In this document: positions 1 to 62,753 of the stretch, one piece after another
Numbering within the stretch: the first letter of the stretch is position 1
How the letters are laid out: every line of letters begins with the position of its first letter
The notes under the pieces: model-generated
What the model saw: only the letters and a program-made list of their open reading frames with translations
The model's database searches: none
Told to the model about the DNA's origin: nothing
Program-made: the position numbers and the translations under genes
Source of the DNA: an uncultured virus (IMG/VR IMGVR_UViG_3300031758_000014)
Lineage: Duplodnaviria > Heunggongvirae > Uroviricota > Caudoviricetes
IMG/VR virus record: IMGVR_UViG_3300031758_000014
Length of the DNA: 62,753 nucleotides
Direction: 5' to 3' (one strand)

Positions 1-85
1 AGTAATCAACTTTAAAAAATAGTTTGGATTTTTTATATTAAGAAATTATTATTTCTGATATATACCTTTAAAAAAATCCAAACAA

Positions 86-386
86 ATGAAGTACAATCGA
101 CCTTAATAAGGTTTCACTTAACGACTTAAATCTTGTCGGTGGTAAAAACGCATCTCTTGGTGAGATGATTCAAAATCTAAAGACGTTGGGAATAAAAGTT
201 CCTAATGGTTTCGCAATTACAACAGACGCATACCACGATTTTATCAAGTATAATAAACTTGATGAAAAAATAACTAATCTTGTTTCTGATATAGATGATA
301 GTGATATCAACTTACTTAGAAAAACTGGATTAGAAGTAAGACAATTAAGTTCCTCTTTTTTTATTCTTCTACTTTTTCAATTATAG
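86..386 (+). pseudogene. ppsA: Truncated, frameshifted N-terminal fragment of phosphoenolpyruvate synthase
   Basis: Frame from 93 reads TIDLNKVSLNDLNLVGGKNASLGEMIQNL..GIKVPNGFAIT, the PEP synthase N-terminal signature. ATG at 86 is out of frame; homology ends near 345. Confidence 0.8.
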
Positions 387-561
387 TCATTAAATTATAT
401 TCTCTTGAATCTCTTCTCGAATCTTCATATGAATCATATGTTTTGTCTTTGGTAGATGTATATATGAATGTTCTTTTTATAGATATTGCTTGTCTTTTCG
501 TATCATACATACCTAACTCTAAAATTGGGTCTAAACCATTATCATAATAAACTCTCCACAT
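361..561 (-). CDS. hypothetical protein with C-terminal tag variant (REYNLMTII)
   Basis: ORF track; shared C-terminal motif. Confidence 0.55.
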   Translation of the reverse strand: MWRVYYDNGLDPILELGMYDTKRQAISIKRTFIYTSTKDKTYDSYEDSRRDSREYNLMTIIEKVEE

Positions 562-636
562 AAAAACTTTTTTACTTTATACTATATATTTAAAGAAAAT
601 ATTACTATATTTACATGTTAAATTAATATATAGATT

Positions 637-927
637 ATGATTAATTGGGATAATTATAAGATTGGTCAAGAACTAAATCTTAAAATAGTAGCCACTAATT
701 CAGTAGCAAACTTAAAAGTTAAAATATCTGATTTTGAATGGGCACCTAATAGAACATTACATCTTTCTGATGTAGAAGTTATTGAATCTGATGTGGAAGA
801 TTATCACACAGGTGACTTGTTAAGACTACCGATGATAGTAAAAGATGAATGTTTTAAATTCTTAGTAGTAACGCACTATAAATCTTACAAAGAAGTAGTA
901 AAAGAAGGATCAATTTGTTTAAACTAA
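637..927 (+). CDS. hypothetical protein
   Basis: ORF track, plausible composition. Confidence 0.6.
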   Translation: MINWDNYKIGQELNLKIVATNSVANLKVKISDFEWAPNRTLHLSDVEVIESDVEDYHTGDLLRLPMIVKDECFKFLVVTHYKSYKEVVKEGSICLN

Positions 928-1145
928 TCCTTTTTTAAAATTTTATTAAGTTTCCATTCTCTAAGTGCGGCTGGAACTTTTGAATAATAATTTTCATGTA
1001 TAGAAAATGTTAGGTTTTCTTTACCATTCTTTATGGTTATAAAATAAACATCACCTATTCTATTTTCTCGTATAAGTTCATAATCAAAGAAGTTAATATA
1101 AACCTCTTCGATTTCTCCATAAACACTTATTCTAAACTTATCCAT
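924..1145 (-). CDS. hypothetical protein with C-terminal tag (REWKLNKIL)
   Basis: Overlapping minus-strand operon; shared motif. Confidence 0.7.
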   Translation of the reverse strand: MDKFRISVYGEIEEVYINFFDYELIRENRIGDVYFITIKNGKENLTFSIHENYYSKVPAALREWKLNKILKKD

Positions 1146-1557
1146 TTAAAATTTGTTCTAATTTAATATCTCTTTTGGTTGCTTCATCAGCAATCAGTTT
1201 AAGTTCTTTAATATCAACCCATTGACCATTCAAAAAATCAATTATACCATTTCTATTTGATTTATCTCTTACATAATTATCCGTACCTGATATATCTTCA
1301 ACTTTGACTTTAGCTTTTGTATCAGAAACATTCAAAAGTGATACTTCATAATAAACAGTGAACGTATTACCTGATGAATTTTCTTTCAAATCTAAAATAT
1401 GAAGACATTTATCACCAATTCCTAATTTATAAACATCTTTCTTAACTTTAGATTTCAACCTTTCTATTTCAACATTCTTACTCTTTACTTTAATTAAAAG
1501 TAAAATTGTTGATGATATTGTAAATATAAATCCTGTTATAGCAAATGCGAAACTCAT
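1138..1557 (-). CDS. membrane-anchored hypothetical protein with C-terminal tag (RDIKLEQIL)
   Basis: N-terminal hydrophobic helix; shared motif. Confidence 0.7.
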   Translation of the reverse strand: MSFAFAITGFIFTISSTILLLIKVKSKNVEIERLKSKVKKDVYKLGIGDKCLHILDLKENSSGNTFTVYYEVSLLNVSDTKAKVKVEDISGTDNYVRDKSNRNGIIDFLNGQWVDIKELKLIADEATKRDIKLEQILNG

Positions 1558-1559
1558 AA

Positions 1560-1799
1560 TTATTTTTTAGACATTAACTTAATATTATCGGTTGTTGCTT
1601 CCATCATTTCATGAATTGCTTGATGATAAGCAATAAACGCTTTATGAAACTTTAGATTGTTCTCCATAATTTTAGAGTTATTCTCCATCATTTCTGTCGC
1701 ATTTTTAGTTAAATTGTTGAATAGATCAACTGGATTTGTGAACTTTTGATCATTAAAAGCTTTTTGCCACATATCCATCATTTCTTTAAATTGTTCCAT
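1560..1799 (-). CDS. hypothetical helical protein
   Basis: ORF track, in operon. Confidence 0.65.
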   Translation of the reverse strand: MEQFKEMMDMWQKAFNDQKFTNPVDLFNNLTKNATEMMENNSKIMENNLKFHKAFIAYHQAIHEMMEATTDNIKLMSKK

Positions 1800-1998
1800 C
1801 TTGTAGTATATTTTCTATTTTTTTATTTCTTATTTCATATAAAGGTTTAAAACGCCACATAGGGTAAATGTCATAAAAACTCATATCGTTTTTTATGACA
1901 CTACCATGTTTAAAAGTATCAATTTGATCTAATGTGTATATCTTACCTATTGTTAGGTGACGTTCTACTCCTTTATTATCAATACACAATAGTTTCAT
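1786..1998 (-). CDS. hypothetical protein with C-terminal tag (RNKKIENIL)
   Basis: ORF track; shared motif. Confidence 0.7.
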   Translation of the reverse strand: MKLLCIDNKGVERHLTIGKIYTLDQIDTFKHGSVIKNDMSFYDIYPMWRFKPLYEIRNKKIENILQDGTI

Positions 1999-2420
1999 TA
2001 CTCTAAAACATCATTAATTCTTTCATTTCTGAAAGATTGTAAATCTATTTCAGTTTCAACATATTCATAGAAACTAATAGTAACCATACTTGCGTATTCA
2101 TTAGACTCTTCTTCATTAGCACTTGGATGTAACATATAATCTACATCTTCACGCCATCTTGTTTGGATTTCACCATACTTCTCACGTAGTTTTCTATTGA
2201 ATGCTAAAAATGTATCTTCATCAACACTTAAAACATCTTCCATGTCGTAGGCATAGTCTCGTAGAGAAACTTTTTTATATTCAGAAATATTAAGTTCCTT
2301 AACTTTATTTTTAGCACCTTCAAGGTCAAATGTAACTAATGATGGACTACCACCTTCTGAGTCAGAGTAAATCTCATCGTTGTACTCAAAACCCTTTTGT
2401 AAAATAACGTAACTTTTCAT
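1998..2420 (-). CDS. hypothetical protein with C-terminal tag (RNERINDVL)
   Basis: ORF track; shared motif. Confidence 0.7.
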   Translation of the reverse strand: MKSYVILQKGFEYNDEIYSDSEGGSPSLVTFDLEGAKNKVKELNISEYKKVSLRDYAYDMEDVLSVDEDTFLAFNRKLREKYGEIQTRWREDVDYMLHPSANEEESNEYASMVTISFYEYVETEIDLQSFRNERINDVLE

Positions 2421-2421
2421 A

Positions 2422-2622
2422 TTATTTGTTTAATTCAGTAATTAATAAGTCTGCGAAATGAACTGCGCTTTTAGATAACTCGGAAACATCAATTTCATTA
2501 CTTGATATTAATAAACCATTTAATATCTCTAATGCCATCTTTTCTCGTTTAGTCATTTCTGATGCTGGTCTACTTCCCATTTGCTCAATTCGCAATTTGT
2601 TGTTTTCTTCAATTGTACTCAT
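2422..2622 (-). CDS. hypothetical phage protein (MTKRE.MA...ADLLI.ELNK type)
   Basis: ORF track; likely start at MSTIEE; TAtaTTTG promoter just upstream. Confidence 0.65.
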   Translation of the reverse strand: MSTIEENNKLRIEQMGSRPASEMTKREKMALEILNGLLISSNEIDVSELSKSAVHFADLLITELNK

Positions 2623-2665
2623 GTTATTTAAAATATTTAATAAGTTTAATGTCACAAATATAATA

Positions 2666-2695
2666 AAAAAGATCCATTTTTACAATGGATCTTTA
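2666..2695 (-). terminator. intrinsic terminator
   Basis: AAAGATCCATT/AATGGATCTTT hairpin followed by a U-run on the minus strand. Confidence 0.7.
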
Positions 2696-2884
2696 CCAAA
2701 AACAATTACATCAACTTTATTTTGAATTTTTGAAAGTGGTGGTAAAATAACTTTATCAACAACCCATCTCTCAATCATCATATTTGGATCTTTTCTAGCA
2801 TTGTGCTTAAGTGGTAATTTATCAATCTTTTACCACCTTTTGACAAAGAAAAATAATAGTTTATATTTATACAAATATAATAAA

Positions 2885-3337
2885 TTATTTTCTGTTCTGT
2901 TGTAAAAACTTTAAGTAATTTTCATTTCTTATGTTTTTCATTTTAACTATTAGTTTGTCCCACTCTAACATTAAAGATTCTGGTATCTCTATACCTTTCA
3001 TCTCAAACTCTTTAAGTATTTCTTCTTTAGTGAAACTACATTCAACAATACCTTCAGTCCATTGTTTAACCCATAAACCCCAACCTTTTTTACCACTGAT
3101 TACAGCTTTAAGTATATTAGGGTGTTTTGTTCTTGGATTTACAAACTTAAATCTACCGTTGTCATATTCTCTAAACGCAAACTTAGCTTCAGAACCGTTT
3201 TTGACGTAATCTACTTCGAAATTAGAACCACAAAAAGTTATTAAACCAGTTCTATAAATTTTGAAATAAAACTCAAACATTTTATTAAAATTATCTGAGT
3301 ATTTTTTTAATTTTCTATCGTTTCTAGAACCTACCAC
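2885..3337 (-). CDS. hypothetical protein
   Basis: ORF track. Confidence 0.6.
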   Translation of the reverse strand: MVGSRNDRKLKKYSDNFNKMFEFYFKIYRTGLITFCGSNFEVDYVKNGSEAKFAFREYDNGRFKFVNPRTKHPNILKAVISGKKGWGLWVKQWTEGIVECSFTKEEILKEFEMKGIEIPESLMLEWDKLIVKMKNIRNENYLKFLQQNRK

Positions 3338-3407
3338 TTCCAGTGATTTTTTTATTCTAGTTAGCTTATCGCCTCCAACTCTTTCATATAATTTATTTTA
3401 TTTTTAG

Positions 3408-3481
3408 TGGAGAATACCGGAATCGAACCGGTCACCTCTTGTCTGCCAGACAAGCGCTCTAGCCAAATGAGCTAATTCCCC
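3408..3481 (-). tRNA. tRNA-Ala(GGC)
   Basis: Cloverleaf GGGGAAT...CT GGC AG...ATTCTCCA with G3:U70. Confidence 0.92.
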
Positions 3482-3487
3482 AATTAA

Positions 3488-3627
3488 GTAGAGAAATTTA
3501 GATGAGTGTGTTTTTACTATGCTATCCATTACACCACCACCGCATTATTTTTATTTGAGCGGTGACCAGGACTCGAACCTGGATCAGTCGTTTGAAATAC
3601 GAAGTAACACTCGTTCTTTACTACTAC
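3488..3627 (-). ncRNA. Circularly permuted tRNA-Glu(TTC)-like RNA closed by a conserved stem module (YrlA-like architecture)
   Basis: Order on the RNA: module 5' strand, anticodon loop, T arm CCAGG TTCGAGT CCTGG, acceptor 3' strand TCACCGC, AT-rich loop, acceptor 5' strand GCGGTGG, D arm, module 3' strand. Confidence 0.8.
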
Positions 3628-3631
3628 TTTG

Positions 3632-3703
3632 AGCGAGAAATGAGATTCGAACTCACGACACTCTGGTTGGTAACCAGATACTCTACCACTGAGCTATTCT
3701 CGC
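3632..3703 (-). tRNA. tRNA-Gly(ACC), unusual A34 anticodon
   Basis: GCGAGAA..TCTGG TT ACC AA CCAGA..TTCTCGC T; Gly-type acceptor and U73. Confidence 0.85.
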
Positions 3704-3714
3704 AATTACAAAAG

Positions 3715-3861
3715 TTAAACTTTCAACTTTTGTTTTCTTTTTCTTTTGATCATCTTCATTATGAATTTGAATACATGATCATTTGCATCCTTTCTTAATT
3801 TTACCTTTGATGATTCGAAACTTCCCGTTAATACTTCTTTACTTTTTTTCATTTGTTTCAT
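3715..3861 (-). CDS. small basic hypothetical protein (48 aa, MKQMKKSKEV...)
   Basis: Manually translated ORF between tRNAs. Confidence 0.4.
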   Translation of the reverse strand: MKQMKKSKEVLTGSFESSKVKLRKDANDHVFKFIMKMIKRKRKQKLKV

Positions 3862-3877
3862 ATTTTTATTTTTTGTG

Positions 3878-3951
3878 TGGAGCTAGGGGTGTACGATACC
3901 CCATCTCCGCATTGCAAGTGCGGTATGTTAGCCAGTTGTCACCATAGCCCC
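3878..3951 (-). tRNA. tRNA-Ala(TGC), atypical T loop
   Basis: GGGGCTA acceptor with G3:U70; CT TGC AA loop; T loop ATCGTAC. Confidence 0.85.
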
Positions 3952-3996
3952 AAATTGAAGGAAGACTAACCTTCGTTGTAACTTAAAGTCTTTTTG

Positions 3997-4084
3997 AGCA
4001 GGTAGTGGGATTCGAACCCACGATGTGAACCTTATCTGACCGGATTGGAAATCCGGAGCCATCGACCAACTAGGCGACACCTGC
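3997..4084 (-). tRNA. tRNA-Gly(TCC) with long variable region
   Basis: CCGGA TT TCC AA TCCGG; about 18-nt variable region; canonical T arm; U73. Confidence 0.8.
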
Positions 4085-4621
4085 ATGTATTTCTCTATGA
4101 CAATTAGAACAAACTAAAATACATTTATCTAATTCATTTTTTATTCTATCCCAAGAAAGATTATATTTCCCGGAGATTGTAAAATCTTTTTCACTCGGAT
4201 TGGTATGATGAAAATCAAGTGCTTGAATACATTTATTATACCCACATAAAATACATTCACCACCTTTATACTCAACCGATTTTATTTTTAACATTGTTCT
4301 TCTTTTCAATCTATAAATTTTAGAATTTTTTTTAGCTGCATCACTATCAACCCTCTTAATATCAGCATGTTTAATTACTGTTGTTTCTGAAATTCCAAAA
4401 TATATAGATGTTTCTTTTTTTGTGTGTGTTTTATAATATTCTTTTAATTGTAAAATTTCATCTTCATTTAACTCTTTATATTTTTTTAATCCAATATCAC
4501 TTAGTCCATTTTCCTTACACCATTTTGATACTATTGATTTTGAACATTTTAATATTTCACTTATTTTATTTAAACTGAATCCATTTTTTCTCAATTCAAT
4601 TATTTTACTTTCCAAACTCAT
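4070..4621 (-). CDS. HTH-HNH homing-endonuclease-like protein
   Basis: CxxC, LDFHH, CILVCSNCHREIH; stop codon overlaps the tRNA 5' end. Confidence 0.85.
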   Translation of the reverse strand: MSLESKIIELRKNGFSLNKISEILKCSKSIVSKWCKENGLSDIGLKKYKELNEDEILQLKEYYKTHTKKETSIYFGISETTVIKHADIKRVDSDAAKKNSKIYRLKRRTMLKIKSVEYKGGECILCGYNKCIQALDFHHTNPSEKDFTISGKYNLSWDRIKNELDKCILVCSNCHREIHAGVA

Positions 4622-4677
4622 ATACTTTCCAATTCTTTCTTATATATATTAAAGTATATGGGTTCTCACCCAAAATG

Positions 4678-4758
4678 TCGATAGGGTGGGATTCGAACCC
4701 ACGTTTTCAACTTCCCGCTACGGATATTCAATGTATAAGATTGAACCGGTACCTATCG
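4678..4758 (-). tRNA. tRNA-Ile(TAT)-like RNA lacking a D arm, long variable region
   Basis: CGATAGG/CCTATCG acceptor; TTCAAT CT TAT AC ATTGAA; GTGGG TTCGAAT CCCAC. Confidence 0.65.
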
Positions 4759-4828
4759 TTTTAATTCTTTTCGTGAATCACTCGGTGGATTTTGATAGAC
4801 CAGTAGACCACTTACTACCTGTTTCTTA

Positions 4829-5143
4829 TTATAACTTTATAAATGTTTCACTCTTAATTGATTTACTAATCCATCTAGCTAATTCAGAACCTCTAATTTC
4901 AGCTTCAAATCTAGTTGTGCCTAAATCTTCTGATAAAATAACAGTTTCTACTTCATACATAGATAAACCACTTTCATCATTAAATGTTGGTCCTTCTTGT
5001 GTTGTTGATATTGGGAATTGGTATAACTCACCAAATACTTCAACATTGTAATATAAATTACCAGCGATATAGTGACTGAATCTTGCCATTGTTTTAGACT
5101 TCATTAAGTCTTTTTTTACTTCTACTTCATTAAACATAATCAT
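4829..5143 (-). CDS. hypothetical protein
   Basis: ORF track. Confidence 0.65.
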   Translation of the reverse strand: MIMFNEVEVKKDLMKSKTMARFSHYIAGNLYYNVEVFGELYQFPISTTQEGPTFNDESGLSMYEVETVILSEDLGTTRFEAEIRGSELARWISKSIKSETFIKL

Positions 5144-5157
5144 TTATTTTTTATTTG

Positions 5158-5240
5158 TTGGAAGGGAGGGATTCGAACCCCCGTACCCGTTAGGGAGCGG
5201 ATTTACAGTCCGCCGCATTTAACCACTCTGCCACCTTCCA
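5158..5240 (-). tRNA. tRNA-Tyr(GTA)
   Basis: GCGGA CT GTA AA TCCGC with Tyr-type variable arm. Confidence 0.92.
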
Positions 5241-5254
5241 GTTTTTATTTCATT

Positions 5255-5881
5255 TTATTTTTTTAATCTTCCCAATTCCCATCCTTCAGGGATTATCTCA
5301 TTTTTTTTTATTTTTTTATTCTCATACCCATTTGTTATCCAACAAGTTCCAAATTGAGAATTATTCTCACCTTTTTGAATTTCACTCAACTTTTCACTTA
5401 TCTTAATTTTAGATTCTTGTGAATGTTTTTTACCACTGAAACCTTTACTATTTAAATTATTTTTATTACCTTTTAGTTTATTTGATATTTTTTTTATCCA
5501 ATTATCTTTAAAATCAATATCTTTCCTTTTTTCATTTAGTCTATCATTACCAGCTTTAGAACATTTCATTTGATGTTCCTCATCTTTAAATCCACCACTA
5601 CCACCAACTCTCAAATTCATACAAAGAGTTTCATTTATTAGATTTGATGTAATAAGATCAATTTCCGCTTTTATCAGTTCATCTCTATTATCATAAAATT
5701 CCAATATTTCAATTTTAAAATTCTCTTTACCATACTTTCTTATTGAGTATCTTAATTTTTTACCAGATCCCAAATATCCATCGTTTAAATTATTTGTACT
5801 GTGCATACCATAATAATAATTATGATTTATCAAATTTGTCGTTTTATACAAATAGTGATAACATTTAATTTTTCTTGGCAT
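5255..5881 (-). CDS. Seg-like GIY-YIG homing endonuclease with NUMOD3-type motif
   Basis: YLYKTTNLIN..YYGMHST..DGYLGSG; KKHSQESKIKISE. Confidence 0.8.
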   Translation of the reverse strand: MPRKIKCYHYLYKTTNLINHNYYYGMHSTNNLNDGYLGSGKKLRYSIRKYGKENFKIEILEFYDNRDELIKAEIDLITSNLINETLCMNLRVGGSGGFKDEEHQMKCSKAGNDRLNEKRKDIDFKDNWIKKISNKLKGNKNNLNSKGFSGKKHSQESKIKISEKLSEIQKGENNSQFGTCWITNGYENKKIKKNEIIPEGWELGRLKK

Positions 5882-5937
5882 TTTTAAATTTTATTTTTAT
5901 TTATATATTAAATATAATAGTACAAAAATGTCTAAAG

Positions 5938-6005
5938 TGGGAGACGTGAGACTCGAACTCACCTGCTAGGATTTTACAGATCCGGCCGTCACCATAACCC
6001 CTCCC
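5938..6005 (-). tRNA. degenerate tRNA-Tyr(GTA)-like gene with shortened D arm
   Basis: GGAT CT GTA AA ATCC; GTGAG TTCGAGT CTCAC; GGGAG/CTCCC acceptor. Confidence 0.6.
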
Positions 6006-6016
6006 AAGTATAAACT

Positions 6017-6048
6017 AAAAAACCCAACTGATTTTGTCAGTTGGGTTT
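6017..6048 (-). terminator. attenuator terminator of tRNA cluster A
   Basis: AAACCCAACTGA/TCAGTTGGGTTT hairpin plus U-run. Confidence 0.88.
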
Positions 6049-6073
6049 CATAATATTTTTTTATTAAAATATA

Positions 6074-6169
6074 TTATAATACACTTTTACTGACAATAGG
6101 TAATCTATACCCCGCCTCATAAGCCTCGTAGCCTCTCGCTTCTATTGATATGTTAACTATTGTTCTCAT
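6074..6169 (-). CDS. leader peptide A: MRTIVNISIEARGYEAYEAGYRLPIVSKSVL
   Basis: Manual translation; E/A/G/Y/I-rich core matches downstream tRNAs; TTGTCAGT antiterminator. Confidence 0.85.
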   Translation of the reverse strand: MRTIVNISIEARGYEAYEAGYRLPIVSKSVL

Positions 6170-6203
6170 TGTATATTTTTTTAATTGTTTTTATTTTACT
6201 CTA

Positions 6204-6234
6204 CAAAGATACGGAAGTTTTTTAAAACACCAAA
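6204..6234 (-). promoter_or_regulatory. Bacteroidota-type sigma-A promoter of cluster A
   Basis: TTTG-N19-TAtcTTTG on the minus strand. Confidence 0.8.
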
Positions 6235-6254
6235 TCTTTTTATATTTTTTTTAG

Positions 6255-6328
6255 TAGCGGGAGCTGGATTCGAACCAACGACCTCAAGGTTATGAGCCTT
6301 GCGAGCTACCAGACTGCTCTATCCCGCG
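6255..6328 (-). tRNA. initiator-type tRNA-Met(CAT)
   Basis: CGCGGGA start with C1 mismatch, A11:U24, CT CAT AA loop. Confidence 0.88.
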
Positions 6329-6432
6329 ATGTAAGTATATATATTAAAAAGTTTTTCTTCCTTTTTAATTTTTATGATATTTTTTTGAAAAAGTTTAAAA
6401 AAACTTTATATTTTTTTATAAATATATACAAT

Positions 6433-6633
6433 ATGGATGATTTAGTAAGAAAAATTGGAGTTGAAAAGATAAAAGTTTTTGAAAAAGACCTTGATTACTT
6501 TATTGATTATTATAAAGATAAAGCTTTATCACAAGGATATAAAGGTGATTTAAAATTTAAAAAAGAGGGTCCAAATATTATTATATTTGTTAAACTTATT
6601 TATGAGGATAATAATTCTTCTGAATATAAATAG
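6433..6633 (+). CDS. hypothetical protein (MDDLVRK...)
   Basis: Start reassigned downstream of AATATATA motif; upstream part of the track ORF is antisense to the tRNA. Confidence 0.55.
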   Translation: MDDLVRKIGVEKIKVFEKDLDYFIDYYKDKALSQGYKGDLKFKKEGPNIIIFVKLIYEDNNSSEYK

Positions 6634-6838
6634 TTTCACCTAATCTATATTTATTCACACTAAAAACAAATGTATCACCACAATCTGTTACTATTGTATA
6701 TTTAGGTTTTACATCTAAAGTAGATCCGACTTCTTCTTCAATTTGAGTTACTACACATTCTTTAAACTCAACTTTTGGTTTATTTGAATGATAACAACCA
6801 CTTATAATTAAAGTTAATATAAATAATAAATGTTTCAT
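6596..6838 (-). CDS. putative lipoprotein
   Basis: Signal peptide ending IISGC. Confidence 0.6.
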   Translation of the reverse strand: MKHLLFILTLIISGCYHSNKPKVEFKECVVTQIEEEVGSTLDVKPKYTIVTDCGDTFVFSVNKYRLGETIYIQKNYYPHK

Positions 6839-6841
6839 AAT

Positions 6842-7597
6842 TTATATATTTAAATTTAAAAATCTATTAAATCTTTCTTTCGCTGTTAATCCTATTAATT
6901 TATTATCACTTTTCATATTTCTACTTTCCCAAATATGAACTGCCATCTCAGGTGAATTCTCATCAATTTTTGGATTTGTTGATATATTATCTGAATCATA
7001 GTATGGATATAAATATCCAAATTTCATACCTATGTCTAAAAGATGCCAGAATAAAAAGTAGTATGGTTCTTTATCTTCTATAAAAGAATAAGGTCCAATA
7101 ATTTTATGTGGATATTTAAAATTATCCTTGTACTCCTTTTTACATTTTATATCAGCAGTAACATTCCATCCAACTAATCCTTGTTTTAGTTTTAACTTAT
7201 ATCTAAGATTAGACATATTGTATTTAATCTTATTTAAATTATCGACTTTTCCAAATAATAAGAATGGATTTATTATTATTGGATTTGTGTTTCTAAGAGG
7301 ATGATATCCATCTGGACAACCTATATAATCATAATTATCAAGAAGTGATAAAGTTTTTATTATTTCTTCTTTATTTGTTAAAAAACAATCTTCGTCTAAT
7401 AGAATGAAATATTTTTCGTTTCTATCTTTTATCTCATTTATCCAATAAAACATAGAGTTTGGCCATTTTTGTATATCTCTCCCATCAATTAATATATGTT
7501 CAGATTCAGGAAACATATTTTTTATTATATTTCTTTGAACCTCTAAACACTCACTAAATAGTGTAGTAGTAACAAAAACTATATCTCTATCTTCCAT
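6842..7597 (-). CDS. glycosyltransferase-like protein (GT-A, DxD)
   Basis: FVTTTL, ILIDGR, LLDEDCF motifs. Confidence 0.55.
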   Translation of the reverse strand: MEDRDIVFVTTTLFSECLEVQRNIIKNMFPESEHILIDGRDIQKWPNSMFYWINEIKDRNEKYFILLDEDCFLTNKEEIIKTLSLLDNYDYIGCPDGYHPLRNTNPIIINPFLLFGKVDNLNKIKYNMSNLRYKLKLKQGLVGWNVTADIKCKKEYKDNFKYPHKIIGPYSFIEDKEPYYFLFWHLLDIGMKFGYLYPYYDSDNISTNPKIDENSPEMAVHIWESRNMKSDNKLIGLTAKERFNRFLNLNI

Positions 7598-7710
7598 ATC
7601 TTTTTTATTTTTTTTCTTCTCTTCATTTGTAAAAAGTTAAGCTTCATAGTAAAACTATTTGGATATAATGAAGCGAAGTCAAAATTTATCATTTTCCATT
7701 TATCTTCCAT
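7579..7710 (-). CDS. 43-aa mini-protein carrying family-B DNA polymerase motif A (FDFASLYP)
   Basis: Manual translation MEDKWKMINFDFASLYPNSFTMKLNFLQMKRRKKIKKIWKIEI; overlaps both neighbours. Confidence 0.6.
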   Translation of the reverse strand: MEDKWKMINFDFASLYPNSFTMKLNFLQMKRRKKIKKIWKIEI

Positions 7711-7891
7711 ATATCTTTTTAATTTTAATTTTACGATCGTGTGCTTTCATTAAAGATTTACTTGCCTTTAACCATCTTTCTATATAATCTTGATCACCAG
7801 ACTCAAGATCAATATTAAAGTATTTTCCTGAATTACCATATGATGGTAACACTCTTATGCTATTATATAAGTTTGGATCAAATGTTTTCAT
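7700..7891 (-). CDS. hypothetical protein with C-terminal tag variant (RKIKIKKIY)
   Basis: ORF track. Confidence 0.6.
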   Translation of the reverse strand: MKTFDPNLYNSIRVLPSYGNSGKYFNIDLESGDQDYIERWLKASKSLMKAHDRKIKIKKIYGR

Positions 7892-8505
7892 ATTTTTGGT
7901 GTTAATTTTCTAAAGTCTGTTAGTACGTTATTATGTAATTGCTTAAATTCATTTTCTAATTCTTCCCAAGTCCAAATTTTACTCTTTATCTTATCCCAAA
8001 TAAAGTTAGCACAAGTAAAATCATTTATTTTACCAGTTTCAACTATTTGTGAAGAAAACATTGGTATTCTTAAAGAGTGATATAAAGATTTAACACCAAT
8101 GTTGTATTCATCAGCAACTGTTAACTTCTTTTTACACTTTACCCAACTATTTGAACTAACATGAGAAGTAGCGTGTCTTAATTTTTTTAAATCTAATTTT
8201 AGATCAAACTTCATATCTTCTTTCAACTTGGCCCAATCTGGAGCAAAATAACATTCTAAGTTTTTTGGCATATGCCAGTCTAAGTCGGCTTTAAACTTAT
8301 CAGGAGTGTAAATATGAATGTTATATAAATCAGTTTTAATTTCAATTGATTCAACTGAGTTCTTACCAACAATAACAACATCCCAATCAGAATTATCTGA
8401 ATGAGTGCCGTAAATTCTACTACCAAATATTATCACATTTAATATTCGAGATTGATGTAAACCAGAAGCTTCTATAATATCATTCAAAATTTTATTCTCA
8501 TCCAT
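7888..8505 (-). CDS. Pol-beta superfamily nucleotidyltransferase
   Basis: FGSRIYGTHSDNSDWDVV (GS...DxD). Confidence 0.8.
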   Translation of the reverse strand: MDENKILNDIIEASGLHQSRILNVIIFGSRIYGTHSDNSDWDVVIVGKNSVESIEIKTDLYNIHIYTPDKFKADLDWHMPKNLECYFAPDWAKLKEDMKFDLKLDLKKLRHATSHVSSNSWVKCKKKLTVADEYNIGVKSLYHSLRIPMFSSQIVETGKINDFTCANFIWDKIKSKIWTWEELENEFKQLHNNVLTDFRKLTPKI

Positions 8506-8571
8506 ATAACAAATATATTAAAAATATTTAATATATATTATTTTGGCTTTAGATTTTTTATATATAATAAC

Positions 8572-9366
8572 ATGAAATATACAATTAATGATACTAAATT
8601 TTTCCCAAAAACAAATGGGGTATATAAAATATCTTTCACCAACTCAATTAATGGAAAAGTTTATATAGGGAGTGCTTCTGGTGGATATGGATTTTATACT
8701 AGATGGAAATCACATATTTCAAGTTTAAAAAATAAAAAATCAGGAAATACAATATTGCAACTAGCAACAAATAAATATGATTTAAGTAATATTATATTTG
8801 AAGTTTTGGAATTTTGTGAAAAGGATGATTGTCTAAATAGAGAACAGTTCTATATAGATAAATATAACTCTTATAATTATGGGTATAATGGAAGACCAAA
8901 ATCATCAAATAATGGTTGCTTACCAATGAAAAAAGTAACAAAAGATAAAATATCAGATAAATGGAAAATAAAACGAGATTTTTATGTGGGTGAAGTTAGA
9001 AGATTGTATATTAATGAGAATAAAAATACTAGGGAAATATCAGATATTTTGAATATAAGTAGAACTTTTATTCAAAAAATATTCAAAGAGAATGAAATAG
9101 AACCTAGAAAAAATTTTGGTCTCCAAAAGGTAAGATTTTACCAATATAAAGACGGAATTTTAATAAAAGAATGGGATTCGATAAATGATTGTGTGATTAG
9201 AAATTCATTCAATTCTAATGGTATTAGAATTGTTTTAAATGGTCAATGTTTTTTTTACAAAAACTTTCATTTTAATTATTTAAAACTAGATGTAGATGAG
9301 ATAAATAAATTAGAAAATGAATTTAAAATTAAATCAAAATGTAGAAAATATTATTATATTAACTAG
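8572..9366 (+). CDS. GIY-YIG homing endonuclease
   Basis: GVYKI...VYIGSA, R..H, REQFYID, YGYN. Confidence 0.85.
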   Translation: MKYTINDTKFFPKTNGVYKISFTNSINGKVYIGSASGGYGFYTRWKSHISSLKNKKSGNTILQLATNKYDLSNIIFEVLEFCEKDDCLNREQFYIDKYNSYNYGYNGRPKSSNNGCLPMKKVTKDKISDKWKIKRDFYVGEVRRLYINENKNTREISDILNISRTFIQKIFKENEIEPRKNFGLQKVRFYQYKDGILIKEWDSINDCVIRNSFNSNGIRIVLNGQCFFYKNFHFNYLKLDVDEINKLENEFKIKSKCRKYYYIN

Positions 9367-9611
9367 TCATTCCCATCTAATAATTTATTTAATTTAATAT
9401 CTCTCATAATACTTGGATCTAAACTTTCTAAAATACCTTCTACACAATCTTGACAGATTATCATAACATGATTCTCCAATGTTCTTATACTAGCACATCT
9501 TACATTGTAAGAATCACAACCATCGCATATTTTGTTTTCTTCAACAAACATTAGTGATGCCTTTTCAACTCTGGGTCTATCAATAAACTTATCTAAGTGT
9601 ATTTTTCTCAT
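9363..9611 (-). CDS. Zn-finger hypothetical protein with C-terminal tag (RDIKLNKLL)
   Basis: Two CxxC pairs; shared motif. Confidence 0.7.
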   Translation of the reverse strand: MRKIHLDKFIDRPRVEKASLMFVEENKICDGCDSYNVRCASIRTLENHVMIICQDCVEGILESLDPSIMRDIKLNKLLDGND

Positions 9612-9937
9612 TAGTCTAATAAATTATTTAACTTCAACTCTCTTATAATTCTTAAATCAAAAATTAAGGTCTCATAAGTTGAATATTTATAAGTTTTACC
9701 ACCATCATAAGAATAAGTATCATACTCTTTGTTATATTTAACAAGTGTATAGTCTAATGGTTTCAATAACTTAAGCTTATAAAAACTACCATCACCTGGT
9801 ATGTATATTACTTGAAAAGCATAGACACCATTATTTACTCTTCCTTCAATGTCATCTAATATTTCATCGCTATATACTATACTACCCTTGATGAAAAAAT
9901 TAGTAATTGTATCTCTTATGTAACTTTTTAGTGTCAT
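9611..9937 (-). CDS. hypothetical protein with C-terminal tag (RELKLNNLL)
   Basis: ORF track; shared motif. Confidence 0.7.
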   Translation of the reverse strand: MTLKSYIRDTITNFFIKGSIVYSDEILDDIEGRVNNGVYAFQVIYIPGDGSFYKLKLLKPLDYTLVKYNKEYDTYSYDGGKTYKYSTYETLIFDLRIIRELKLNNLLD

Positions 9938-9961
9938 TTTATTTTATTTTATTTTACAAAG

Positions 9962-9996
9962 ATAAAAAAACCTCAGATAAATCCGAGGTTTTTTTA
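9962..9996. terminator. intrinsic terminator
   Basis: AAAAAAACCTC..GAGGTTTTTTT hairpin. Confidence 0.75.
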
Positions 9997-10461
9997 TTAA
10001 TTTAATTTTTCAAAAAAATCATCATCAGTATCATTTTTAACTGTTGATTTTTTTATTGGTCTTTTACGAATCTTCTTTTTTGTGGAGAGTTGCTTTTCAA
10101 TAGCTGATGTTTCATTTTTTTCAACTTCTTTCTCTTCAACTTTTTCAGAAGCCCAAAACTTTTTTAGTTGTGCTGATAAGCTATGAATTTCTTCAATAGT
10201 TAGATTAGCTTTCTTAGAGTTAATTTCAACTGTACAAGCAACAACGTTACCTTCGATATATCCTTTTTTTGGATCTACTCTATCAATTGAAAAGATATTT
10301 GTTGTGTCATTAAATTCAACATTAGTGTAGTAACATCGGGTATAACTCATTAATCTTTTTGTTGTCTCAAAAGTTAGGTTATACTCTAAATTTCTAGATG
10401 TTGCACTTTGTTGAAGGTTTATCATCTTTCTAGCAACTTCAATATCTTCTATTTTTCTCAT
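9997..10461 (-). CDS. His-Me/HNH-like nuclease domain protein
   Basis: CYYT...SIDRVDPKKGYIEGNVVACT..NSKK. Confidence 0.65.
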   Translation of the reverse strand: MRKIEDIEVARKMINLQQSATSRNLEYNLTFETTKRLMSYTRCYYTNVEFNDTTNIFSIDRVDPKKGYIEGNVVACTVEINSKKANLTIEEIHSLSAQLKKFWASEKVEEKEVEKNETSAIEKQLSTKKKIRKRPIKKSTVKNDTDDDFFEKLN

Positions 10462-10483
10462 TAATTATTTTTATTTTTTGGAA

Positions 10484-10876
10484 CTATTTTATACCAAGTT
10501 CATCCAACCTATTATCTCTAACAAAAGATTTATCAGTTTCTTTAATATGGTTCCAAACCATTTTTAAAGAAAGATCGGCTGCTTGTTTTTCCATCTTTTT
10601 TTCGGACTTTTTAGTAAGTCTTTGTAATCTAGAATAAACACCAAAGTAAGGAAAATATAATTCTAATTTTGTAAAACCAATTTCAAATAATGAAATTTTA
10701 TAATTTCTAACTCGTATCATATCATCTTCAATAAAATCAATTTTACTTGAGTGATATGTAATTGATTGTCTACCAAGCGATCGTGTTTTTTTACTACTCC
10801 AATCCAAATTAGAATCAGAAAGTACGCTATAAACGTACTTTCTGATATTTTTCCCAACATTTTCCATTTTAGTCAT
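10484..10876 (-). CDS. hypothetical protein with C-terminal tag (RDNRLDELG)
   Basis: ORF track; shared motif. Confidence 0.65.
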   Translation of the reverse strand: MTKMENVGKNIRKYVYSVLSDSNLDWSSKKTRSLGRQSITYHSSKIDFIEDDMIRVRNYKISLFEIGFTKLELYFPYFGVYSRLQRLTKKSEKKMEKQAADLSLKMVWNHIKETDKSFVRDNRLDELGIK

Positions 10877-13160
10877 TTCTTAAAATATCATCTAATCTTG
10901 CGTCTCTCAACTCAGATATAAGATTATTCAAATCGTGTTTTTCGATCAACTTTATATTTATATCTTCATTAGTAACTAAGTTTATAATTACTCCTTGTGA
11001 ATCTTCTACTTGATGTAAGATATAATCTCCAAAGTCAAAGTTAGTTGATAATGTATCATCTTCTAATTGAGCTGCTACTTTAATTTCACCTTTGAAACCA
11101 GTTACTAAAACAGCTTCAACACCCATATCACCTTCAGCCTCAAATTCTTTAATCCACTTTTGATATGTTTTAAGTGACATAAATGATACGTGACCTTCAG
11201 TTTCAAAAGAAGAACCCCAATTTGATAATTTTACTGGTTCCCCATTTAGTTGAAGATCTGCTGAATAGTAATCATCAGTGATTTCAATATCTCTACCATT
11301 ATAATCGGCTCCTAAGATTACAAAGTTAGTAGGAGTATCATATGTTTCATATGTTTTATAATCACCCTCTACACTCTTATTCACATTAGATTTGACTCTA
11401 CATGTTAATGGAGTAATGTCATGATCCTCAATTAAATTAACTTTTTGACCCTCTGGGATATTCAACAAGATTTGACGAATTCCTGGTTTATTCTGAATAT
11501 ACTCTTCTTTTAAGATAGAACTATCAGTAATCCAACCATCTTTCCCTTTAATACCAATCTCTAATTTACCAGTGAAGTTTGGTAAGAATAGTGCTTCATA
11601 TACACCAGATAAGAAATCAACTTCATCTTTATCTAAACTTGAGATAAATGATACATATTCTTCTAACGTGATAACTGAGATAGAACCAGCAGTTTCGATT
11701 TCAGTAAACGCTTTCATCTTTTTACCACCACGTCTAATATCAAGAGTAGCAAGTCCATCGTTTATTGATAAGGCTTCTTTAAACTCTTTATCTTCGTGTG
11801 AAGAAGTACCTAAAACAACTAAGTTTGTTGGTGTTAAATACTCATTTAAAGTGATAAATGATTTTTCAGATTTAGTCTTACTTTCAACTTCATTAGTAGA
11901 AACTTCAACAACGTCATTGAAATCTTCATCTGTAACATCAGTGGTATCAGTGACAATTGTAAACTCTTCTTCTTTTTGCTCATAAGAGTTAGAACCAGTT
12001 AGTTTATCAAACTCAACGTTTTGTTCAAAACCTTTTCTAATCATCTTATCAGTAAGTTGATGCCAATTTAATTTACCTCTATATTGAATAACTTGGCGAC
12101 CATCTACCTCTGATGGTTCAAATTTACCGACCGGATCAATTAATTTGATTTTATTTAAAATCTCAATAGTAAGTTCAACTTTATTAAAGTCATTCTTATC
12201 ACCAAAGTAGATATTATAGTAACCACCAGTCAAGTAATCAAAAAGTACATCTTTTTTCAACTTCATGATATCTGCTATTCTATCAACAATCTCACGATTG
12301 GATTCATCTAATCCAGTTTCTAACTTTAATTCCTCAGAAACTCGGAATACATAACCATTTGGTTCTTCAGTTGGTTTTAAAGTTTCTAAACGTGTTTCTA
12401 AAACTTCCAACTGTTCCGTAGATTCTTTTAACTTAGCCTCAGCTTGTTTAACTTCAGATTTGTACTTAGCGATATCTTTGTGTTTCTCAACAACTCTATC
12501 TTCTAACTCAACGATTTTTCTTTCGTTCATTTTACGAAATTGCTCTTCCATATAACTTTCATTCGCTGATTTAAGAGCTTCGTTTGGAGCTGGTGGATTT
12601 TGTACCGTTTCTAAAATGATTTCAACATCTTTTTCAGATAGTTCTAAATTTTCTTCAACCAAATCATTATCATCATCAGAAAATAACATATCTAAAATAG
12701 ATAAACCTTTCTCAGATACTTCTACTTTTTCTTCTTCTTGATCAAATAATGATGCTAAAACATTGATAGGTTTCTCATGTTCAACTTCTAAGAAACATGG
12801 ATTACCATCAATATCAGTAAATCTCAAACCACTAACTACGAATTTTTGAGCATAACCAGTAACATCTGTTGCATCAATATCAGCGATCAATCGCTTAATC
12901 ATATCATCATCAGTAAGATTTGTTCCTTTTTGCTCTTCAAAATTGATTGTACCTTCATCACAAATAGTTACTTTAAAGATAACATTGTCTAAAAGACCTG
13001 ATAGTTTACCACCATCAATGAAAGCAACGTCTCTAATAAAACGCACTCTCGCTCCATTTACAGATGATACAAAGTTTAAAAATTTTCTTTTTGGTTTAAA
13101 CTTACCGATAATTGGTTCAGTTTTTACTTCTTCTAATGAATTGTTTTCTAATTCGCTCAT
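10869..13160 (-). CDS. large acidic coiled-coil protein with a duplicated C-terminal domain and C-terminal tag (RDARLDDIL)
   Basis: 763 aa ORF; TPTN.V.LG...ETxG...LIE.HD repeated twice. Confidence 0.75.
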   Translation of the reverse strand: MSELENNSLEEVKTEPIIGKFKPKRKFLNFVSSVNGARVRFIRDVAFIDGGKLSGLLDNVIFKVTICDEGTINFEEQKGTNLTDDDMIKRLIADIDATDVTGYAQKFVVSGLRFTDIDGNPCFLEVEHEKPINVLASLFDQEEEKVEVSEKGLSILDMLFSDDDNDLVEENLELSEKDVEIILETVQNPPAPNEALKSANESYMEEQFRKMNERKIVELEDRVVEKHKDIAKYKSEVKQAEAKLKESTEQLEVLETRLETLKPTEEPNGYVFRVSEELKLETGLDESNREIVDRIADIMKLKKDVLFDYLTGGYYNIYFGDKNDFNKVELTIEILNKIKLIDPVGKFEPSEVDGRQVIQYRGKLNWHQLTDKMIRKGFEQNVEFDKLTGSNSYEQKEEEFTIVTDTTDVTDEDFNDVVEVSTNEVESKTKSEKSFITLNEYLTPTNLVVLGTSSHEDKEFKEALSINDGLATLDIRRGGKKMKAFTEIETAGSISVITLEEYVSFISSLDKDEVDFLSGVYEALFLPNFTGKLEIGIKGKDGWITDSSILKEEYIQNKPGIRQILLNIPEGQKVNLIEDHDITPLTCRVKSNVNKSVEGDYKTYETYDTPTNFVILGADYNGRDIEITDDYYSADLQLNGEPVKLSNWGSSFETEGHVSFMSLKTYQKWIKEFEAEGDMGVEAVLVTGFKGEIKVAAQLEDDTLSTNFDFGDYILHQVEDSQGVIINLVTNEDINIKLIEKHDLNNLISELRDARLDDILRND

Positions 13161-13226
13161 ATTAATTTACAGTTTTAATTATACAAATATACTAAATTTA
13201 TTTTAATCATGTAACATCATGATATA

Positions 13227-13592
13227 TTATATACCTAAATTATTTAATTTTTTTTCTCTTAATAACATTTTAAGATATTCATCTGTTGGTTTAAAATGAA
13301 TTGGGTGTGCTGTTATTTTTTCCTTTACAAATCCTCCTCCATATGAAATAAACTTATGTAGTATTAAGTTGTAGAATTCACCAACAAGTTTTTCATAACC
13401 AATTACTTCAAATTTAATATCTTCATATCTTTTGAAATAGATATTGTATTTCACACATTTCATTCCAATTGGATACCACTTTTGTAGTATTTCTAATTGT
13501 AGGTCTATCGAGGTATGATTAAATCTCAAAGCGTTTTCCTTTGAATAAGTATAGTTCCAATTATTCAACGCCTTTTTTCCGTATGTGCTCAT
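13227..13592 (-). CDS. hypothetical protein with C-terminal tag (REKKLNNLG)
   Basis: ORF track; shared motif. Confidence 0.7.
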   Translation of the reverse strand: MSTYGKKALNNWNYTYSKENALRFNHTSIDLQLEILQKWYPIGMKCVKYNIYFKRYEDIKFEVIGYEKLVGEFYNLILHKFISYGGGFVKEKITAHPIHFKPTDEYLKMLLREKKLNNLGI

Positions 13593-13956
13593 ATTCTTCT
13601 GTTATAAATGAATAGGGGTACCATTTTATTATAGACATCATAAAGTCTTCAGCTTCGTCTCTATCTATGAAACTACCAACTTTTAATTTCCAATAAGGTC
13701 TGTCAAAATAAATAATAGATTCCATATCTGGGTGGTACGTATCAAATTGTTCCTTTTTTTTAAGTATTATATCTTTTTTATTTACTTCAAAATAAAGTTG
13801 AATTTTATAAATTTTTTGAGGTTGATTAGATTTTCTATTGATTAAAGAATCTATTTTTTTAGACATAGTTATACTTATACCACCATGATACTTAGTTGTA
13901 TCTTGTGAGTAAATAATATTTGTTAATAATAAAAGTATAACTAATAAAAATCGCAT
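13561..13956 (-). CDS. secreted SPOR-domain (peptidoglycan-binding) protein
   Basis: Signal peptide; YKIQL...PYWKLKVGSF.DR.EA. Confidence 0.7.
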   Translation of the reverse strand: MRFLLVILLLLTNIIYSQDTTKYHGGISITMSKKIDSLINRKSNQPQKIYKIQLYFEVNKKDIILKKKEQFDTYHPDMESIIYFDRPYWKLKVGSFIDRDEAEDFMMSIIKWYPYSFITEEYEHIRKKGVE

Positions 13957-13981
13957 ATGATATTTTTTACAAATATAAAAA

Positions 13982-14389
13982 TTATTCTAAAATAGAACTA
14001 ATTTTTTCATCTCTATTTTCTTCAAGTGGTTTTATTTCATTAAATAAAACAAGACGTAATTTACTATCCGGTAATGGACTCAATGATATATTAACTGTAC
14101 TACCAGAAGATGATGTATAAAATGATGGTGGTGTATTACTATTAATTTCAATCATTTTAAAATATTCATAATTAAAGGGAATAGTATTTGATGATAGAGT
14201 ATCTATCGTATAAAAAGAAAATGTTTTATTCTTATTTGAATACTCTTGTTCCAAGGGAAGTTCATATACAATATGAAATGAAAAGTTAATTATATAAACA
14301 TCTAATAATTTAGAATATGGTTCTACTTGAAATGAATAATAATCTGTATATTCATTAAATGTAACTGATTGGATTTTTATTTTTTTCAT
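13982..14389 (-). CDS. hypothetical protein with C-terminal tag (RDEKISSIL)
   Basis: ORF track; shared motif. Confidence 0.65.
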   Translation of the reverse strand: MKKIKIQSVTFNEYTDYYSFQVEPYSKLLDVYIINFSFHIVYELPLEQEYSNKNKTFSFYTIDTLSSNTIPFNYEYFKMIEINSNTPPSFYTSSSGSTVNISLSPLPDSKLRLVLFNEIKPLEENRDEKISSILE

Positions 14390-14904
14390 AATTTATTTTT
14401 TATCTCATTGATAATAAAACTAATACTTTCTTTAGTAGATGGAACTTCAACAAAATCAATATTATGTTTTAACATAAAATCTTTTATTTCTTTATCCTTT
14501 TCAATAGCCTCTTCTAAAGTTTGCATTCTACCATTTGGATTATAATCTCCTACTCTTGTTAAAAAAAAGTTAAGATTATCAAACTTATTATACTCCGAAA
14601 TAACCAATTCTTTTAAGTATCTAGTTCTATCAGCATCATAAACACAACCCATTGGTATAGGTGAGTCTGTTATAACAACTTGAACTTTACCATCTAAGTT
14701 AAAATGTTTTGAGTATTGTTTACCAAATAAATAGATTTGATTGTTTAGTTTAGTATAAGACTCTTCCCATACAATCTGTTTGGCGTATTCTGAAACCAAT
14801 TCACAATCAATTTTATTCCATTTTAATTCAGCGAATATAGATGCAGCCATTGTACTTTTACCAGTTCCGGGACCAGCCCATAAATTTATATGTATAGTTT
14901 TCAT
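14386..14904 (-). CDS. NadR-like P-loop kinase/ATPase
   Basis: GPGTGKST; EYAK; ITDSP; GRMQT. Confidence 0.8.
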   Translation of the reverse strand: MKTIHINLWAGPGTGKSTMAASIFAELKWNKIDCELVSEYAKQIVWEESYTKLNNQIYLFGKQYSKHFNLDGKVQVVITDSPIPMGCVYDADRTRYLKELVISEYNKFDNLNFFLTRVGDYNPNGRMQTLEEAIEKDKEIKDFMLKHNIDFVEVPSTKESISFIINEIKNKL

Positions 14905-14938
14905 ATAAATTATAAAGCTATTTATTTAAAAAGTTTAG

Positions 14939-15027
14939 TCTAAGTGATGGGACTCGAACCCACATAGAACTTTTACATTCATTCCTGATCCCAAATCAGG
15001 TCGGCGACCAATTGCCTACACACCTAG
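14939..15027 (-). tRNA. tRNA-Pro(TGG) with long variable region
   Basis: CCTGA TT TGG GA TCAGG; about 20-nt variable region. Confidence 0.8.
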
Positions 15028-15090
15028 TTGTTGGAATTATTTTACTCTATTCCCAAAGAGTACCTTTTACCGCCAAACAGTTACTTTGTG

Positions 15091-15162
15091 CGGTCTATGA
15101 GGGAATCGAACCCTCACCATCTGATAGACAGTCAGATATCCTAACCATTGGACCAATAGACC
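15091..15162 (-). tRNA. tRNA-Asp(GTC)
   Basis: TCTGA CT GTC TA TCAGA; G73. Confidence 0.9.
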
Positions 15163-15169
15163 TTATTTG

Positions 15170-15244
15170 TAGGGTAGACCGGACTCGAACCGACACTATG
15201 TCCTCATCCCAAATGAGGCGGCCTACCAATTGGCCAACTACCCT
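15170..15244 (-). tRNA. tRNA-Pro(TGG)
   Basis: CCTCA TT TGG GA TGAGG. Confidence 0.88.
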
Positions 15245-15290
15245 ATAATGTGAATTATTTTTACTCTATTCACAAAGAGATTATATTTTG

Positions 15291-15362
15291 TTGTGAAGAT
15301 AGGACTCGAACCTATATTTTTCATCTTCAAAGGATGATGTCCTGCCATTAGACGACTTCACA
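15291..15362 (-). tRNA. tRNA-Gln(TTG)
   Basis: U1:A72; TCATC CT TTG AA GATGA. Confidence 0.9.
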
Positions 15363-15365
15363 ATT

Positions 15366-16010
15366 TTAATTTAATTCATTTTCATATATTTTTATCCATT
15401 TTCTTATAGCATTATCACTAACACCATATTTTCTACCAGTTGAAGAGTATCCATTTTTTATAATTTCTGCCTTTAAAACTTCATAACTCGGTCTTTCCAC
15501 TTTTCTACGACTTAATCTAACTTTACTTTTCTTTTTTATATCTTTTTTTCTACTAATATTTTTACCACAATGAGTTTCTAGTCCAGCATTACAGTTAGGA
15601 CAAACTATTCTCAAATTTTCTAATCTATTATCATTATATACACCATTTATATGGTCTAAAATTAGAGAGATTTTCATACCATTCCAATTTTCATCCTGAC
15701 CACAAATCTCACATACTCTATTTTTAAGACCATCTTCATATAATCTATTTTTTAAGTGTGTTCTTGAATAGGTTGAATTTTCCACCAAAACTAAGGATAG
15801 ATCAATTTTACTATTTCTCATCTTATTTACCATAACCTCCCATTTCTGAGTGAAGTGAGAAGTGTCAATGTTGTATATTTCTAAATACTTTTTTATTGTC
15901 TTAAAATTACCACCAGCACTTCTTAGTCCAATGTTTTCAAGAGCTTCTTTTAAGCTATTAGATTTTTTTACTATTTCTTCTAATAAATCTTTTTCCCATT
16001 TTATTTTCAT
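15366..16010 (-). CDS. HNH endonuclease with C-terminal HTH
   Basis: CEICG..LDHING..DNRLENLRIVCPNC; GVSDNAIRKW. Confidence 0.85.
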   Translation of the reverse strand: MKIKWEKDLLEEIVKKSNSLKEALENIGLRSAGGNFKTIKKYLEIYNIDTSHFTQKWEVMVNKMRNSKIDLSLVLVENSTYSRTHLKNRLYEDGLKNRVCEICGQDENWNGMKISLILDHINGVYNDNRLENLRIVCPNCNAGLETHCGKNISRKKDIKKKSKVRLSRRKVERPSYEVLKAEIIKNGYSSTGRKYGVSDNAIRKWIKIYENELN

Positions 16011-16086
16011 ATGTATTTTTATTTTTATATATTAAAATCCGAACTTAAAAAAATACTAAAAATTAGGTTCGAGTTGAGTATAAAAT

Positions 16087-16120
16087 AAAAAAACCCAGTT
16101 AATCTTTGACTAACCGGGTT
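16087..16120 (-). terminator. attenuator terminator of tRNA cluster B
   Basis: AACCCGGUUAGUC/GAUUAACUGGGUU hairpin (G:U pairs form only on the minus strand) plus U-run. Confidence 0.88.
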
Positions 16121-16142
16121 CATATCATTTAAAGTTTTTTAT

Positions 16143-16244
16143 TTAACTTTTAGACAATAGAGCGTTAGTCCCAAATACTTTAGGTTGATCCTGATCTTGG
16201 ATTTGCGGGTTAACTACTGCGATATTTACGTTAAAAGTTTTCAT
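16143..16244 (-). CDS. leader peptide B: MKTFNVNIAVVNPQIQDQDQPKVFGTNALLSKS
   Basis: Manual translation; PQIQDQDQP core matches Gln/Pro/Asp/Pro tRNAs; GACTAAC antiterminator. Confidence 0.88.
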   Translation of the reverse strand: MKTFNVNIAVVNPQIQDQDQPKVFGTNALLSKS

Positions 16245-16295
16245 AATAATAATGTATATATAAAGTTTTTATTCTCTCTTTTTAATTTTATGATA

Positions 16296-16327
16296 CAAAG
16301 ATATAAAAGTTTTTAATATCTACCAAA
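16296..16327 (-). promoter_or_regulatory. Bacteroidota-type sigma-A promoter of cluster B
   Basis: TTTG-N20-TAtcTTTG. Confidence 0.8.
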
Positions 16328-17060
16328 TTTTTTTAAAATTATTTTTATTTTTTATTGAATTTTCAAAATCTATAAGATTTGAATCATCATTATATAAGTG
16401 ATCATCATCGTTTATGTTATGCTTATATGTATCTTCATATTTATCAATAAATCTAAGATCGTTTTTAGTTAATTTAATTCCGTGTTCAAAAGCATTGAAA
16501 AAATTAACTAAGTTTTCTATTGATTCATCTGTAAATCCCCAATGTGTATCACCATCATATTTTGATCCTATACCATTATAATGAATAATATTTATTTTAT
16601 TTGGAGTTTCGATTGAAAATTCTGAAATAACTTGATCTCCATATGTTATATCAACTAGTAGTTTTATTCCTCTTGTATTCTTAACAAAATGTATATCAAA
16701 TTCTAATAAGTCTGGCTCACCATTTATAATCTCACCATTTTTTGGCTTCATATTATCTCTATAATAATTAAATTGTACTAAATTATTATCAATTGTACAG
16801 TCATTTTTATCAAAAGTATATTCATTATTTGAATTTAGATCGGAGATTGATAGATTTTTGTTTATTCTTTTTAAATTTTGATGTGATAGAATTGTTAATC
16901 TATCTGGTAATAATTTTTCAAACCAATCTTGTTGAAAAATTGAAATTTTTCCATTTTTATTTATATTATCTCCTTTGTGTGGAAGATTTTTAAATCTAAA
17001 ATCTTTACTATCACCATCAATTTTAACTATATTTTCGTTAAACTTTCTCAAATATTTCAT
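16320..17060 (-). CDS. hypothetical protein with N-terminal MKYLRKFNE motif
   Basis: ORF track; TAATATATA upstream. Confidence 0.7.
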   Translation of the reverse strand: MKYLRKFNENIVKIDGDSKDFRFKNLPHKGDNINKNGKISIFQQDWFEKLLPDRLTILSHQNLKRINKNLSISDLNSNNEYTFDKNDCTIDNNLVQFNYYRDNMKPKNGEIINGEPDLLEFDIHFVKNTRGIKLLVDITYGDQVISEFSIETPNKINIIHYNGIGSKYDGDTHWGFTDESIENLVNFFNAFEHGIKLTKNDLRFIDKYEDTYKHNINDDDHLYNDDSNLIDFENSIKNKNNFKKIW

Positions 17061-17091
17061 ATATTTATATATTAAATATAAAATTCTTTTT

Positions 17092-17700
17092 ATGAATAAA
17101 TTATTATACTACTTTTTATACACTTTTAACTTCTTAAAATATAACTTTATTAAATTGTTATGTTTAATTAGTATCATACTATGTACTTTTTACTTAAAAG
17201 ACTATCAAAGAGCGGATACTATCGAGAAGACTGATATTGTTGCTCAAATGGAAATTGAAGGATATTACATATATACCTATAAAGAGATTAAAGAAAATAA
17301 TGTTGAATTTAATAACTTAACTTATGAAACTCCACAAAAAGTAGTCAATAATCAATTAATTACTAAATCATATAGTGGATATAATATTGCTGTTTGGGTC
17401 TTATTTATATCATCAGTTATAACATTCCTTTTGGTAGGTTTTTTAAATTATTGGTTTGATTTACATGGTGTTTTTGAGAAGACTGCTTTTCGTTTTATAA
17501 AAATGGATTTTGAAGATGGTTTTTATCATTATACACTATTTACTAGATTATTAAAAAAGAGTGATACTAAATTACAAATTAGAGAAGTTAGACATCTACT
17601 ATATAACTATTCTAATTTAAGAGAAACTAAATGGGAGCCAATCTTTATTTCCAAGGAAGAAATGAGAGAAAAAAAGTTAAATACTTTGTTTGATAAATAA
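17092..17700 (+). CDS. membrane protein with C-terminal tag (REKKLNTLF)
   Basis: Two hydrophobic segments; start reassigned to MNKLLY. Confidence 0.65.
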   Translation: MNKLLYYFLYTFNFLKYNFIKLLCLISIILCTFYLKDYQRADTIEKTDIVAQMEIEGYYIYTYKEIKENNVEFNNLTYETPQKVVNNQLITKSYSGYNIAVWVLFISSVITFLLVGFLNYWFDLHGVFEKTAFRFIKMDFEDGFYHYTLFTRLLKKSDTKLQIREVRHLLYNYSNLRETKWEPIFISKEEMREKKLNTLFDK

Positions 17701-17729
17701 TATTTTTTATCTTTATCAAAAATACTCTT

Positions 17730-18242
17730 ATGACACCAAATGTTACTTTAATACCAGATTATATCAACTCGGTTGATTTATTTGATTTTATTATAAACAA
17801 CTGTGACTTTGATAGATCTATGAAGGCACGTTGGACCGCATCATTTGGTAAGTCATATGATTATAACGGAATGAGTTATCGTGCTATTCCTTTCCCAGAC
17901 AATTTTACAAATATATTAAACTTGATTAGTGATACGATTGGATTTTTACCAAATAACTGTTTGATAAATCTTTATCATGATGGTAAGAGTTCAATGGGCT
18001 ATCATTCTGATAATACCGATATACTAACACCTGGAACTGGTGTGGTTATAATCTCATTGGGTAGTGACCGAATATTAAGATTTAAGAACAAGATAGATCC
18101 AACTATAATAGTTGATTATACTTTAACAAATGGTTCTTTATTTTACATGGATGACTTAGTTCAGTCAGATTGGTTACACTCAATTCCGAAGTCTGATACA
18201 ACATCACCTCGTATAAGTTTAACATTCAGAAATATAATATGA
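17730..18242 (+). CDS. AlkB-family 2OG-Fe(II) dioxygenase
   Basis: NCLINLY.DG..SMGYHSD, H.IPK, RISLTFR. Confidence 0.9.
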   Translation: MTPNVTLIPDYINSVDLFDFIINNCDFDRSMKARWTASFGKSYDYNGMSYRAIPFPDNFTNILNLISDTIGFLPNNCLINLYHDGKSSMGYHSDNTDILTPGTGVVIISLGSDRILRFKNKIDPTIIVDYTLTNGSLFYMDDLVQSDWLHSIPKSDTTSPRISLTFRNII

Positions 18243-18466
18243 TACATTGTCATATATGTTATTCTACTGATATTGATGAAGATTTCATATGTGATATGTG
18301 TGATCAATATTATTGTGAAGATTGTTCATACACATTTACATTACATTATCAACACCAAGGAGCAAGATGTTATTGGTGTTCTGATCAAAAGAGAAGAAAA
18401 CCTTTATCACCAGCTGATATAAGAGATAATAAGTTAAAAATAATTTTATGGAAAAATCACAATTAG
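18239..18466 (+). CDS. Cys-rich Zn-finger protein with C-terminal tag (RDNKLKIIL)
   Basis: Four CxxC pairs; shared motif. Confidence 0.7.
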   Translation: MIHCHICYSTDIDEDFICDMCDQYYCEDCSYTFTLHYQHQGARCYWCSDQKRRKPLSPADIRDNKLKIILWKNHN

Positions 18467-18861
18467 ATAATTTACTTAAAATTTACGTTATATTTCATAA
18501 AAACTTTTTCCATCATCCAGATTACATAATGGAAAAGTGGGATGCTATTATTGGAACCAAAGTAGAAAGAAAAATTTTAACAGAGACCTCTACAACTGGT
18601 CAAATTACTTGGTGTAATACTTGGTGTGTAAAATGGGAAGACTATTCTAATATAATTCATTTCTTTACGGTTTTAAGCTCTTATGACCTTGGTGAGATAA
18701 CACCAGGTAAAATTATTGATATATATGATAGTTATATTGGTGATCCACATTTAATAAATAAAACTAATTGGAATGGTATACACCGAGTTTCATTACATTA
18801 TATGGAAGACTATATTAAAAAATATTTAAGAGAATATAATTTAGAATTATGTTTAAGATAG
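18448..18861 (+). CDS. hypothetical protein with C-terminal tag variant (REYNLELCL)
   Basis: ORF track. Confidence 0.65.
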   Translation: MEKSQLDNLLKIYVIFHKNFFHHPDYIMEKWDAIIGTKVERKILTETSTTGQITWCNTWCVKWEDYSNIIHFFTVLSSYDLGEITPGKIIDIYDSYIGDPHLINKTNWNGIHRVSLHYMEDYIKKYLREYNLELCLR

Positions 18862-19079
18862 GAGATAGATTGGAATCAAGTGAATATGATAAAATTCAAA
18901 ATGGTATTGAATATGTCACTATAACAAGTATCAATAAGAAAAATAAAATTTATCATTGGGAAGCAGATGATAAATGGTTTGGTGGTAGAATTGTATCTGG
19001 ATATAGATTTGAAGATTCTAAACTTTATATTTCAAAAGAGGATAGAAGAGATAATAAACTAAATGATTTATTAAACTAA
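18849..19079 (+). CDS. hypothetical SH3-like protein with C-terminal tag (RDNKLNDLL)
   Basis: MFKIGD start; shared motif. Confidence 0.7.
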   Translation: MFKIGDRLESSEYDKIQNGIEYVTITSINKKNKIYHWEADDKWFGGRIVSGYRFEDSKLYISKEDRRDNKLNDLLN

Positions 19080-19081
19080 TT

Positions 19082-19309
19082 ATGTTTGTTATTATGTGTA
19101 AATTTAGAATTGGTGATATAGTTGAAATAGTTGCTATACCAAATAGTGAGTTATATAAAGTTATTAAATTTGATGGTGTTTTCATTGTTTGTAGAAACAT
19201 AAAACACTGTGATAATATAAAATATTCAGAGACATATTTCTTTGAGAGTGAGATTCATCTAAATAAATCCGAAACTAGAGATAATATTATAGATAACTTA
19301 TTAAGTTGA
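19082..19309 (+). CDS. hypothetical SH3-like protein with C-terminal tag (RDNIIDNLL)
   Basis: FRIGDIV; shared motif. Confidence 0.65.
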   Translation: MFVIMCKFRIGDIVEIVAIPNSELYKVIKFDGVFIVCRNIKHCDNIKYSETYFFESEIHLNKSETRDNIIDNLLS

Positions 19310-20006
19310 TTTTATCCATTTTCTGATAGCATTATCAGATACTCCATATCTTCGACCAGTCTCTTTATATCCAAACTCTTTTATTTCTTTTAATAAATCT
19401 TCAACCGATGGTCTATCTACTTTTCTAATTGATGTAGAATGACATTTATTACACATTTTGGATGTTTTTTTTATTTGTTTTCCACAAATACAATATTTAT
19501 TTTTAGATTTTTTATCATATTTTGATTTTCTTAGTTCCGATGAACTGCTCTTTTTTGTGGATTTACAGTATGTACTTGTCTGACTATGACAATTTGGACA
19601 CAATATTCTTAGATTTTCTAATCTATTATCTAAATTATCACCATTTTTATGATCTAAATGTAATGATATTGGTTTATCATTCCAGTTTTCTATACCACAT
19701 TCTTCACATTCATATATCTTTAAACCCTCATCAATTAGTCTTTTTTTAAGTTTATGTGTATTTGTATATGTTGAATTTTCAACTAAAATGTCTTCTATTG
19801 GGTATTTTTTATTAAAAGATCTGAATTTATCACCAGTGTTCCATGCCCTTCCGGTAATGACTTATATCAATATTATAAATATTGAAATATTTTTTTAAAC
19901 TCTTGTAGTTACCACCGATTGGTCTTATTCCAAGTTTTCTACAAACATCCGCTATTGATAGCGATTCAATAACAAATCTTTCTAATAAATCTTTATCATA
20001 CTTCAT
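19301..20006 (-). pseudogene. frameshifted HNH endonuclease (paralogue of 15366..16010)
   Basis: ATG at 20006 reads MKYDKDLLE..GGNYKSLKKY..IDISH; frame shifts near 19855 into TGRAWN..LDHKNG..ENLRILCPNCH..GVSDNAIRKW. Confidence 0.8.
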
Positions 20007-20076
20007 TATTATACATTTTAATTTTTTTTATATATTAAAATGTGTAGTCTTCCTTTACCAATGACTTTTAAGTTCG

Positions 20077-20159
20077 TACTCCTGGAGGGAGTTGAACCCT
20101 CACCCAAATCTATGGACAGCATTTTAAGTGCTGCGTGTCTGCCATTCCACCACAGGAGC
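20077..20159 (-). tRNA. tRNA-Leu(TAA)
   Basis: CAGCA CT TAA AA TGCTG; class II variable arm; A73. Confidence 0.9.
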
Positions 20160-20165
20160 AAATAA

Positions 20166-20269
20166 ATAGAGGAAAGTTTCAAAGAGTGAATGTGGATTTG
20201 AACCACTAAGTTTGATTTTAAGTCAAATTGTAAACCATTTACGAAGTAACTCTTTTGATCACCATCTAT
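20166..20269 (-). ncRNA. tRNA-like RNA (TAA anticodon loop) whose acceptor stem is replaced by the conserved stem module
   Basis: ATAGA TGGTGA TCAAAAGAGT TACTT, then D/anticodon/T hairpins, then ACTCTTTGA AACTTTCC TCTAT. Confidence 0.7.
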
Positions 20270-20273
20270 TTAG

Positions 20274-20346
20274 TTGGGAATGTGGGTTACGATCCCACTA
20301 CCTTTAGTATGTAACACTAACGCTCTCCCGATTGAGCTAATTCCCA
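20274..20346 (-). tRNA. tRNA-Val(TAC), T loop ATCGTAA
   Basis: TTAGT GT TAC AT ACTAA. Confidence 0.85.
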
Positions 20347-20355
20347 GTATTTTAG

Positions 20356-20428
20356 TAGGAGATATGGGTTACGATCCCATTGCCTTCACCATGTCGAAGT
20401 GACGCTCTACCAATTGAGCTAATCTCCT
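20356..20428 (-). tRNA. tRNA-Val(GAC), C33 and T loop ATCGTAA
   Basis: TCACT TC GAC AT GGTGA. Confidence 0.82.
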
Positions 20429-20437
20429 ATTATTTAG

Positions 20438-20507
20438 TACCGCACGTGAGGTTCGAACTCACTTAGTCAACCATATGAGGGTCGACCCTTTTCCACTAAG
20501 CCGCGGC
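20438..20507 (-). tRNA. atypical tRNA with CAT anticodon (Met or Ile2), shortened D arm
   Basis: GTCGACC CT CAT AT GGTTGAC; GTGAG TTCGAAC CTCAC. Confidence 0.6.
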
Positions 20508-20517
20508 ATTTACTTTG

Positions 20518-20591
20518 AGCACCAGGAGGGATTTGAACCCCCGTTAATACGCTTTGCAGGCGTATGCCTAAAACCACTCGACCACTGGTGC
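20518..20591 (-). tRNA. tRNA-Cys(GCA)
   Basis: TACGC CT GCA AA GCGTA; U73. Confidence 0.9.
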
Positions 20592-20596
20592 GTGTC

Positions 20597-21307
20597 TTAT
20601 TTTAACCATTTTCTTATAGTGTTATCAGAAACACCATATTTTCTACCAACCGATGAATATCCTAATTCAGATACCTCATGCTTAAGTTCTTCTATATCTG
20701 GTCTAATATTTTTTCGTTGTAGTAGTTTATAACATATATTACAATTAGTGGATTTTGAATTCATGAAATTACCACAACTACATTTTTTTTTATTTTCTTT
20801 TATTTTTTTCTCTTTCTCTTTTACTTTCTTTTTATTATTTTCACTCTTTGTCTTTTTACCAGAATAATTATCTGTTTTAGAATGACAATTTGGACATAAT
20901 ATCATTAGATTACTTAGATTATTATTAAATCTATCACCATCTATATGATGTAACTCAATTGGTATCTTCTCACCTAACCACTCACTTAAATTACAACTCT
21001 CACATATGTGATTTTTTATCCCGTCTTCTATTAACTTATTCTTTAATTTATGACTTGATAAATAAATATTATTATTTATATAATAAAGAGCTTCTTTTCT
21101 ACTATTTGATATTTTATACCCTTTAGCCCCTTGATTACCAAAATATTCAATACCCATTATATCTAAGTATGAATTAAGTGTGGAGTATCTACAATTTAAT
21201 ATTTTACATATTTCTATTTTTGGTTTATTTTCACTAACCATACTAATTATCAAATCTCTTTTCTCTAATATATCATGTCTCATTTTTTTTAATTCTTTTT
21301 TATACAC
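20597..21307 (-). CDS. HNH endonuclease with C-terminal HTH
   Basis: CESC..ELHHIDGD..NN...LCPNCHS; GVSDNTIRKW. Confidence 0.85.
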   Translation of the reverse strand: MYKKELKKMRHDILEKRDLIISMVSENKPKIEICKILNCRYSTLNSYLDIMGIEYFGNQGAKGYKISNSRKEALYYINNNIYLSSHKLKNKLIEDGIKNHICESCNLSEWLGEKIPIELHHIDGDRFNNNLSNLMILCPNCHSKTDNYSGKKTKSENNKKKVKEKEKKIKENKKKCSCGNFMNSKSTNCNICYKLLQRKNIRPDIEELKHEVSELGYSSVGRKYGVSDNTIRKWLK

Positions 21308-21335
21308 TATATATAAAAAAGTAATGTGTCTGTTG

Positions 21336-21426
21336 TATCAGTGGTCGGACTCGAACCGACAATGTTTTCCACGTGGGTATTAGTTCCTAAGACTAACGCG
21401 TTTCAACCAAATTTCGCCACACTGAC
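21336..21426 (-). tRNA. tRNA-Leu(TAG)
   Basis: TTAGT CT TAG GA ACTAA; long variable arm. Confidence 0.9.
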
Positions 21427-21432
21427 ATATCG

Positions 21433-21504
21433 AGCTGATGGAGGGACTTGAACCCCCATTTCATCTTTACAAGAGACGAGTAATGACCGTTATACGACAT
21501 CAGC
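21433..21504 (-). tRNA. tRNA-Thr(TGT)
   Basis: CGTCT CT TGT AA AGATG; GCTGATG acceptor. Confidence 0.88.
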
Positions 21505-21510
21505 ATTTAG

Positions 21511-21583
21511 TAGTTGATGCGGGTTACGATCCCACTACCTCCGACGTATCAGATCGGCGCTCTACCAATTGAGCTAATCAACT
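21511..21583 (-). tRNA. tRNA-Ile(GAT), T loop ATCGTAA
   Basis: CCGAT CT GAT AC GTCGG. Confidence 0.88.
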
Positions 21584-21589
21584 ATTTAG

Positions 21590-21662
21590 TAGTCCTACCG
21601 GGATTCGAACCCAGACGAAACGCTTAGAAGGCGCTTATGCTATCCAGTTACATCATAGAACC
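21590..21662 (-). tRNA. tRNA-Arg(TCT)
   Basis: AGCGC CT TCT AA GCGTT. Confidence 0.88.
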
Positions 21663-21670
21663 ATTTTTTG

Positions 21671-21755
21671 TCGGTAGGGTGGGATTTGAACCCACGTTAT
21701 ACTTTCGTATCCAGTGTATCAGACTGGTCCCTGAAAACCGCTCGGGTACCTACCG
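21671..21755 (-). tRNA. tRNA-Ile(GAT) with long variable arm
   Basis: CCAGT CT GAT AC ACTGG; ATAC GAAA GTAT variable hairpin. Confidence 0.8.
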
Positions 21756-22315
21756 TTTAATCTATCTAATCTTTTTTGTTCTTCTAAATTGAAATGTATT
21801 TCACCATGACAATTTCTACAAACTAAAATACATTTATCAACTTCACTTTTTAATTTCTCAAAAGAGTTTGTTTTTCCACTAATTGTAAAGTCTTTCTCTT
21901 CGGGGTTTAAATGGTGGAATTCTAATGATGTTATACATTTGTTATAACCACATATTTCACAATTATTACCTTTATACTCTACTAATTTTATTTTAACTCT
22001 TCTTCTCCATTCTATTACATTTCTCGAATTTCTATTATCTTCTCTTAATTTATCTGATTTATTTTTATATCTTTTAATTGTACTTATAGATAAGTTAAAT
22101 TTATCAGAAGCCTCTTTTATACTATGATTTTCACAATATTTTTTTATTTCATTTATATCCAAATCATTTACTTTTTTAAGTTTACCAATATCATTCATTC
22201 CATATCTCTTACAATGATATCCAATTGTCGATTTAGATATTTTTAGTTCTTTACTTATTTCATCATAACTTTTACCTTCATTTCTTAATTCAATTATTTT
22301 ATCTTTTGTTTTCAT
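21719..22315 (-). CDS. HTH-HNH endonuclease (paralogue of 4070..4621)
   Basis: CEICGYNKC..LEFHH..CILVCRNCHGEIH; 3' end overlaps tRNA-Ile. Confidence 0.85.
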   Translation of the reverse strand: MKTKDKIIELRNEGKSYDEISKELKISKSTIGYHCKRYGMNDIGKLKKVNDLDINEIKKYCENHSIKEASDKFNLSISTIKRYKNKSDKLREDNRNSRNVIEWRRRVKIKLVEYKGNNCEICGYNKCITSLEFHHLNPEEKDFTISGKTNSFEKLKSEVDKCILVCRNCHGEIHFNLEEQKRLDRLNGRYPSGFQGPV

Positions 22316-22383
22316 AATCTCTAATATATTTTACTTATATATTAAAACTTATGAGCTTTCTTTAACCATTTTGGTTAAGTTAG

Positions 22384-22457
22384 CGGATTTGATAGGACTC
22401 GAACCTACTATCTTCTGCTTAACAGGCAGTAGCTTATACCACTTAAGCTTCAAATCC
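22384..22457 (-). tRNA. tRNA-Asn(GTT)
   Basis: CTGC CT GTT AA GCAG; G73. Confidence 0.85.
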
Positions 22458-22469
22458 TTTATATTTTTG

Positions 22470-22557
22470 AGGGCCCGGTAGGATTCGAACCTACTTTATT
22501 TCAATTTTTCATACAGTGATTAACAGTCACCAGCTAAAACCATTAAGCTACTGACCC
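22470..22557 (-). tRNA. tRNA-Asn(GTT) with long variable region
   Basis: GGTGA CT GTT AA TCACT; about 20-nt A-rich variable region. Confidence 0.72.
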
Positions 22558-22568
22558 GTATGTAAAAT

Positions 22569-22602
22569 AAAAAACCCTCAGATTTTTTGTCTGAGGGTTT
22601 TT
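22569..22602 (-). terminator. attenuator terminator of tRNA cluster C
   Basis: AAAAACCCTCAGA/TCTGAGGGTTTTT hairpin. Confidence 0.88.
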
Positions 22603-22625
22603 CAAGTTTTTTATTCTATAAAAAT

Positions 22626-22742
22626 TTATAGAGTAGTTAAGTCATGAAAACCCTCACTATGTCTAATACATAACGTATTTAACACCATCACTGTATTCAG
22701 TGTGTTATTTACATTAATCATATTTAAGTTAATAGTTCTCAT
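22626..22742 (-). CDS. leader peptide C: MRTINLNMINVNNTLNTVMVLNTLCIRHSEGFHDLTTL
   Basis: Manual translation; first 27 residues use only N/L/M/I/V/T/C/R, matching the cluster; TGAGGGTTTT antiterminator. Confidence 0.85.
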   Translation of the reverse strand: MRTINLNMINVNNTLNTVMVLNTLCIRHSEGFHDLTTL

Positions 22743-22788
22743 TGTTTTTATATTTTAATTGTTTTTATTCTGTTTTAATTTTACTTTA

Positions 22789-22922
22789 CAAAGATACAAA
22801 AGTTTTTTAAATATCCAAAAAGTTTTTTTAATTTTTTATTATATATTAAAAAACTTTTCTCCCTTTTGTGTTTTTGTTATATTTATACTACAAATTTAGT
22901 AAAAAGTTTTAAATATACCAAA
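22789..22922 (-). promoter_or_regulatory. tandem Bacteroidota-type promoters of cluster C
   Basis: TTTG-N19-TAtcTTTG (22789-22819) and TTTG-N20-TAaaTTTG (22891-22922), with a TAATATATA motif between. Confidence 0.78.
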
Positions 22923-22925
22923 TTT

Positions 22926-23327
22926 TTATAATATTTTTTTCCAAAATCTTTCTGGAAGATGTATGTTCTCAATATTTACACACTCATTAAATAGTGGTGC
23001 AACATCTTTTGGTTTTAATCCAGCTAAACCACATCCTACTTCAGTTACTAAAAATATCAAATTCTGATTGTTTTTAGCAAATTCAATAAAATCATCAACA
23101 AATGGTTTTATCTCAACTATTGAAAGTGTTCTTCTAATAGAAGCGTCTTTGGTTGGTATTCCATAAGTTCTACCTTGTAAACCAGCGGCTTGACCCCATT
23201 TAGCTCCCCAGGTAAGAGCTTGTTTAGCTGCTCCTTTTCCGTGTCTACCAGATAAATTAGAACCAAAAACAAATATTTCATTTGTGTTTAGTTTTGTGAT
23301 GTTATCTGATGTTACTCTATTTTCCAT
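22926..23327 (-). CDS. macrodomain-like phage protein (A1S_2505-type)
   Basis: IFVFGSNL.G.HG.GAA; YGIPTK; VTEVGCGLAG. Confidence 0.75.
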   Translation of the reverse strand: MENRVTSDNITKLNTNEIFVFGSNLSGRHGKGAAKQALTWGAKWGQAAGLQGRTYGIPTKDASIRRTLSIVEIKPFVDDFIEFAKNNQNLIFLVTEVGCGLAGLKPKDVAPLFNECVNIENIHLPERFWKKIL

Positions 23328-23356
23328 ACGTGTTATATTAAAAATGAATAATAAGT

Positions 23357-23653
23357 TTATCTACCTCTTTTTCTATTGTGTGTTGTTGTACTATCATAGA
23401 AGTCAGGTTCTTTTTTAGAAACCCATTTTATGAATTTTTCCATCTCTGGATGTTCTTTAACCAACTCAGCATTATTATAATTCTTTTCTAATTCTTTTTC
23501 TGTAAATAATGAATGTATTTTTCGGTGACATATTTTATGTAACCATTCAGTTTCTTTACCACCTCTACATTTGGGAAGGAAATGGTGACGATCAACAAAT
23601 TGATTTTCCCACATTTCTCTATCACAAATAGGACAAATGCCAATTACTTTCAT
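23357..23653 (-). CDS. small HNH endonuclease
   Basis: MKVIGICPICD..HHFLPK..H.ICH.KIH; upstream part of the track ORF is tRNA-Ser. Confidence 0.8.
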   Translation of the reverse strand: MKVIGICPICDREMWENQFVDRHHFLPKCRGGKETEWLHKICHRKIHSLFTEKELEKNYNNAELVKEHPEMEKFIKWVSKKEPDFYDSTTTHNRKRGR

Positions 23654-23656
23654 AAG

Positions 23657-23743
23657 AGGAAGAAGTGGGAGTCGAACCCAGCCCGAGTTAACGAGCCCTT
23701 GTTTTCCAAACAAGTGAGAGGACCACCTCTTCTCGCATCTTCC
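23657..23743 (-). tRNA. tRNA-Ser(GGA)
   Basis: CTTGT TT GGA AA ACAAG; long variable arm. Confidence 0.8.
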
Positions 23744-23745
23744 GT

Positions 23746-23832
23746 TGGCGGAGAGCAGAGTATTCGAAACCCACACGTTGTCGTGCCACTCGCTTAGCAG
23801 GCGGTGCTGAGGACCTCCTCAGTTTACTCTCC
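23746..23832 (-). tRNA. tRNA-Ser(GCT)
   Basis: CT GCT AA loop; long variable arm; GCCA end. Confidence 0.82.
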
Positions 23833-23840
23833 ATTTATTT

Positions 23841-23927
23841 TGGCGGAAGAGTGAGGTATCGATCCCCATACCTTTCGGTACCACTAGTTTTCAAGACTAG
23901 GTCAAGCGCCAGCTTAATTACTCTTCC
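23841..23927 (-). tRNA. tRNA-Ser(TGA)
   Basis: CTAGT CT TGA AA ACTAG; long variable arm; GCCA end. Confidence 0.85.
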
Positions 23928-23935
23928 ATATGTTG

Positions 23936-24021
23936 CGGAAAGAGAGGGATTCGAACCCTCGGATCTTGTTTCAGATCTACGGTTTTCAAGACCGCTCCAC
24001 TCAACCAACGTTACCCTTTCC
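23936..24021 (-). tRNA. tRNA-Ser(TGA)
   Basis: GCGGT CT TGA AA ACCGT; long variable arm. Confidence 0.85.
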
Positions 24022-24029
24022 AATTTTTG

Positions 24030-24101
24030 TAGTCATAGAGGGAATTGAACCCCCACCTGATCGTTCGTAGCGACCTGTCCTATCCGTTAGACGATATGAC
24101 T
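24030..24101 (-). tRNA. tRNA-Arg(ACG)
   Basis: GGTCG CT ACG AA CGATC. Confidence 0.88.
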
Positions 24102-24105
24102 AAAT

Positions 24106-24138
24106 AAAAAAACCCTCAGATTATTAATCCGAGGGTTT
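24106..24138 (-). terminator. attenuator terminator of tRNA cluster D
   Basis: AAACCCUCGGAUUA/UAAUCUGAGGGUUU hairpin plus U-run. Confidence 0.88.
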
Positions 24139-24163
24139 ATTATATAATATTATTATTACCTAA

Positions 24164-24238
24164 TTATAAACACAATCGGATTACATGTCCACTACTCGAG
24201 CGACTTGACGAAACTAATATGTTTAAAATTGTTCTCAT
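24164..24238 (-). CDS. leader peptide D: MRTILNILVSSSRSSSGHVIRLCL
   Basis: Manual translation; SSSRSSS matches Arg(ACG) plus four Ser tRNAs; TAATCCGA antiterminator. Confidence 0.9.
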   Translation of the reverse strand: MRTILNILVSSSRSSSGHVIRLCL

Positions 24239-24296
24239 AATATTTTTTATTTCTTTGTTTATATATTACAAATGTAATACTTCCTTTTTAATTTTC

Positions 24297-24509
24297 CTAA
24301 TTTATTATTTCTTTTATTTCTTCTATTGTAAAAAGTTTACCTTTATTATCATTTTCACATTTAGTATAACCTTCAATAAATGCTTCAATTATATTTTTAT
24401 CGGTTATTCCTTTTTCTTCTGCCCATTTTTGAGCTTTCTTTTCAATCTTAGAAGGTTTTCTTCTATGATATGGTGTTAAGTCAGTATAGTTATCACTTCT
24501 TTCTGGCAT
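24297..24509 (-). CDS. hypothetical protein
   Basis: ORF track. Confidence 0.55.
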   Translation of the reverse strand: MPERSDNYTDLTPYHRRKPSKIEKKAQKWAEEKGITDKNIIEAFIEGYTKCENDNKGKLFTIEEIKEIIN

Positions 24510-24526
24510 ATTTGTTTTTTATTTTT

Positions 24527-24657
24527 TGGTAGGGAGATGGGACTCGAACCCATGACCACGCGGTTAACAGCCGAAGTAACTCTTCTAATCAACACTCTTT
24601 CGAGGTAAAGTTATAGAAAAGTAAAGTACGTGCTCTACCAACTGAGCTACTCCCTAC
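24527..24657 (-). tRNA. tRNA-Asn(GTT) interrupted by a 55-nt structured insertion between positions 28 and 29
   Basis: Removing 24574-24628 restores CGCGG CT GTT AA CCGCG; the insert is the conserved module closed by CTC-GAAA-GAG. Confidence 0.8.
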
Positions 24658-24674
24658 ATATATATTTTAATTTG

Positions 24675-24746
24675 TTGCCCCGGTGGGGATTGAACCCACG
24701 ATCCCCTGATTAAGAGTCAGGTGCTTTACCACTCAGCTACAAGGCA
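24675..24746 (-). tRNA. tRNA-Lys(CTT)
   Basis: CCTGA CT CTT AA TCAGG. Confidence 0.88.
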
Positions 24747-24752
24747 ATTTAG

Positions 24753-24825
24753 TGGAGCCGACGGGTTACGATCCCGTTCCTCTGGTTTTTCAGACCAGCG
24801 CAATGACCACATCTGCCACAGCTCC
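24753..24825 (-). tRNA. tRNA-Phe(GAA)
   Basis: CTGGT CT GAA AA ACCAG; identical to 25243-25315. Confidence 0.88.
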
Positions 24826-24835
24826 TTATATTTTG

Positions 24836-24909
24836 GGTGAATAACGGGCTACGATCCCGCGACCTCTGGATTCACAATCCAGCGCTCTTACCAACTGAGC
24901 TATATTCAC
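24836..24909 (-). tRNA. tRNA-His(GTG)
   Basis: CTGGA TT GTG AA TCCAG; C73. Confidence 0.88.
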
Positions 24910-24911
24910 AG

Positions 24912-24984
24912 TGACCCCGGTGGGTTACGATCCCACTCTCCCCATATTAAAAGTATGGTGCTTTCCCGATTAAGCTACGAAGTC
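24912..24984 (-). tRNA. tRNA-Lys(TTT)
   Basis: CCATA CT TTT AA TATGG; T loop ATCGTAA. Confidence 0.86.
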
Positions 24985-24994
24985 ATATTTTTAG

Positions 24995-25065
24995 CACGGG
25001 TACCAAGATTCGAACTCGGAACAACGGTTTTGGAGACCGGCATGATACCATTTCACTATACCCGT
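24995..25065 (-). tRNA. tRNA-Trp(CCA)
   Basis: CGGT CT CCA AA ACCG; G73. Confidence 0.88.
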
Positions 25066-25074
25066 GTATGTTAG

Positions 25075-25147
25075 CGCGTCACCAAGGACTCGAACCCTGA
25101 CCCTTCGGGTTGGAACCGAAGATGCTAAGCCATTACACCAATGACGC
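25075..25147 (-). tRNA. tRNA-Trp(CCA)
   Basis: TTCGG TT CCA AC CCGAA; G73. Confidence 0.85.
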
Positions 25148-25158
25148 TTGTATTTTAG

Positions 25159-25232
25159 TGACCCCGGTGGGATTCGAACCCACGGTCTTCCGATTAAAAG
25201 TCGGAGGCTTGAACCAACTCAGCTACGAAGTC
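25159..25232 (-). tRNA. tRNA-Lys(TTT)
   Basis: TCCGA CT TTT AA TCGGA; identical to 25410-25483. Confidence 0.9.
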
Positions 25233-25242
25233 ATATTTTTAG

Positions 25243-25315
25243 TGGAGCCGACGGGTTACGATCCCGTTCCTCTGGTTTTTCAGACCAGCGCAATGACCAC
25301 ATCTGCCACAGCTCC
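25243..25315 (-). tRNA. tRNA-Phe(GAA)
   Basis: Identical copy of 24753-24825. Confidence 0.88.
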
Positions 25316-25323
25316 TTATTTTG

Positions 25324-25398
25324 GGTGTACGACCGGTAACGATCCGGCTATCTTCACTTTCACAGAGTGACGGGTCTACCATTTCCCCTTCATACACC
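25324..25398 (-). tRNA. tRNA-His(GTG)
   Basis: G-1:C73; TCACT CT GTG AA AGTGA. Confidence 0.86.
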
Positions 25399-25409
25399 AT
25401 TTATTTTAG

Positions 25410-25483
25410 TGACCCCGGTGGGATTCGAACCCACGGTCTTCCGATTAAAAGTCGGAGGCTTGAACCAACTCAGCTACGAAGTC
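25410..25483 (-). tRNA. tRNA-Lys(TTT)
   Basis: TCCGA CT TTT AA TCGGA. Confidence 0.9.
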
Positions 25484-25492
25484 ATAAGAAAC

Positions 25493-25521
25493 AAAAAAAC
25501 CCAAGTCTTTTGAACTTGGGT
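25493..25521 (-). terminator. attenuator terminator of tRNA cluster E
   Basis: ACCCAAGU/ACUUGGGU hairpin plus U-run. Confidence 0.86.
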
Positions 25522-25543
25522 CTGTTTGTAGTTATATTTTATT

Positions 25544-25663
25544 TTATAAAGTCGTTAAGTCTTCAAAAAATAAACACAATACTTTTCCAGTACCAAGTTC
25601 TGATTTATTGCTAAACCATTTGCTTGATTTACTAAAATGTTTATGTTTATTAATTGTTCTCAT
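25544..25663 (-). CDS. leader peptide E: MRTINKHKHFSKSSKWFSNKSELGTGKVLCLFFEDLTTL
   Basis: Manual translation; K/H/F/W/N core matches the cluster; GAACTTGG antiterminator. Confidence 0.88.
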   Translation of the reverse strand: MRTINKHKHFSKSSKWFSNKSELGTGKVLCLFFEDLTTL

Positions 25664-25711
25664 TATTTCTATATATTAAAAGTTTTTTCTCTCTTTGTTA
25701 ATTTTATACTA

Positions 25712-25833
25712 CAAATTTAATAAAAGTTTTTATATCTACCAAATTATTTGTAAAAATTATTGAAAATTGTATCTAAATCGTTTCCTTTTTCAATAACAAT
25801 ACAAATATAAGGAGATTATTTTAATCTACCAAA
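25712..25833 (-). promoter_or_regulatory. tandem Bacteroidota-type promoters of cluster E
   Basis: TTTG-N20-TAaaTTTG (25712-25743) and TTTG-N20-TAtaTTTG (25802-25833). Confidence 0.78.
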
Positions 25834-25913
25834 TTATTTAGGTCCGTAACCTAATAAATTAATTTCATTTAATATTCTATTAAAATCCTTTATGAAATCT
25901 ATAAACTTCTTCA

Positions 25914-27758
25914 TTATTCTATCCAATTTTCTAATACTTCTTTTTCTAAGTTAAGACTTCTTAATAAGTTTTTAACTTTGTTTAAATATTCATCTTCATC
26001 TTCAAACTTAATTCTTGGTAATCTACCATCTAACACACCATTATAATAATCAAGTTTTTTATCAATAGCATCTATCAATTTTTCAAGATTAGGATTTCTG
26101 AATAAATAGTGTAACTCATCTGTGTAGTAACCTTTACCAGGTTTGATATCTAATAATTCACAATGTGATCTTGATAACATACCTAAATCGGTATCATAAA
26201 CCTCTATTCTTAGATCTGTTATATAATATTTACCCATTTCTTCGGAGTAAGATAACATACCATCATAAAAATTATAATGTACACCATCATGGTCTAAGTA
26301 ATTTTCACAAGCTAATCTACTTGTACTGATAGCATCACTATAAACATCAGACTCATCAGAAACATCACCATAATCAAATCTGGATATACTTATGGACCAA
26401 CTATATATGTCATCATCGACTGAAGTTATTATTGATGTGTTATCACCTTCATAATAACTTCTATCTAAAAATTCAGAGTAGTAAGCATCATGTTCATTAA
26501 TATATTCTTCTCTAAATTCATCATAAACTATATCATTTGAGTCTTCTGGATACCATCCTAAATATCTCCTATTACCTACTGATACTTCTACAGCATCATT
26601 TCTTCGTATGTATGATTCTAACCAATCAGAGTAAACAGCTTCATCTTCTGGAATCCTTTCATCATAATAATCAGACCAAACTCCACTATAATCTTCATAA
26701 GTACCATCTGTACAAGTTAATCCCCAATCTTGATCTTCGTTATCATCATTGTATAATAATCTATTATCAACATCTAATCTTTTGAATGTATCCATATATG
26801 GGTAGTAATTAAACTTAGCTTTATCTAATCTAATTCTGATGTCAATCCAATTATGATTTTCGCCTTTATATGTTATATCTCTTACTTGACTATAACCAGA
26901 GTATGTTCTTCTAGCCCATCCCATTTCATCTGAATAATCTTTGAATAATTTAGTTATTGAGTCATCCTTTCCGTAAATTCTATCCATGAAGAATTCGGCT
27001 TCTTCTATATCACTTGATTTATGATCATTTAATTTCCAAACAAGTGCTCTACCTAATACTTTATCTTCTTCATTTAAATAAACAAGAAGTTGTACTATTT
27101 CTGTATTTTCAACATAAATATCTAAATATTTTTGACATTTATCATATCTCATACAAGAATTTCCTAAATCTCCAGCTTCTTCTTCATAATTAGATACTAA
27201 ATAATACTTTCTAATATCTTCTCCCTTAACTAAAATGAATTTATTTTCACCAGGTTTGTTTAAGTTTTTGAAGTTATTGACAAACTCTTCAACTTCTTTT
27301 GAAGAGTATTTACCTGGAAATATTTGATTGACTAATCTACCAATACCTGTTGAGTTTCTTGATTTTGTACTTAATTCATAATCTTGATATGTGAATAGGT
27401 TTCGTATCTCACCATCTGTTATAGTACCCCCTTTCATCTTTTCCTCTATATCATTAAATAAGTTTTTTGCTATATCTGGGGTGTATTTAGCCTCAAGTCC
27501 TTTTTTTATTAGGGAAACTGCTTTTTTGAATTGTGTGAATTTAATATCACCTTCATTATCACCTAATGAAATAAAAGTCATATCTGGTTTTACATCGGTG
27601 TATTCAACTTCTAATAGATTTTGAGCAATTACACTCTTTTTTAGATTTCTTAATTTTATTAAAGAATCTTTGAAATCTCTTGTATAGAAAATCATAGATT
27701 CATTTATAGCACTTTCTAATATTAAGTCTTCTTTAAATGAATTATATCTGTGTAACAT
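25914..27758 (-). CDS. conserved phage protein (SCMR..GRALVW..DRIY..YPYMDTF), putative virion-packaged
   Basis: 614 aa ORF; motif set recurrent in large phages; N-terminal YNSF...LILE. Confidence 0.7.
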   Translation of the reverse strand: MLHRYNSFKEDLILESAINESMIFYTRDFKDSLIKLRNLKKSVIAQNLLEVEYTDVKPDMTFISLGDNEGDIKFTQFKKAVSLIKKGLEAKYTPDIAKNLFNDIEEKMKGGTITDGEIRNLFTYQDYELSTKSRNSTGIGRLVNQIFPGKYSSKEVEEFVNNFKNLNKPGENKFILVKGEDIRKYYLVSNYEEEAGDLGNSCMRYDKCQKYLDIYVENTEIVQLLVYLNEEDKVLGRALVWKLNDHKSSDIEEAEFFMDRIYGKDDSITKLFKDYSDEMGWARRTYSGYSQVRDITYKGENHNWIDIRIRLDKAKFNYYPYMDTFKRLDVDNRLLYNDDNEDQDWGLTCTDGTYEDYSGVWSDYYDERIPEDEAVYSDWLESYIRRNDAVEVSVGNRRYLGWYPEDSNDIVYDEFREEYINEHDAYYSEFLDRSYYEGDNTSIITSVDDDIYSWSISISRFDYGDVSDESDVYSDAISTSRLACENYLDHDGVHYNFYDGMLSYSEEMGKYYITDLRIEVYDTDLGMLSRSHCELLDIKPGKGYYTDELHYLFRNPNLEKLIDAIDKKLDYYNGVLDGRLPRIKFEDEDEYLNKVKNLLRSLNLEKEVLENWIE

Positions 27759-27791
27759 TATAAAAAATGAATTTTAATTATATATTAAAAT

Positions 27792-28418
27792 TCATTCCTC
27801 ATTTTCATACTCTTTTCTTATACATCTAACTGAAAGGAAATCTCCCAAGTCGGCTTTTCCTCTTCCAACATTGTATATTTCATCAAACTCTATACCCCAT
27901 GCTTTTTCACCATCTTTAGTTGATGTCCAGTAGAATGATCCTTTTATAACAATTAATGACTTTTTAATTGTATCGTTAATAGTATCGGTCTTGTAACCTT
28001 TGTATCCATTGTTATTATTTACAAATGCTTTTAGTTGATCTTCGCTTAATGTATTTATTAGTGTGTCCCAATCTTGTTTAGATGGTAGAAACCAACCAGT
28101 TGGACAAGAACTCATTGCTCCTTCATAGTTTAGTTTTAAAGAATCGTAAGTAGGATTTATAAAACTACCAATTCCTTTTTGATCTCTTTGAGTTTCAAGA
28201 TTTAGTAGGTATTTTTGATCTTTATATGGTATTAAATCATCTCGCATCCAAGAAACAAAGTGTTTTATACCACCATTATCATCGAATATGGGAATTTCTA
28301 TAACTCTATATAAATGAAAGTTATGATGTATATGACCTTCTTTTAATCTAACTTGTTTATCTTGTGATAAAGATATAAGTGATAAAAGTGTAAAGATTAA
28401 TAATATAAAATATCTCAT
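27792..28418 (-). CDS. secreted FISUMP (Fib_succ_major)-domain protein
   Basis: Signal peptide; CPTGWFLPS..DW, YWTST, SVRCIR. Confidence 0.75.
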   Translation of the reverse strand: MRYFILLIFTLLSLISLSQDKQVRLKEGHIHHNFHLYRVIEIPIFDDNGGIKHFVSWMRDDLIPYKDQKYLLNLETQRDQKGIGSFINPTYDSLKLNYEGAMSSCPTGWFLPSKQDWDTLINTLSEDQLKAFVNNNNGYKGYKTDTINDTIKKSLIVIKGSFYWTSTKDGEKAWGIEFDEIYNVGRGKADLGDFLSVRCIRKEYENEE

Positions 28419-28678
28419 AATATACTATTTAGTTTTTTATTTCTAATCTCACTTAAATAATCTTGAGTTCTAACAAATGCTTTTATATTAAATCCGTTTT
28501 TAGTTTCAGCATTAAAAACTATTGCGTCTATTAAGATACCAGAATCAAAAAATTTACCATCTTCAAAATAACTACCATTCGAATTAGGAGTTATACTAAT
28601 AATGTTGTGATTTTCATTTTCATTTTGACTATTAGCCAATTTTATTATTAAATCGATATCTATATCTTTTAAATTCAT
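28415..28678 (-). CDS. hypothetical protein with C-terminal tag (RNKKLNSIL)
   Basis: ORF track; shared motif. Confidence 0.7.
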   Translation of the reverse strand: MNLKDIDIDLIIKLANSQNENENHNIISITPNSNGSYFEDGKFFDSGILIDAIVFNAETKNGFNIKAFVRTQDYLSEIRNKKLNSIL

Positions 28679-28710
28679 AAAAATGTTTTTATTTTTTAAT
28701 ATATAAAGAT

Positions 28711-29235
28711 ATGAAATTTAATTCACACAACAAAATTAATTTTATTGGAATGAAATCAAAAAAACATATCAGAGATTTCAGGATATTTGAATATGTTAAT
28801 AACAATGTTGATGTTGTTGTTGGTTTATTAGTTTTATGTAAATCCACCAATAGAGTTTTCTTAATTCAAAGAAATGATACAAATCAATATTGGTCAATAT
28901 TAACTGGTGGTTATGATCCAAAAGTTGATGTTGATTATTTAGATTGTATAAAAAGAGAAATGTCTGAAGAACTTAGATTTAATGATATTAATTCGATAAA
29001 AATATCAAATGGTGGTGATGAGTTTATCGCATCTAAAAATAGAAACTTTAAATATTTCTATGGTGTTGTGGATAAAGAATTTTCTGTTATATTGGATGAT
29101 GAAAATTTAAATTGGGGTTGGTTTTCAATGAATGGTGAATCAACAATCAATGGTCAATTTAATTCATTCGGTTTACCTGATAATCTTTATCCAGGAGTAA
29201 TTCAAAAAATACAAACTATATTTAGTATTTATTAA
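28711..29235 (+). CDS. NUDIX hydrolase
   Basis: Degenerate Nudix box GG......CIKREMSEEL. Confidence 0.75.
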   Translation: MKFNSHNKINFIGMKSKKHIRDFRIFEYVNNNVDVVVGLLVLCKSTNRVFLIQRNDTNQYWSILTGGYDPKVDVDYLDCIKREMSEELRFNDINSIKISNGGDEFIASKNRNFKYFYGVVDKEFSVILDDENLNWGWFSMNGESTINGQFNSFGLPDNLYPGVIQKIQTIFSIY

Positions 29236-30184
29236 AAAAATCTTTTTCAACATCAAAAGTTGATTTCTTACCAACATTTTTCAATTCATCTTTAATCCAT
29301 CTATCAGCAACTTGTCTTCCAGCATTCTTTAATTTTAAAAGAAAATTTAAATCAGTATTCATTTTAGTTGAGTAATCTAATTTACCTAATGTTTCATAAC
29401 CAGATATTAAGTGTACAAATATTTCTTCACTTCCATATTTACCTAAATCTAAACCATCTCTAATTAATTCATTTCTAATTTGTATCATTCTCATTTCATT
29501 CATTAATGAGGAATTGAAACATATTTCAGTTACTCTATCATTTATATCTTTTGCATTCATAGGAACTTGATTTATATTTATAGAGTTTAACTTAATTAAG
29601 ATTAAATCTGTTACTTTTGAGTTTAGAATTAGTGGTGAAAGTGGTGGATTTCCCATATATCCACCATCCCAATAGTAATCATCACCAATTTTAACAGCTT
29701 GAAAGACACTTGGTAGAGCAGTTGATGCCATTACCGAGTCAATTGTAATGTTTCTACCATTAAATATTTTTACATTATTAGTTTTAACATTTGTTGCACA
29801 GATGAATAATTTCACATTAGTCTTTTTTAGCTCATTAAAATCAACTATATTTAGTAATATATTTCTTAAAGGATTTATATTAAGTGGATTGAATTGGTAG
29901 GGAGATATAAATTGAGTGAAATATTCAACAAACGGATAACTTAATTTAAATCCATGTTTGGATATATCTACCCAAAGTTTTTCAAGTAGTTCTTTGGCTT
30001 TTTGGCGACCGCCTATATGTAAACCCCATGTCATTACAACAGCATTTACAGCACCAGCTGAAGTACCACAAATTGAATCAAATGATAACTCTTTTTCATC
30101 AAGTTCTAACAATCTATCCAACACACCCCAAGCGAAGGCTCCGTGAGAGCCTCCTCCTTGTAGTGCTAATCCTATTTTACTCAT
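29222..30184 (-). CDS. patatin-like phospholipase
   Basis: QGGGSHGA, GTSAG, YWDGGY. Confidence 0.9.
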   Translation of the reverse strand: MSKIGLALQGGGSHGAFAWGVLDRLLELDEKELSFDSICGTSAGAVNAVVMTWGLHIGGRQKAKELLEKLWVDISKHGFKLSYPFVEYFTQFISPYQFNPLNINPLRNILLNIVDFNELKKTNVKLFICATNVKTNNVKIFNGRNITIDSVMASTALPSVFQAVKIGDDYYWDGGYMGNPPLSPLILNSKVTDLILIKLNSININQVPMNAKDINDRVTEICFNSSLMNEMRMIQIRNELIRDGLDLGKYGSEEIFVHLISGYETLGKLDYSTKMNTDLNFLLKLKNAGRQVADRWIKDELKNVGKKSTFDVEKDFFNKY

Positions 30185-30185
30185 A

Positions 30186-30842
30186 TTAAATAAACTTTTT
30201 AGTATCTTCGATAAACTTTTCTAAACCAATATCAGTTAGTGGGTGATTTAAAAGAGATTTTATTACATCTAATGGAGCAGTTATAACATCACAACCTAAT
30301 TTAGAACATTCTATAATGTGCATTGGATTTCTAAGAGATGCTGCTAAAACTTTTGTTTTTATATCAGAGTAATTATCAAATATAGATAAAATATCTTTAA
30401 TTAGTTTTACCCCATCAGATGATACATCATCTAATCTTCCAACAAACGGTGAAACGTATGTAGCACCAGCTTTAGCTGCTAAAAGAGCTTGACCTGGAGA
30501 AAATATTAAAGTACAGTTTGTTTTAATTCCATTTTTGGATAACTTTTTAATCACTTTAATACCATCAGCAGTCATAGGTACTTTAACAACTATATTTTCA
30601 TGTAGTTTTGATAGTTTCAAACCTTCTTCTAACATTGATTCGTAATTAGTTGAAAGAACTTCAGCTGATACGTGACCGGATGTGATGTCACAAATATCAA
30701 TATAATGTTGTAAAACATTTTGATGACCTTGAATTCCTTCTTTAGCCATAAGAGATGGATTTGTTGTAACACCATCTAATATACCAAGTTCGTGAGCTTC
30801 TTTGATTTGATTTAGGTTTGCTGTGTCGATAAAAAATTTCAT
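30186..30842 (-). CDS. fsa: fructose-6-phosphate aldolase / TalC-type transaldolase
   Basis: MKFFIDTAN, GVTTNPSL, VVKVP, YVSPFVGRLDD. Confidence 0.92.
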   Translation of the reverse strand: MKFFIDTANLNQIKEAHELGILDGVTTNPSLMAKEGIQGHQNVLQHYIDICDITSGHVSAEVLSTNYESMLEEGLKLSKLHENIVVKVPMTADGIKVIKKLSKNGIKTNCTLIFSPGQALLAAKAGATYVSPFVGRLDDVSSDGVKLIKDILSIFDNYSDIKTKVLAASLRNPMHIIECSKLGCDVITAPLDVIKSLLNHPLTDIGLEKFIEDTKKFI

Positions 30843-30979
30843 ATTTTATTTTATTTTTTAAAAGTTAGGATCGTTAGGATCTAATTCTTTTACAATGTGT
30901 TCTTCTATCCAAGACTTTGGTATATAAGATAAGAGTGAATAGATAACACCAACTAAGATTAATGTAAATGGTAGCATAA

Positions 30980-31510
30980 TTATTTCTTCTTTTTTAATAA
31001 CTCTTTTGCTGACTTAAAGTTAGCTATAGTTTCATCTGAAAGATTTTTTGTGGGTAGTGATTGAAAATTGTGACATCTTAAAACTGTTTCATACCATTCA
31101 ACTGAATTGCTTACATTTAAGAGTATAAAGTTTTTAAGTCTATAATTGTTAACTATTTCTTTGAATGTGTCTTTATTACAACCATGTACTCTTAATTTTT
31201 CTAATATTGTATTTTTTTGTCTTCCCTTTTCAGCAATTTCTTCTAACATATTCCTAAAGTTTAAGATAGCTTCCTCATACTTATCTGTTTCACCTAAGAT
31301 AACTTTTAGTTGAGTATCTCTATCTCTTTCTTTAATTGTATTTTTGAAAAATTCCGAAGCTTGATAAGAGCTTTTGAATTCAAATTCAAAAATTTCGCCA
31401 ATTGTATTTTCACTAATAGCTTTCATAAGAGCTTTTTCATTTCTGAAAAACTTACCGCTACCCCATTTTCTTTTTAAGAAAAAGACTTTATTATTTTTCT
31501 GATTCCACAT
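30980..31510 (-). CDS. hypothetical protein
   Basis: ORF track; internal RDTQLKVIL. Confidence 0.65.
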   Translation of the reverse strand: MWNQKNNKVFFLKRKWGSGKFFRNEKALMKAISENTIGEIFEFEFKSSYQASEFFKNTIKERDRDTQLKVILGETDKYEEAILNFRNMLEEIAEKGRQKNTILEKLRVHGCNKDTFKEIVNNYRLKNFILLNVSNSVEWYETVLRCHNFQSLPTKNLSDETIANFKSAKELLKKKK

Positions 31511-31823
31511 CTTTACACATTTTTTCTACTATATCTTCTTCGATTAAATCTTCAACATCTTTGTTTTCATTTACAAATAAATCTGTAGCATCTTGTATAT
31601 CAACATCTACGTTATTATTTTTAAAGAATTCTTTCATCTTTTCCAAATTGATTTGGTTGCAAATAACAACTGATGTTATGAAATTATTTTCGTTAACTAA
31701 ATCAACTGATAATTTCAAATCTAAATCCAACATAGCTTGTTGATCTTTTTCTGAAAGATTATTATTTAGATTCTTATTTGTTTCTTCAGTAAGATTTGTA
31801 TTTATTAAATAAACTCTATTCAT
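31491..31823 (-). CDS. hypothetical protein
   Basis: ORF track. Confidence 0.6.
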   Translation of the reverse strand: MNRVYLINTNLTEETNKNLNNNLSEKDQQAMLDLDLKLSVDLVNENNFITSVVICNQINLEKMKEFFKNNNVDVDIQDATDLFVNENKDVEDLIEEDIVEKMCKDVESEK

Positions 31824-31892
31824 ATTAGGTAATATTTTTTATTTATATGAAAAATTCCTTAAAAAGTTATTTAAGTATTTAATATATATGTA

Positions 31893-32180
31893 ATGAAATA
31901 CATTAAAGAATGGGCTTTATTTGAGAGTTATAACTCGGTTGATGAATTTGTTTATTTTGTTGTTAATAGTTTGAAGAAGTATAATATTTTTCAATCTGAA
32001 ATGACAGATTTAATTGATAGATATTATAATGAGATTGAAGAGGCTTATAATAATGGTAAACAACCATTTCAAGTTGCTGAAAAAATTGCTAAGGATTTAA
32101 ATTTAGATAGTGGTGGTCTAATGCAATATAGAGTAGGTGGTAGTCATGGTGCTGGTTATCAAGAAATAAAATATTTATAA
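31893..32180 (+). CDS. hypothetical protein with N-terminal MKYIKEWALFE motif
   Basis: TAATATATA upstream. Confidence 0.7.
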   Translation: MKYIKEWALFESYNSVDEFVYFVVNSLKKYNIFQSEMTDLIDRYYNEIEEAYNNGKQPFQVAEKIAKDLNLDSGGLMQYRVGGSHGAGYQEIKYL

Positions 32181-32182
32181 TT

Positions 32183-32479
32183 ATGAAAAGAATTAAAACA
32201 TATGATCAATTTTTTGAAGATGGTACAGCTGCTGTAAATGCTTCAACAACAGCCGGTATGGGTGCCGTTACAAATGCTGTAGTTGGTTCTATACCTGGTG
32301 TTCCTAATGGTGCTCCTGGTAGTGATGCTACATTTACTTTAGGTGGAGTTGCTACTAAACAACCAGTTGGTGGACCAGCTGATGTTTCTGATGCTAGATT
32401 TCTTAAAAAGGAAAAAACTAACAAAGTAGAAGATATTAAGAAAAAGAAAAAAGAAAAAGATGATGAAACATCTAAGTAG
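32183..32479 (+). CDS. hypothetical protein with N-terminal MKRIKTYDQFFE motif
   Basis: Resembles the T4 capsid targeting sequence. Confidence 0.7.
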   Translation: MKRIKTYDQFFEDGTAAVNASTTAGMGAVTNAVVGSIPGVPNGAPGSDATFTLGGVATKQPVGGPADVSDARFLKKEKTNKVEDIKKKKKEKDDETSK

Positions 32480-33149
32480 TTTTAAAATTTTTGAGAAAAA
32501 AGAAGAAAAGACTAAAGCTCAAGAAATGATTGAAGATTTCAAAAAAGAGTTTGGTACTGAATTAGATGATAAATTTGAAGTTGAACAGATTGAACTTTTG
32601 ATTAAGGCATTTAAATTCTTTAACGAAAAGTTTATCAAAAATAAAATACATAAAATAAAATTAGAAGATTTGGGTGGTGTTCATGGTAAATGGAAAGATA
32701 CACCTAAAAAGAAAAATATGACTTTAAATCCAAGTATTTTTAAATTTAAAAAAGAATTTGAAAATGGAGTTGATGATGTTCCTTATAAATTATTTGTTAT
32801 TGTTCATGAAATAGGACATTGTATAGACCATATTGAAAAGGTATCATTTTCTAAAAAATGGCAATCAATTTCTGGTTGGAAAAAATGTGATAGAGATGAA
32901 GTTATACCTAAAGGATATGATCGATATATAGAAAAAAGAAAGGGAAGAGAAAAAGCTGGTCCAAAAAAATCAAACTGGGTTCATAAAGAAGATGCTGATT
33001 TTTGTAGAAAATATTCTTCAAGAAATCCGAGAGAAGATTTTGCTGATAGTTTTGCTTTTGCTGTCTTTAAAGTTTGGAATAAGTTTAAAGGAGAAGGTGG
33101 TAAAGAAAAACTTGAAATAGTTAAAAAAGTTTTATGTGAAATAGATTAA
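32460..33149 (+). CDS. zincin-like metallopeptidase
   Basis: HEIGH and YS.RNPREDFADSF. Confidence 0.75.
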   Translation: MMKHLSSFKIFEKKEEKTKAQEMIEDFKKEFGTELDDKFEVEQIELLIKAFKFFNEKFIKNKIHKIKLEDLGGVHGKWKDTPKKKNMTLNPSIFKFKKEFENGVDDVPYKLFVIVHEIGHCIDHIEKVSFSKKWQSISGWKKCDRDEVIPKGYDRYIEKRKGREKAGPKKSNWVHKEDADFCRKYSSRNPREDFADSFAFAVFKVWNKFKGEGGKEKLEIVKKVLCEID

Positions 33150-33180
33150 AAAAAGACACTCATTTGAGTGTCTTTTTTTT
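33149..33180. terminator. bidirectional terminator
   Basis: AAAAAAGACACTC/GAGTGTCTTTTTT between convergent genes. Confidence 0.85.
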
Positions 33181-33766
33181 ATAAATCTCTACTTTTACTA
33201 TCTAAGAATTGTTTTTCTTCTTCTGATAAAGAATCTAAACCTTCTTTACCAATCTTATCTAAGATAGAATCAACGTCAAATTCTGTTTGATTTTGATAAT
33301 CTTGATTTACAACATCTTTTATTATTTCAATATCTACAAAGTTTTTATCAATTTCTGGAATTGATCTTTTAATTTCTTCATTTCCATAATATTCACACTC
33401 AACCATCATTTTAACTTTAGTTATTTCTGCAACAACTTTGAAAACACTTTCGGGAATAATACCTTTTGGTATTCTATCAGAAACAATGAAATTTCCAACT
33501 TTCATGGTTATATTAACTCTTACTTTGGACATTTCAAAATTGAGTCTTTCTTCATACATCATTTTTGATGTCATTTCTGAAATTTCTTCAAATTTCTCTG
33601 ATGAATTATGACTTTTTGGAACAAAGAACCCAAATGAGCAATAAAACTCAATCTTTGATTCATCAACTTCTTTTTTTGAGAAACTAACAGATTTGACATT
33701 TTCAATCCATTGTTGAATCTCTTCAAATTTAACTAATTCGTCTCTCTTAATATCGACTGTAAACAT
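33179..33766 (-). CDS. hypothetical protein with C-terminal D.ILDKI..EG..SL.EEE..FL helical domain
   Basis: ORF track; C-terminal motif. Confidence 0.65.
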   Translation of the reverse strand: MFTVDIKRDELVKFEEIQQWIENVKSVSFSKKEVDESKIEFYCSFGFFVPKSHNSSEKFEEISEMTSKMMYEERLNFEMSKVRVNITMKVGNFIVSDRIPKGIIPESVFKVVAEITKVKMMVECEYYGNEEIKRSIPEIDKNFVDIEIIKDVVNQDYQNQTEFDVDSILDKIGKEGLDSLSEEEKQFLDSKSRDL

Positions 33767-33811
33767 ATAAAATAAATTATTAATTAATGATACTACAAAT
33801 ATAAGGAAAGT

Positions 33812-35458
33812 TTAGATAACTCTAGCATATCTTGGTGTAGAAAATCCACCTGTGTGAATGGAAAGAGCGTATAATAATATCTTAGTTAGTATTTTATCAA
33901 CTTCATTTTTAGTATTTCTTTCTCCGTTTGATAGAGTTCTTGGTGATTCATCTTTATTATCAATAATACTAAGTGCTCTTATTATTTGAAGAGATTGAAT
34001 TTTTGATATTAGTTTTTTTTCTAAACTATTATTATTTCTACCCTTTAAGTCATATGTTATTTTTATACCTACTGGTTTATATTTAGATATTTGATAATTT
34101 ATATCATCTATAATATTTTTTAATTCATCAACCGTTTTTTCTTTTAATTCATCAACCGTCTGTAATGGATTTTCTTTAATAACAGAATAAACATACTTAT
34201 AAAAAGGTGATTCTTCAATAAATTTTTTCATCATTGTGAAATTTATCTTTCCATGTCTAGCATAAACACCATCAATTTCAGCATCAACATTTTGAAATTT
34301 ACTAGAATCTGTTGTATCAATTTTTATATTTCTTTGTCTAATAATTGGTTTAATTTGTCCTTTTGGTATCCAAGTAGATAAAGTGTCAATTTTAGATCCA
34401 ATTCCCTTATCAACTTCTGGTTCTAAATGAAATTCAGTAACATCAAAATCTGGTAACTCAGCACCAGCTTCATTGTTTGTAATCACACGTCCACTTAATA
34501 GTTTAACACCAATTTTCTTTAGTGAAATAGGTATAAGTGTTCTTTTTTCAAATTCAGCATTTAATATTCTATTTAAATCTAAGATATCAACTGCTTTTTT
34601 TATTGAGTTACATATTTCATCATAATCATCTTGATTAGAAGTTATAGCCCAAACATCAGCTGGGCAATATTTAGAAAAGTCCGTAGTTATAAACTGTTTG
34701 TAATATTTTGGAAATTCACTAAACTCATCAGCTTTGGATAGTATTTTAAATTTATTTAAAATTACTTTATTTATTGAGTTTGGATTTTTATCTGAATTAT
34801 GATAGAATTGATAATTAATTCTATCATCAAATAAAATTCTACCACCAGAACTCGCATTAGCTATATTATTAATAGAGTTTTTAAAAGTAGCCATCCAAAA
34901 TTTATCATATAAAAAATAATCCATATTTCTGATTTTAAAATCATTTGTTATGTGGCAATTATTTGGATATACTTCACCTATAAATTGATCTAAATATTCA
35001 TTAACATCATTTTGCGTAAAGTTTCTACCTAATTCTATTCTTCTTGATATTAAAAACATTTGAATTATTTCATTCTCATTTGTGTTCATACCAGCCCCAG
35101 AAGATCCAAAATCAATAGATTTGAATAGGTCTGTTAGTTTATATGTATTACCATCAGAGGTTTTGAAAACTTTATTTCTAGCAAAAAATGGTTTTGATTT
35201 TTCTGGAGAGAAATTTCCGTGTTCATCGGTTATTTGAGATAGGGGATCTAAATCACTATCTATATCAATATATTGATTTGATCTTTTATCTAATATTTGT
35301 GTTACGATAATCTTAGTACCATTTGGTAATTCGAGAGGTTTATTATTTCTTATTTTATCAATTAAAATATCACCCCTTAGTTTATCATCTTTTGACTTTT
35401 CTAAGTCTTTAAATTTTAAATTTGCTTCAAAGAATTTACTAAATTTAATGATCTCCAT
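33812..35458 (-). CDS. hypothetical protein, possible PD-(D/E)xK nuclease-like
   Basis: PADVW and ISLKK motifs; N-terminal KFSKFFE. Confidence 0.55.
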   Translation of the reverse strand: MEIIKFSKFFEANLKFKDLEKSKDDKLRGDILIDKIRNNKPLELPNGTKIIVTQILDKRSNQYIDIDSDLDPLSQITDEHGNFSPEKSKPFFARNKVFKTSDGNTYKLTDLFKSIDFGSSGAGMNTNENEIIQMFLISRRIELGRNFTQNDVNEYLDQFIGEVYPNNCHITNDFKIRNMDYFLYDKFWMATFKNSINNIANASSGGRILFDDRINYQFYHNSDKNPNSINKVILNKFKILSKADEFSEFPKYYKQFITTDFSKYCPADVWAITSNQDDYDEICNSIKKAVDILDLNRILNAEFEKRTLIPISLKKIGVKLLSGRVITNNEAGAELPDFDVTEFHLEPEVDKGIGSKIDTLSTWIPKGQIKPIIRQRNIKIDTTDSSKFQNVDAEIDGVYARHGKINFTMMKKFIEESPFYKYVYSVIKENPLQTVDELKEKTVDELKNIIDDINYQISKYKPVGIKITYDLKGRNNNSLEKKLISKIQSLQIIRALSIIDNKDESPRTLSNGERNTKNEVDKILTKILLYALSIHTGGFSTPRYARVI

Positions 35459-35482
35459 AAACTATATATAAAATATATAATT

Positions 35483-36031
35483 TTATAAAGTATCTTTTTT
35501 GGGTTTAAATATCTCCAAAACTTTTATCTTAACAATAATTCTACCAGTTTTGTGATTTCCTATTTTATTGAATGCGTTTTTGCTTAAATCAATTCTCATG
35601 CCTTTGGTACCACCCATTCTATCAGTTATTTCAACTGTATCTGATTTATTATTACTTATATTAGTAACTAAAATTCTACTCTTTTTTGGTAAGTGATTAT
35701 AAGCAGCAGTTGAGTATTCTCTGTGAACTTTTCGGTGTCCATCGGTTTTATACCAGGTTGCTATATGATCGGTTTTCTCAATTTTATCAATATTGTGTTT
35801 AACTTCTGTTTTGATAAACTTTATGTTTTTATCTAATTCTTTTTTAAAACCTTTTTCGGTATTATTAAAATCAATTGGTTTTGATAGTTTTAGAACTTTT
35901 ATATCTTTAAAATTATTTCTTAATCTTAAATCAATTTTTGTATTTGCTTTTTTATTTATTGCGTAAATAAAATTATAAGTTAAAGATGAACTTATAAAAA
36001 TAAGTAAAAGCGTAGCTATTATTCTCTTCAT
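35483..36031 (-). CDS. RlpA-like double-psi beta-barrel protein
   Basis: ATWY, TAAY..LP, VTN..N, V.ITDR, IDLS..AF. Confidence 0.8.
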   Translation of the reverse strand: MKRIIATLLLIFISSSLTYNFIYAINKKANTKIDLRLRNNFKDIKVLKLSKPIDFNNTEKGFKKELDKNIKFIKTEVKHNIDKIEKTDHIATWYKTDGHRKVHREYSTAAYNHLPKKSRILVTNISNNKSDTVEITDRMGGTKGMRIDLSKNAFNKIGNHKTGRIIVKIKVLEIFKPKKDTL

Positions 36032-36079
36032 AAGGAATTTATTTTTAAAAATTATTATATGATTTAAAGGATGAAAAGT

Positions 36080-36268
36080 TTAAATATCTTTAAACTTTTT
36101 AATTATTCTATATTTTAGAAGTGGTTTATCGTTGATGGTGATATCACCTTTTTTATTTTTACCAATCTTTTTTACCTTGACTTTTTTATTTTTGAATCTA
36201 CCGCCTAATACAGTATCACCAACTTCAATTGGAATTTTTATATCTTCAAATGTTTTTAAGTATTTCAT
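36080..36268 (-). CDS. small basic protein with MKYLKTFE N-terminus
   Basis: VGDTVLGGRFKNK. Confidence 0.65.
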   Translation of the reverse strand: MKYLKTFEDIKIPIEVGDTVLGGRFKNKKVKVKKIGKNKKGDITINDKPLLKYRIIKKFKDI

Positions 36269-37653
36269 GAAAATGTATTAATTGGTTTTTCTAATCTATT
36301 TTCCCAACCTTTTCCAAACTCTTCTTTCTCATCAGCATCGGCATTTGTCAAGTATTGTTCTAATCTATTATTTTTTATAAATTTATGTAATTTTTTAAGA
36401 TCTTCATTATCCATTTTATTTATAACTGGTGTTAATTTGTCATGAACATCGTTCCAACTATCAATATTATCAACATCATGTCCTAAATCATCCATAGCAT
36501 AAACTAAGACTTTCTTAGCAGCTCCTGGTCCTTGATTAACACAAGCATCATATAAAATGTTCGCAATTGGTTGGCTTTTAATATTGTGAAATCCTTGTGG
36601 ATTCCAATATTCAGCTTCGTATATTTTAGTTGCAGTCTCTTTTGATAAAGTCTTCATTATGTTTTTCCATTTGACACCTATATCTTTTTTATTAACAAAC
36701 TTTTGATCAAGTTTCCATTGTTCGCCAAAAGAAAGTAATCCTCTACCACAGAGTTCTTCATATCTATGACCATAACATTGTTTTAAAGCTTTAATTTCTT
36801 CATTTGTTGATGGTTTTATATTTGTTTTTATTAATGTGAAGGCTGCTATACCATGATTTGTACCAATTAAATATCCAGATTTATCACCGGTTGTATAATT
36901 TCCACCATCTGTTGGATTTTCTGTATATCCACCCTCAGCAAATGAGACTAATTTATTAGCTTCATCAAAAGAAGATTTTTTTGAGTTATCAACTTTAGTG
37001 TCTTTAACTTCAGCGCTGACCGTAGTTTCTTTCTCTGGTGAAATTGAAGTCATTTTAACTTCTTTTAAAACTGGTTCTTTAGCTATATCACTATCAGTTA
37101 TCAACTTACCGATTGGTAAACTTGTTACAGTGAATATTAGAATTGCTAATCTTGTAAACAAGTCTTTTTTAATAGTATATGGTAATTCTTTTAATTCTTG
37201 AACAAACTTATCAAAATACTTTTTAACTTGTTCTTTATCTAATTTTTGAATAAAGGCTTTGATTTTTTCAGTTGGAAAAAGTTTAATATCAAAACTAACA
37301 GGTTCTTCGCCTTGATTTATATAATCTTTAAATTTACCTAATTTTGTTCTTATTTTAGATGCTTTTGATTTAGCTAAATCAACATACTTTTTAATATCTT
37401 TTTTAAGATCTTTAGTTTGTTTTTCGATCTCCCACTCAATCTGTAATGGATCTTCATCTTTTGTCGGTTCAAACTTTTTGGACGGTTCGATATCCCAAGT
37501 GATAGTATCTCCTACATTTACTTTATCTTCAGGTTTAGTAAAATCCCACTCCATTGTAGGTGAATTACTTTCAACCATTTTGAAAATTTCATAGATTATT
37601 TGTTGAAATTGATTTTCTAAAAGAAAATCATCATATTTAGATATTTTGTTCAT
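36265..37653 (-). CDS. protein with C-terminal glycoside hydrolase family 108 (lysozyme) domain
   Basis: EGGY..P.DGG..T, TNHGI, IY...YW, D..VNQG, GW.NRL. Confidence 0.8.
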   Translation of the reverse strand: MNKISKYDDFLLENQFQQIIYEIFKMVESNSPTMEWDFTKPEDKVNVGDTITWDIEPSKKFEPTKDEDPLQIEWEIEKQTKDLKKDIKKYVDLAKSKASKIRTKLGKFKDYINQGEEPVSFDIKLFPTEKIKAFIQKLDKEQVKKYFDKFVQELKELPYTIKKDLFTRLAILIFTVTSLPIGKLITDSDIAKEPVLKEVKMTSISPEKETTVSAEVKDTKVDNSKKSSFDEANKLVSFAEGGYTENPTDGGNYTTGDKSGYLIGTNHGIAAFTLIKTNIKPSTNEEIKALKQCYGHRYEELCGRGLLSFGEQWKLDQKFVNKKDIGVKWKNIMKTLSKETATKIYEAEYWNPQGFHNIKSQPIANILYDACVNQGPGAAKKVLVYAMDDLGHDVDNIDSWNDVHDKLTPVINKMDNEDLKKLHKFIKNNRLEQYLTNADADEKEEFGKGWENRLEKPINTFS

Positions 37654-37668
37654 AAAGTATATATTAAT

Positions 37669-38052
37669 TTATGAATCTTTTTTTCTATCCAACTTCTTCT
37701 GTTTTTGTTCTTCTGATAAAAAACTTGAAGGTAATATCTTATCTTCTTGTTTAAATACTTTTAATAATATGAAAACTAATGTACCACCTGGTAAAATACT
37801 TAATGAAGTAAGACCTAAAACTTTGAAAAGATCACCAGCTTGTTCTTTAACTCTATTTTTCTCTTCTTTCGTCAAATCTCTTCTTTTACCATCTTCATCC
37901 AATAGTTCACCTCTCGATTCTTTTAAAACTAAATCGAATGCTTCTTTTGTTTCTTTGCCTTCTTTTTGTAACTTGTCAATAAAATCGTCAAAACGATTTT
38001 TTAATTTATCGACAAGTCTATTTAGACCTTTCATTGACTTTAAGTATTTCAT
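37669..38052 (-). CDS. LETM1-like small membrane protein
   Basis: EQAGDLFK..ILPGG..LPSSF. Confidence 0.55.
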   Translation of the reverse strand: MKYLKSMKGLNRLVDKLKNRFDDFIDKLQKEGKETKEAFDLVLKESRGELLDEDGKRRDLTKEEKNRVKEQAGDLFKVLGLTSLSILPGGTLVFILLKVFKQEDKILPSSFLSEEQKQKKLDRKKDS

Positions 38053-38118
38053 ATTATAAAACAAAAATATTAATAAGTTATATACTATATATAAAAAAAT
38101 ATATTTAACTTTGTAATT

Positions 38119-38877
38119 ATGAAAATTTATTATTTAGGAGATATTCACGGCAACTTTAATGTTATACATCAATATATCAATCGATTTGATATAAAAGATG
38201 CTCATATCATTCAAGTTGGTGATTTTGGTGTTGGGTTTAAATCTCTTGAAAAAGAGAAACGATTGCTTGAAATGTATCATGATCGATTGGTTAAGAATAA
38301 TGTTACTGTTTGGGCAATTCGTGGAAATCATGATTACAAACCACATTTTGATTTAGATCCATTTGGATTTACTAATATTAAACTAATTCCAGATTACACT
38401 GTTTTAGAATTATTTGGTAAGAGAATTCTTTGTGTTGGTGGTGCTGTCAGTGTTGACCGTACTTGGAGATATACATTTAAACAAAAGAATGGTGTTTTTG
38501 AGAACCAAGGTCTTGGTATTGAAAGTTGGTGGCCAGATGAAATATTTCAATTAGATATAGATAAAATCTGTGCAATGAGAGATATTGATATTGTTGTAAC
38601 ACATACTTGTCCTCATTACTGTCCACCTGATAATACATTTAGTTTTGGTCCATTTGTTGAAGGCATTATTCGTGATACTGGTGATGTTGGATTAAAAACA
38701 GATTTGAATGTTGAAAGACAAGCTGTGACTGAAATGTTTCATCTTTTAAAACTAAATGGCAATAATGTTAAATATCATTACTATGGTCACTTCCATAATA
38801 GTGAAGTTCAAAATTATGAAGATTGTCAACATCGTATGTTAGGTGTTGGTGAGTTATGGTTACAGGCTGATTTTTAA
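38119..38877 (+). CDS. calcineurin-like metallophosphoesterase
   Basis: GDIHG, VGDFG, RGNHD, THTCP, YGHFH. Confidence 0.9.
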   Translation: MKIYYLGDIHGNFNVIHQYINRFDIKDAHIIQVGDFGVGFKSLEKEKRLLEMYHDRLVKNNVTVWAIRGNHDYKPHFDLDPFGFTNIKLIPDYTVLELFGKRILCVGGAVSVDRTWRYTFKQKNGVFENQGLGIESWWPDEIFQLDIDKICAMRDIDIVVTHTCPHYCPPDNTFSFGPFVEGIIRDTGDVGLKTDLNVERQAVTEMFHLLKLNGNNVKYHYYGHFHNSEVQNYEDCQHRMLGVGELWLQADF

Positions 38878-38878
38878 T

Positions 38879-39073
38879 ATGAGAAGTGAAACAATAATTT
38901 ATTTAAGGTGGAAACTTACTGGTAGAATTGAGCACTTTGTAAACTTAGGTAAGTTATACTTCTATTACTCTGAAGCTGAATTAGGAGTATCGAGGCATAC
39001 TTTGAATAAAAAAGATTTATTTGATGGTTATCAAAATGATACTATTGAAGTAAGAAAAACTATTGTTAGATAA
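38879..39073 (+). CDS. hypothetical protein
   Basis: Start reassigned to MRSE. Confidence 0.55.
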   Translation: MRSETIIYLRWKLTGRIEHFVNLGKLYFYYSEAELGVSRHTLNKKDLFDGYQNDTIEVRKTIVR

Positions 39074-39096
39074 GAGACCAAATTGGTCTCTTTTTT

Positions 39097-39306
39097 TTAT
39101 CCAGTTACTATAATTTCACCTAAATTATGTGATAGTATCATCCACTTGAAATTATGTCTTTTTAATAAATTTAATGTTTTATTCTGCATGGTAGTTGAAT
39201 TACCAGTTACAATAGAAAATGGTGGTTTGTTCAACAGAATAAAGTCTTCAACAATCATATCAACATCAATGTGTTTTATTCCATGTAGATCTAATTTATT
39301 TTTCAT
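39097..39306 (-). CDS. stand-alone Smr-domain protein
   Basis: LDLHG and IVTG.S motifs. Confidence 0.75.
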   Translation of the reverse strand: MKNKLDLHGIKHIDVDMIVEDFILLNKPPFSIVTGNSTTMQNKTLNLLKRHNFKWMILSHNLGEIIVTG

Positions 39307-39374
39307 ATTTAATATATATAAAAATATTTAAAAAGATGGTTATTTAATCATTTTTAAAAAATAAATTAATCACT

Positions 39375-39524
39375 ATGGCTGCAAAAGCATCAAAAACATC
39401 AAACGTGAGAACTCACATTGCGAAGCCTCACAAAAAAAGACCTGGAGTTCACTCTAAAAAGAAATCTTCTAAATCTAAAAGAGCTAAAAACTATAAAAAG
39501 TCATATAAAGGTCAAGGTAGATAA
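39375..39524 (+). CDS. 49-aa highly basic peptide ending YKGQGR
   Basis: Manual translation MAAKASKTSNVRTHIAKPHKKRPGVHSKKKSSKSKRAKNYKKSYKGQGR; followed by terminator. Confidence 0.7.
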   Translation: MAAKASKTSNVRTHIAKPHKKRPGVHSKKKSSKSKRAKNYKKSYKGQGR

Positions 39525-39630
39525 TAAAAAAAGTGGTATAAATTATACCACTTTTTTTATTAAAAACATTAATATGAGTAGATAATAAAAAAAGTGGTAT
39601 AAATTATACCACTTTTTTTATTAAAAACAT
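39517..39630. repeat. 53-bp direct repeat containing a terminator hairpin (39517-39569, 39578-39630)
   Basis: gtagataataaaaaaagtggtataaattataccactttttttattaaaaacat occurs twice. Confidence 0.9.
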
Positions 39631-39656
39631 ATAATGAATAAAAATGTATAATTAAT

Positions 39657-39980
39657 ATGATTTTACAAATATTTTATATTGTTTTTTTGATGTTTATTTG
39701 GTTTAAAACTGATTTCTTTGTGGAATATTCAAAAATATTTAAACTTTCTAAGTTATTTAAAATCCAAAATTGGAATGATTATAGAAATATAAATCCTAAA
39801 ATAAGTTATTTAGAGTATATTAGAATAAAGCATTCAACATTTTTAGTCAAGATTATTACTTGTGAATATTGTCTTCTTTTCTGGATAGTTTTAATTAGTT
39901 GTTTATTTATGAAAAATATAATATATACACCATTTATATATGTGGTGAGTCTTTTAATATATAAATTGTTATGGAAATAA
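39657..39980 (+). CDS. membrane protein with CxxCxxFW motif
   Basis: Hydrophobic segments; ITCEYCLLFW. Confidence 0.6.
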   Translation: MILQIFYIVFLMFIWFKTDFFVEYSKIFKLSKLFKIQNWNDYRNINPKISYLEYIRIKHSTFLVKIITCEYCLLFWIVLISCLFMKNIIYTPFIYVVSLLIYKLLWK

Positions 39981-40231
39981 GTAAAATTTTAGTAGTTCAG
40001 TCTCCGGTTCACTTTTGGAACCTATTAAAAAATCGAGAAGAGATTTTTGAAAATGTTTTGGATTTAGTAATGTTTATTGATACTGTTGACCTTTATATTA
40101 ATGGTTGTGAGTGTGATAAAAAAACTAACTATAATTTAATGATTGGTCAATATAATAGCATTAAAGATAATCCGGTTATGATAAATTATCTCTTAAAATC
40201 TTTTGAATGTGATAAAATTAGATTTCAATAA
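39971..40231 (+). CDS. hypothetical protein
   Basis: ORF track. Confidence 0.6.
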   Translation: MEISKILVVQSPVHFWNLLKNREEIFENVLDLVMFIDTVDLYINGCECDKKTNYNLMIGQYNSIKDNPVMINYLLKSFECDKIRFQ

Positions 40232-40260
40232 AAAACCCACTCAAATAGAGTGGGTTTTTT

Positions 40261-40677
40261 TTATTGAACACTTACTATTTCAATATCAAAGACTAATTCT
40301 TTTCCTGCTAATGGATGATTTCCATTAATAACAACGTGGTCTTCATTAACAGCTTCAACTATTACTCTAACTGGTTGTCCATCACCAGAATCAGCTTGTA
40401 ATTCTTGACCTACTTCAACTTGTCCTGGTAATTTATCTAATGGAACTTGTACAAATAATTCTTGTCTAACTTCACCGTAAGCTTCGTTAGCTGGAATATT
40501 TATAGTAACTTTATCTCCTACGTTTTTTCCCAAAATAGCATTTTCAAATCCTGGTATAATTTGACCAGTACCAACTTGAAATTGTAATGGATCTCTTCCT
40601 TCAGAAGTATCAAAAACTTCATTATCTGGAAATCTCCCTGTGTAATGTACTTCAACAGTACTTCCTTGTGTAACCAT
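40261..40677 (-). CDS. slyD: FKBP-type peptidyl-prolyl isomerase (SlyD-like, no His-rich tail)
   Basis: VHYTG..VFDTS, IPGFE, AYG, NHPLAGK.L.F. Confidence 0.9.
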   Translation of the reverse strand: MVTQGSTVEVHYTGRFPDNEVFDTSEGRDPLQFQVGTGQIIPGFENAILGKNVGDKVTINIPANEAYGEVRQELFVQVPLDKLPGQVEVGQELQADSGDGQPVRVIVEAVNEDHVVINGNHPLAGKELVFDIEIVSVQ

Positions 40678-40761
40678 ATATTATTTTATTTTTTATTTAT
40701 ACTATAAATTTTTAAAAAAGTTTATTTTACAAACTTTTGATAGTTTTTTGATAGAAAATAT

Positions 40762-41088
40762 ATGATTCCTTTTTCTGATATTGAAAAACTAAATTCAGTA
40801 ATTAATGAAGCTGATACGAGGTATAATTATATGATTATATCAGCTCATATATTTAATATGTTAGAAAACCTACCTGATTTTTATATAAATCCAATGGATA
40901 AAAAATTTAATGAAGGTATTATAAAAGTTGGTGTTTATAAATACTATGATGTTTATTTGGACTTATTAATGCCTCCAAATGAAATTCTTTTTTATTGTGA
41001 CAAGTCTTCGATGAGAGATCAGAAGTTGGATATGTTATTAAATGGAAGTGATCATGTATTAAAAGAAAAAAGAGTTAGTATTAACTAA
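40762..41088 (+). CDS. hypothetical protein with near-terminal tag (RDQKLDMLL)
   Basis: ORF track. Confidence 0.65.
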   Translation: MIPFSDIEKLNSVINEADTRYNYMIISAHIFNMLENLPDFYINPMDKKFNEGIIKVGVYKYYDVYLDLLMPPNEILFYCDKSSMRDQKLDMLLNGSDHVLKEKRVSIN

Positions 41089-41113
41089 CTCTTTTTGGAA
41101 TTCATATTTAAAA

Positions 41114-42841
41114 TTATTTATCAAAATTTTTAAAATTTAATATTTTATTTTCATTAGTTTCATCTTTGATAATATTACCTTGTTTATCCATTTTAGTAAC
41201 ATCTTCAGTTGGTACAACTTTATAATTTACTTCAGGTTCTTTTGGTGTATATTTAGATTCTTCATCATCTTTCCATTTTAAACCAAAGTCCCATTTAACT
41301 CCTGATAAATCACCAATTATTTTATTTTTAAATAGATCTACATATTTTTTACCTTCATTATTTAGAATTAATTTACTAACTTCAACAGTCTCACCATTTT
41401 CATTTTCAGTTTCCTTAGATACCTTACCAAAAACATTTGAAATTGAACCAATACCACCGTGTCCACCAGAAACAGTAATTTCATCTTGACCAATTGTAGT
41501 ATCAGGATCATAATAATTTAAATGTTCTTTAAAGTTATTTAATAAATAAGTCATATATTCACCTAAATCATTAATAGGTTGTCCAGCACGTGGTCCACTT
41601 TTGTAGTTAGGAACTTCCATATCTTTGATATTTCCATAAGCACAAACTTGTAAAGTTCCACCATATTGAAGTAAGATGAATTTTGGTAATTTAGGTACTG
41701 TCCAAACGTTTCCAAACTTATCAATTCTTCTACTCATTAAATAAATTTCATCTTCTGATAAAAATTCTTTTAATTTAGTTGGGTTTAGAGAATCAAGTTT
41801 ATCTAATTTCCCATCTGATATAGCAGTAGATATTTTATTCATTATTATACCCATTTCATAATCTTCTTGTATAATAGTTCTTGCTCTAAGTGCGTTAGCC
41901 CAAGTTCCAGTCGGTACAAAAGCTAAATCACCAATCATTGCATATCCATCAGCGAAAATAGATCCTGAATTACCATCTGTTACATATCCACCTGTTCTTT
42001 GAAAATCCGCTAAGAACTCACTTTGTGACATATAAACTTTTTTATTCTTTTTAGAACCTCTTGTTTTCTTTTGCATTTCACCAAGTCTCCATTCAGCATC
42101 CTTTAAGAAATCTTTTGGTTGACCAGTTCTTGGAAATTTATTATGCTCACCATAAACCTTTTTCATTGCGTTAAAAATAGAGAATATAGAAGCGTCATAG
42201 CAATTGTGAATTACCGAGATAAGAGTTTTGTGATCACCTCTTTTTAACATTTGGTTAAAAGCAGCTGCAAACTCTAATCTACTTTTTTCACTTTTTTTAA
42301 TATCAGATAAATTGTAATCTAAAAGTCTCTTCCAAGAAACACCATACTCATCATATTTAGCAGCGTCAATCATTCTAATAACTGATACTGTTAAATCATC
42401 TTGTGGAATTCCTAAGTTTAAGCAAATTGCCTCATAAGCTGAAGCTGTTTCTGATTTACCAACTGGTGCTGATTTATACTTTTCTTTTTGTTCTGGTGTA
42501 AATACTCCGTGATGATCTAAGTAGTAATCAATATATTCGTCTCTTTCATCACCTGGCATATTAGCAAAGTCAACAACAACGTTAATAAGTTTTGGATCAA
42601 CTGTTGTGTATTTCCAACCATCTGAATAATTTAAAATACCATATTTAACAATTGTAAATCCGTTATCAATTAAGTATTTTTTAACTTCTATCGCACTAAA
42701 TATACCATCCATATCATCGTGTGTATAAAGAGCAACTTTTTTACCATCTTTGCCTTTCTTTAACCAATAATCTTCTTTCTTTGGAAGTCTTGGTGAAGCT
42801 TCTTCATTTATGAAGTTAAAATATTTTTTTAAAATTCTCAT
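41114..42841 (-). CDS. DHH-family phosphoesterase-like protein
   Basis: YTHDDMDG, VVDF, LDHH, GGH.G. Confidence 0.75.
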   Translation of the reverse strand: MRILKKYFNFINEEASPRLPKKEDYWLKKGKDGKKVALYTHDDMDGIFSAIEVKKYLIDNGFTIVKYGILNYSDGWKYTTVDPKLINVVVDFANMPGDERDEYIDYYLDHHGVFTPEQKEKYKSAPVGKSETASAYEAICLNLGIPQDDLTVSVIRMIDAAKYDEYGVSWKRLLDYNLSDIKKSEKSRLEFAAAFNQMLKRGDHKTLISVIHNCYDASIFSIFNAMKKVYGEHNKFPRTGQPKDFLKDAEWRLGEMQKKTRGSKKNKKVYMSQSEFLADFQRTGGYVTDGNSGSIFADGYAMIGDLAFVPTGTWANALRARTIIQEDYEMGIIMNKISTAISDGKLDKLDSLNPTKLKEFLSEDEIYLMSRRIDKFGNVWTVPKLPKFILLQYGGTLQVCAYGNIKDMEVPNYKSGPRAGQPINDLGEYMTYLLNNFKEHLNYYDPDTTIGQDEITVSGGHGGIGSISNVFGKVSKETENENGETVEVSKLILNNEGKKYVDLFKNKIIGDLSGVKWDFGLKWKDDEESKYTPKEPEVNYKVVPTEDVTKMDKQGNIIKDETNENKILNFKNFDK

Positions 42842-42868
42842 TATATTTTATGTCTTTTTTTTATATAT

Positions 42869-44254
42869 TTATTTTGATTTTCCGAAACCTGTTATTTTGC
42901 CCTCTTTATCACCTTTGTCTCTATCTTCTTCGTATCTAACATTAAAGAAGTTTTCATGGTCATTAACAATTTTAACTTCGGAATCTAAACTAGCATAAGG
43001 TCCAAGTTCTCCAGATCTAAATACACCACCTAACATTTCACTATTTAAGAATCCTTCCATGAAGTAACAGTTCTTTAATGATGAACCATCAACTCTACAA
43101 GAAAGTATTTTTGAATTATCGGCTTCGGTGTGTTCTAACTTTGATTTTGAAAGTTGTGAATTTTTAACTTCACATCCTAAGAGTGAACAATTTTCAAATA
43201 TTCCTTCAAGATTGCAGTTTATAAATTCATAATTTCTTAGTGTTGATGATGTTTTTATATCAGCATCAACTATTTCCATAGTTTGGCTTTCGGTTACATA
43301 ATTAATTATACAATCTTTTAAATCATTTGTACCGTCTATTAAATGGTAAATTTTAGAATAAATCTTATCATAATAAGTTGATATTATGTCATAATTATTA
43401 TTTTGATCAATTTGAATTTGTATAGTAGGATAATCAACTATGAAATTGTCATATTTTGAAAAGTTTTTAAATCTTTTAATATTGTCTTCTAAATACTCTT
43501 CAAGTTTATTAATATCTTCTGAGTTAAATCCAACATCAATTGAATCATATACATTGATGATAAATCTATCCATAAAGTAGATTAATTGACCAACATTTTT
43601 TTCAAAATCTTTACCACCAATATATCTGAATTCTAATCTTTGACTTTCTTTGTTATTATTTATATGTATGAAATTTATTCCATAATACTTATCATTTGGA
43701 ACTCTTAAATTGTTTTTGATGACACCAATTGATATATTAAAGAAATCATATTCTTTATAAGGTATTATTTTTTTGATTGTTTTTGCATAAACATTATCTT
43801 TTCTTGATGGATAATATCTATAAATTTCATCCTCATCAGTATTTAAAATAAGCTTAAGTATGTTTAAATCATTTAAATCTTTATCATCTTTATTGAAGGA
43901 TAAGTTAAAGTGTATTGAACACTTATCATTTGTATATCCATAATTTTGAATAAAATTAACTATTTTAACTAAATAGTATTTAGCATCATAATAGTCAAGT
44001 GGTCCTGTAACTAATTCAACCATGTTAGAACCACCTGAAAGGTCTGGTTCAATCTTAAAGTTATCTTTATCTGGAGTAAAGTCTGAGTGATACTTTCTAA
44101 AACCCCAAACTTTTACCGGTTTAAGTTCATTATTAAGTATTTCAAGTGTTTTATAGAAAGAAAGGTCTTTCATATAAAATTCAAATTCAAAACCAATTTT
44201 AGCTGATTTTAGTTTACTGCTTTGGTTTAAAAATTTATCTGAATATTTCTTCAT
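42869..44254 (-). CDS. putative amidoligase (COOH-NH2 ligase type)
   Basis: GFEFEF, ELVTGP, CSIHFN, KYYGIN, LEFRYIGG. Confidence 0.7.
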   Translation of the reverse strand: MKKYSDKFLNQSSKLKSAKIGFEFEFYMKDLSFYKTLEILNNELKPVKVWGFRKYHSDFTPDKDNFKIEPDLSGGSNMVELVTGPLDYYDAKYYLVKIVNFIQNYGYTNDKCSIHFNLSFNKDDKDLNDLNILKLILNTDEDEIYRYYPSRKDNVYAKTIKKIIPYKEYDFFNISIGVIKNNLRVPNDKYYGINFIHINNNKESQRLEFRYIGGKDFEKNVGQLIYFMDRFIINVYDSIDVGFNSEDINKLEEYLEDNIKRFKNFSKYDNFIVDYPTIQIQIDQNNNYDIISTYYDKIYSKIYHLIDGTNDLKDCIINYVTESQTMEIVDADIKTSSTLRNYEFINCNLEGIFENCSLLGCEVKNSQLSKSKLEHTEADNSKILSCRVDGSSLKNCYFMEGFLNSEMLGGVFRSGELGPYASLDSEVKIVNDHENFFNVRYEEDRDKGDKEGKITGFGKSK

Positions 44255-44366
44255 AAGAGTATATATTAAAATATATTTCTAATTTTTTGAGGAAAGATAT
44301 TTTGTTTTATATATAAAAAATAGTTTAGACATTACTATGTGTCAATACTAAAAATTTTGAAAGATA

Positions 44367-44756
44367 ATGAACTTTTTTTGTGTATATGTTAAGACCCGTA
44401 AAAAGATGGATAAATATATCAAGGTCAATAGGGTTAGGAATAAATATATTATAGATATAAAGAAAATAATTGAAGAGGAAGAATTAAGTCCAAGTGATGA
44501 TAAAACATATTTAAAAATTCTAATATTCAATAAAATTCAACAAGCTATAAGTAAAAAGAAGGATATTTATTATATTCCTGACTTTGATAATGACTTTTCT
44601 ATTGAGAAGTTATTAAATTTAAAAAAAATACTCGGTGAAAATGACTTTAATGTCTTAATATTTTATAACGAGTTCCGTAAAAATCCTGAAATAATAGATG
44701 ATGTTTTTAGTAATTTGTCTAAATTCTCAAATTCACAAATTATTAGAGATTATTAA
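44367..44756 (+). CDS. hypothetical protein
   Basis: ORF track. Confidence 0.6.
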   Translation: MNFFCVYVKTRKKMDKYIKVNRVRNKYIIDIKKIIEEEELSPSDDKTYLKILIFNKIQQAISKKKDIYYIPDFDNDFSIEKLLNLKKILGENDFNVLIFYNEFRKNPEIIDDVFSNLSKFSNSQIIRDY

Positions 44757-44805
44757 TATACAAGAGATTAATAATCTTAATATATAAAGAAAAAATCTTA
44801 TTACT

Positions 44806-46770
44806 ATGGCTATTTTAGGTGGTTCACCATTAGGTCTAATTGGGGTAACATCAAATTCATCTGGTGGATATTCTACATTTAATGGTGGTAAAACAAGAAA
44901 TGTTCGTGTATCTAGTTATAATCAATCTAAAGAATTATCATTATTTAGTGGTAAAAGAAAGTTGAGAGCATGGCCTGGTATTAAATCATATAGTGGTACT
45001 TATAAACAAAGTGGTAAAGATGTAGCTTTTACTGATTTAGATACAACTGGTCAATTAGATGTTGATTACTCTGAGCTTAGAAACAGTGGTGGTACAAAAG
45101 GTGATAATTATACTATGAGTACTCTACATAATAATGATGTATATGATACATCGGTTTTAAATATAATAGAAAAGTTATCTTCTACTAAAGCTGCTTTAAG
45201 ACCTTCTGATTTTGCTTATTTAAAAAATCTTGGTGTTTATCCAAATAATAGATTGATGATAGTTAGAAGATTTGCTAGTCCGAGTGATGATAATATAATG
45301 GTGTCTAGAAAACCAACTGAGATACCATCGTTGGCTAATGTTATTAGTTGGGTAGCTGATGGTGCTAATTTTGTTGACATAACATTTGGTGAAGTTTGGG
45401 GTGAGGCAAAGGCTGACTTTACTAACATGTTGAATAGATTGGGTGAAGACTTTGGTAGAAAAACAGACTCAATGGGATTAGATGAATTACTTGGTGCTGG
45501 AGCTGGTGCTATTCCGCTTCCAGGTTTTACTGAGATTTTTCAGAGAAAGTTTTTAGATGGTATTGGTTTATTGGATGAAGGTGAAAAATCTGGTATACCA
45601 GCTGGTAATCCAAACCTAATTAAAGAAGCTAAGGTTAGAACAACTGTGGGTTATGGTGACGCTGGTTCTGGACTTTCAGCTAAAGTTTCTTTTAGTTTTG
45701 AAACTGAGTACGAGTTAAAGTTTATATCTGGTATTGATCCAACTATTGTTTGGATGGATATAATTGGTAATATTCTTAGATTAGGTACATCCGAAAGTGA
45801 TACTTATGGATTAAGTAGGTCTGCTGGGGCTAAAATAAAAAATTGGGTTGCTAGACCAGATAATTTAGTTTCGGAAGTTATATCAACTATAAAGAGCGTC
45901 TTATCTTCAACTGCTGCTGAGGTTCATAAAAAAATAACAGAAATTTATACTAATGCAACTAAGGCAATAGATGATGCTCTTAAAGAGCGAAAGACTCAAC
46001 AGACAAAGCCTGAAGAAAGCAATGATAGTAATAACCAAAATAAGATTGCTGATGATCCTGAATACCAATTAGCTAAAAAAGTTGCTAGAGGATCGAGAAA
46101 GCTACTTGATGGTATAGTTAATATTGCTGATGATATTTTAAAAGGTACTATATTAAAATATAGAACTGAGATAATTGGTATTGTTAATGCGCTTACTGGA
46201 GCGCCTTCGACTCCTTGGCATATAACTATTGGTAATCCTCTTAGACCTGTTTTTTGTTCGGGTGATATGTTGGTTCAGGATGTTAATCTTAAATTAGGTC
46301 CTCAATTAGCATTTAATGATCTACCATCAAGTATAAGCGTTAGTTTCACAATAACAAATGCTCGTAATTTAGGATTACAAGAGATAATGTCTAAGTTTAA
46401 CTCTGGTTATTTAAGAACCGTTGACGTTCAAAAAACATACTACGAGATAACAGATCCAGCAAAAGAGGCAATTGGTGGTCTTCCTTGGGAATCAGCACCT
46501 CAAACTGATCCTCCAACTAATGGAAATGGGGGAACAAAATCAGCTGATGGTAATGCTAAGAATGATGCAGCAGCTACAAATTCTAAAAATACGGGTGGTG
46601 GATCAACTCCAGCTAATACGGCTGGGACAAACGCAGGTGGTGGTAATCCACCAGCAACTGTTAGTGCATCAGGAGCTCAAAATGATGGTAATAAAACAAC
46701 AAAGGTAGTTAATGGTAAACAATCAAAAACAACTATTAACAAGAATGTTAAAACTCCACAAAAAAAATAA
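44806..46770 (+). CDS. putative baseplate/tail structural protein
   Basis: Context next to gp53-like gene; PWHITIGNP..FNDLPS motif; low-complexity tail. Confidence 0.55.
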   Translation: MAILGGSPLGLIGVTSNSSGGYSTFNGGKTRNVRVSSYNQSKELSLFSGKRKLRAWPGIKSYSGTYKQSGKDVAFTDLDTTGQLDVDYSELRNSGGTKGDNYTMSTLHNNDVYDTSVLNIIEKLSSTKAALRPSDFAYLKNLGVYPNNRLMIVRRFASPSDDNIMVSRKPTEIPSLANVISWVADGANFVDITFGEVWGEAKADFTNMLNRLGEDFGRKTDSMGLDELLGAGAGAIPLPGFTEIFQRKFLDGIGLLDEGEKSGIPAGNPNLIKEAKVRTTVGYGDAGSGLSAKVSFSFETEYELKFISGIDPTIVWMDIIGNILRLGTSESDTYGLSRSAGAKIKNWVARPDNLVSEVISTIKSVLSSTAAEVHKKITEIYTNATKAIDDALKERKTQQTKPEESNDSNNQNKIADDPEYQLAKKVARGSRKLLDGIVNIADDILKGTILKYRTEIIGIVNALTGAPSTPWHITIGNPLRPVFCSGDMLVQDVNLKLGPQLAFNDLPSSISVSFTITNARNLGLQEIMSKFNSGYLRTVDVQKTYYEITDPAKEAIGGLPWESAPQTDPPTNGNGGTKSADGNAKNDAAATNSKNTGGGSTPANTAGTNAGGGNPPATVSASGAQNDGNKTTKVVNGKQSKTTINKNVKTPQKK

Positions 46771-46777
46771 TTAGGTA

Positions 46778-47260
46778 ATGAATATAGATTGTTTTACAAA
46801 ATTTTTATTTTCATATAAACAGAATAGGTTTATATTAGAAACACCTGTACATACTTATAATAGAACAATTAGTTTAAAAGAATATACTGTTCAAAAAGAT
46901 GAAGATATGAGAATAGATTTGGTTATGGAGTCAATATACGGTGATATTAGTTATTATAAAGATGTTGATATTATTTTATATATAAATGGTATTGATAATC
47001 CTTTAAATATTATGGAGGGTCAAATTATTAAATATCCAAACGTAGGTGATTTACCATACTTTAGATATACTGAAAATGGTGAAACACCGGACGATACGAT
47101 TAAGAATGCGTTGGCGGTTGTTAATAAATCAACGAGAGTTGATAAAAATAGATCAAAGTTTGTTGAAAATGATTACTCTTTACCACCAATACTTCTGACT
47201 AAAGCTGATCCACCAGTAACTATTGATGTTGATAAAATAATAGTAGGTGGTTTAAAATAA
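46778..47260 (+). CDS. baseplate wedge protein (gp53/LysM-like)
   Basis: Y.V..DE.MRIDL....IYG......IL..NGI.NP. Confidence 0.7.
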   Translation: MNIDCFTKFLFSYKQNRFILETPVHTYNRTISLKEYTVQKDEDMRIDLVMESIYGDISYYKDVDIILYINGIDNPLNIMEGQIIKYPNVGDLPYFRYTENGETPDDTIKNALAVVNKSTRVDKNRSKFVENDYSLPPILLTKADPPVTIDVDKIIVGGLK

Positions 47261-47270
47261 TTTATAAATT

Positions 47271-48842
47271 ATGGCTGTTATAGAAACTAAAAATTCTACG
47301 ATATATTTACCAAGTTTTGGTTCAAATTACACTACTGATATTAGTGTAATTTTATTTTTCCCAACCGATGATGTTACAAAAACTGCATATACATCAATGA
47401 TAACTTCTAGTGTTACAGATTGGTTTAATAAATATGTTATAGTTATTTTCAATGGTTTTAAGAAGTTATCATTTACTGGTAATTTTTGGACATCAATACA
47501 ATCAGAATTTGTTGATGTTATAACTAAAAATAATTTAGTTGTTAATGATATAAGTCTATGTTTTTTTGTTAATTCATCATCTGATTCATCATTGGTTCAG
47601 GAGAATATGAGTAAAGATGTACTTTCTAGTAAAGTTTCCAATTTCACAAATTTAATGTTAATCGATCCTTACCCGGAAGGTAAAATAGTTCAAAATATAA
47701 AAGATTTATCAACAAAAGGAACTAAAACTTATCTAATTTATAATACTCTAAATTGGAATGCGAAATTTAGTTTAAAATTTACAAATTTATCATCTCTTGT
47801 TAGTTCATATAGTTTTAATCCAACTCCTATTAATACTAAGGATGTTAATAAAGATAGAAATAAAATAGTTGGTAAATTTTTCACCAAGTGGAAAAGTGTA
47901 ATTGAATCAACGTTAATTACCCCAACATTAAAACCAGATCCAATAACAGAGAATAAGGGAAACAAAGAGTTTACTGAAAATAAAACTCCTGAGAAAACAC
48001 CTGAAACAAACTCAGATATAGAAAATCCGGTGAGTAAAGATACTGGTGGTAAGTTAAAAATGACATTTAATGGTATTGATAATTCAACAGTTAATACATT
48101 TAGTATAAGTAATTCATTGGAGTTTCAAATTTTAATAGATCAAACTGTTGATAGTCAAAATACTGATGATTTTAGTGATGGTTTAGATGATGAGTATACC
48201 GAAACCGGATTTGAAGGGTTGGAAGAAGCTGGTATTATACTTACTCCTTTGGAAAAAGATCTTCAATTATCGGTTGCTGCTAGTCAAGAAGATGCTAGTA
48301 CTGGGTTAACACCACCTGGAACACCTGCTAATATAAAACCGGTTAGTAATTTTGACGCTTTATTAAAATTAGCTGGTGATTGTGCTAGAGAGTTAGGTAA
48401 AAATCCAAGAGTTAAATATGAGAATTTGAAAAAGGGTTATATTAAAGGTGTGCATGGACTTTGTCCTCAGGGAACTCAAGCTGTTATTTATGCGATGACT
48501 GGTGTTAAAAAGTTGGGACAACAATCAGGTAACGCTGATTATTTCTCATTTAAATATAACAAATCGTCTTTCCCATCATCTCATTACAATCCTAAAATTA
48601 AAGTTGGTAAAGATTATTGGAAAGATAAGTCTAAGTGGCAAGTTGGTGATGTTATTGCGGTTGGTTATACTGGAGGTAAACCGTATGGTCACATTCAAGT
48701 TTGGACAGGATATAATTGGATGAGTGATTTTAAACAAAATGCTTTACAATCAAGTCACGTTGATTGGGACACACCAGCTCTTTGGAGATTAAATGAAAAT
48801 GGTATTAAAGCTGTTAGTAAACAAATGGGGCAAATATCATAG
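47271..48842 (+). CDS. virion protein with C-terminal NlpC/P60/CHAP-like amidase
   Basis: LCPQG...GNA...GDV...YGHIQV.TG..W.SDF. Confidence 0.7.
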   Translation: MAVIETKNSTIYLPSFGSNYTTDISVILFFPTDDVTKTAYTSMITSSVTDWFNKYVIVIFNGFKKLSFTGNFWTSIQSEFVDVITKNNLVVNDISLCFFVNSSSDSSLVQENMSKDVLSSKVSNFTNLMLIDPYPEGKIVQNIKDLSTKGTKTYLIYNTLNWNAKFSLKFTNLSSLVSSYSFNPTPINTKDVNKDRNKIVGKFFTKWKSVIESTLITPTLKPDPITENKGNKEFTENKTPEKTPETNSDIENPVSKDTGGKLKMTFNGIDNSTVNTFSISNSLEFQILIDQTVDSQNTDDFSDGLDDEYTETGFEGLEEAGIILTPLEKDLQLSVAASQEDASTGLTPPGTPANIKPVSNFDALLKLAGDCARELGKNPRVKYENLKKGYIKGVHGLCPQGTQAVIYAMTGVKKLGQQSGNADYFSFKYNKSSFPSSHYNPKIKVGKDYWKDKSKWQVGDVIAVGYTGGKPYGHIQVWTGYNWMSDFKQNALQSSHVDWDTPALWRLNENGIKAVSKQMGQIS

Positions 48843-50543
48843 TTAATAAAAACATGTTAATATATTATCCCAAGCAACTTCATTTTCAAGAGTTTTTCCT
48901 TTCTTAGCTCCACTATCCATTACTAATTTTCTACCACCATTTGAATAGATACCATTACAAATAGTAATCTTTGTAAAGTTATCAACAACTTTAAATTCGC
49001 CATTACTTCTAAATATAACCGAATATGGATATCCATCATCTATTGTTAAAGATATTTTCTTAGGTGAGAAAGATGCTTTATAGAAAATTTCACCATCGAT
49101 ATTTATACTAGCTCCATAAGGATTTAATCTAGCATGAACTAATTTTAATTCAGTATTTGTTATTCCTTTTAACGATCTTATATAATCAGAACCTGGTAGA
49201 GTTTTAGTTGATATAGAATCCCAAGCCTTTTGTGTTGAATCATCCCAAGCTCCTAATAATGTTGTTTTTAGTTTATTTTTATTTGCCCAAATTTGGAAAG
49301 CTATAATATCTAATGTAGTTTCGAAGAATGTTGGTTTATTTGTATTAGAGGCTGTCACACCATTTGTTGTTGTTTGATTTTGAATTTGGCTTGGTGCTTG
49401 TTGTGTATTATCCTCAGCTATAGTAGATTTACCTTCTATATTATTATTTTGATTAGTTGGTATACTTTGTGAAGCTGATTGTGGGTTAGCATTTATAACT
49501 GTTTTTTCTACTGGTGGTGCTATTTTATTAGCTTCTACATTTTTAAATGCTTGGTCCCAATCATTTTTAGTTACTAAGGTATAGCTAAATTTATTACCAT
49601 TCATATTAACATGTTTCTCACAAAGACCAAAAAATTCATTTAAATCTTCTTCACTTGCAAAACATTGAGAGCCATCTTCCGACCAATCTCCTATTTTCTT
49701 ACCACCTGGATATCCTAAATGTATACCAATACCAAAGTCTTTTGTACCATTATCATTTGTATCAGCTGGAAATGTTAAATTACTTGGTATAAATTCAGGT
49801 TTATCAAACTCTTTATCATACCAAACTAATTGTTTGGAATCTGTATGAGTTAGTAAGGCCGGTGCTCCACTCCACTTTGATAAAACGTAAACATCTATAT
49901 ATTGAGATGGTACTAAAATTTGAATTGCTTTAGTTTTAGGTTTTTGTACAACTTCTGTATTTTGTGGTCTTGATGTTTCTGATAAATTTTGACTTTTAGT
50001 AGTTAGATTATTATCTAAACTAGTCTTAACATCTTTTCCTATACTACCTAGTAAAGTAATAGCTTGACCTTGAAGATTTCCTAATACATTACCAGATTGA
50101 CCTTGAAGATTTCCTAATACATTACCAGATTGACCTAATAAATTACTATTTAGTAGTTTTGGTATGTCATTTATCTTCTCCATATTCAATCCACTTGCCT
50201 TAACTTTTGAATATGCTTGATCAAATGATGTTATATTAATTCCTGTGTTTTGTAGTTTATTTAATCCAGTTTGAACCAATTTTAGGTCTATTGAGTTGGA
50301 GACTATTTTATTTGCATCAATATCTTTAACCTTTTCTAAATCCATAACGGAAGTAATATCAGCTCCTAAAGATTTTAGCTTACTTAAATTATCTAAAAGT
50401 TTTAATGGGTTTATTCCATTATCACTTAAAGACTTATAATCTTTAAAAAAGTTGCCTACATCAATACCTGATGTGTTAAGTGCATTTAGTTCAGTTGAAC
50501 TAAATAGTGATGGAAGAAGGCTAGTAATATCTATAATACCCAT
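48843..50543 (-). CDS. virion-associated protein carrying the C-terminal half of a transpeptidase-like domain
   Basis: ILVPSQY..GIGIH..DWS.DGSQCF..GNKFSYTL; low-complexity N-terminus. Confidence 0.6.
   Translation of the reverse strand: MGIIDITSLLPSLFSSTELNALNTSGIDVGNFFKDYKSLSDNGINPLKLLDNLSKLKSLGADITSVMDLEKVKDIDANKIVSNSIDLKLVQTGLNKLQNTGINITSFDQAYSKVKASGLNMEKINDIPKLLNSNLLGQSGNVLGNLQGQSGNVLGNLQGQAITLLGSIGKDVKTSLDNNLTTKSQNLSETSRPQNTEVVQKPKTKAIQILVPSQYIDVYVLSKWSGAPALLTHTDSKQLVWYDKEFDKPEFIPSNLTFPADTNDNGTKDFGIGIHLGYPGGKKIGDWSEDGSQCFASEEDLNEFFGLCEKHVNMNGNKFSYTLVTKNDWDQAFKNVEANKIAPPVEKTVINANPQSASQSIPTNQNNNIEGKSTIAEDNTQQAPSQIQNQTTTNGVTASNTNKPTFFETTLDIIAFQIWANKNKLKTTLLGAWDDSTQKAWDSISTKTLPGSDYIRSLKGITNTELKLVHARLNPYGASINIDGEIFYKASFSPKKISLTIDDGYPYSVIFRSNGEFKVVDNFTKITICNGIYSNGGRKLVMDSGAKKGKTLENEVAWDNILTCFY
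50064..50136. repeat. 33-bp tandem repeat (GQSGNVLGNLQ)
   Basis: ttgaccttgaagatttcctaatacattaccaga twice plus a partial third copy. Confidence 0.9.
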
Positions 50544-50547
50544 TTAA

Positions 50548-52461
50548 TTATAATAATTTTTTAATGTCTATACCATTTTTTGATAAGTTATTAATGTCAG
50601 ATTTTAATTTAGTTATACTTAACTTGTTAGAAGCTATTTTTGTATAGTCTTCTGATGTTAACTTACTTAAATCGCTAAGTTTGTCTGATTCAATTCCTAA
50701 TGATTTTAATTTGCTTATATCTTTTTCTACTTTATCAACATCCACTCCTTTTGAAGTTAAATCAGTTAATTTTGTCTTTGATATATTTGATGATAAAATA
50801 TTTTTAAATTCACCAGTTTTTCCTTGAGTACTTCCAATTAAATTACCAGCTTGATTTTGAAGATTATTGATTAAACTACCAGACTGACCTTGATTTAGTA
50901 AACTATTTACTTTTTGATTAATGTTGGAACTCAAACTGCTCAAGTTACCAATGAGTGCGTTACTAGTGAAATTCTCAACAACACCATCTCTTAATTTAAC
51001 ATTATTTAGAATATTTTTTGATAAACTGTTAATAGATTCCATATCGACTGGAACTCCTTTACTTATAGCATTCTGTATTAATATGTCTTTTATAGAACCT
51101 TCAATTTCAGCCTGTTTCTCAACTGGTAAGTTATTAACATATTTTTTACCACTATCTTTTAAGCTACTTAATACTGCATTTGTGGCAATGTCTTTATTTA
51201 AAGATGTTATTGGTACACCATCAATTACCGGTCCTCGTAATACGTCCTTAAATGTAACTCTCTCACCTATTTTATTAGACCAATAAATTTTATCTAATGT
51301 GGATAAATCAGTTTGTTTATTTATCCAAGCTTCTGACATAGTAAATTCTACACCAGGCATTGTTGAGAAAATATAGTTTTTAACTCGCCAGATATCTTTG
51401 TCATCTTTATAAAGAACATATATTTTATCAACAAACTCATCTGTATATTTATCACCTGTTGCCAAACATTGATTTCTTACACCAATTATATTAAGTTCGT
51501 ACGGTTTATCATATAACTTATAATTCTTCATTTTAATCAACTCTAACAATACATTAACGTCTGGGTGAACATCTGGAACATCTGGTGCTAAATCGGCTGG
51601 TATAGGTGGTTTCTCAGCGTCTATCGGTGGCTTTTTAAATGTTGAAGATGAAGAACCATCTAATGGTACATATTTAACAGTTTCTTCGGTTGTTAAATTA
51701 TTTTCTTCAACGGTGGATTTCCATTTATCGCCCTTTTGTCCATCACTTACACCTTCTGTTCTCTCTTGCATTTTAACACTATCATTGTCAACAATATAAA
51801 CATTTTTAGACAAAAGTTTTGGATCTTTTTGTGTAAAATATAATTGTATATGTGAAAGTAGTGCTGGAGTTGCTATTACAGGAGCAGCTAAATTTCCTAA
51901 AAAAGGACCACCTTGGGAACCCATTAATATTTGTAAAAAAGTATCAAACCAGTTTGTGAAATTATCACCTAAAATTGCTCTTTGTCCTGAGTTTGGAGAA
52001 CCTAAATTAATTTTACCAAAATTATCTTTTAGATTAACATCAATCGTTTTTTCTTTAATGTTTAGATTATTGAATTTGTGATCTATTTTAACTCCCTCTG
52101 ATTCATTTACATATATTTGAGTTTTATGATCAAAGATCAAAGCTTTCATTGAAAGATAATCTTCGTTATTTAATTGTTGTAGTTTATTTTCTAAGTTTTG
52201 ATTGTAGTGATCTGATGAAATATATTCTGGGTTGTTTAAGTTACCATTTTCAAAAACAATAGTTACTACTTTACCTTTATCTGGTATATTAAATTGATTT
52301 CCATTTAAATCTTTCCAAGGAGATGCCCATGGTAAATCTTCTACTTTGAAGTTATCATAAACATCAAGAACTCTTATTTGACATCTACCAATTTTCTTAG
52401 GATCATCATTATTTTCAACTACACCAACGTATGTTTTCTTAGGATCGACAGTTTTAGACAT
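50548..52461 (-). CDS. gp5-like baseplate hub/spike protein
   Basis: N-terminal OB fold YVGVVENN.DP..IGR..IRV...LPWA.P..IP..G..V. Confidence 0.8.
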   Translation of the reverse strand: MSKTVDPKKTYVGVVENNDDPKKIGRCQIRVLDVYDNFKVEDLPWASPWKDLNGNQFNIPDKGKVVTIVFENGNLNNPEYISSDHYNQNLENKLQQLNNEDYLSMKALIFDHKTQIYVNESEGVKIDHKFNNLNIKEKTIDVNLKDNFGKINLGSPNSGQRAILGDNFTNWFDTFLQILMGSQGGPFLGNLAAPVIATPALLSHIQLYFTQKDPKLLSKNVYIVDNDSVKMQERTEGVSDGQKGDKWKSTVEENNLTTEETVKYVPLDGSSSSTFKKPPIDAEKPPIPADLAPDVPDVHPDVNVLLELIKMKNYKLYDKPYELNIIGVRNQCLATGDKYTDEFVDKIYVLYKDDKDIWRVKNYIFSTMPGVEFTMSEAWINKQTDLSTLDKIYWSNKIGERVTFKDVLRGPVIDGVPITSLNKDIATNAVLSSLKDSGKKYVNNLPVEKQAEIEGSIKDILIQNAISKGVPVDMESINSLSKNILNNVKLRDGVVENFTSNALIGNLSSLSSNINQKVNSLLNQGQSGSLINNLQNQAGNLIGSTQGKTGEFKNILSSNISKTKLTDLTSKGVDVDKVEKDISKLKSLGIESDKLSDLSKLTSEDYTKIASNKLSITKLKSDINNLSKNGIDIKKLL

Positions 52462-52492
52462 GATTTATATATTATATAATCATGTTTCTATC

Positions 52493-54925
52493 CTATTTTT
52501 TACCAAATTTTTCGTTGTTACTTGGGTATGACCATTTAGTATTTGACTTAACAATGTCTTCTATTTTTTGAACATTTTGAATAATTGGTGCTGGATATTT
52601 TTGGTGATCTCCTTTATTGCTTATACCAAATCCGATTTTTGAGAAGTCTTTTTCACCAATAGGTTTCCAAATTAACCCATTATGTTCACTTGGATTTGAT
52701 TTTGTTTTTATAATATTTTCTAATGTTCCATAGACTTTGTTTTTCTCATTTGAGTTACCAAATTTAATTAAATTAATATCAGAGAACTTAGATTTCTCAT
52801 CATAAATTGTATTGGTTGACTTTCCAAAATTTTGTGGCTTTAACTTATTAAGCTCACTGTAATTTGTTTGAAATGGATCGGTTGTTCCCATTAAACCAGC
52901 TATATCTTCTGTTAAGAAATTATTTAACTCTTTTCTAACATCAAACCAAGGACCAAAAGAGTTTGGTGTGTATGGTTTTGGATAAACATTTTTTGGACCA
53001 CTTTCTAAACCACCTAATCCAGTTGATAGTTTTATTTTATTTATTGTATTTTCTAATAATTTAGTTCTGATTTTAATTTGATTATTGATTTCACCAACTA
53101 CAAAGTTTTTTGCTGAATTTAAAATTCCAACTGCAACCTTTTTTGAATTTGCCTTAAAGATGTCCAACTCTGTCATATTTTCTTTCTTAGTTGATTTTGC
53201 ACCAGCAAATCCTTCATCATCACCCAATTGATCTGTTGATGTTGGTTTATTAATTTTTGATATATCTTTTAAACCCTTTGTGTCACCAATACCTGCTGAG
53301 TTTCCACTTACACTATTACCTCCCGTAGCTGGACCAAAATTAGATTCATCTTCTTTATCACCAGGTACTATATCAATTTTATCTAATACGATTGCTGTAG
53401 TAACACCGTTGTGTCTTATTGTATTTGTACCAACAGTATAAAATCTTGGATTAGAAGTATCCGCTATTTTACCAGTTGTTCCACCTTCTTCGCTTTTTTG
53501 AGTACTTCTTTCTTCTCTAGCACCTTTATTACCAATTTTCCAAATAGCACCGTTATTATAACCAACATACTGACCAAAAAATTCCGCATCTGGTACCCAT
53601 CTTTCGTATTTGGTTGTTGAATATTTGAAATTCATAACAACATCAAGTGCTGGACCACCGTCACCATATGCTTTTATATTCGATAGGTCTATATCTTTCT
53701 CGTGTGACATTGAATTAAAAAACAATTGACATTCTCTTAAAGAATAAATATATCTGGATACGTTATCTTTTATTATTTCTAAAGATTCTTTTGATGGATT
53801 AGATTGAATTACTTTTCTAACTCTATTAAAATTTCTAACCTCACAAACAACTATTTCACAGTTAAATCTTAATAGATTTTCTGGTACTATATTTTTACCA
53901 TTTGGTCTTGACCAATATAATAATTTGTATAAGTGTGCTAAAGTAGCTAAAGTACCAGAAACATCTTCTGTAAATGATAGTGTTAATTTATCAGTTCCAT
54001 AATTCACAAATGATGATTTTGAATCAGGTGAACCATCATTTCTTTCTATTAGAAAGTCTAATCCAGCTACTTTTTGTAAGTAGTGTGATAGATAAGCTTT
54101 TTTACCTGGTCTAAATTCACCTTTTTGTGTTTGTGATTGTGCATATCCATTATTAGCTTTTGATTGTAATTCAGATGCTGGAGCGTCAGGTGAAAAGTAG
54201 ATACTACCTTTGGTTTTAAAAATTTTCTCAAATTGTTTTTTAAAGTCATATAAAACAATTCTTCTTGATTGTACTTCACTTATAACACTGTAAGACCTTA
54301 TAAAATCTTCAATAGAACCATTTAATAATGGAGAACTGATTGCATCAATTATTATTTCAAATCCATACATCACCGGGTCTTCATTTTCGTATGGTGTATT
54401 TTTAAAAGTTTTTAATCTATAATCAGTATCATTACTACCATCCCAAGCTTCTCTATCATTTTTCGCGGTTTTAATTGGTGTTCTACCATTAATTGCAAAT
54501 CCGTGTCTAAAGTAGTCTTGTGATGAATCATTAAAAATTAAATATCTATCTCTAGTTGATTTATCACTTAAAAAAGATTTACTTTCTCTAAATTTATCTT
54601 CTGTTTCAATAAATTTTCTATTTTTAAAATTAACACTATCTATATGAGAATCTAATAAAATTCCATACCAACCATTTGGTACAGCTGGTGGAAAAGCTGG
54701 TTGTACACTTGAAAGAACGGATCGATTAAAACTGGAGTTTGGTGTAAAACCTGGTTTTTGTCTTACATTATTATCGTCAACTATACCAATTAAACTAACA
54801 GGTGCTGTTGTACTTGTCCCATCTGTTCTTTTGATACCATCGGATAAAGAGCTGAACTCTTGTTGAAGAGATGTATCTTCAATCTTATCTTTTGTTAGAA
54901 TATTTTTAAAAAATTTACCAGGCAT
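52493..54925 (-). CDS. putative structural (tail/baseplate) protein
   Basis: 810 aa; context; TAATATATA upstream. Confidence 0.55.
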   Translation of the reverse strand: MPGKFFKNILTKDKIEDTSLQQEFSSLSDGIKRTDGTSTTAPVSLIGIVDDNNVRQKPGFTPNSSFNRSVLSSVQPAFPPAVPNGWYGILLDSHIDSVNFKNRKFIETEDKFRESKSFLSDKSTRDRYLIFNDSSQDYFRHGFAINGRTPIKTAKNDREAWDGSNDTDYRLKTFKNTPYENEDPVMYGFEIIIDAISSPLLNGSIEDFIRSYSVISEVQSRRIVLYDFKKQFEKIFKTKGSIYFSPDAPASELQSKANNGYAQSQTQKGEFRPGKKAYLSHYLQKVAGLDFLIERNDGSPDSKSSFVNYGTDKLTLSFTEDVSGTLATLAHLYKLLYWSRPNGKNIVPENLLRFNCEIVVCEVRNFNRVRKVIQSNPSKESLEIIKDNVSRYIYSLRECQLFFNSMSHEKDIDLSNIKAYGDGGPALDVVMNFKYSTTKYERWVPDAEFFGQYVGYNNGAIWKIGNKGAREERSTQKSEEGGTTGKIADTSNPRFYTVGTNTIRHNGVTTAIVLDKIDIVPGDKEDESNFGPATGGNSVSGNSAGIGDTKGLKDISKINKPTSTDQLGDDEGFAGAKSTKKENMTELDIFKANSKKVAVGILNSAKNFVVGEINNQIKIRTKLLENTINKIKLSTGLGGLESGPKNVYPKPYTPNSFGPWFDVRKELNNFLTEDIAGLMGTTDPFQTNYSELNKLKPQNFGKSTNTIYDEKSKFSDINLIKFGNSNEKNKVYGTLENIIKTKSNPSEHNGLIWKPIGEKDFSKIGFGISNKGDHQKYPAPIIQNVQKIEDIVKSNTKWSYPSNNEKFGKK

Positions 54926-54956
54926 AATTTATATATTAAATATTTAACTTCTTTTA

Positions 54957-57725
54957 TTATGCTGATTTTGATATTTTATCAAAAGCTTCTAACCATGCTT
55001 TATATGATCCATTCACTTCATTAATTCCTTTTGTACCACCATTTACGGACTTTCTAGCTGCGGTTAAATCACCACTAATAACCTTACTAAATGTTCTAGC
55101 TTTCATAAACTCTATAGCTATTTTATATGAGTTTTGTGGATCAAGAGCTAAGTCACCATTACCAGCCAAATTAACTCCTATTCTTTTACCATATTTTTCA
55201 TAATTGGCTTTACCAGTTAATTGTATCAGTCCTCTACCAAAATAAGGAAATCCTTTAGAGTCGGTACCTAAATTATAATAGTTCTTTTTACCACCTTTGG
55301 TTGATCTATAATAGTTTAATGCTGATGAACAAGGACCATTTGATCCATATGGAACGCCGGCTCCGGTACATGCATAATCAGCTTCCCATCTTTGTAATGA
55401 ATATCCAGATTCAGCAAATGCTGTTCCTAATAAATAGGCCGCTTTTCTAACGTCATCAATAGAAGCGTCATTTTTAATAAAGTAAAGAACTTTTTTCAAA
55501 GAATCTTTAAATTTGGAATTTGGCTTATAATTTTTTGATACTAAACTAATCAATTTATCTATATTAAATGATTTCCATTTTCCACCAACATAGTTAGGAC
55601 TATTAAAATCTATATTTAGATCATCAACTCTAGCAGTTGATTCTAGTGTTGGTGTTGAATCTGGTAATGATAATATTTGTATATCCTGAAGAGCTTCTAA
55701 TTGAATGGCTAATTCTTCTGATCCTTCAAATCCTTCTTCTACATATTCCGAAAGATCATCTTCATAATTATTTACATTTTCATATATTTCTCCACTACCA
55801 ATTATTACAACTTCGCCTAAAATGTTATTATTCATAAAACCAGTTTTCTCAATATTAAATAAATAATCAGCATCAACTGTTTTTGAGATATATGTTCCAT
55901 CTGATTGTTTCTCTATTATACTTAGTTTGGCGGTAACTTCAATACCATTTTCTAAAACATTTGTTATAGTAGCAAAATATCTAACACCATTACTATCCTC
56001 TATTGTATAAACATCACCAACATTAAACGTGCTATTTAATTTTGGTGGTGGAGTTAATAAAGTAAATAAGTTATTTATAGTATCCGTTGGATTTGTATTT
56101 TCTGGATTTTTAACATCGGCTGGAGTTTTTTCTGCTGGTGGTGGACCTTCATTTATTTCTTTTGGATTTTTACCTAATTCTTTTCTAACCAATCTAAGTT
56201 CTTGTTTTAAAGATCTACCATCCCAATTGAAATTCATTTCAGATATAATATAATCTCCGGTTTTTCTCCATTGAATCATTTCTGGATCACTTGGTGATGG
56301 AACCGGATTAACTATTGTTACATTAACTTTTTGATATAAATATATTGAGTAGTTTGGATTTGGTAAATCAACTGTTAATACAACTTTATTTAACTCATCT
56401 AAATTTATTTTATTTTGAGTTATCGCATAATTATAATTTTTATGTACATTATCAGTATCTATCTTACCACTATATGTAGTTGATATATTATTTTGAAAAG
56501 ATTCTTTGTCACCTTTAGCACCTTTTAATACCATACTTGTAGACTCATCTGATGTTGTTGAATCTACATCAAAAACTAAAAATTCTTTTTTAGTTTTGTC
56601 ATAATATTTAGTTTTAGTTTTATATCCTCTTTCCAAAGAAATTGATGTTGAATTATTTTCAAAATTCTTTTCTTCAATAAAAGAAGCACTTGTGTTTAAA
56701 CTCTTATCTGAATTTAATTTTAAAGCTTGTATTTTATCGACATCTTTTATATCACCATTATCAAAAGATGATGTATCAATATATTTATCTTCTTTATTAT
56801 TTCTTTTTAGTTCTTTCTCTACGTCAACATAGTTAAAACAATAGTAATAGTCTATAAATCCAACCATAAATGATTTATCTGAAATGTAAGAGTGTTTTAT
56901 TATTTTATCTATAAATTGATATTGTTTATCTCCAACATTTCGCCAAATCATTTTATCATCGGTGTTAGTTATATTAGAGTTGAATCCTAATTTTAACTCT
57001 TTAGCAATTTCTCTAAGAACTTCATATGAAGTTCCTGTGTAAGGTTGATACTTTATTCTATATAACTCTGATATATCTAGTGTTCCATATATCGAGTATT
57101 GTCCTTTTGAAATGGCAATAAAGTCTTCGATTTTAAATTTTAAATGTATTGATTTTATATTTGGTGATCTTGAATTTAAAAAAAACTCAAATTTAGTATC
57201 ATCTTGTGGCATACCAATATTTTTAATAATCCCGTTTGTATCATTAAATATGAATTCTATTACTGGTATTATTCCATTATGACCTAGTCTTAAAAATGAT
57301 ATATCTCTATCATTTATTGGAGATCCCATATAATTAATAAATGGAGTTAAACCTATTTGAGAAGCAACTTTTTTATCATCATTTAAATTTTGTGTATTTG
57401 GAAGTTCCATTGGTGGTAAGTCAACTTTTGGTTGATCTACTTGTGTTATTATAGGTTTTGGCTTTTCTTCAGGTTTTTTGTCTTCCTCTTCAGGTTTTGT
57501 CTTTGGTTGTTCTAACTCAATTGTTTCTGGTAGAACTTTTACAGCAAATTCACTAAACTCTACAAATGTAGAAGTAGTAGTTACTGATATAACATAATCA
57601 CCTGGTTGATCAAATTTTAAATTCTTAAATGATACAGAATCATCTACTATGTCAAGTTCAGTTTCACCTATTAAAGCACCAGGACCACTTTTAACCTTTA
57701 AAATTACTTTACCAGTTATAGCCAT
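54957..57725 (-). CDS. baseplate hub-like protein with C-terminal GH19 lysozyme/chitinase domain
   Basis: AYLLGTA.AES, YFGRGLIQLTGKANY, R..VNGG..G. Confidence 0.8.
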   Translation of the reverse strand: MAITGKVILKVKSGPGALIGETELDIVDDSVSFKNLKFDQPGDYVISVTTTSTFVEFSEFAVKVLPETIELEQPKTKPEEEDKKPEEKPKPIITQVDQPKVDLPPMELPNTQNLNDDKKVASQIGLTPFINYMGSPINDRDISFLRLGHNGIIPVIEFIFNDTNGIIKNIGMPQDDTKFEFFLNSRSPNIKSIHLKFKIEDFIAISKGQYSIYGTLDISELYRIKYQPYTGTSYEVLREIAKELKLGFNSNITNTDDKMIWRNVGDKQYQFIDKIIKHSYISDKSFMVGFIDYYYCFNYVDVEKELKRNNKEDKYIDTSSFDNGDIKDVDKIQALKLNSDKSLNTSASFIEEKNFENNSTSISLERGYKTKTKYYDKTKKEFLVFDVDSTTSDESTSMVLKGAKGDKESFQNNISTTYSGKIDTDNVHKNYNYAITQNKINLDELNKVVLTVDLPNPNYSIYLYQKVNVTIVNPVPSPSDPEMIQWRKTGDYIISEMNFNWDGRSLKQELRLVRKELGKNPKEINEGPPPAEKTPADVKNPENTNPTDTINNLFTLLTPPPKLNSTFNVGDVYTIEDSNGVRYFATITNVLENGIEVTAKLSIIEKQSDGTYISKTVDADYLFNIEKTGFMNNNILGEVVIIGSGEIYENVNNYEDDLSEYVEEGFEGSEELAIQLEALQDIQILSLPDSTPTLESTARVDDLNIDFNSPNYVGGKWKSFNIDKLISLVSKNYKPNSKFKDSLKKVLYFIKNDASIDDVRKAAYLLGTAFAESGYSLQRWEADYACTGAGVPYGSNGPCSSALNYYRSTKGGKKNYYNLGTDSKGFPYFGRGLIQLTGKANYEKYGKRIGVNLAGNGDLALDPQNSYKIAIEFMKARTFSKVISGDLTAARKSVNGGTKGINEVNGSYKAWLEAFDKISKSA

Positions 57726-57774
57726 AATTTTATTTTTAATTTAATATTTTATATATTAAATCCTTTCTATCTGG

Positions 57775-59385
57775 CTATAAATTAACTCTTAATATTTTAT
57801 ATGGGTATTTTCTTTTCTTATAGAAACCTTCTCTTTCTAAATAATGTCTATAAAGAGCATTTCTAAGATCATCTTTATCAAAAATATCAACTAAGTCAAA
57901 AATATTTACTTTATCTTTGTCTGAGTGTAAACGTAAACCACGTCCAATTGATTGTATAATAATTTGTTCTGATTTAAATGAGTCTGCGAATATAACATTA
58001 AAGATTGCATTTATACTTACACCAGTAGATAAAGTACCAAATGAGGCTACTAAAACTTTAACCTTATCACCGGTTATCTCCATTTGTTTTTTAATTTCTT
58101 CTCGTTTTCTACCACTTACTTCACCATCAATATAGAAGAATTCTTTATCATCAATCTCAGCACTCAACTTATTGAATATTTTCTGTCCATTTTCAATTGT
58201 GTGAAAAAGTAGTAATGTATTATTTGAACATTTTTCAACTATCTTTTTGATGAATTCTAATCTTTTATCAGATTGATGTATATAAGATTTTTCAAAATCA
58301 AATGCTGACTTACCATCACCTGATTTTCTAATTATCTTTAGTCTTTCATTAAAATCGATATCATTATGGTTCATAACAACAACTCTAATATCCATTGGTG
58401 TTATAATACCTTTCTTTTTTAACTCGTCTGCACTTACTTCAGTTATCTTTGGTCCTAATACTGATTGTATTGTTAAAATTTCACAAGTATCATCATTAGG
58501 AAAGGTACCAGAAACTCCAAAACGACAATAAGCATGTCCAAATGTGTATTCAAGTATAGTTGTTATTGTTTTTGCTTTAGCTCCATGAGCCTCATCAGTT
58601 GCGATGGTATGAAATTGTTGAAAGAAATCTTTGGGCCATTTTTCTAAAGATTGATAAGTACCAATATAAACATTTGGATTTTCAGTACCGGTATATTTTC
58701 TTGGTCTATCGGACATTACTTCCTCAACTCTAACTTCACAAGGTCCCATATCATCATCTAAAATTTGACCTAATTTCTTATCTCTATTCTCTACAAGATT
58801 ATTAACTCCGTAGTTATATTCAACTATATTATCGTAGAATTGAGTAACAAGTGTAATTGAAGGTACTATTATTAAGAATTTGGCGTCTTCTTTAATTTTC
58901 TTTAATGTGTAAAACATTACTATTGATATGATTAGTGATTTACCACCGGAAGTAGCAACCTCTGCCATGCAATATCTATTTTTTAATATTTTATAGGCGG
59001 CTTCTATTTGGTGGTCGTATGGCATGAAAGGTATCCAAACTCCTTCTTTATTTCTAACTTTATGATTTTTGAAAAATTCTTTACAGAATTCGGTAACTCC
59101 TTCTAATGTAACATCTCTATTTATGGGAAAGTCTTCTTTGTTTTCAATTTGAAAAGGAACTTCAATTTCTTTACATCCTTTTAAAGCTTCTCTCCAAAGT
59201 CCAAGGTTAATTCTACCATTTTTAAAGTAAGATTTTTTCCCATCCCATACCCCCATTTTTACAGCGGGTTGAAATCTCCAACCTTTAACATGACGAGTAA
59301 GCCATAGTTGCATTTGATGATATTCAATTCGTGTAGCATCTGATACAACTATTTCTTCAGTATTTTTATCATATCTAAACCTCAT
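57775..59385 (-). CDS. uvsW: SF2 DNA helicase (T4 UvsW-like)
   Basis: ATSGGKS, DEAH, GVSGT, STGVSI, QSIGRGLR. Confidence 0.88.
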   Translation of the reverse strand: MRFRYDKNTEEIVVSDATRIEYHQMQLWLTRHVKGWRFQPAVKMGVWDGKKSYFKNGRINLGLWREALKGCKEIEVPFQIENKEDFPINRDVTLEGVTEFCKEFFKNHKVRNKEGVWIPFMPYDHQIEAAYKILKNRYCMAEVATSGGKSLIISIVMFYTLKKIKEDAKFLIIVPSITLVTQFYDNIVEYNYGVNNLVENRDKKLGQILDDDMGPCEVRVEEVMSDRPRKYTGTENPNVYIGTYQSLEKWPKDFFQQFHTIATDEAHGAKAKTITTILEYTFGHAYCRFGVSGTFPNDDTCEILTIQSVLGPKITEVSADELKKKGIITPMDIRVVVMNHNDIDFNERLKIIRKSGDGKSAFDFEKSYIHQSDKRLEFIKKIVEKCSNNTLLLFHTIENGQKIFNKLSAEIDDKEFFYIDGEVSGRKREEIKKQMEITGDKVKVLVASFGTLSTGVSINAIFNVIFADSFKSEQIIIQSIGRGLRLHSDKDKVNIFDLVDIFDKDDLRNALYRHYLEREGFYKKRKYPYKILRVNL

Positions 59386-59503
59386 TTCATGTTATATATA
59401 AAAATGTCTAATTTGTTTATTTATAGATTTTTTGTTGAAATTTTCTGGTTTTTTATAGAGGAGAAAATTAAAATGTGATATATAATAAAAAATAAATTTA
59501 ATT

Positions 59504-59827
59504 ATGGGATTAATATCATATTTAAGAGGTCTTTTTGGATCGAAAAAAACCGAAGTTAAGGTTGAAGTTGCTGAAGTTAAAACTGAAGTTGTTGAGGTTA
59601 AAGAAGAAGTTAAAACTGTTGAAGAACCTAAAGTTGAAACTGCTGAACCGATTGTTGAGAGATTAGTTGAAGTGGCTGATAAAAAAGTTACTGCTAAAGA
59701 GATTAAATCTAAGGCTAAGAAATCTCCAAAAGTTGAGAAAGAAGTTAAGGCTGAGACTGAAGTTAAAACTGAGACTAAACCTAAACCAAAAAGAAAGAGA
59801 CCTGCTAAAAAGAAGTCAGAACAATAA
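59504..59827 (+). CDS. Lys/Glu-rich low-complexity protein
   Basis: ORF track. Confidence 0.65.
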   Translation: MGLISYLRGLFGSKKTEVKVEVAEVKTEVVEVKEEVKTVEEPKVETAEPIVERLVEVADKKVTAKEIKSKAKKSPKVEKEVKAETEVKTETKPKPKRKRPAKKKSEQ

Positions 59828-59840
59828 AAATTGTTTAAAG

Positions 59841-59873
59841 TAAAAAACCACTCAATTTGAGTGGTTTTTTTTT
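59841..59873. terminator. bidirectional terminator
   Basis: AAAAAACCACTC/GAGTGGTTTTTT between convergent genes. Confidence 0.85.
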
Positions 59874-59874
59874 A

Positions 59875-60858
59875 TTATTTTAAGTTTCCATATTTTTCAA
59901 CTATGATATCAACTATTTCCTGACCAATTCTATCTTGAGCTTCATTTGTAGCCGCTCCGATATGTGGTGTACACAAGATACCTGGGTGTGATAATAATTC
60001 TTTCATTGGTGTTGGTTCATTTTCAAAAACATCTAAAGCCGCTGCTGCGATATGACCATTATTCAATGCTTGTAATAAATCTAATTCATTAACAACTCCA
60101 CCTCTTGATGTGTTAATAATTCTTGAACCAGGTTTCATTATTTGTAATTCTCTTTTTGTGATAACAGAATCTCCATTTGGTTGTTTAGGTACGTGTAATG
60201 AAATATAATCACAGATTGGTAAAATATCATCTATATTGGTTTTTGTATTTACAAAAAAACCAGATGTGTTAGTTACATCTTCTCCATCTGATGTAGTCCA
60301 GTTTATATTTAAATAAACAGGAACTCTTTTTTCTTCGATATCAACAGCAACCACTTTCATACCCATACCAAGCGCGTAAGAAGCTAAAGTTTGTCCAATT
60401 CTTCCAAATCCAACAATACCTAAAGTTTTACCTCTTAATTCAACACCTGAACCGTATTCTTTTTTAAGTTTATTGAAATCACCGTTCTCAATATTTTTAG
60501 CAGATTTACCAATAAATCTTGAGATAGCAAACATATTACCGATTACTAATTCAGCAACTGATTGTGAAGAAGAAGCTGGTGTGTTAAATACAAATATACC
60601 TTTTTCTTTAGCATATTCAACATCAATATTATCTGTACCAACTCCGCCTCTACCAATAAATTTGATGTTAGGACAATTATCGATAATATCTTTTCTTACT
60701 TTTGTTGCACTTCTTACTAAAATACCTTCGTAATTTTCTTCGTTTATTTTAGTAATTAAATCTTCCTGATTTACTTTTTCGGTTATAACTACATAACCAT
60801 TTTCTTCTAATTGTTTTTTAGCACTATCTGAAATGCCATCATTCGCTAATATTTTCAT
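59875..60858 (-). CDS. serA: D-2-hydroxyacid/3-phosphoglycerate dehydrogenase (Bacteroidota-type)
   Basis: MKILANDGIS, RGGVG.DNID, GFGRIG, NTSRGG, LDVFENEP, TPHIGAAT. Confidence 0.85.
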   Translation of the reverse strand: MKILANDGISDSAKKQLEENGYVVITEKVNQEDLITKINEENYEGILVRSATKVRKDIIDNCPNIKFIGRGGVGTDNIDVEYAKEKGIFVFNTPASSSQSVAELVIGNMFAISRFIGKSAKNIENGDFNKLKKEYGSGVELRGKTLGIVGFGRIGQTLASYALGMGMKVVAVDIEEKRVPVYLNINWTTSDGEDVTNTSGFFVNTKTNIDDILPICDYISLHVPKQPNGDSVITKRELQIMKPGSRIINTSRGGVVNELDLLQALNNGHIAAAALDVFENEPTPMKELLSHPGILCTPHIGAATNEAQDRIGQEIVDIIVEKYGNLK

Positions 60859-61612
60859 ATTTTAAATCTTTGTTTTTTAATCGTTTTAGTGATGTATTGT
60901 AATATTCCTCATTTAATTCAGAACCAATATATCTCCTATTAAACTTTTGACATGCTTTAGCAGTTGTTCCAATTCCTAAGAATGGATCATAAATAAGACT
61001 ATTTTCAGGAAAATAGATATTCATTATTTTAACTACAAGATCTTCTGAATAAGAAGCTTTTAATTTTGATTTGATACCATCATTATTTTTAGCTTCGATT
61101 AGATTAGTATAATTCTTATAGAATTTCTGACCAGTTTTTTCATTAATCTTACTTATCTTTTTATTTGTTTTGAAATTGTGTAAATGTTCTTTTTTAACAA
61201 TTACATAAATTTGCTCACAAATTCTTGATAATTTAGTTGGTGATGTTTGAAAAGGAAGAGCTGTTGACTTTTTCCAAGTTATCATATCAGCTAAAGTTAA
61301 ATCTGTTTCTTGGTGTATTTTAGTCATTAATAGGGTTGGTAGAATAGGATTTTCATTGTGATAAGATAGGTTATAACAAATAACTCCAGTATCTTCTAAA
61401 ATTCTTGAGAATTCCTTAAACTCTTTTATTCTAACATTTAGATATTCTTCTTCTGATAGACCATCTATGTCGGAATAACCATTGTCATAATAAACATCCT
61501 TTCTTTTTGATGTGATATTGTATGGTGGACTTGTTATAATACCACCAATAGATTTATCACTAATTCTAGACATTGTTAAAATGTTATCTTCATTAAAGAT
61601 TTTGTTTTCCAT
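60839..61612 (-). CDS. beta-class N4/N6 DNA methyltransferase
   Basis: TSPPYN and DPFLGIGTT. Confidence 0.9.
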   Translation of the reverse strand: MENKIFNEDNILTMSRISDKSIGGIITSPPYNITSKRKDVYYDNGYSDIDGLSEEEYLNVRIKEFKEFSRILEDTGVICYNLSYHNENPILPTLLMTKIHQETDLTLADMITWKKSTALPFQTSPTKLSRICEQIYVIVKKEHLHNFKTNKKISKINEKTGQKFYKNYTNLIEAKNNDGIKSKLKASYSEDLVVKIMNIYFPENSLIYDPFLGIGTTAKACQKFNRRYIGSELNEEYYNTSLKRLKNKDLKYENISE

Positions 61613-62057
61613 CTAATATTTGATTTATTTTTTTATCTCTATTTTCTATTTTCTTCAGCCCTTCATCTTCTATTGTAGAAAATCTAAGGTGATATACACC
61701 GTCAATCTTATTAATAAGATAAAAAACTACAAACTTATCATTTAGAGACTGATTATTTATTAAATCTACAAAACCATCTAAAGTATCATTTTTCATGGTT
61801 ACTGTTGAATAATTCAATGCTATCCACTTAGTATTTCCTATATCATCAGACTTTTCCTTAACATGATATACAAATGATGGTGAGTCTGTTATATACCATA
61901 TTCTATGAAAAACTTTTTCAAAAAAGTCTCTTAAATCGTCATTATTTATAACACCTGAAAAAGGAAAGGAAGTATTATAATAACTTAATTTATCAACATT
62001 ACTTTTAATCAATTCCTCTACTCTTTCATCTTTAGATAAATTTCTAATATCTTTCAC
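61593..62057 (-). CDS. hypothetical protein with C-terminal tag (RDKKINQIL)
   Basis: ORF track; shared motif. Confidence 0.7.
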   Translation of the reverse strand: MKDIRNLSKDERVEELIKSNVDKLSYYNTSFPFSGVINNDDLRDFFEKVFHRIWYITDSPSFVYHVKEKSDDIGNTKWIALNYSTVTMKNDTLDGFVDLINNQSLNDKFVVFYLINKIDGVYHLRFSTIEDEGLKKIENRDKKINQILDGKQNL

Positions 62058-62059
62058 GA

Positions 62060-62743
62060 TTATTTTCTATTTTTTACGATTTCATCAATCATACCATACT
62101 TCTTAGCATCTTCCGCTGTCATCCAATAGTCTCTTTCACTGTCTTTATAAACTCTATCATAAACTTGTCCAGTTCTTTCTGAGATTATTTCATAAAGTTC
62201 TTTTTTAAGTGAGTTGATTTCTTTAGCTTCGATTTCCATATCAGTTGCTTGGGCATATCCGGTATAACCAAGTGGTTGATGAATCATTGTTCTACTTCTT
62301 CTAAGAGCTTTTCTTTTACCATTTGTACCAGAACATAAAATAACAGCTGCCATCGAAGCTGCTAAACCAGTGTTTACAGTCACAATATCAGGCTTTATGA
62401 AGTCCATAACATCTAATAGACCTAATCCAGAGTAAACCGAACCACCACCAGAGTCAATATAAATCTTAATATCTTCATCTGATTCGGATTCTAAATAAAG
62501 AAGTTGAGCTTTGATTAGATTACATGTATAATCGTCTATATCAGTTGAGAGAAAAATTATTCTATCGTCTAATAACTTAGAAAAAACATCAACTGAAATT
62601 CCATTATTTTCTAATAAGTAAGAAGTATTGTTATTTTGTATTTTAGTTACTTTTTTAAAGTAATCATCGAATACTGATGTAGATACTGGAATTCTACTGT
62701 TGTCTCTCATATGAGATTTCAACATTTTTTCAATTCTATTCAT
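62060..62743 (-). CDS. clpP: ATP-dependent Clp protease proteolytic subunit
   Basis: DVFSKLL.DRIIFL, GLAASMAA, MIHQP, ERDYWM. Confidence 0.93.
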   Translation of the reverse strand: MNRIEKMLKSHMRDNSRIPVSTSVFDDYFKKVTKIQNNNTSYLLENNGISVDVFSKLLDDRIIFLSTDIDDYTCNLIKAQLLYLESESDEDIKIYIDSGGGSVYSGLGLLDVMDFIKPDIVTVNTGLAASMAAVILCSGTNGKRKALRRSRTMIHQPLGYTGYAQATDMEIEAKEINSLKKELYEIISERTGQVYDRVYKDSERDYWMTAEDAKKYGMIDEIVKNRK

Positions 62744-62753
62744 TAGTATATTT

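What the first reader, a model, noticed from the sequence alone, without database searches (positions are those of the whole stretch)
22569..22922. Attenuator C: N/L/M/I/V/T/C/R leader for the 13-gene cluster
The first 27 residues of leader 22742-22626 use only M, R, T, I, N, L, V and C, precisely the set encoded downstream (Asn x2, Ile x2, Arg TCT, Thr, Leu x2, Cys, CAT, Val x2). Both Arg codons are AGA, matching Arg(TCT). TGAGGGTTTT (22656-22647) complements the terminator 5' arm (22601-22592).
Basis: partly seen in the sequence, partly recalled or inferred. Interest (0 to 1): 0.87.

Follow-up and report, generated by a model that had tools for sequence, protein, structure and literature searches.

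The report
Leader-peptide attenuator gating phage tRNA genes
A huge freshwater phage puts a tiny translated test gene, written in the codons of the tRNAs that follow it, plus a switchable transcription stop in front of its tRNA genes, so it probably makes those tRNAs only when ribosomes read those codons slowly.

Summary
Window 22742-22626 (- strand) is a 38-codon ORF. Codons 1-27 use only Met, Arg, Thr, Ile, Asn, Leu, Val and Cys, the same eight amino acids served by the tRNA block that starts 10 nt after a strong terminator (22604-22568). This is the longest such run in the six-frame translation (27-28 residues; next 15; 200 shuffles reach 20). A 10-nt leader segment is the exact complement of the terminator's 5' arm.

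It is one of five such units in the window. Each leader matches its own tRNA block: the true pairing is the single best of 120 permutations. Two 630-640 kb relatives carry seven units each (best of 5040), one with seven Gln codons in a row before four tRNA-Gln genes. Leader-to-terminator pairing beats shuffles in 15 of 19 leaders.

Best reading (0.85): his/trp-style ribosome-mediated attenuation, here applied to tRNA genes. Nothing was measured; a region 1:2 pairing is not supported.

Eight literature searches found no description of this. The scan has noted the same design before on other DNA (96 notes, at least 92 genomes). I class it as a new variant of a known kind.

The parts
22891..22922 (-). 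Distal promoter-like site of Bacteroidota sigma-A type (TTTG, about 20 nt, TAnnTTTG)
   Evidence: Pattern scan: 12 matches in the window against 4.6 expected, and 6 of the 12 lie upstream of leaders A, C, D and E. The consensus is as quoted in passages of PMC7366714 and PMC9723704.
22789..22819 (-). Proximal promoter-like site of the same type, about 45 nt before the leader start codon
   Evidence: The extended sequence is shared with the sites before leaders A, D and E.
22626..22742 (-). Leader ORF C: 38 codons plus a TAA stop
   Evidence: An ORF of 34-38 codons is kept in 8 of 8 aligned relatives, and indels in the control part are multiples of three.
22662..22739 (-). Control codons 2-27: only Arg, Thr, Ile, Asn, Leu, Met, Val and Cys codons
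22646..22657 (-). Region 2: the leader segment (codons 29-33) that pairs with the terminator's 5' arm to form the antiterminator
   Evidence: Exact 10-nt complement. Duplex dG -13.9 against a shuffle mean of -7.2, p = 0.008. This pairing forms in the fold of the transcript cut before the 3' arm.
22615..22632 (-). Small spacer hairpin that contains the leader stop codon and lies inside the antiterminator loop
   Evidence: RNAfold, full-length and truncated transcripts.
22568..22604 (-). Intrinsic terminator: 15-pair stem (5 G-C pairs), 7-nt loop, T run
   Evidence: it has the longest stem (15 pairs) of the 16 terminator-like sites listed for 14000-27000. Stem sequence invariant in 8 of 8 relatives.
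20076..22557 (-). Regulated tRNA block: 11 firm and 2 weak tRNA genes, interrupted by two HNH homing-endonuclease ORFs (22315-21719 and 21307-20597)
   Evidence: The first tRNA starts 10 nt after the terminator.
25497..25663 (-). Sister attenuator A: leader with 6 Lys, 2 His, 4 Phe and 1 Trp codon, plus a terminator. It precedes a block of 10 Lys, His, Phe and Trp tRNA genes.
24110..24238 (-). Sister attenuator B: leader with 6 Ser and 3 Arg codons, plus a terminator. It precedes the Arg(ACG) and Ser tRNA genes.
16091..16244 (-). Sister attenuator D: 8 of codons 13-21 are Pro, Gln or Asp. It precedes an HNH ORF and then the Gln, Pro, Asp, Pro tRNA genes.
6019..6169 (-). Sister attenuator E: 11 of codons 10-21 are Glu, Ala, Gly or Tyr, and there are three ATA codons. 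It precedes the Tyr, Ile(TAT), Gly and Ala tRNA genes and a candidate Glu tRNA gene.
6254..6328 (-). tRNA-Met(CAT) with a mismatched first acceptor pair (initiator-like). It is the only tRNA gene in the window with no leader or terminator before it.
   Evidence: The same placement, just before the Glu/Tyr leader, is seen in relative LR745206. That a first-pair mismatch marks initiator tRNA is recalled knowledge.

Best explanation
This is a ribosome-mediated (leader-peptide) transcription attenuator that gates a block of phage tRNA genes.

Proposed working:
- Host RNA polymerase starts at a Bacteroidota-type promoter and transcribes a 38-codon leader.
- The leader's codons 2-27 are read by exactly the tRNA species encoded downstream.
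- If those aminoacyl-tRNAs are plentiful, the ribosome runs to the stop codon. The stop lies in the 41-nt stretch between leader region 2 (codons 29-33) and the terminator's 5' arm. With a ribosome sitting there, region 2 cannot close onto the 5' arm. The terminator hairpin then forms and transcription ends 10 nt before the first tRNA gene.
- If any of the sensed tRNAs is scarce, the ribosome stalls upstream and region 2 stays free. It pairs with the 5' arm as that arm emerges, the terminator cannot form, and the tRNA genes are transcribed.

The result is negative feedback on decoding capacity. Five such units in this window together cover elongator tRNAs for all 20 amino acids, and only the initiator-like tRNA-Met stands outside them.

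Shown here: the anatomy, the codon-to-tRNA match, the specific complementarity, and conservation in relatives. Inferred: that the ORF is translated, the direction of the switch, and the physiological signal.
For: Anatomy:
- The leader, the terminator and the 10-nt gap to the first tRNA leave no room for a promoter between them.
- Bacteroidota-type promoter matches lie upstream.

Codon match:
- 27 of 37 leader codons are read by the unit's own block against a background of 0.329 (P = 7e-7).
- The run is the longest set-restricted run in the window (27-28 residues against 15 for the next; shuffles reach 20).

Specificity across units:
- The true leader-to-block pairing is the unique best of 120 permutations in the window, and of 5040 in each of LR756502 and LR745206.
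- A leader's own block gives the top residual in 19 of 19 leaders.
- Every amino acid of every block occurs in its leader, with one exception.
- One relative has seven consecutive Gln codons before four tRNA-Gln genes.
- Codon-level detail: AGA with Arg(TCT) in C, CGN with Arg(ACG) in B, three ATA with Ile(TAT) in E.

Antiterminator:
- The duplex between the leader and the terminator 5' arm plus loop beats 500 dinucleotide shuffles at p <= 0.05 in 15 of 19 leaders (mean z -2.5).
- The pairing segment always lies in the last third of the ORF or at its stop.
- In a swap test, a leader's own arm averages -12.8 kcal/mol against -8.4 for unrelated arms, and 23 of 31 leaders beat at least 90% of unrelated arms.
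- In the Arg/Ser and Lys/His/Phe families the leader segment and the terminator arm differ together between relatives.

Coding constraint: indels in the control part are multiples of three in the 8-sequence alignment.

Plausibility in the host phylum: a Flavobacterium transcriptome paper reports strong clues for leader-peptide attenuation upstream of amino-acid operons (passage of PMC9723704).

Rfam's His_leader and Phe_leader models give sub-threshold hits on units B and C.
Against: No experiment or transcript map exists. Only one RNA-library contig, from a relative, spans the leader, the terminator and a tRNA-like end, and it may be DNA carry-over.

Structure:
- A classical region 1:2 (anti-antiterminator) pairing is not supported: 2 of 19 leaders reach p <= 0.05, mean z -0.38.
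- Region 2 ends 18 nt before the stop codon. A terminating ribosome may therefore not cover it fully, and the model leans on steric exclusion inside the loop.

Limits of the codon match:
- Residues 2-5 are shared by the window's other leaders, so they are not specific to C.
- Relatives keep the single Cys codon although the Cys tRNA of LR745206 lies far from this block.
- The Met match rests on a tRNA below Rfam's cut-off.
- Leader B uses three AGT codons for which no tRNA was found in this window, though relatives' blocks hold Ser(GCT).

Other caveats:
- The two homing-endonuclease ORFs inside block C are each preceded by an AT-rich motif that might be a promoter. tRNAs beyond the first two Asn genes may therefore get attenuator-independent transcription.
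- Within the C family the terminator and region 2 are almost invariant, so that family alone gives no covariation.
- Whether transcription and translation are coupled tightly enough in the unknown host was not tested.
Confidence: 0.85

Rival explanations
1. The device works as described, but its natural signal is amino-acid starvation or poor charging rather than tRNA abundance. The leader reports aminoacyl-tRNA supply in general, and the tRNA genes are simply one more part of the translation apparatus under that control.
For: A leader ORF cannot tell a missing tRNA from an uncharged one; this follows from established knowledge of the trp and his attenuators. The match is clearest at the amino-acid level, and some codons lack a cognate phage tRNA in this window, such as AGT in leader B.
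Against: Making more tRNA does not relieve amino-acid starvation, so the feedback would be futile. Some codon-level matches go beyond the amino acid: AGA against CGN for the two Arg tRNAs, and ATA against ATT/ATC for the two Ile tRNAs.
Confidence: 0.2
2. The hairpins are constitutive leaky terminators that only set a fixed low level of tRNA transcription. The short ORFs are untranslated, or they encode small peptides whose composition reflects common descent.
For: The leaders share their first residues, and two of them share their last residues, as paralogues would. No significant region 1:2 pairing was found.
Against: Common descent does not explain why each paralogue is enriched in a different amino-acid set that equals its own tRNA block (19 of 19 leaders; unique best of 120, 5040 and 5040 permutations). 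Nor does it explain why each leader pairs specifically with its own terminator arm.
Confidence: 0.06
3. The terminators end the upstream genes' transcripts, and the tRNA blocks have their own promoters. The ORFs occur by chance in AT-rich DNA.
For: AT-rich DNA gives many short ORFs. Terminators are expected after genes.
Against: There are only 8-13 nt between terminator and first tRNA in units A, B and C. Promoter-type matches lie upstream of the leaders, not downstream of the terminators. The statistics argue against chance.
Confidence: 0.02
4. The sense is reversed: stalling promotes termination, for example through Rho or by freeing the terminator, so that tRNA genes are shut off when decoding is slow.
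For: The direction of the switch was not measured.
Against: The geometry argues against it. The control codons lie upstream of region 2, and region 2 competes with the terminator's 3' arm for the 5' arm. A ribosome held upstream therefore leaves the antiterminator free. Positive feedback of this kind would also starve the phage of tRNA when it needs it most (inference).
Confidence: 0.04

Closest known systems
Leader-peptide attenuators of enterobacterial amino-acid operons (hisL with its run of His codons; the multivalent thr and ilv leaders; trpL, leuL, pheL)
   Same: A short translated leader rich in the sensed codons. An intrinsic terminator follows it, with an alternative pairing that overlaps the terminator's 5' arm, and the ribosome's position decides the outcome. 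Leader C senses eight amino acids, as the multivalent thr and ilv leaders sense several. The relatives' run of seven Gln codons parallels the His run of hisL.
   Different: The regulated genes are tRNAs, not biosynthetic enzymes, so the sensed molecule and the product are the same kind of molecule. The elements sit in a phage. No significant region 1:2 stem was found. Rfam's His_leader and Phe_leader models score 24-29 bits against cut-offs of 49-55.
pheM leader of the pheST operon (attenuation of an aminoacyl-tRNA synthetase; recalled, not checked in a paper here)
   Same: Ribosome-mediated attenuation controls a component of the decoding apparatus rather than a biosynthetic pathway.
   Different: It controls a protein gene for one amino acid, and it is bacterial.
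T-box riboswitches
   Same: They read the state of a specific tRNA and switch between a terminator and an antiterminator ahead of translation-related genes.
   Different: A T-box binds uncharged tRNA directly through a specifier loop and needs no leader translation. No T-box match was found at gathering level in the window or at E <= 1 in 19900-24700.
This scan's earlier notes on 'leader-peptide attenuator gating phage tRNA genes' (e1-2978539, e1-5737766, e1-5974121 and others; unpublished AI notes)
   Same: The same design on other phage DNA: a promoter, a codon-matched leader and a terminator before a tRNA block. In one note a homing endonuclease sits between switch and tRNAs, as in unit D here.
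   Different: Other genomes. A look-up with this unit's sequence found no look-alike among earlier windows.

Membership tests
Leader-peptide (ribosome-mediated) transcription attenuators | A short ORF in the 5' leader enriched in codons of the sensed amino acids | tested here: met
   27 of 37 codons against a background of 0.329, P = 7e-7. Longest set-restricted run in the window. Own block ranks top in 19 of 19 leaders.
Leader-peptide (ribosome-mediated) transcription attenuators | An intrinsic terminator between leader and regulated genes, with no promoter in between | tested here: met
   15-pair stem plus T run at 22604-22568. The first tRNA starts at 22557.
Leader-peptide (ribosome-mediated) transcription attenuators | An antiterminator: a leader segment that competes for the terminator's 5' arm | tested here: met
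   Exact 10-nt complement. p = 0.008 against shuffles for C, and 15 of 19 leaders at p <= 0.05. Swap test: 23 of 31 leaders.
Leader-peptide (ribosome-mediated) transcription attenuators | An anti-antiterminator (region 1:2) stem covering the control codons | tested here: not met
   2 of 19 leaders at p <= 0.05, mean z -0.38; for C, p = 0.11. The switch appears to have two states, with the ribosome itself blocking the antiterminator.
Leader-peptide (ribosome-mediated) transcription attenuators | The regulated genes make or charge the sensed amino acid | tested here: not met
   The genes downstream are tRNAs and homing endonucleases.
Leader-peptide (ribosome-mediated) transcription attenuators | Termination depends on leader translation and on aminoacyl-tRNA supply | not testable with these tools
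   Only contigs of RNA libraries were available, and they cannot show transcript ends or levels.
Rfam leader families (His_leader RF00514, Phe_leader RF01859) | Score at or above the family's gathering cut-off | tested here: not met
   27 bits against a cut-off of 49 and 24.4 bits against 55 on unit C; 28.8 bits on unit B. No leader family appears at gathering level.
T-box riboswitch | A match to the T-box covariance model (specifier loop and T-box motif) | tested here: not met
   No match at gathering level in the whole window or at E <= 1 in 19900-24700.

The most novel reading that the evidence does not exclude
A huge phage splits the elongator tRNAs for all 20 amino acids among five operons. 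Each operon is gated by its own codon-matched ribosome sensor, and only the initiator-like tRNA is left ungated. Together the sensors would act as a decoding-capacity homeostat. The phage would test, codon family by codon family, whether the infected cell can still read its AT-rich genes. It would switch on only the tRNA sets that have run short, for instance after host tRNA pools are drained by phage demand, by host shut-off, or by tRNA-cleaving defence nucleases. This would be the first case in which the product of an attenuated operon is the very molecule that the leader senses.
Probability: 0.6. Interest if true: 0.9.

Novelty: new variant of a known kind. Interest (0 to 1): 0.85.

Why it matters
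Phage tRNA genes are usually discussed as a constitutive supplement for codon usage or as replacements for tRNAs cut by host defences (abstract of PMC10264068, seen in the listing). How their expression is controlled is little explored. A codon-matched leader attenuator would mean that phages measure decoding speed directly and dose each tRNA set on demand.

This extends a textbook mechanism to a new class of target, one in which the sensed molecule and the product coincide. It is directly testable with reporter fusions. It could explain why tRNAs are grouped by amino acid in huge-phage genomes. It also offers compact natural sensors of codon-specific translation speed.

Tried and rejected
I used a near-identical 67-kb record (G001) and relatives instead.
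- Column-wise covariation: in the C family the terminator and region 2 are almost invariant. In the Lys/His/Phe family the pairing register shifts by one column between members. I therefore did not run the column-count tool and used shuffle and swap tests instead.
- Region 1:2 stem: looked for and not supported.
- RNA evidence: the RNA-library runs hold only small shares. X15 and X17 cover mostly tRNA-like pieces of other organisms. One 219-nt contig of X16 (about 92% alike) runs from 6 nt before the leader start through the terminator. Contigs cannot show ends or levels, and DNA may be present in such libraries.
- Sigma-70 promoter scan: not above shuffles (87 found against 77.6 expected) and not used.
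- Start-of-leader pattern with two mismatches: not above chance (43 found against 38 expected).
The permutation test was then computed from stored files by coordinates.
- Literature: eight searches for this mechanism returned nothing on leader-peptide control of tRNA genes. I saw only listings and abstracts, plus passages of PMC9723704 and PMC7366714. Subscription journals are not covered.

Full report
THE DNA

The window is 28% G+C. It carries phage genes: a baseplate-spike-like domain, a GH108 lysozyme domain and a UvsW-like helicase. It also carries 33 ARAGORN tRNA genes, all on the minus strand, plus several more that only Rfam sees.

Its nearest public relatives are uncultured phages of 634-642 kb (LR756502, LR745206, LR756504) and, more distantly, Lak phages. 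Near-identical DNA occurs in lake and freshwater metagenomes. No whole genome is held for the window.

THE OBSERVATION

The ORF at 22742-22626 (minus strand) has 38 codons. Its first 27 residues use only Met, Arg, Thr, Ile, Asn, Leu, Val and Cys. Both Arg codons are AGA.

Downstream lie the tRNA genes Asn x2, Ile(GAT) x2, Arg(TCT), Thr, Leu(TAG), Cys, Val x2 and Leu(TAA). Two sub-threshold tRNA-like genes follow them, one with a CAT anticodon loop. The 10 bases 22656-22647 are the exact reverse complement of 22601-22592, the 5' arm of a terminator with a 15-pair stem, a 7-nt loop and a T run. The first tRNA starts 10 nt after that terminator.

IS IT MORE THAN CHANCE?

- The run of residues from this eight-letter set is the longest anywhere in the six-frame translation of the window. 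It is 27-28 residues long. The next longest is 15, and 200 shuffles of the window never exceed 20.
- The set makes up 0.416 of residues in long ORFs.
- Under strict wobble rules, 27 of 37 leader codons are read by tRNAs of the unit's own block, against a background of 0.329 (P = 7e-7).

FIVE UNITS, NOT ONE

The same layout precedes every tRNA block of the window.

- Leader A (25663-25544) has 6 Lys, 2 His, 4 Phe and 1 Trp codon. It precedes ten Lys, His, Phe and Trp tRNA genes.
- Leader B (24238-24164) has 6 Ser and 3 Arg codons. It precedes Arg(ACG) and Ser tRNAs.
- Leader D (16244-16143) has 8 Pro, Gln or Asp codons within codons 13-21. It precedes Gln, Pro, Asp, Pro.
- Leader E (6169-6074) has 11 Glu, Ala, Gly or Tyr codons within codons 10-21, and three ATA codons. 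It precedes Tyr, Ile(TAT), Gly and Ala tRNAs and a candidate Glu tRNA.

Each leader ends 21-26 nt before a strong terminator. In 14000-27000, the four minus-strand terminator-like hairpins with 11 or more pairs are exactly units A-D.

Assigning leaders to blocks at random gives the observed match in 1 of 120 permutations, and each leader's own block has the top residual (5 of 5). Together the five blocks serve all 20 amino acids (Glu and Met depend on unconventional or weak genes). The only tRNA without a leader is a tRNA-Met whose first acceptor pair is mismatched, as in initiator tRNAs (that rule is recalled). An elongation sensor could not report on an initiator, so this fits the model (inference).

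RELATIVES

LR756502 and LR745206 each carry seven units. The families are Lys/His/Phe, Arg/Ser, Glu/Tyr, Ile/Gly/Ala, the C family, Pro/Asp and Gln.

In each genome the true pairing is the single best of 5040 permutations. The own block ranks top in 7 of 7 leaders, and only one block amino acid is missing from its leader. One Gln leader holds seven consecutive Gln codons before four tRNA-Gln genes.

Where the relatives have two nested leaders (Glu/Tyr, then Ile/Gly/Ala), this window has one leader that combines both sets. Leader content therefore follows operon layout.

Further family members were found in IMG/VR contigs. In the eight-sequence C alignment the ORF is kept at 34-38 codons. Indels within the control part are multiples of three, while the tail and spacer vary freely.

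THE SWITCH

When the transcript is folded up to the terminator loop, the 5' arm pairs with a leader segment in nearly all of the 19 units. For C, 9 of 12 arm positions pair.

Against 500 dinucleotide shuffles of the leader, the best duplex with the 5' arm plus loop is significant at p <= 0.05 in 15 of 19 units (mean z -2.5). For C the values are -13.9 against -7.2 kcal/mol, p = 0.008. The pairing segment always lies late in the ORF, just after the control codons.

In a swap test over 31 distinct units, a leader's own arm averages -12.8 kcal/mol against -8.4 for unrelated arms. In 23 of 31 units the own arm beats at least 90% of the unrelated arms. In the Arg/Ser and Lys/His/Phe families the leader segment and the arm change together between relatives.

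A classical 1:2 stem is not supported (2 of 19). The stop codon always lies between region 2 and the terminator. For C, the stop sits inside a small hairpin in the 41-nt loop.

My model is therefore a two-state switch. A ribosome that reaches the stop occupies the loop and keeps region 2 from closing on the 5' arm, so the terminator forms. A ribosome stalled on the control codons leaves region 2 free, and the polymerase reads through into the tRNA genes. The direction and the dependence on translation are inferred.

PROMOTERS AND HOST

Matches to the Bacteroidota sigma-A promoter pattern number 12 in the window against 4.6 expected. Six of the 12 lie just upstream of leaders A (two), C (two), D and E. 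The consensus is quoted in passages of PMC7366714 and PMC9723704. This points to a Bacteroidota host and to host RNA polymerase, for which intrinsic terminators are meaningful. PMC9723704 also reports strong clues for leader-peptide attenuation before amino-acid operons in a Flavobacterium (passage).

WEAKNESSES

- Nothing was measured. One RNA-library contig of a relative spans the leader, the terminator and a tRNA-like end, but it may be DNA carry-over.
- Residues 2-5 of leader C are common to the window's other leaders.
- Relatives keep the Cys codon without a Cys tRNA in the block.
- The Met match relies on a weak tRNA.
- Leader B's AGT codons lack a cognate tRNA in this window, although relatives' blocks hold Ser(GCT).
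- Two homing-endonuclease ORFs split block C. Each is preceded by an over-represented AT-rich motif that might be a promoter, so distal tRNAs may escape the attenuator in part.

WHAT IS KNOWN

The mechanism is that of the his, trp, thr and ilv leaders. Family membership fails on three counts: the nature of the regulated genes, the 1:2 stem, and the Rfam scores (24-29 bits against cut-offs of 49-55). T-box elements are absent.

Eight full-text searches found no description of leader-peptide attenuation of tRNA genes. I saw listings and abstracts only, apart from the two papers quoted, and subscription journals are not covered.

This scan has noted the same design before on other DNA: 96 notes in at least 92 genomes. 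One was later checked with the remark that what was seen stands. None of those shown names a paper.

VERDICT

It is a new variant of a known kind. Confidence in the mechanism is 0.85 and interest is 0.85.

Noticed in passing
window 3515-3612 (- strand); L042 and L043: Candidate circularly permuted tRNA-Glu(UUC) gene. The anticodon arm, T arm and 3' acceptor strand lie upstream of the 5' acceptor strand and D arm, with a 14-nt linker between them. Joining the two parts by coordinates gives an ARAGORN tRNA-Glu of 72-76 nt. Two relatives of 385-476 kb (76-83% identity) keep the arrangement and show compensatory changes at two acceptor pairs. The outer flanks can pair with each other. One listing-only search for permuted tRNA together with phage showed no paper on bacteriophages.
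   Followed up: partly
window 24528-24656 (- strand): A tRNA with an insertion of about 53-68 nt after the D arm, the same place as the junction of the permuted gene. Rfam scores it at 43.6 bits with 68 extra bases. ARAGORN reads it as an intron-bearing tRNA with anticodon TTA, but an Asn-type GTT loop is also readable. The end of the insertion resembles the flank of the permuted gene and the sequence before weak tRNA 20184-20251. It is too small for a group I intron.
   Followed up: partly
window, 40 sites, e.g. 6338-6351, 16026-16039, 22336-22349, 25670-25683, 27779-27792 (- strand): A 14-nt AT-rich motif is over-represented: 40 matches with up to two mismatches, against 9.9 expected. Where I compared sites with ORF starts, it sat 6-22 nt before them, including leaders A and B, and 9 nt before the mature end of tRNA-Met. 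It may be a phage-specific promoter or a processing signal.
   Followed up: partly
window 22469-22557, 21670-21755, 21335-21426, 14938-15027, 3996-4084 (- strand): Several tRNAs that normally have a short variable loop (Asn, Ile, Pro, Gly) are 86-90 nt long, with 12-20 extra bases in the variable region.
   Followed up: no
window 4070-4621, 5255-5881, 15366-16010, 20597-21307, 21719-22315 (- strand): Five HNH/NUMOD-type homing-endonuclease ORFs sit inside the tRNA blocks. One lies between attenuator D and its tRNAs.
   Followed up: partly
window 25544-25570 and 22626-22649 (- strand): Leaders A and C end with the same last five residues although their control parts differ, and two IMG/VR relatives of leader A keep this tail. 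This could reflect gene conversion, or a peptide that slows release at the stop codon.
   Followed up: no
window 5935-6010 and 4678-4758 (- strand): Degenerate tRNA-like genes. One has a Tyr-type GTA loop and is not called by ARAGORN or by Rfam even at E <= 1. The other lacks a D arm and has a TAT (Ile) anticodon loop (39.5 bits).
   Followed up: no

What the first reader, a model, noticed from the sequence alone, without database searches (positions are those of the whole stretch)
24106..24276. Attenuator D: SSSRSSS leader for Arg(ACG) plus four Ser tRNAs
The clearest case. TCG TCA AGT CGC TCG AGT AGT precedes Arg(ACG), Ser(TGA) x2, Ser(GCT) and Ser(GGA). The embedded Arg codon is CGC, read by the ACG tRNA, whereas the genome mostly uses AGA. 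TAATCCGA (24183-24176) complements terminator TCGGATTA (24132-24125).
Basis: partly seen in the sequence, partly recalled or inferred. Interest (0 to 1): 0.92.

Follow-up and report, generated by a model that had tools for sequence, protein, structure and literature searches.

The report
Codon-matched leader switch before phage tRNAs
A tiny translated test gene spelled in serine and arginine codons, wired to a switchable transcription stop, sits directly in front of a giant lake phage's arginine and serine tRNA genes, so the phage probably makes these tRNAs only when ribosomes read their codons slowly; this control is textbook for amino-acid synthesis genes but I found no published case for tRNA genes.

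Summary
On the minus strand, a promoter-like box is followed by a 24-codon ORF (24238-24164). Its codons 10-16 read Ser-Ser-Ser-Arg-Ser-Ser-Ser. A strong intrinsic terminator (24138-24106) follows, and tRNA-Arg(ACG) starts 5 nt later, ahead of four Ser-type tRNAs.

An 8-nt stretch inside the ORF (24183-24176) can pair with the terminator's 5' arm (24132-24125). In 43 distinct relatives from phage and metagenome contigs the ORF, the Ser/Arg run, the terminator and this alternative helix are all kept. Four of the helix's eight pairs show compensatory double changes.

The element is one of five such units in the window. A scan of the window and three related huge phages found 26 units. Each leader is enriched in the amino acids of the tRNAs behind its terminator. 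The true leader-to-array pairing ranks 1 of 120 in the window.

Best reading (about 0.8): a ribosome-mediated leader-peptide attenuator that lets transcription run into the tRNA genes when decoding of their own codons is slow. The direction of the switch and the physiological signal are inferred, not shown.

Seven literature searches found no description of this control for tRNA genes. This scan has noted the same kind of element before on other DNA.

The parts
24262..24300 (-). Promoter-like region. It holds a Bacteroidota-type -7 box at 24276-24269.
   Evidence: All 5 of 5 window leaders have such a box 31-53 nt upstream of their ATG. The motif is not enriched in the window as a whole (121 seen against 110.8 expected). 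The consensus itself is recalled, not tested.
24164..24238 (-). Leader ORF of 24 codons plus a TAA stop.
   Evidence: The ORF is intact in 43 of 43 distinct relatives.
24191..24211 (-). Regulatory run, codons 10-16: Ser Ser Ser Arg(CGC) Ser Ser Ser.
   Evidence: TCN and AGY codons swap at the same positions in relatives.
24176..24183 (-). Region 2, the 5' strand of the antiterminator. It lies inside codons 19-21, 10-17 nt before the stop codon.
24125..24132 (-). Region 3, the part of the terminator's 5' arm and loop that pairs with region 2.
24106..24138 (-). Intrinsic terminator: a 13-bp stem, a 3-nt loop and a U tract.
   Evidence: The hairpin alone folds at -16.6 kcal/mol. All 8 of 8 modelled pairs show changes on both sides and 99.4% of cells are paired.
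24029..24101 (-). tRNA-Arg(ACG), the first regulated gene. It starts 5 nt after the U tract.
   Evidence: 57.4 bits.
23935..24021 (-). tRNA-Ser(TGA).
23841..23927 (-). Second tRNA-Ser(TGA), with an unusual T arm.
   Evidence: It is about 94% identical in LR745206.
23746..23832 (-). Long-arm tRNA. It is probably Ser(GCT), but the anticodon call is ambiguous.
   Evidence: ARAGORN at a relaxed threshold folds it as Ala(CGC). Relatives carry a Ser(GCT) gene in this array.
23656..23743 (-). tRNA-Ser(GGA).
   Evidence: (39.7 bits, below threshold).
25493..25663 (-). Sister unit. A leader rich in Lys, His, Phe and Trp plus a terminator precede ten tRNAs: Lys, His, Phe, Lys, Trp, Trp, Lys, His, Phe, Lys.
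22569..22742 (-). Sister unit. In the first 27 leader residues, every residue other than Met is Arg, Thr, Ile, Asn, Leu, Val or Cys. After the terminator come tRNAs for Asn, Asn, Ile, Arg(TCT), Ile, Thr, Leu, Cys, Val, Val, Leu.
   Evidence: 28 of 37 residues in the tRNA set, binomial 1e-5.
16087..16244 (-). Sister unit. The leader has a Pro/Gln/Asp run. After the terminator and an HNH endonuclease ORF come tRNAs for Gln, Pro, Asp, Pro.
6017..6169 (-). Sister unit. The leader has a Glu/Ala/Gly/Tyr run. After the terminator come tRNAs for Tyr, Gly, Ala, Gly, Ala.
   Evidence: The SR covariance model gives a weak cross-hit here (E 1e-4).

Best explanation
This is a ribosome-mediated (leader-peptide) transcription attenuator that gates a phage tRNA operon.

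Proposed sequence of events:
1. Transcription starts at a promoter about 30 nt upstream of the leader ATG.
2. A ribosome translates the 24-codon leader while RNA polymerase moves on.
3. If Ser and Arg(CGC) codons are decoded quickly, the ribosome reaches the end of the ORF and covers region 2 (10-17 nt before the stop). The terminator hairpin then forms, and transcription stops 5 nt before tRNA-Arg(ACG).
4. If the ribosome stalls in the run of seven Ser/Arg codons, region 2 stays free. It pairs with the terminator's 5' arm as that arm emerges. The terminator cannot form, and polymerase runs into the Arg(ACG) gene and four Ser-type tRNA genes.

The supply of these tRNAs would thus be set by how well their own codons are read. 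That could be a feedback loop, a response to loss of host tRNAs, or both.

Shown here: the anatomy, its conservation, the covariation of both helices, and the match between leader and tRNA set.
Inferred: that the ORF is translated, the direction of the switch, and the physiological signal.
For: (1) Anatomy.

(2) Folding:
- The nascent RNA up to the terminator loop has the region 2:3 helix in its lowest-energy fold (-17.0 kcal/mol).
- The helix persists with a ribosome A site on codons 10-14 (-12.9). It shortens to 6 bp at codon 15. It is lost at codon 16, at codon 20 and at the stop codon.
- The complete RNA folds into the terminator (-33.0).

(3) Relatives:
- A pattern scan of viral contigs gave 28 loci, 12 true and 16 chance.
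- The metagenome scan gave 44 loci, 39 true.
- With LR745206 and LR756502 this makes 43 distinct leader-plus-terminator sequences.
- In 41 of the 43 a tRNA is called downstream; the other 2 loci end first.
- The first tRNA is Arg(ACG) in 38, Arg(TCG) in 2 and Ser(GCT) in 1.
- It starts 1-16 nt after the U tract in 39 of the 41.

(4) Antiterminator:
- It is present in 43 of 43 sequences: 8 bp in 26, 7 bp in 12, 6 bp in 4 and 11 bp in 1.
- Anchored count: 95% of cells are paired, against 12-60% when the register is slid. Pair 4 is U-A 27, C-G 15, U-G 1. Pair 6 is A-U 22, G-C 19, G-U 2. Pairs 7 and 8 also switch on both sides. None of 2000 column shuffles reached the observed value.
- Tool count on the model alignment: 83.6% paired, 4 pairs with changes on both sides, 0 of 500 shuffles.

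(5) Translation is supported by Ser written as TCN or AGY at the same codon position. Examples: AGT 14, TCG 16, TCA 8, TCT 3, TCC 1 at one position, and TCA 22, AGT 19, TCT 2 at another. The rare codon TCG makes up 18% of unforced leader Ser codons against 2.8% in the window's genes.

(6) The system is general:
- An automatic scan found 26 units in the window and three related phages, and each has a leader ending 19-35 nt before the terminator stem.
- In 19 of 26 units, at most 25 of 500 shuffles reach the observed complement to the terminator arm.
- The true leader-to-array pairing ranks 1 of 120 (window), 1 of 5040, 1 of 5040 and 3 of 5040. None of 20000 permutations over all 26 units reached the observed score.

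(7) Natural experiments:
- Where the Ser tRNAs are grouped with Thr and Cys and tRNA-Arg lies outside the unit, the leader is rich in Ser, Thr and Cys. In one of the two leader versions it has no Arg.
- Where the Lys/His/Phe/Trp and Arg/Ser arrays are fused behind one terminator, the single leader carries those codons plus a CGC.
Against: - No experiment bears on the claim, and the RNA runs were uninformative.
- The alternative helix is only 8 bp. It is much weaker than the terminator, and on its own is matched by 15 of 500 shuffles.
- There is no convincing region 1:2 helix. The 5-bp one found by RNAalifold lies in letters that my search pattern fixed. An untranslated leader is therefore predicted to read through.
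- In several sister units region 2 begins 25-54 nt before the stop codon, so a terminating ribosome would not cover it. Timing would then have to do the work.
- The CGC codon and the flanks of region 2 were fixed by the search pattern, so their conservation is independent only in LR745206 and LR756502.
- 2 of 43 relatives keep CGC but have Arg(TCG) first.
- Leaders also contain residues outside their tRNA set. Ser occurs in the Lys/His/Phe/Trp leaders, and Gln occurs in Pro/Asp leaders whose Gln tRNAs have their own unit.
- In one genome only 3 of 7 leaders score best with their own set.
- The units of different genomes are homologous, so they are not independent samples.
Confidence: 0.8

Rival explanations
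1. The switch is the same, but the signal is amino-acid (Ser/Arg) starvation or general translation failure of the infected cell, not the supply of particular tRNAs. The tRNA genes simply sit behind a starvation-responsive element.
For: A leader-peptide attenuator cannot tell a lack of tRNA from a lack of charged tRNA (established for the trp and his leaders; recalled). An untranslated leader is predicted to read through.
Against: Making more tRNA does not relieve amino-acid starvation. Each of 26 units is matched to its own tRNA set rather than to a common stress signal. The leaders prefer codons that are rare in the phage's own genes, CGC at 2 of 451 and TCG at 2.8%. That fits isoacceptor-level sensing.
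Confidence: 0.1
2. The ORF and hairpin are an ordinary small gene with its own leaky terminator. The tRNAs are made by constitutive read-through, and the codon match is a by-product of shared ancestry or composition.
For: Terminators are often leaky. No expression data exist. The units of different genomes are homologous, so the counts overstate independence.
Against: Within single genomes the true pairing ranks first of 120 or of 5040. The alternative helix covaries with the terminator arm. Leader composition changes when the tRNA set changes. Only 1-16 nt, with no room for a promoter, separate the U tract from the first tRNA in 39 of 41 cases.
Confidence: 0.05
3. The polarity is reversed. 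Fluent translation to the end of the ORF disturbs the terminator and gives read-through, whereas stalling gives termination.
For: In some sister units the stop codon lies only 19-21 nt before the terminator stem. Ribosome-polymerase coupling of this kind is known for pyrBI (recalled).
Against: In this unit the stop codon is 25 nt before the stem, beyond a ribosome's reach. Region 2 lies inside the ORF end, where a terminating ribosome masks it. This logic would also cut tRNA supply exactly when decoding fails.
Confidence: 0.04
4. The leader is a T-box-like riboswitch that binds uncharged tRNA directly, without translation.
For: T-boxes also couple tRNA status to a choice between terminator and antiterminator (recalled).
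Against: No T-box match, and no riboswitch match, appears at E up to 1 in 23600-24300. The leader is about 130 nt with a conserved ATG and an open frame in 43 of 43 relatives. It has seven cognate codons rather than one specifier. TCN and AGY codons interchange, which an RNA-RNA codon-anticodon contact with a single tRNA would not tolerate.
Confidence: 0.02

Closest known systems
his operon leader (hisL; Rfam His_leader RF00514) and the other single-amino-acid leaders (trpL, pheL, leuL)
   Same: A short ORF carries a run of seven cognate codons. It is followed by mutually exclusive antiterminator and terminator hairpins directly before the regulated genes. The nascent alternative helix is weaker than the terminator, as in trp (recalled).
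   Different: The regulated genes are tRNAs, not biosynthetic enzymes. The element is in a phage. Region 2 lies inside the ORF rather than after the stop codon. No clear 1:2 helix is present. The Rfam score is 28.8 bits against a threshold of 49, so it is not a member of that family.
Multivalent attenuators (thr leader with Thr+Ile; ilvGMEDA leader with Ile, Leu, Val)
   Same: One leader mixes codons for several amino acids, so that shortage of any of them gives read-through. Here the mix is Ser plus Arg. In sister units up to seven amino acids are mixed.
   Different: The mix mirrors the identities of the tRNA genes downstream, not the products of a pathway. A bank of at least five differently coded units lies in one 62-kb stretch.
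pheST attenuator (pheM leader) of E. coli
   Same: Leader-peptide attenuation controls a component of the translation apparatus by sensing decoding of its cognate codons (recalled).
   Different: It controls a synthetase, not the tRNA itself, and it is a single bacterial operon.
T-box riboswitches
   Same: tRNA status decides between terminator and antiterminator.
   Different: The T-box binds tRNA directly and needs no translation. No T-box match is found here.
Earlier notes of this scan on other phage and CPR genomes (e1-5886956, e1-5943215, e1-6043918, e1-2978539 and others)
   Same: The architecture and the reading are the same: promoter, codon-matched mini-ORF and switchable terminator before tRNA arrays.
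   Different: They concern other DNA. No look-alike of this stretch is on record in the scan. They are AI notes, not publications.

Membership tests
Leader-peptide (ribosome-mediated) transcription attenuators | A short ORF with a start codon and a cluster of regulatory codons | tested here: met
   ORF at 24238-24164. It has seven consecutive Ser/Arg codons. The ORF is intact in 43 of 43 relatives.
Leader-peptide (ribosome-mediated) transcription attenuators | An intrinsic terminator between the leader and the regulated genes, with no promoter in between | tested here: met
   Terminator at 24138-24106, with tRNA-Arg starting 5 nt later. The gap is 1-16 nt in 39 of 41 relatives.
Leader-peptide (ribosome-mediated) transcription attenuators | An alternative helix that excludes the terminator, placed so that ribosome position decides which forms | tested here: met
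   Fold with ribosome masks. Covariation.
Leader-peptide (ribosome-mediated) transcription attenuators | An anti-antiterminator (region 1:2) helix | tested here: inconclusive
   RNAalifold finds a 5-bp helix. It lies in letters fixed by my search pattern, and it is not in the window's lowest-energy fold.
Leader-peptide (ribosome-mediated) transcription attenuators | The leader is translated, and read-through rises when the cognate charged tRNA is limiting | not testable with these tools
   Support is indirect only: TCN/AGY interchange at the same codon positions. The RNA runs held only fragments.
Rfam His_leader RF00514 | A score at or above the gathering threshold of 49 bits | tested here: not met
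   28.8 bits, E 0.014, at 24104-24220.
T-box leader | A match to the T-box covariance model (specifier loop plus T-box bulge) | tested here: not met
   No such match among the 12 matches at E up to 1 in 23600-24300.

The most novel reading that the evidence does not exclude
Huge freshwater phages run a bank of codon-barcoded leader-peptide attenuators, one for each tRNA sub-array. Each set of phage tRNAs is transcribed on demand, when ribosomes slow at exactly the codons that set reads. This would be a per-codon sensor of tRNA shortage, for instance after host anticodon nucleases strike or when host tRNAs do not suit the phage's codons. It would be the first case of tRNA genes themselves under leader-peptide attenuation.
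Probability: 0.6. Interest if true: 0.9.

Novelty: new variant of a known kind. Interest (0 to 1): 0.85.

Why it matters
Phage tRNA genes have been debated for fifty years, as codon compensation or as replacements for host tRNAs cut by defence nucleases. I saw this debate only in search listings and abstract starts. How the tRNA genes are controlled is hardly addressed there.

A demand-driven, codon-specific switch would mean that the phage measures decoding of each codon class and answers with the matching tRNAs. That makes both ideas directly testable: cut or withhold one tRNA and watch one unit open.

It would also extend the textbook attenuation mechanism to a new class of regulated genes and to viruses. 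It would supply a set of natural, modular codon-specific sensors. And it would flag small unannotated ORFs in tRNA arrays as regulatory elements.

Tried and rejected
- RNA evidence. One search for runs found the stretch mainly in lake and freshwater DNA runs. The two RNA runs I laid held only short contig pieces, mostly tRNA-like and 90-99% alike. They say nothing on termination or read-through.
- A pattern joining the promoter box and the leader start found 0 matches in LR745206, because leaders there start differently.
- The MAFFT alignment and the model-guided alignment put the terminator arm of about a dozen sequences one column out of register. I therefore counted pairs from fixed anchors in a script and give the tool count as the lower figure.
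- The sigma-70-like site inside the leader (24191-24163, 11 of 12 matches) is rejected as chance. The corresponding letters differ in LR745206 and LR756502. A start there would also run straight into the terminator.
- The -7 box motif is not enriched in the window overall. Only its fixed position before all five leaders counts.
- The bacterial and archaeal genome scan gave 5 of 5 chance matches: GC 0.50-0.55, no leader, no tRNA.
The codon behind the Arg at position 5 of the Lys/His/Phe/Trp leader in the 385-kb contig therefore stays unread.

Full report
**What is there**

The window has 28% G+C and is phage-like.
- It carries a baseplate-spike domain, a GH108 lysozyme and a UvsW-like helicase.
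- Its only near DNA matches are two uncultured phages of 634 and 642 kb.
- It holds 33 tRNA genes by ARAGORN, all on the minus strand.
- Public runs that hold the stretch are mainly lake and freshwater metagenomes.

At the finding, the minus strand reads in this order:
1. A promoter-like box at 24276-24269.
2. A 24-codon ORF at 24238-24164. Its codons 10-16 are TCG, TCA, AGT, CGC, TCG, AGT, AGT.
3. A 25-nt A/T-rich spacer.
4. A terminator with a 13-bp stem and a U tract, at 24138-24106.
5. Five nucleotides later, tRNA-Arg(ACG), followed by Ser(TGA).
6. Three further long-arm tRNAs that appear only with looser settings. One of them has an ambiguous anticodon.

CGC is the rarest Arg codon in the window's genes, at 2 of 451 against 388 for AGA.

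**Folding**

- The transcript up to the terminator loop folds with the 24183-24176 / 24132-24125 helix closing an A/U-rich inner hairpin (-17.0 kcal/mol).
- The helix survives when a ribosome is placed with its A site on codons 10-14. It shortens at codon 15.
- It is lost at codon 16, at codon 20 and at the stop codon, because region 2 then lies under the ribosome.
- The full transcript folds into the terminator (-33.0).

This is the geometry of a classical attenuator, with one difference: region 2 lies inside the ORF's end rather than after the stop codon. There is also one gap, the lack of a convincing 1:2 helix.

**Relatives**

LR745206 and LR756502 were found through tRNA similarity. They carry the same unit before their Arg(ACG) and Ser tRNAs, with different letters in both strands of the alternative helix.

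A pattern taken from the three leaders found more:
- 12 true loci among 28 in viral contigs.
- 39 true loci among 44 in metagenome contigs.
- 0 true loci among 5 in bacterial and archaeal genomes.

Together these give 43 distinct sequences.
- All 43 keep an open frame from an ATG, a Ser-rich run around the Arg codon, a terminator of -10 to -22 kcal/mol, and a 6-11 bp complement between the codons just before the ORF's end and the terminator's 5' arm.
- Counted from fixed anchors, 95% of cells pair. Four of eight positions switch between different Watson-Crick pairs. Slid registers give 12-60%. None of 2000 column shuffles reaches the observed value.
- On the model-guided alignment, the terminator has 8 of 8 pairs with changes on both sides. 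The alternative helix has 4 such pairs and 83.6% pairing, with 0 of 500 shuffles reaching it.

Caveat: the pattern fixed AGT-CGC-TC and the CGA end of region 2. Only the other positions count as evidence.

**Is the ORF read?**

Serine at one and the same codon position is written as AGT, TCG, TCA, TCT or TCC in different relatives. These switches need two or three base changes, and they keep the amino acid, or more exactly the set of Ser tRNAs. Length differences between leaders are whole codons: two leader versions carry 10 extra codons and one carries 3. TCG is 6.5 times more frequent in leaders than in the window's genes.

**The unit is one of a bank**

Four more ORFs in the window have the same build: promoter box, a similar first few codons, terminator, then tRNAs.

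An automatic scan looked for a terminator followed by tRNAs, with an ATG ORF ending within 100 nt upstream. It found 26 units in the window, LR745206, LR756502 and a 385-kb IMG/VR contig. Their leaders run as follows:
- Lys/His/Phe/Trp before those tRNAs.
- Asn/Ile/Thr/Leu/Val/Cys/Arg before an eleven-tRNA array of exactly those kinds.
- Pro/Asp(/Gln).
- Gln alone (7 Gln in 15 or 16 residues) before two to four tRNA-Gln genes.
- Glu/Tyr.
- Ile/Gly/Ala.

The true pairing of leaders with arrays ranks 1 of 120 in the window. In the other three genomes it ranks 1 of 5040, 1 of 5040 and 3 of 5040. I used the conservative rule of always taking the longest candidate ORF, which picks a wrong ORF in one unit. 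Every unit has a complement to its own terminator arm downstream of the codon run. In 19 of 26 units, at most 25 of 500 shuffles match it; in the other 7, between 29 and 155 of 500 do.

**Natural experiments**

I sampled relatives through a conserved tRNA stretch instead of through the leader. This gave 12 loci, 3 of them identical to the window.
- Six loci, in two leader versions, group the Ser tRNAs with Thr and Cys. In five of them tRNA-Arg(ACG) is seen upstream, outside the unit. Their leaders are rich in Ser, Thr and Cys. The 33-codon version has 5 Ser, 4 Thr, 2 Cys and no Arg.
- One locus has a leader containing Ser, Leu, Trp, His, Pro, Arg and Cys codons. It precedes tRNAs for Cys, His, Trp, Arg and Pro.
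- One locus has a 46-codon mixed leader before ten tRNAs of nine kinds.
- One contig fuses the Lys/His/Phe/Trp array and the Arg/Ser array behind a single terminator. Its single leader has those codons, Ser codons and a CGC.

So leader content follows tRNA content when the arrays are rearranged.

**Mechanism and its limits**

I commit to the classical polarity: stalling at the cognate codons opens the switch. The anatomy, the conservation, both helices and the leader-to-tRNA match are shown. Translation is supported only indirectly. The polarity, the role of coupling in the unknown host, and the signal are all inferred.

Candidate signals are feedback on the phage's own tRNA output, host tRNAs that poorly read these rare codons, or tRNA cleavage by host defences. 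The position of a Bacteroidota-type promoter box before all five leaders hints at the host phylum. The consensus is recalled, and the motif is not enriched overall.

**Comparison with what is known**

It works like the his, thr and ilv leaders and like the pheST attenuator (recalled knowledge). It is not a member of Rfam's His_leader family (28.8 bits against a threshold of 49), and it is not a T-box.

Seven full-text searches returned nothing that describes leader-peptide attenuation of tRNA genes. I saw only listings and abstract starts, and I read no paper. Subscription journals are mostly outside that library.

This scan has recorded the same kind of element on other genomes, though not on DNA like this stretch. 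Those notes are unchecked AI notes and add no independent support.

**Verdict**

This is a real, conserved, well-built element. It is a new variant of a known mechanism, applied to a new class of genes in viruses.

Noticed in passing
window 24529-24656 (-): A tRNA with a 57-nt insertion in the anticodon loop. ARAGORN's intron mode gives anticodon TTA, which would read the stop codon TAA. Rfam's tRNA model scores it at 43.6 bits. TAA is the commonest stop in the window's long ORFs (26 of 39) and also ends this leader. It is a possible regulated ochre suppressor at the end of the Lys/His/Phe/Trp array.
   Followed up: partly
window 23357-23650, 21719-22315, 20597-21307, 15366-16010, 5255-5881 (-): ORFs of homing-endonuclease type sit between the tRNA sub-arrays, downstream of the attenuators: HNH, HNH_3 and NUMOD matches. 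They would be co-transcribed with the tRNAs. The first one (23357-23650) has no Pfam match and looks HNH-like only by eye.
   Followed up: partly
L001 15593-15622 and L002 about 18222-18251 (+): Nine-codon mini-ORFs with four Lys codons, followed by a hairpin without a U tract, stand directly before the tRNA-Lys sub-arrays inside the Lys/His/Phe/Trp operons of LR745206 and LR756502. They may be a second, different control layer.
   Followed up: no
window 23841-23927 (-): A second Ser(TGA) tRNA with an odd T arm. It scores best on Rfam's tRNA-Sec model (47.3 bits, at threshold). It is about 94% identical across distant huge phages, and a 23-nt stretch of it recurs exactly in 12 viral contigs.
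   Followed up: partly
window 5935-6008 (-): By eye, a tRNA-like sequence with a Tyr-type anticodon loop follows the terminator of the Glu/Ala/Gly/Tyr unit. Neither ARAGORN nor Rfam calls it.
   Followed up: no
window 6017-6169 (-); L002 17561-17713 (+): The covariance model built only from Ser/Arg leaders weakly hits leaders of two other codon families (about 44 bits, E about 1e-4). This suggests that the units of the bank share an origin.
   Followed up: no
window 6254-6328 (-): tRNA-Met stands alone behind its own promoter-like box, without a leader or terminator, just upstream of the Glu/Ala/Gly/Tyr unit. In LR756502 the corresponding tRNA and leader share one promoter.
   Followed up: no
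window 24163-24191 (-): The best sigma-70-like promoter match of the region (11 of 12) lies inside the leader ORF. It is not conserved in relatives, so it is probably chance.
   Followed up: partly

Follow-up and report, generated by a model that had tools for sequence, protein, structure and literature searches.

The DNA analyzed here (the window) is a stretch of 62,753 nucleotides of phage origin, with a G+C content of 28%, that carries genes for baseplate and lysis proteins, a UvsW-type helicase, a Clp protease and a transaldolase. It also includes 33–34 tRNA genes, every one of them on the minus strand, in clusters interspersed with homing endonuclease genes; two of them are regular tRNA-Asn(GUU) genes, and tRNA gene finding detected no tRNA-Glu gene in the window. 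The helicase is 75–76% identical to those of LR745206.1 and LR756502.1, two uncultured phages of 634–642 kb. Besides the regular tRNAs, the window contains three tRNA-like RNAs, one of which, 128 nt long, is encoded at 24529..24656 (Table 1). This gene belongs to a unit with ten tRNAs and a small ORF of 70 aa, flanked by two terminator-like hairpins that come from the consensus scan only. From this arrangement, we infer that the RNA would be co-transcribed with its neighbors, that RNase P and 3′-end maturation would release it from the transcript of the tRNA operon, and that it would be provided with CCA as the neighboring tRNAs are; YrlA of M. smegmatis is matured at its 3′ end and gains CCA after RNase P cleavage (PMC4201824). 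CCA is not encoded in register after the acceptor stem.

Read from 5′ to 3′, the RNA at 24529..24656 consists of UAGGGAG, UA, the D arm, A26, C27 G28, an insert of 55 nt, C29 G30 G31, the loop CUGUUAA, CCG CG, a variable loop UGGUC, the T arm, CUCCCUA and a final C. The Rfam tRNA model aligned with it on the minus strand above the gathering score (43.6 versus 29 bits), but only with 68 nt left unaligned as an insertion inside the anticodon arm. [quoted passage not shown] In the gene as encoded, there is no uninterrupted 5-bp anticodon stem; instead, two base pairs lead to a three-way junction, which is followed by a hairpin of 3 bp. Direct reading confirmed the original prediction that an insert of 55 nt at 24574-24628 enters between positions 28 and 29 and is closed by GAAA, which runs from 24601 to 24598. 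In the predicted fold of the insert, an inner stem of 9 bp leads through an internal loop to a short helix, which has a single bulged U and is capped by GAAA.

Table 1. Features of the RNA at 24529..24656, of its transcription unit and of the two sister RNAs in the window
Feature	Position	Strand	Basis or remark
RNA B, permuted YrlA-type tRNA mimic	3482..3630	-	Reading and fold
RNA C, tRNA-like in native order, stem module replacing the acceptor stem	20160..20272	-	Rfam tRNA 26.9 bits, below gathering
Terminator-like hairpin	24110..24138	-	Closes the unit of ten tRNAs, the RNA at 24529..24656 and the 70-aa ORF
Terminator-like hairpin, upstream counterpart of 24110..24138	25497-25523		Consensus scan
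Whole RNA, 128 nt, predicted tRNA-shaped Y RNA in unpermuted order (A-type)	24529..24656	-	Rfam tRNA 43.6 bits; model R1 159.1 bits
Acceptor stem, 5′ strand UAGGGAG	24650..24656	-	7/7 pairs with 24530-24536
D arm GCUC AGUUGGUA GAGC	24632..24647	-	Agrees with the Rfam YrlA consensus for this arm
C27 G28, paired with C42 G43 (24559-24560); anticodon-stem stub above the three-way junction	24629..24630	-	Helix 3
55-nt insert between positions 28 and 29, putative Y-RNA stem module closed as a hairpin	24574..24628	-	Reading and fold
Inner stem, 5′ strand ACUUUUCUA, partner UAGAAGAGU at 24579-24587	24614..24622	-	9-bp stem in the fold
Distal helix ACCUC / GAG-U-GU, bulged U at 24594, GAAA cap at 24598-24601	24592..24606	-	Fold
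GUUGAU, standing where YrlA has its GNCGAA motif	24588..24593	-	Position; the two close homologs have GCCGAA here
GUUACUUCG, inner-stem end, conserved YUAY (UUAC) and first bases of the next hairpin	24572..24580	-	3 copies in the window
Anticodon-like hairpin CGG CUGUUAA CCG (V stem-loop of YrlA)	24561..24573	-	Helix 7, 95.8% paired
T arm AUGGG UUCGAGU CCCAU	24537..24553	-	Rfam match; helix 8, 99.4% paired
Acceptor stem, 3′ strand CUCCCUA, and base 73 (C)	24529..24536	-	Direct reading

Other ways of reading the gene were considered. ARAGORN with default settings did not call it; when introns were allowed, it proposed a tRNA with the anticodon UUA and a 57-nt intron at 32/33, in which the stem has a G-U pair and a mismatch, versus five Watson-Crick pairs when the insert is placed at 28/29. 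The 28/29 reading was preferred because it is backed by covariation (see below). Genes of this kind are missed at present, or may be miscalled as intron-bearing or suppressor tRNAs, which is what ARAGORN did in this case. A helix that would instead pair G28-U-A with the UAC of UUAC was also dropped, as it is not kept in the members of the family that have U28. A BLAST search of the 128-nt RNA against cultured phages returned matches to ordinary tRNA halves only. DNA contigs of three runs, which belong to three studies, span the gene together with its insert, two of them with 0 differences; identical copies are present in other viral contigs, and the gene is the same in several independent assemblies. 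Joints in DNA contigs that skip 56–76 nt have sides of about 20 nt, and those tabulated have other letters between these sides; they were taken to be ordinary tRNAs of other organisms and were given no weight.

The sequence GTTACTTCG occurs three times in the window (0.14 copies expected; 0 of 100 shuffles reach three), always on the minus strand and once in each of the RNAs that we designate A-type, B and C. RNA B begins with the head and a hairpin that has the loop AUUUCAA, continues with the T arm and a 7-bp acceptor hairpin, whose loop has 15 nt, and ends with the D arm and the tail. Its homolog in LR745206.1 is 81.6% identical and has the loop CUGCAAU, with all helices kept by compensatory changes; homologs of RNA C, also with compensatory changes, were found in both LR745206.1 and LR756502.1. 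In all three RNAs, a terminal helix is followed by a bulged U and two further pairs, after which come an internal loop, the inner stem, the sequence UACUU and a hairpin closed by CG; the terminal helix of the insert ends in GAAA at the place where the sister RNAs have their two RNA ends.

The insert had been proposed to be a circular permutation of the module that flanks the RNAs at 3488 and 20166, that is, RNAs B and C. Formal alignment showed 17 identities in 20 positions between the 3′ half of the insert and the 5′ head of RNA C (score 25; 0 of 2000 shuffles as good), but the likeness to the head of RNA B was weak (153 of 2000 shuffles as good) and that between the 5′ half of the insert and the U-rich tails of the two RNAs was not significant as sequence (1413 and 690 of 2000 shuffles as good). 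The relationship with the head at 20166 therefore stands, together with the inner stem, the internal loop and the bulged-U helix that the modules share; because the tail halves are not significantly alike, the permutation is argued from the head sequence and from the shared structure. Entry at the same 28/29 position in the RNA at 3488 also held only in part, given that the junction of RNA B has U on both sides and can be read as 27/28 or 28/29.

Outside the window, the combination of GUUACUUCG / GTTACTTCG with a T-loop pattern was found in at least 127 viral-contig stretches, and the matches listed comprise 142 unique motif sites. As judged by eye, most of the family is laid out like RNA B (head, hairpin, T arm, closed acceptor hairpin, D arm and tail), and the permuted relatives show a bulged-U helix like that of the insert. 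When a strict D-arm pattern was applied, the D arm was located, among the matches listed, only downstream of the motif at 61 sites, only upstream at 13, on both sides at 8 and on neither at 60. The small hairpin of this family has a characteristic loop: in 84 hairpins of the simple CGN-7-NCG form, U33 is present in 79, a purine at position 37 in 83 and A38 in 76. The loop found most often is CUGUUAA (19 of 84), and positions 36–38 are UAA (51) or GGA (16) in 67 of the 84 hairpins.

According to Chen et al. 2014 (PMC4201824), YrlA RNAs are marked by GNCGAA(N)G near the 5′ end, the proposed contact of Rsr, by a conserved YUAY that opens a small V stem-loop, and by near-invariant T and D arms that flank a closed acceptor-like hairpin, with the gene of Ro60 adjoining. 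The motif family appears to fit this definition, UUAC corresponding to YUAY. The stretch that follows the bulged U reads GCCGAA, GGUGAA, GGCGUA or AGUGUA in the family; in the window copy, GUUGAU retains G, G and the first A of GNCGAA, with C replaced by U and the last A by U. Compared with GNCGAAN0-1G, the 5′ strand of the putative binding stem is GUUGAUUAG in the window, GCCGAAUAG in two close homologs (L176 and L208), and GGUGAAG, GGCGUAG or AGUGUAG in other members. The YUAY ahead of the small stem-loop 5′ of the T arm is present in the window copy (UUAC at 24576-24579, followed by CGG CUGUUAA CCG), as are the conserved D and T arms, GUAGCUCAGUUGGUAGAGC and GGGUUCGAGUCCC, when compared with the model consensus. 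At E < 0.001, the Rfam YrlA model matched 12 of 15 family loci with sub-threshold scores of 30–50.7 bits (best E-value, 3e-9), several of the matches spanning the full model; its gathering score (RF02553, 69 bits) was reached by 0 of 20 family loci. In the window, this model gave no match for RNAs B and C, and near 24529..24656 only a spurious one of 16 bits.

Members with the same gene order as the RNA at 24529..24656 were retrieved with a second pattern, in which a D arm is located 35–65 nt upstream of the motif; it yielded 88 stretches with 71 unique sites. In 30 of these 71 sites, the 7 nt before the D arm pair 7/7 with the 7 nt after the T arm, and the remaining 41 are arrays, other layouts or cases in which the T arm was not found by the script. 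A covariance model (R1), built from the window copy and the two close homologs, recovered 33 distinct full-length members at E ≤ 1e-10. A MAFFT alignment of 29 unpermuted members had the inserts misaligned and was replaced by a model-based alignment of the 33 members (A5). In A5, which was fitted to the model structure and in which conservation is inflated in the columns of GUUACUUCG, fixed by both patterns, and of the D arm, fixed also by the second, 95.7% of the cells are paired versus 34–45% with slid partners, the covariation score is 0.758 versus 0.10–0.13, 30 of the 35 pairs vary on both sides, and 0 of 500 shuffles reach any observed measure.

The pairing extends through both the body and the insert. 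The acceptor stem (helix 1) is 98.2% paired and all 7 of its pairs vary on both sides; pairing reaches 100% in the D arm (helix 2) and 99.4% in the T arm (helix 8), the invariance of the D arm being by construction because the second pattern demanded its sequence. Within the stub of the anticodon stem, the pair 28:42 is G-C in 15 members, U-A in 13 and A-U in 1, and the pair 27:43 is C-G in 27, U-A in 3 and G-C in 2. The insert helices 4–6 are 91.4%, 90.2% and 95.1% paired, and 8 of the 9 pairs of the inner stem vary on both sides. In the two close homologs, GCAA replaces GAAA and a G-C pair replaces the A-U next to the bulged U, with every helix kept, and this evidence does not depend on the fitting of A5. 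The support for the structure comes from covariation among relatives; the lone sequence folds slightly better than its shuffles (z = −1.91 for the insert, 9 of 200 as good; z = −1.47 for the whole RNA, 14 of 200). The analysis showed that the unpermuted layout recurs, with strong covariation and with the insert conserved, in 33 phage lineages, and that the RNA at 24529..24656 is homologous to the permuted YrlA-like RNAs. No unpermuted member was found in the complete relatives LR745206.1 and LR756502.1.

Both layouts are specifically associated with genes for TROVE (Ro60/Rsr) proteins. A TROVE domain was detected in 43 of 50 contigs bearing the motif, and in 26 of the 27 that are at least 90% complete; in contrast, it was detected in 0 of 46 control viral contigs, which had been fetched by an ordinary tRNA pattern. 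For the unpermuted form, the corresponding values are 23 of 32 contigs and 9 of the 11 that are at least 90% complete. In at least 16 of these 32 contigs, the coordinates place TROVE within 4 kb on the same strand, and in many within 1 kb. Bacteroides phage crAss001 carries two unannotated members (56.1 and 38.6 bits) on the same strand as gp96, an annotated TROVE gene, starting about 270 nt after it. These loci belong to MH675552.1 and are equivalent to L389:4994-5137 and 5249-5387. This gene is listed among the early genes of the phage (PMC8375218), and crAss001, a cultured gut phage with the unpermuted form beside an early TROVE gene, offers a tractable system.

The window itself gave no tblastn match to TROVE at E ≤ 10, and a same-strand neighbor within about 4 kb, as YrlA has, is not found in it; TROVE was not found either in three fragments (44, 77 and 172 kb) with identical copies of the RNA at 24529..24656 or of RNA B. 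LR745206.1 encodes a TROVE ORF of 483 aa about 100 kb from its tRNA islands, and homologs 68–84% identical to this protein are present in 22 contigs, three of which have a helicase 75–80% identical to that of the window. One contig has a TROVE of this type together with a 102-bit homolog of the RNA at 24529..24656, and TROVE is present in four of the five relatives with a helicase 75–80% identical to that of the window. LR756502.1, which is as close to the window as LR745206.1, showed no TROVE by Pfam or with the LR745206.1 protein, and keeps the C-type RNA. The partner of the RNA may be a protein of the phage, with its gene outside the window, or the Rsr of the host; the latter is possible because the control genome of B. 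thetaiotaomicron carries a TROVE gene.

We consider it likely that 24529..24656 encodes a phage Y RNA of the YrlA class in ordinary tRNA order, in which the insert would serve as the docking stem for Ro60/Rsr, and that the RNA is neither spliced nor used to decode Asn. The proposal that the insert is a docking arm linking tRNAs to YrlA-like RNAs is in this way supported, given that the insert appears to be a YrlA-related stem module, that the family is tied to TROVE, which is absent from the controls, and that the tRNA-order layout is found repeatedly, with covariation. The tRNA-shaped body (acceptor, D and T arms) would constitute the effector module, and the 55-nt insert would correspond to the stem that the two RNA ends make in other Y RNAs, which is gripped by the Ro60/Rsr ring protein. 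This docking stem, capped by a GNRA loop, would branch off the body at the three-way junction of the anticodon stem, next to the short hairpin that imitates an anticodon loop. A phage or host Rsr would be bound through the bulged-U helix and the GNYGNA stretch, and the tRNA-like body would be shown to some partner.

The RNA resembles YrlA (RF02553), known from Salmonella Typhimurium, M. smegmatis and mycobacteriophages, in its tRNA-like body with near-invariant D and T arms, in its long stem with a possible GNCGAA-like stretch on the 5′ strand, and in the YUAY ahead of a small hairpin before the T arm (PMC4201824). The same source places the YrlA gene next to TROVE on the same strand, a feature shared by the unpermuted class but not by the window copy. 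YrlAs as described are circularly permuted, with the acceptor stem closed as a hairpin, the ends in the Ro60-binding stem, and neither a free CCA end nor an anticodon loop (PMC4201824; bioRxiv 10.1101/312249), whereas here the acceptor is open, a tetraloop closes the putative binding stem and the loop of the small hairpin has 7 nt and is of the anticodon type. Yrn1 of Deinococcus radiodurans has its tRNA-like part in native order and an anticodon-like arm (PMC4201824), which is the layout of RNA C; in Yrn1, however, the Ro60-binding stem replaces the acceptor stem, whereas in the RNA at 24529..24656 the acceptor is intact and the anticodon stem carries the putative binding stem as a branch. 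Yrl1 and Yrl2 of the Thermus phage phiLo are Y-like phage RNAs adjoining a phage Ro60 gene, with a stem-bulge-stem structure and a CGAA motif, and bind the phage Ro60 and the host PNPase; as presented in PMC12135203, they are 5′-3′ stem RNAs without a tRNA-order body bearing a free acceptor end. In the literature that we searched, we found no description of an unpermuted YrlA, and reviews or the supplements of Chen et al. 2014 may contain variants; judged against this YrlA literature, the unpermuted layout with free ends appears not to have been described for such Y RNAs.

The coexistence of two layouts offers a concrete route for the origin of these RNAs from tRNAs or from each other, by tandem duplication followed by the acquisition of new ends. 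In existing arrays (L104), a unit's tail pairs with the head of the unit after it, and two permuted units in tandem, when reading starts in the middle, have exactly the unpermuted layout, which makes duplication a plausible origin. Another tRNA-like family, tmRNA, also occurs in both gene orders, one-piece and two-piece (permuted), with the permuted form as the exception. It differs from the RNAs studied here in family and function, and among YrlA-type RNAs the permuted form is the described norm.

A different interpretation is that the gene gives rise to a functional, chargeable tRNA-Asn with a permanent docking arm, which would be aminoacylated and would either serve in translation or be delivered or sequestered by Rsr. 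The 7-bp acceptor is perfect, both the D and the T arm are canonical, the loop CUGUUAA is a perfect one with U33 and A37, and U1-A72 is the same as in E. coli tRNA-Asn; furthermore, NCCA directly follows the acceptor stem in 4 of 30 unpermuted members versus about 0.5 expected, two of the four being close relatives. However, base 73 is C, and E. coli AsnRS uses G73; the window already has its two tRNA-Asn(GUU) genes; and the loop triplet varies among the unpermuted members (GUU, AUG, GAU, UCU, GAG and others), GUU being merely the commonest across the family. As CUGUUAA is the commonest loop of the family, its presence is no evidence for an Asn identity. In M. smegmatis, YrlA gains CCA in vivo once RNase P cuts its 7-bp acceptor hairpin, and its aminoacylation is noted as possible by the authors (PMC4201824), a precedent that would suit a charged RNA. 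Nevertheless, the anticodon-like hairpin has just 3 bp and departs from a three-way junction, and it cannot take the place of the anticodon arm if the long stem stacks on the body, as it does in the crystal structure of YrlA (bioRxiv 10.1101/312249). We therefore find a chargeable tRNA-Asn rather improbable; the hairpin is probably an anticodon-loop mimic with a skewed repertoire, and the RNA is probably not a tRNA-Asn.

Removal of exactly 55 nt yields a perfect tRNA-Asn with a 5-bp anticodon stem, which would be expected if the insert were a small intron at 28/29, spliced by proteins or by itself, and if the permuted relatives were permuted tRNA genes matured by cutting and rejoining. The break of RNA B, in addition, is at this position or the one next to it, and its loop contains UUC, in a window where no tRNA-Glu was found. 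Intron-bearing and permuted genes at one position recall the tRNA genes of archaea and red algae, in which one position of the body is the permuted break or the insert site, with a paired stem at the junction; those genes depend on a bulge-helix-bulge, a splicing endonuclease and a ligase, and yield decoding tRNAs. Such a motif and such enzymes were not found for the phage RNAs: inspection of sequence and fold revealed no bulge-helix-bulge (no two 3-nt bulges 4 bp apart), RtcB was not found in LR745206.1, and the tRNA-splicing endonuclease domain PF01974 was absent from 4 related records, with the control genomes positive. In 24480-24700, the Rfam search at E ≤ 1 returned neither a group I intron nor another ribozyme or intron family. 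The spacing between the shared helix and the two junctions differs by one base between the RNA at 24529..24656 and RNA B, and the LR745206.1 homolog of RNA B has a GCA loop and not UUC, though this phage has several ordinary tRNA-Glu genes. The loops are skewed as described above, unlike a tRNA set, and the tight linkage to TROVE is not explained by splicing. Finally, the module cannot be an intron in the permuted relatives, because there it forms the paired 5′ and 3′ ends. The earlier suggestion of a novel mini-intron or ribozyme was consequently not supported, and we regard a spliced tRNA-Asn as very unlikely.

Least probable of all is that the locus is a dead tRNA gene broken by the insertion of a mobile hairpin or small repeat, for which TACTT would be the target duplication. 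The insert does have UACUU at either end, the tRNA clusters are interspersed with homing endonuclease genes and the gene is missing from both complete relatives, but body and insert are kept together with compensatory changes in both across 33 distinct lineages, the two close homologs retain every helix, identical genes occur in several independent assemblies, and the 3′ UACUU belongs to the family-wide GUUACUUCG and not to a duplication.

With the RNA at 24529..24656 taken as a Y RNA in tRNA order, its relevance concerns the purpose of the tRNA-like half of YrlA-type RNAs, which are known as permuted tRNA mimics that lack a free acceptor end; a natural and widespread form with real tRNA ends makes its entry into the tRNA pathways (RNase P, CCA addition, charging and EF-Tu) testable. 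A more far-reaching idea, which we consider unlikely, is that the unpermuted Y RNAs are true hybrids that would be processed, CCA-tailed and perhaps aminoacylated while held by Ro60, either tethering Ro60, with a nuclease such as PNPase, to the tRNA machinery, or acting as an anticodon-loop decoy for host defenses that cut tRNAs. The tethering would concern phages ranging from crAss-like viruses to 600-kb giants. The loop endings U36-A37-A38 and G36-G37-A38, which predominate in the family, are the contexts that determine t6A37 and m1G37, and they would fit a loop made for reading by tRNA enzymes.

Two tRNA-order Y RNAs of the family were located, unannotated, in the genome of the cultured gut phage crAss001, where the pair adjoins the downstream side of gp96. 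This TROVE gene is counted among the early genes in a passage of PMC8375218. Among the unpermuted members, NCCA is encoded right behind the acceptor stem in four of 30 (in the viral stretches L170, L177, L184 and L198), a count that includes two closely related members, with about 0.5 expected.

The permuted, YrlA-type layout is represented in the window by RNA B, whose hairpin loop carries UUC, whereas that of its homolog in the uncultured relative LR745206.1 carries GCA. RNase P is described in PMC4201824 as cutting the YrlA of M. smegmatis, which has a 7-bp acceptor hairpin, as does RNA B. In the array of permuted units in L104 / L152, the tail of each unit folds with the head of the unit that follows into a local hairpin. 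Given this arrangement, cleavage by RNase P within the acceptor loops would set free tRNA-order molecules.

RNA C exhibits a third layout, in which a D-like hairpin, an anticodon-like arm (loop CUUAAAA) and a T arm follow one another in native order, and the Y-stem module takes the position of the acceptor stem; this organization is reminiscent of Yrn1 from D. radiodurans. The layout is also retained in a second relative, LR756502.1, although a TROVE gene was not found there. A minimal member, from LR745206.1, lacks a tRNA-like body and has the loop AUUUUAA in its small hairpin; like the window RNA at 24529-24656, it terminates an array of tRNA genes.

Across the family, 51 of 84 anticodon-like loops end in U36-A37-A38 and 16 in G36-G37-A38, and U33-G34-U35 is common. 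These would match the contexts recognised by the t6A37, m1G37 and queuosine enzymes.

In the window, four tRNA genes measuring 86-90 nt have a variable region with a long extra arm, atypical for Gly, Pro, Ile and Asn tRNAs; a counterpart of normal length lies close to each of them. Among the additional long-arm genes, which default ARAGORN did not call, two encode CCA, and for two the best Rfam match is tRNA-Sec (47.3 and 39.7 bits). Their loops, read by eye as CUUGAAA, CUGCUAA and UUGGAAA, point to Ser-type tRNAs. The tRNA and Y-RNA clusters of the window are interleaved with homing endonuclease genes.

Coordinates of the Y RNAs, tRNA-like genes and homing endonuclease genes
Feature	Source	Position	Strand	Remarks
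tRNA-order Y RNAs	crAss001 (MH675552.1), L389	4994-5137; 5249-5387
RNA B	window	3482-3630	(-)	acceptor hairpin 7 bp, loop 15 nt
RNA C	window	20160-20272	(-)	homologs L001 ~39860-39965, L237 ~1478-1590
Minimal member	LR745206.1 (near 342,979), L005	~1475-1560		stem module around small hairpin only
tRNA-Gly(UCC)	window	3996-4084	(-)	long arm
tRNA-Pro(UGG)	window	14938-15027	(-)	long arm
tRNA-Ile(GAU)	window	21670-21755	(-)	long arm
tRNA-Asn(GUU)	window	22469-22557	(-)	long arm
Additional tRNA-like genes	window	23658-23927	(-)	long arm
Homing endonuclease genes	window	4070-4621; 5255-5881; 8572-9366; 15366-16010; 20597-21307; 21719-22315		HNH, GIY-YIG, NUMOD-type

Follow-up and report, generated by a model that had tools for sequence, protein, structure and literature searches.

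A putative leader-peptide transcription attenuator ahead of a tRNA operon in an uncultured phage

The leader unit ahead of tRNA operon E

The window (the whole stretch of 62,753 nucleotides that was analysed) belongs to an uncultured virus, IMG/VR record IMGVR_UViG_3300031758_000014. It is AT-rich, with a G+C content of about 25-36%, and ARAGORN reported 33 tRNA genes within it, all on the minus strand, to which Rfam added several that ARAGORN had missed. Ten tRNA genes of operon E were called by ARAGORN between 25483 and 24674. The eleventh came from Rfam (24656-24529, 43.6 bits); it carries a 55-nt insertion and by eye is Asn(GTT), and ARAGORN reports a tRNA of this type as Asn(gtt) in two relatives. 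The closest named records are the uncultured phage genomes LR745206.1 and LR756502.1, of 635 and 642 kb. A search with the neighboring 614-aa protein gave three identical copies from the same phage as its sole matches. The phages of more than 634 kb in one study are predicted to replicate in Bacteroidetes (PMC7162821), and the main text of that article contains neither "attenuat" nor "leader".

On the minus strand the features of unit E follow the order promoter-like sites (25833-25712), ORF, terminator and first tRNA gene (tRNA-Lys, 25483; Table 1). The promoter-like sites P1 and P2 consist of TTTG and TAnnTTTG set about 20 nt apart, a pattern that PMC7366714 gives as the primary sigma factor consensus of Bacteroidetes, bacteria from which it describes Shine-Dalgarno sequences as absent. 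The motif has 12 matches in the window versus 4.56 ± 1.90 in shuffled sequences, and half of these are located upstream of leader ORFs. A second conserved upstream element has 15 matches with at most three mismatches versus 3.1 expected. It is shared with other leaders and is also found directly 5′ of tRNA-Met 6328, which has no leader. We infer that this element may be a phage promoter.

The terminator of unit E forms a hairpin with a computed free energy of -13.4 kcal/mol, and only 10 nt separate the end of its T-run (25493) from the first tRNA gene. As no promoter fits between 25493 and 25483, every transcript of the tRNA genes must cross the terminator. Terminator-like sites are numerous in this part of the genome, there being 17 in 14000-30000 versus 4.5 ± 2.5 in shuffled sequences. 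Assignment of the hairpin to the upstream gene for the 614-aa protein was rejected because two promoter-like sites and the ORF intervene after the end of that gene (25914). The genes behind the E terminator are tRNA genes rather than the amino-acid biosynthesis or aminoacyl-tRNA synthetase genes by which attenuators of this class are defined. Within the leader ORF, codons 6-20 comprise six Lys, two His, two Phe, one Trp, one Asn and three Ser codons. The whole ORF contains five Ser codons, and the three of the run match no tRNA of operon E.

Four further units built like E lie on the minus strand of the window, and three of them share their first codons. Each couples a short leader ORF and a terminator to a tRNA cluster (Table 1). 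The first 27 codons of leader C are almost all Asn, Leu, Ile, Val, Thr, Cys, Arg and Met codons. Judged by their codon runs and tRNA sets, the five putative switches of the window would jointly gate tRNAs for nearly all amino acids.

Table 1 Features of unit E and of the related units in the window
Feature	Coordinates	Strand	Remarks
P1 promoter-like site	25802..25833	-	TTTG, 20-nt spacer, TAnnTTTG; Bacteroidetes primary-sigma type
P2 promoter-like site	25712..25743	-	Same motif as P1; leader ATG 49 nt downstream
Second conserved upstream element	25670..25687	-	Common to other leaders
Leader ORF E	25544..25663	-	ATG to TAA, 39 codons plus stop
Regulatory codon run, codons 5-20	25604..25651	-	Lys x6, His x2, Phe x2, Trp x1, Asn x2, Ser x3
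Region 1 (anti-antiterminator), ORF nt 27-42	25622..25637	-	Pairs with region 2
Region 2, ORF nt 64-79	25585..25600	-	First 8 nt (25600-25593) are the antiterminator strand
Intrinsic terminator, regions 3 and 4	25497..25523	-	11 pairs, then 7-T run to 25493
tRNA operon E, 11 genes	24529..25483	-	Lys(ttt) x3, Lys(ctt), His(gtg) x2, Phe(gaa) x2, Trp(cca) x2, Asn(gtt)
70-codon ORF between cluster E and leader D	24297..24509	-	No Pfam family
Attenuator D	24110..24238	-	24-codon leader 24238-24164, run of 6 Ser and 1 Arg; terminator 24138..24110
tRNA operon D	23658..24101	-	Arg(acg), Ser(tga) x2, Ser(gct), Ser(gga); last three anticodons from Rfam alignment or by eye
Attenuator C	22568..22742	-	38-codon leader 22742-22626 and terminator
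tRNAs behind C			Asn x2, Ile x2, Arg(tct), Thr, Leu x2, Cys, Val x2
Attenuator B	16091..16244	-	33-codon leader 16244-16143, Pro/Gln/Asp run, and terminator
Genes behind B			HNH ORF, then tRNAs Gln, Pro, Asp, Pro
Attenuator A	6019..6169	-	31-codon leader 6169-6074, Ile/Glu/Ala/Gly/Tyr run, and terminator
tRNAs behind A			Tyr, Ile(tat)-like, Gly x2, Ala x2

Leaders of the E type were collected with a degenerate pattern derived from the E leader, which gave 18 viral contigs, 16 of them with an E-type leader. The matches in L009 and L017 were dropped as chance matches lying within a protein gene of at least 100 codons. Together with the window and two GenBank phages, the pattern contigs gave 14 distinct variants (alignment A1). 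The leader ORF is intact, at 28-39 codons, in all 14, and each variant has the terminator with His, Phe and Lys tRNAs behind it. ARAGORN called a Trp tRNA behind the E leader in 10 of the 14 variants, and in two of the other four Rfam added weak tRNAs that ARAGORN had left uncalled. The leader-switch system is kept across huge phages of 260-640 kb with predicted Bacteroidetes hosts, the host prediction for the largest being that of PMC7162821.

Four metatranscriptome runs contained contigs only of relatives with other tRNA orders, and these give no transcript starts, ends or levels. In two runs contigs cover the relatives' leader region (25576-25742), which is not proof of transcription.

Alternative folds of the leader RNA

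The segment 25600-25593 matches 25519-25512 by exact Watson-Crick complementarity; the latter comprises the 5′ arm of the terminator and one further base, the first of the loop. When the full-length leader E was folded, the minimum free energy (MFE) structure contained a region 1:2 helix together with the terminator; the 1:2 helix is long and joins the part of the ORF that holds the regulatory codons to the segment around 25600-25570. When the 3′ arm of the terminator was omitted, the MFE structure instead paired ORF nt 64-75 with the 5′ arm. This fold switch (1:2 plus terminator versus 2:3) was seen in all five window leaders. The modeled pairings 1:2, 2:3 and 3:4 are thus those of the four-region layout of a classical attenuator, with the strength of 1:2 relative to 2:3 uncertain at the level of such models. 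How readily complementarity of the observed length arises by chance differs among the leaders, as it was reached by 5 (A), 98 (B), 1 (C), 21 (D) and 80 (E) of 2000 ORF shuffles. The complementarity of E alone is therefore only mildly significant and that of the five-leader set is stronger.

The 14 variants were used to ask for covariation; they are related, and hence the covariation rests on few events. In the terminator 99.2% of 125 cells are paired and six of nine pairs have changed on both sides. The eight pairs of the antiterminator are paired in 95.7% of cells and four of the eight have changed on both sides, whereas sliding one strand by 1-3 columns left at most 45% paired. RNAalifold, run unguided, returned a 14-pair 1:2 helix in which columns 27-33 pair with 73-79 and columns 36-42 with 66-72, with compensatory changes at two pairs, 39:69 and 41:67. 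An inner antiterminator helix (columns 82-87 with 137-142) was rejected, having 85% of cells paired, zero compensatory changes and a poor fit in the window.

Conservation of the peptide must be read with the search in mind. Because the Phe-Ser-Lys and Lys-Trp-Phe codons were part of the search pattern, finding them conserved is circular. The His-Lys-His segment (codons 7-9) lies outside the pattern; it is kept in 13 of the 14 variants with synonymous Lys changes. Over the part of the E alignment outside the pattern, 7, 8 and 8 of 11 columns are variable at codon positions 1, 2 and 3, respectively, and the C-terminal halves of the peptides vary among the variants.

The consequences of a ribosome on the leader were explored with a crude footprint model, in which masking extended from the A-site codon for 15 nt on the 5′ side and 12 nt on the 3′ side. 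For leader E the model sequesters the 5′ arm of the terminator when the A site is on codons 1-19 and frees it when the A site is on codons 20-29 or on the stop codon. Every Lys, His, Phe, Trp and Asn codon of the run falls within the sequestering zone. Ribosome-free truncated RNA is already antiterminated in the model (8 of 10 arm bases), and codons 30-37 permit the antiterminator too. Given that the antiterminator forms in ribosome-free RNA, termination behind an unstalled ribosome would have to depend on kinetics and timing. Leader B is fitted poorly by the model.

Leader codons and the tRNAs behind them

In leader E, 15 of the 38 codons over the whole ORF match tRNAs of the operon, against a background of 0.257 (p 0.044; p 0.011 in an automatic test). 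In this AT-rich genome Lys, Asn and Phe occur often, and for that reason these statistics for E alone are modest. The matched codons are concentrated upstream of region 2, where they make up 12 of 20 codons versus 3 of 18 from region 2 onward. Pooling the five leaders gives 66 of 111 upstream versus 9 of 49 after (one-sided Fisher p ~1e-6), a count that takes in a Glu anticodon loop of operon A seen by eye and the Rfam-based Asn tRNA of operon E. With called tRNAs only, the per-leader binomial p values from A to E are 0.022, 0.081, 7e-6, 0.0075 and 0.044, the value for leader C reflecting 25 of 37 codons matched to its operon. Up to seven amino acids are represented within a single leader. When the five leaders of the window were assigned to the five operons in all 120 permutations, scored over whole ORFs, the true pairing ranked first.

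The match was then sought across genomes in 40 kb from each of four large relatives, with seven stretches and 30 leader candidates in all. A script took each terminator, the ORF preceding it and the tRNAs behind it, automatically and without curation. ARAGORN tRNAs with introns or without an assigned amino acid were omitted, and one candidate was dropped owing to a second terminator ahead of its first tRNA. Enrichment for codons of the leader's own operon exceeded 1 in 30 of 30 candidates, with p <0.05 in 19 and p <0.01 in 12. The true assignment came first in six of the seven stretches (of 120, 6, 24, 120, 2 and 24 permutations). In the seventh, which includes a doubtful 43-codon candidate, it was 9th of 5040. 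The evidence for a codon-to-operon match is thus modest for E alone and strong family-wide and across genomes.

Rearrangements of the operons are accompanied by rearrangements of the leaders. The Glu/Tyr and the Ile/Gly/Ala tRNAs form two operons in G002, G005 and LR756502 and partly in G003. In each of the first three genomes one leader is rich in Tyr and Glu codons and a second in Ile, Ala and Gly codons, and in G003 only the second (Ile/Ala/Gly) leader was detected. In the window and in G004 the operon is merged, and a single leader mixes codons for all five amino acids. G004 also has a leader in which three His and three Phe codons alternate; with its terminator it lies ahead of genes for a HisRS-like protein (PF13393, E 5e-21) and for PheRS (PF01409, E 3e-35), a type of target that attenuators classically control.

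An earlier note, made from the letters of this DNA, had described a leader at 25663-25544 with His, Phe and Trp among Lys codons, matched to the 11 tRNAs behind it and carrying a segment (25600-25593) complementary to the terminator at 25519-25512. The ORF, its codons and the tRNA calls of ARAGORN and Rfam all agree with that description, and the complementarity is exact. The same note had counted five Ser codons in leader E and no Ser tRNA in cluster E, which proved correct. From these counts, and from the position of the Ser operon directly after E with no obvious terminator between the two, it had suggested nested control.

That suggestion held in part. The scan listed no minus-strand terminator-like site between 24529 and leader D (24238), but the terminator of leader D itself (24138..24110) separates E from the Ser tRNAs. 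Moreover, the Ser/Arg cluster stands behind a separate attenuator that is matched to it in codons and, in the window, comes with a -7 element of its own. Three relatives (L011, L020 and L021) have a D-type leader 156-188 nt past the last E tRNA that lacks a TAnnTTTG element, and D-type leaders are present in eight of the nine relatives having Arg(acg) within 2.7 kb. The lack of a terminator between E and D, together with the D leaders of three relatives that lack the -7 element, makes read-through from E to D plausible, and E transcripts probably run on into D, an arrangement that would place two switches in series. In leader E, Ser codons 13-14 (and 11) belong to the strand paired with region 2 in the RNAalifold consensus. 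As codons 13-14 are part of a conserved helix with two compensatory pairs, there is a structural reason for their presence, and Ser sensing by leader E is possible but not needed.

Proposed mechanism and comparison with known systems

Taken together, the order of the elements, the covariation and the paralogous units support the earlier proposal of a leader-peptide attenuator for Lys, His, Phe, Trp and Asn tRNAs. We consider it likely (a probability of about 0.8) that unit E is a ribosome-mediated transcription attenuator of the classical four-region type placed ahead of a phage tRNA operon. In this mechanism host RNA polymerase would initiate at P1 or P2 and transcribe the 39-codon leader. 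A ribosome that lingers on Lys, His, Phe, Trp or Asn codons within codons 5-19 would cover region 1 and leave region 2 free to pair with the 5′ arm of the terminator, so that terminator formation would be blocked and polymerase would enter the 11 tRNA genes. When decoding is fast, the ribosome would pass through region 2 to the stop codon, the terminator would form and transcription would end. The outcome would be negative feedback, in which the tRNA set is made when usable Lys, His, Phe, Trp or Asn tRNA is short and is switched off once the supply is restored. The scheme assumes that translation is coupled to transcription in the presumed Bacteroidetes host, and the trigger would presumably be depletion of host tRNAs during infection.

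Three other explanations of the locus were weighed against this mechanism. The hairpin might be a constitutive leaky terminator or an insulator or processing hairpin, with the ORF untranslated or irrelevant and output set by promoter strength and a fixed level of read-through. Such an account profits from the abundance of terminator-like hairpins in the window and from the modest codon enrichment of E itself, and translation of the ORF and regulated read-through are indeed what we infer rather than observe. However, it gives no reason why the ORF should stay in frame in 14 variants despite indels, why the ORF should covary with the 5′ arm of the terminator, why 30 leaders should match their own operons or why leaders should split where operons split. 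We therefore regard it as improbable. About equally improbable is a ribosome-free switch, in which the fold of the leader RNA would be chosen by binding of a tRNA, as in T-boxes, or of a phage or host protein, in the manner of TRAP or PyrR. The alternative between terminator and antiterminator would fit control by RNA or protein just as well, and the regulated genes are tRNAs, the ligand of T-boxes. Yet no T-box or riboswitch family was matched in Rfam at the gathering threshold or at E values up to 1, and an ATG, an open frame and a stop codon are always present. The matched triplets are in frame and clustered just 5′ of region 2, the expected site of action of a stalled ribosome, and a single binding site would not explain up to seven amino acids in one leader.

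The conserved core of leader E could also belong to a nascent-chain arrest peptide, like SecM, TnaC or the Erm leaders, or to a functional micro-protein, and would then respond to a signal other than the supply of tRNA. The His-Lys-His-Phe-Ser-Lys core is highly conserved as amino acids while its Lys and Ser codons change synonymously. Much of that core was fixed by the search pattern, however, and the C-terminal halves of the peptides are not conserved. Furthermore, what the paralogs have in common are the N-terminal codons; the runs in the middle vary from leader to leader in step with the tRNAs of each operon. An arrest peptide or micro-protein thus seems very improbable, even more so than either of the preceding explanations.

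If unit E is an attenuator of the kind proposed, the phage would gauge decoding speed codon by codon and make tRNAs on demand, and the leaders would be natural modular sensors for the supply of individual tRNAs. The unit also bears on the role of the dozens of tRNA genes in large phages and on their control. A wider and tentative reading, toward which we lean less than away, is that the five switches, each gating its share of the tRNAs for essentially all amino acids through an ORF written in the matching codons, constitute a homeostat for translation as a whole, which would sense depleted host tRNAs and resupply only those, and so would serve as a built-in counter-defense sensor. The depletion could come from, for example, Lys-targeting anticodon nucleases or host shut-off, and leaders of the same type would also gate synthetase genes in a relative.

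The closest known systems are the multivalent leader attenuators of enterobacteria, in which the thr leader responds to Thr and Ile and the ilvGMEDA leader to Ile, Leu and Val. Unit E resembles these in its short leader ORF carrying clustered codons for the amino acids under control, in its 1:2, 2:3 and 3:4 pairings with a terminator and U-run, and in the use of one leader for several amino acids. It differs in that its targets are tRNA genes rather than biosynthetic enzymes, in being phage-borne behind Bacteroidetes-type promoters and in having an ORF that extends through region 2 into the antiterminator loop. None of the Rfam leader families (Trp_leader, His_leader, Leu_leader, Thr_leader, PheL and others) was matched at the gathering threshold. 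The sole leader-family match at E values up to 1, that of His_leader to leader D, was set aside as sub-threshold (28.8 bits versus a cutoff of 49, E 0.59). Full-text searches, with subscription journals mostly outside their coverage, found no published leader-peptide attenuation of tRNA genes.

T-boxes (RF00230) likewise decide between terminator and antiterminator according to the state of one particular tRNA, recognized with codon-like specificity. Unit E, however, is without a Stem I, a specifier loop or a T-box sequence and has instead a conserved ORF of the translated type, and positions 1-30000 contained no Rfam match to RF00230 at the gathering threshold or at E values up to 1. The pheST attenuator of E. 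coli, in which the pheM leader controls phenylalanyl-tRNA synthetase, is alike in that the translation apparatus is controlled through decoding of the cognate codon, and its arrangement recurs in G004, where the His/Phe-codon leader precedes the HisRS-like and PheRS genes. In the window, unlike pheST, the product is tRNA, and thus the loop would close on tRNA abundance rather than on charging capacity. Attenuation is known for amino-acid operons and some synthetases; we read unit E, on its sequence features, as the classical attenuation mechanism applied to a new class of target, tRNA genes.

Interrupted and unusual tRNA genes

The tRNA-Asn gene of operon E (the Lys/His/Phe/Trp/Asn operon) carries an insertion in its anticodon stem. 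In the window ARAGORN reported an intron-containing "Stop(tta)" tRNA at this site, and it called the counterparts on two related viral contigs (L012 and L020) as Asn(gtt) with introns of 55-56 nt. One metatranscriptome contig (run X16), the shorter flank of which is only 21 letters, skips from 24573 to 24629, a gap of 55 nt that could reflect either spliced RNA or a relative lacking the insertion.

Of the four consecutive Ser tRNAs in operon D (the Arg and Ser operon), ARAGORN called just the first. The best Rfam model for three of the four was tRNA-Sec (38.9-47.3 bits), yet the anticodons are those of Ser.

Two unusual tRNA-like genes lie in operon A (the operon with Tyr, Ile(tat)-like, Gly and Ala tRNAs). 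One, which matched the Rfam tRNA model (39.5 bits), lacks a D arm; its variable region is 22 nt long and its anticodon loop carries TAT. The second, recognized only by eye immediately 3' of terminator A, is short and Tyr(GTA)-like and gave no match in the Rfam search.

A possible circularly permuted tRNA gene has a 3'-half-like piece, comprising the T arm and the 3' strand of the acceptor stem, upstream of a 5'-half-like piece. ARAGORN found a tRNA in all three trials with the pieces swapped and none in the native order. Its anticodon can be read as either TCG or TTC, and the candidate could be the Glu tRNA missing from operon A or a rearranged pseudogene.

Locations of the features in the window and on related viral contigs
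Feature	Location	Strand	Remark
tRNA-Asn(GTT)	24529-24656	-	55-nt insertion in anticodon stem, 5' strand
Ser tRNAs (tga, tga, gct, gga)	23658-24021	-	consecutive
Unusual tRNA-like genes	4678-4758, 5938-6005	-	operon A
Possible permuted tRNA gene	3482-3640	-
ORFs resembling homing endonucleases	15369-16010, 20600-21307, 21722-22315, 23360-23653, about 4090-4650, 5266-5880	-
Solitary tRNA-Met	6254-6355	-	behind conserved upstream element
His/Phe leader, terminator, synthetase genes	L026 10057-12826	+	relative G004
Nine-codon mini-ORF	L001 20666-20695	-
Nine-codon mini-ORF	L002 22018-22047	-

Homing-endonuclease-like ORFs

ORFs resembling homing endonucleases sit within the operons, between tRNA genes; operons A and B (the latter encoding Gln, Pro and Asp tRNAs) each have one that separates the attenuator from the first tRNA gene of normal form. 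Three gave weak HNH Pfam matches near the cutoff, and that at about 5266-5880, read by eye, appears GIY-YIG-like.

Leaders and their upstream element

The upstream element common to the leaders is shared by the solitary tRNA-Met, with an exact match at 6355-6338. This gene has neither a leader ORF nor a terminator and therefore may be constitutively made.

Within the E operons of contigs L001 and L002, immediately upstream of the Lys tRNA block, lies a mini-ORF in which four of the nine codons are Lys; the hairpin behind it lacks a T-run. In the large relative G004 a leader ORF of alternating His and Phe codons is followed by a terminator and then by genes encoding a HisRS-like protein (211 aa, truncated-looking) and a single-chain PheRS (366 aa) with an FDX-ACB domain.
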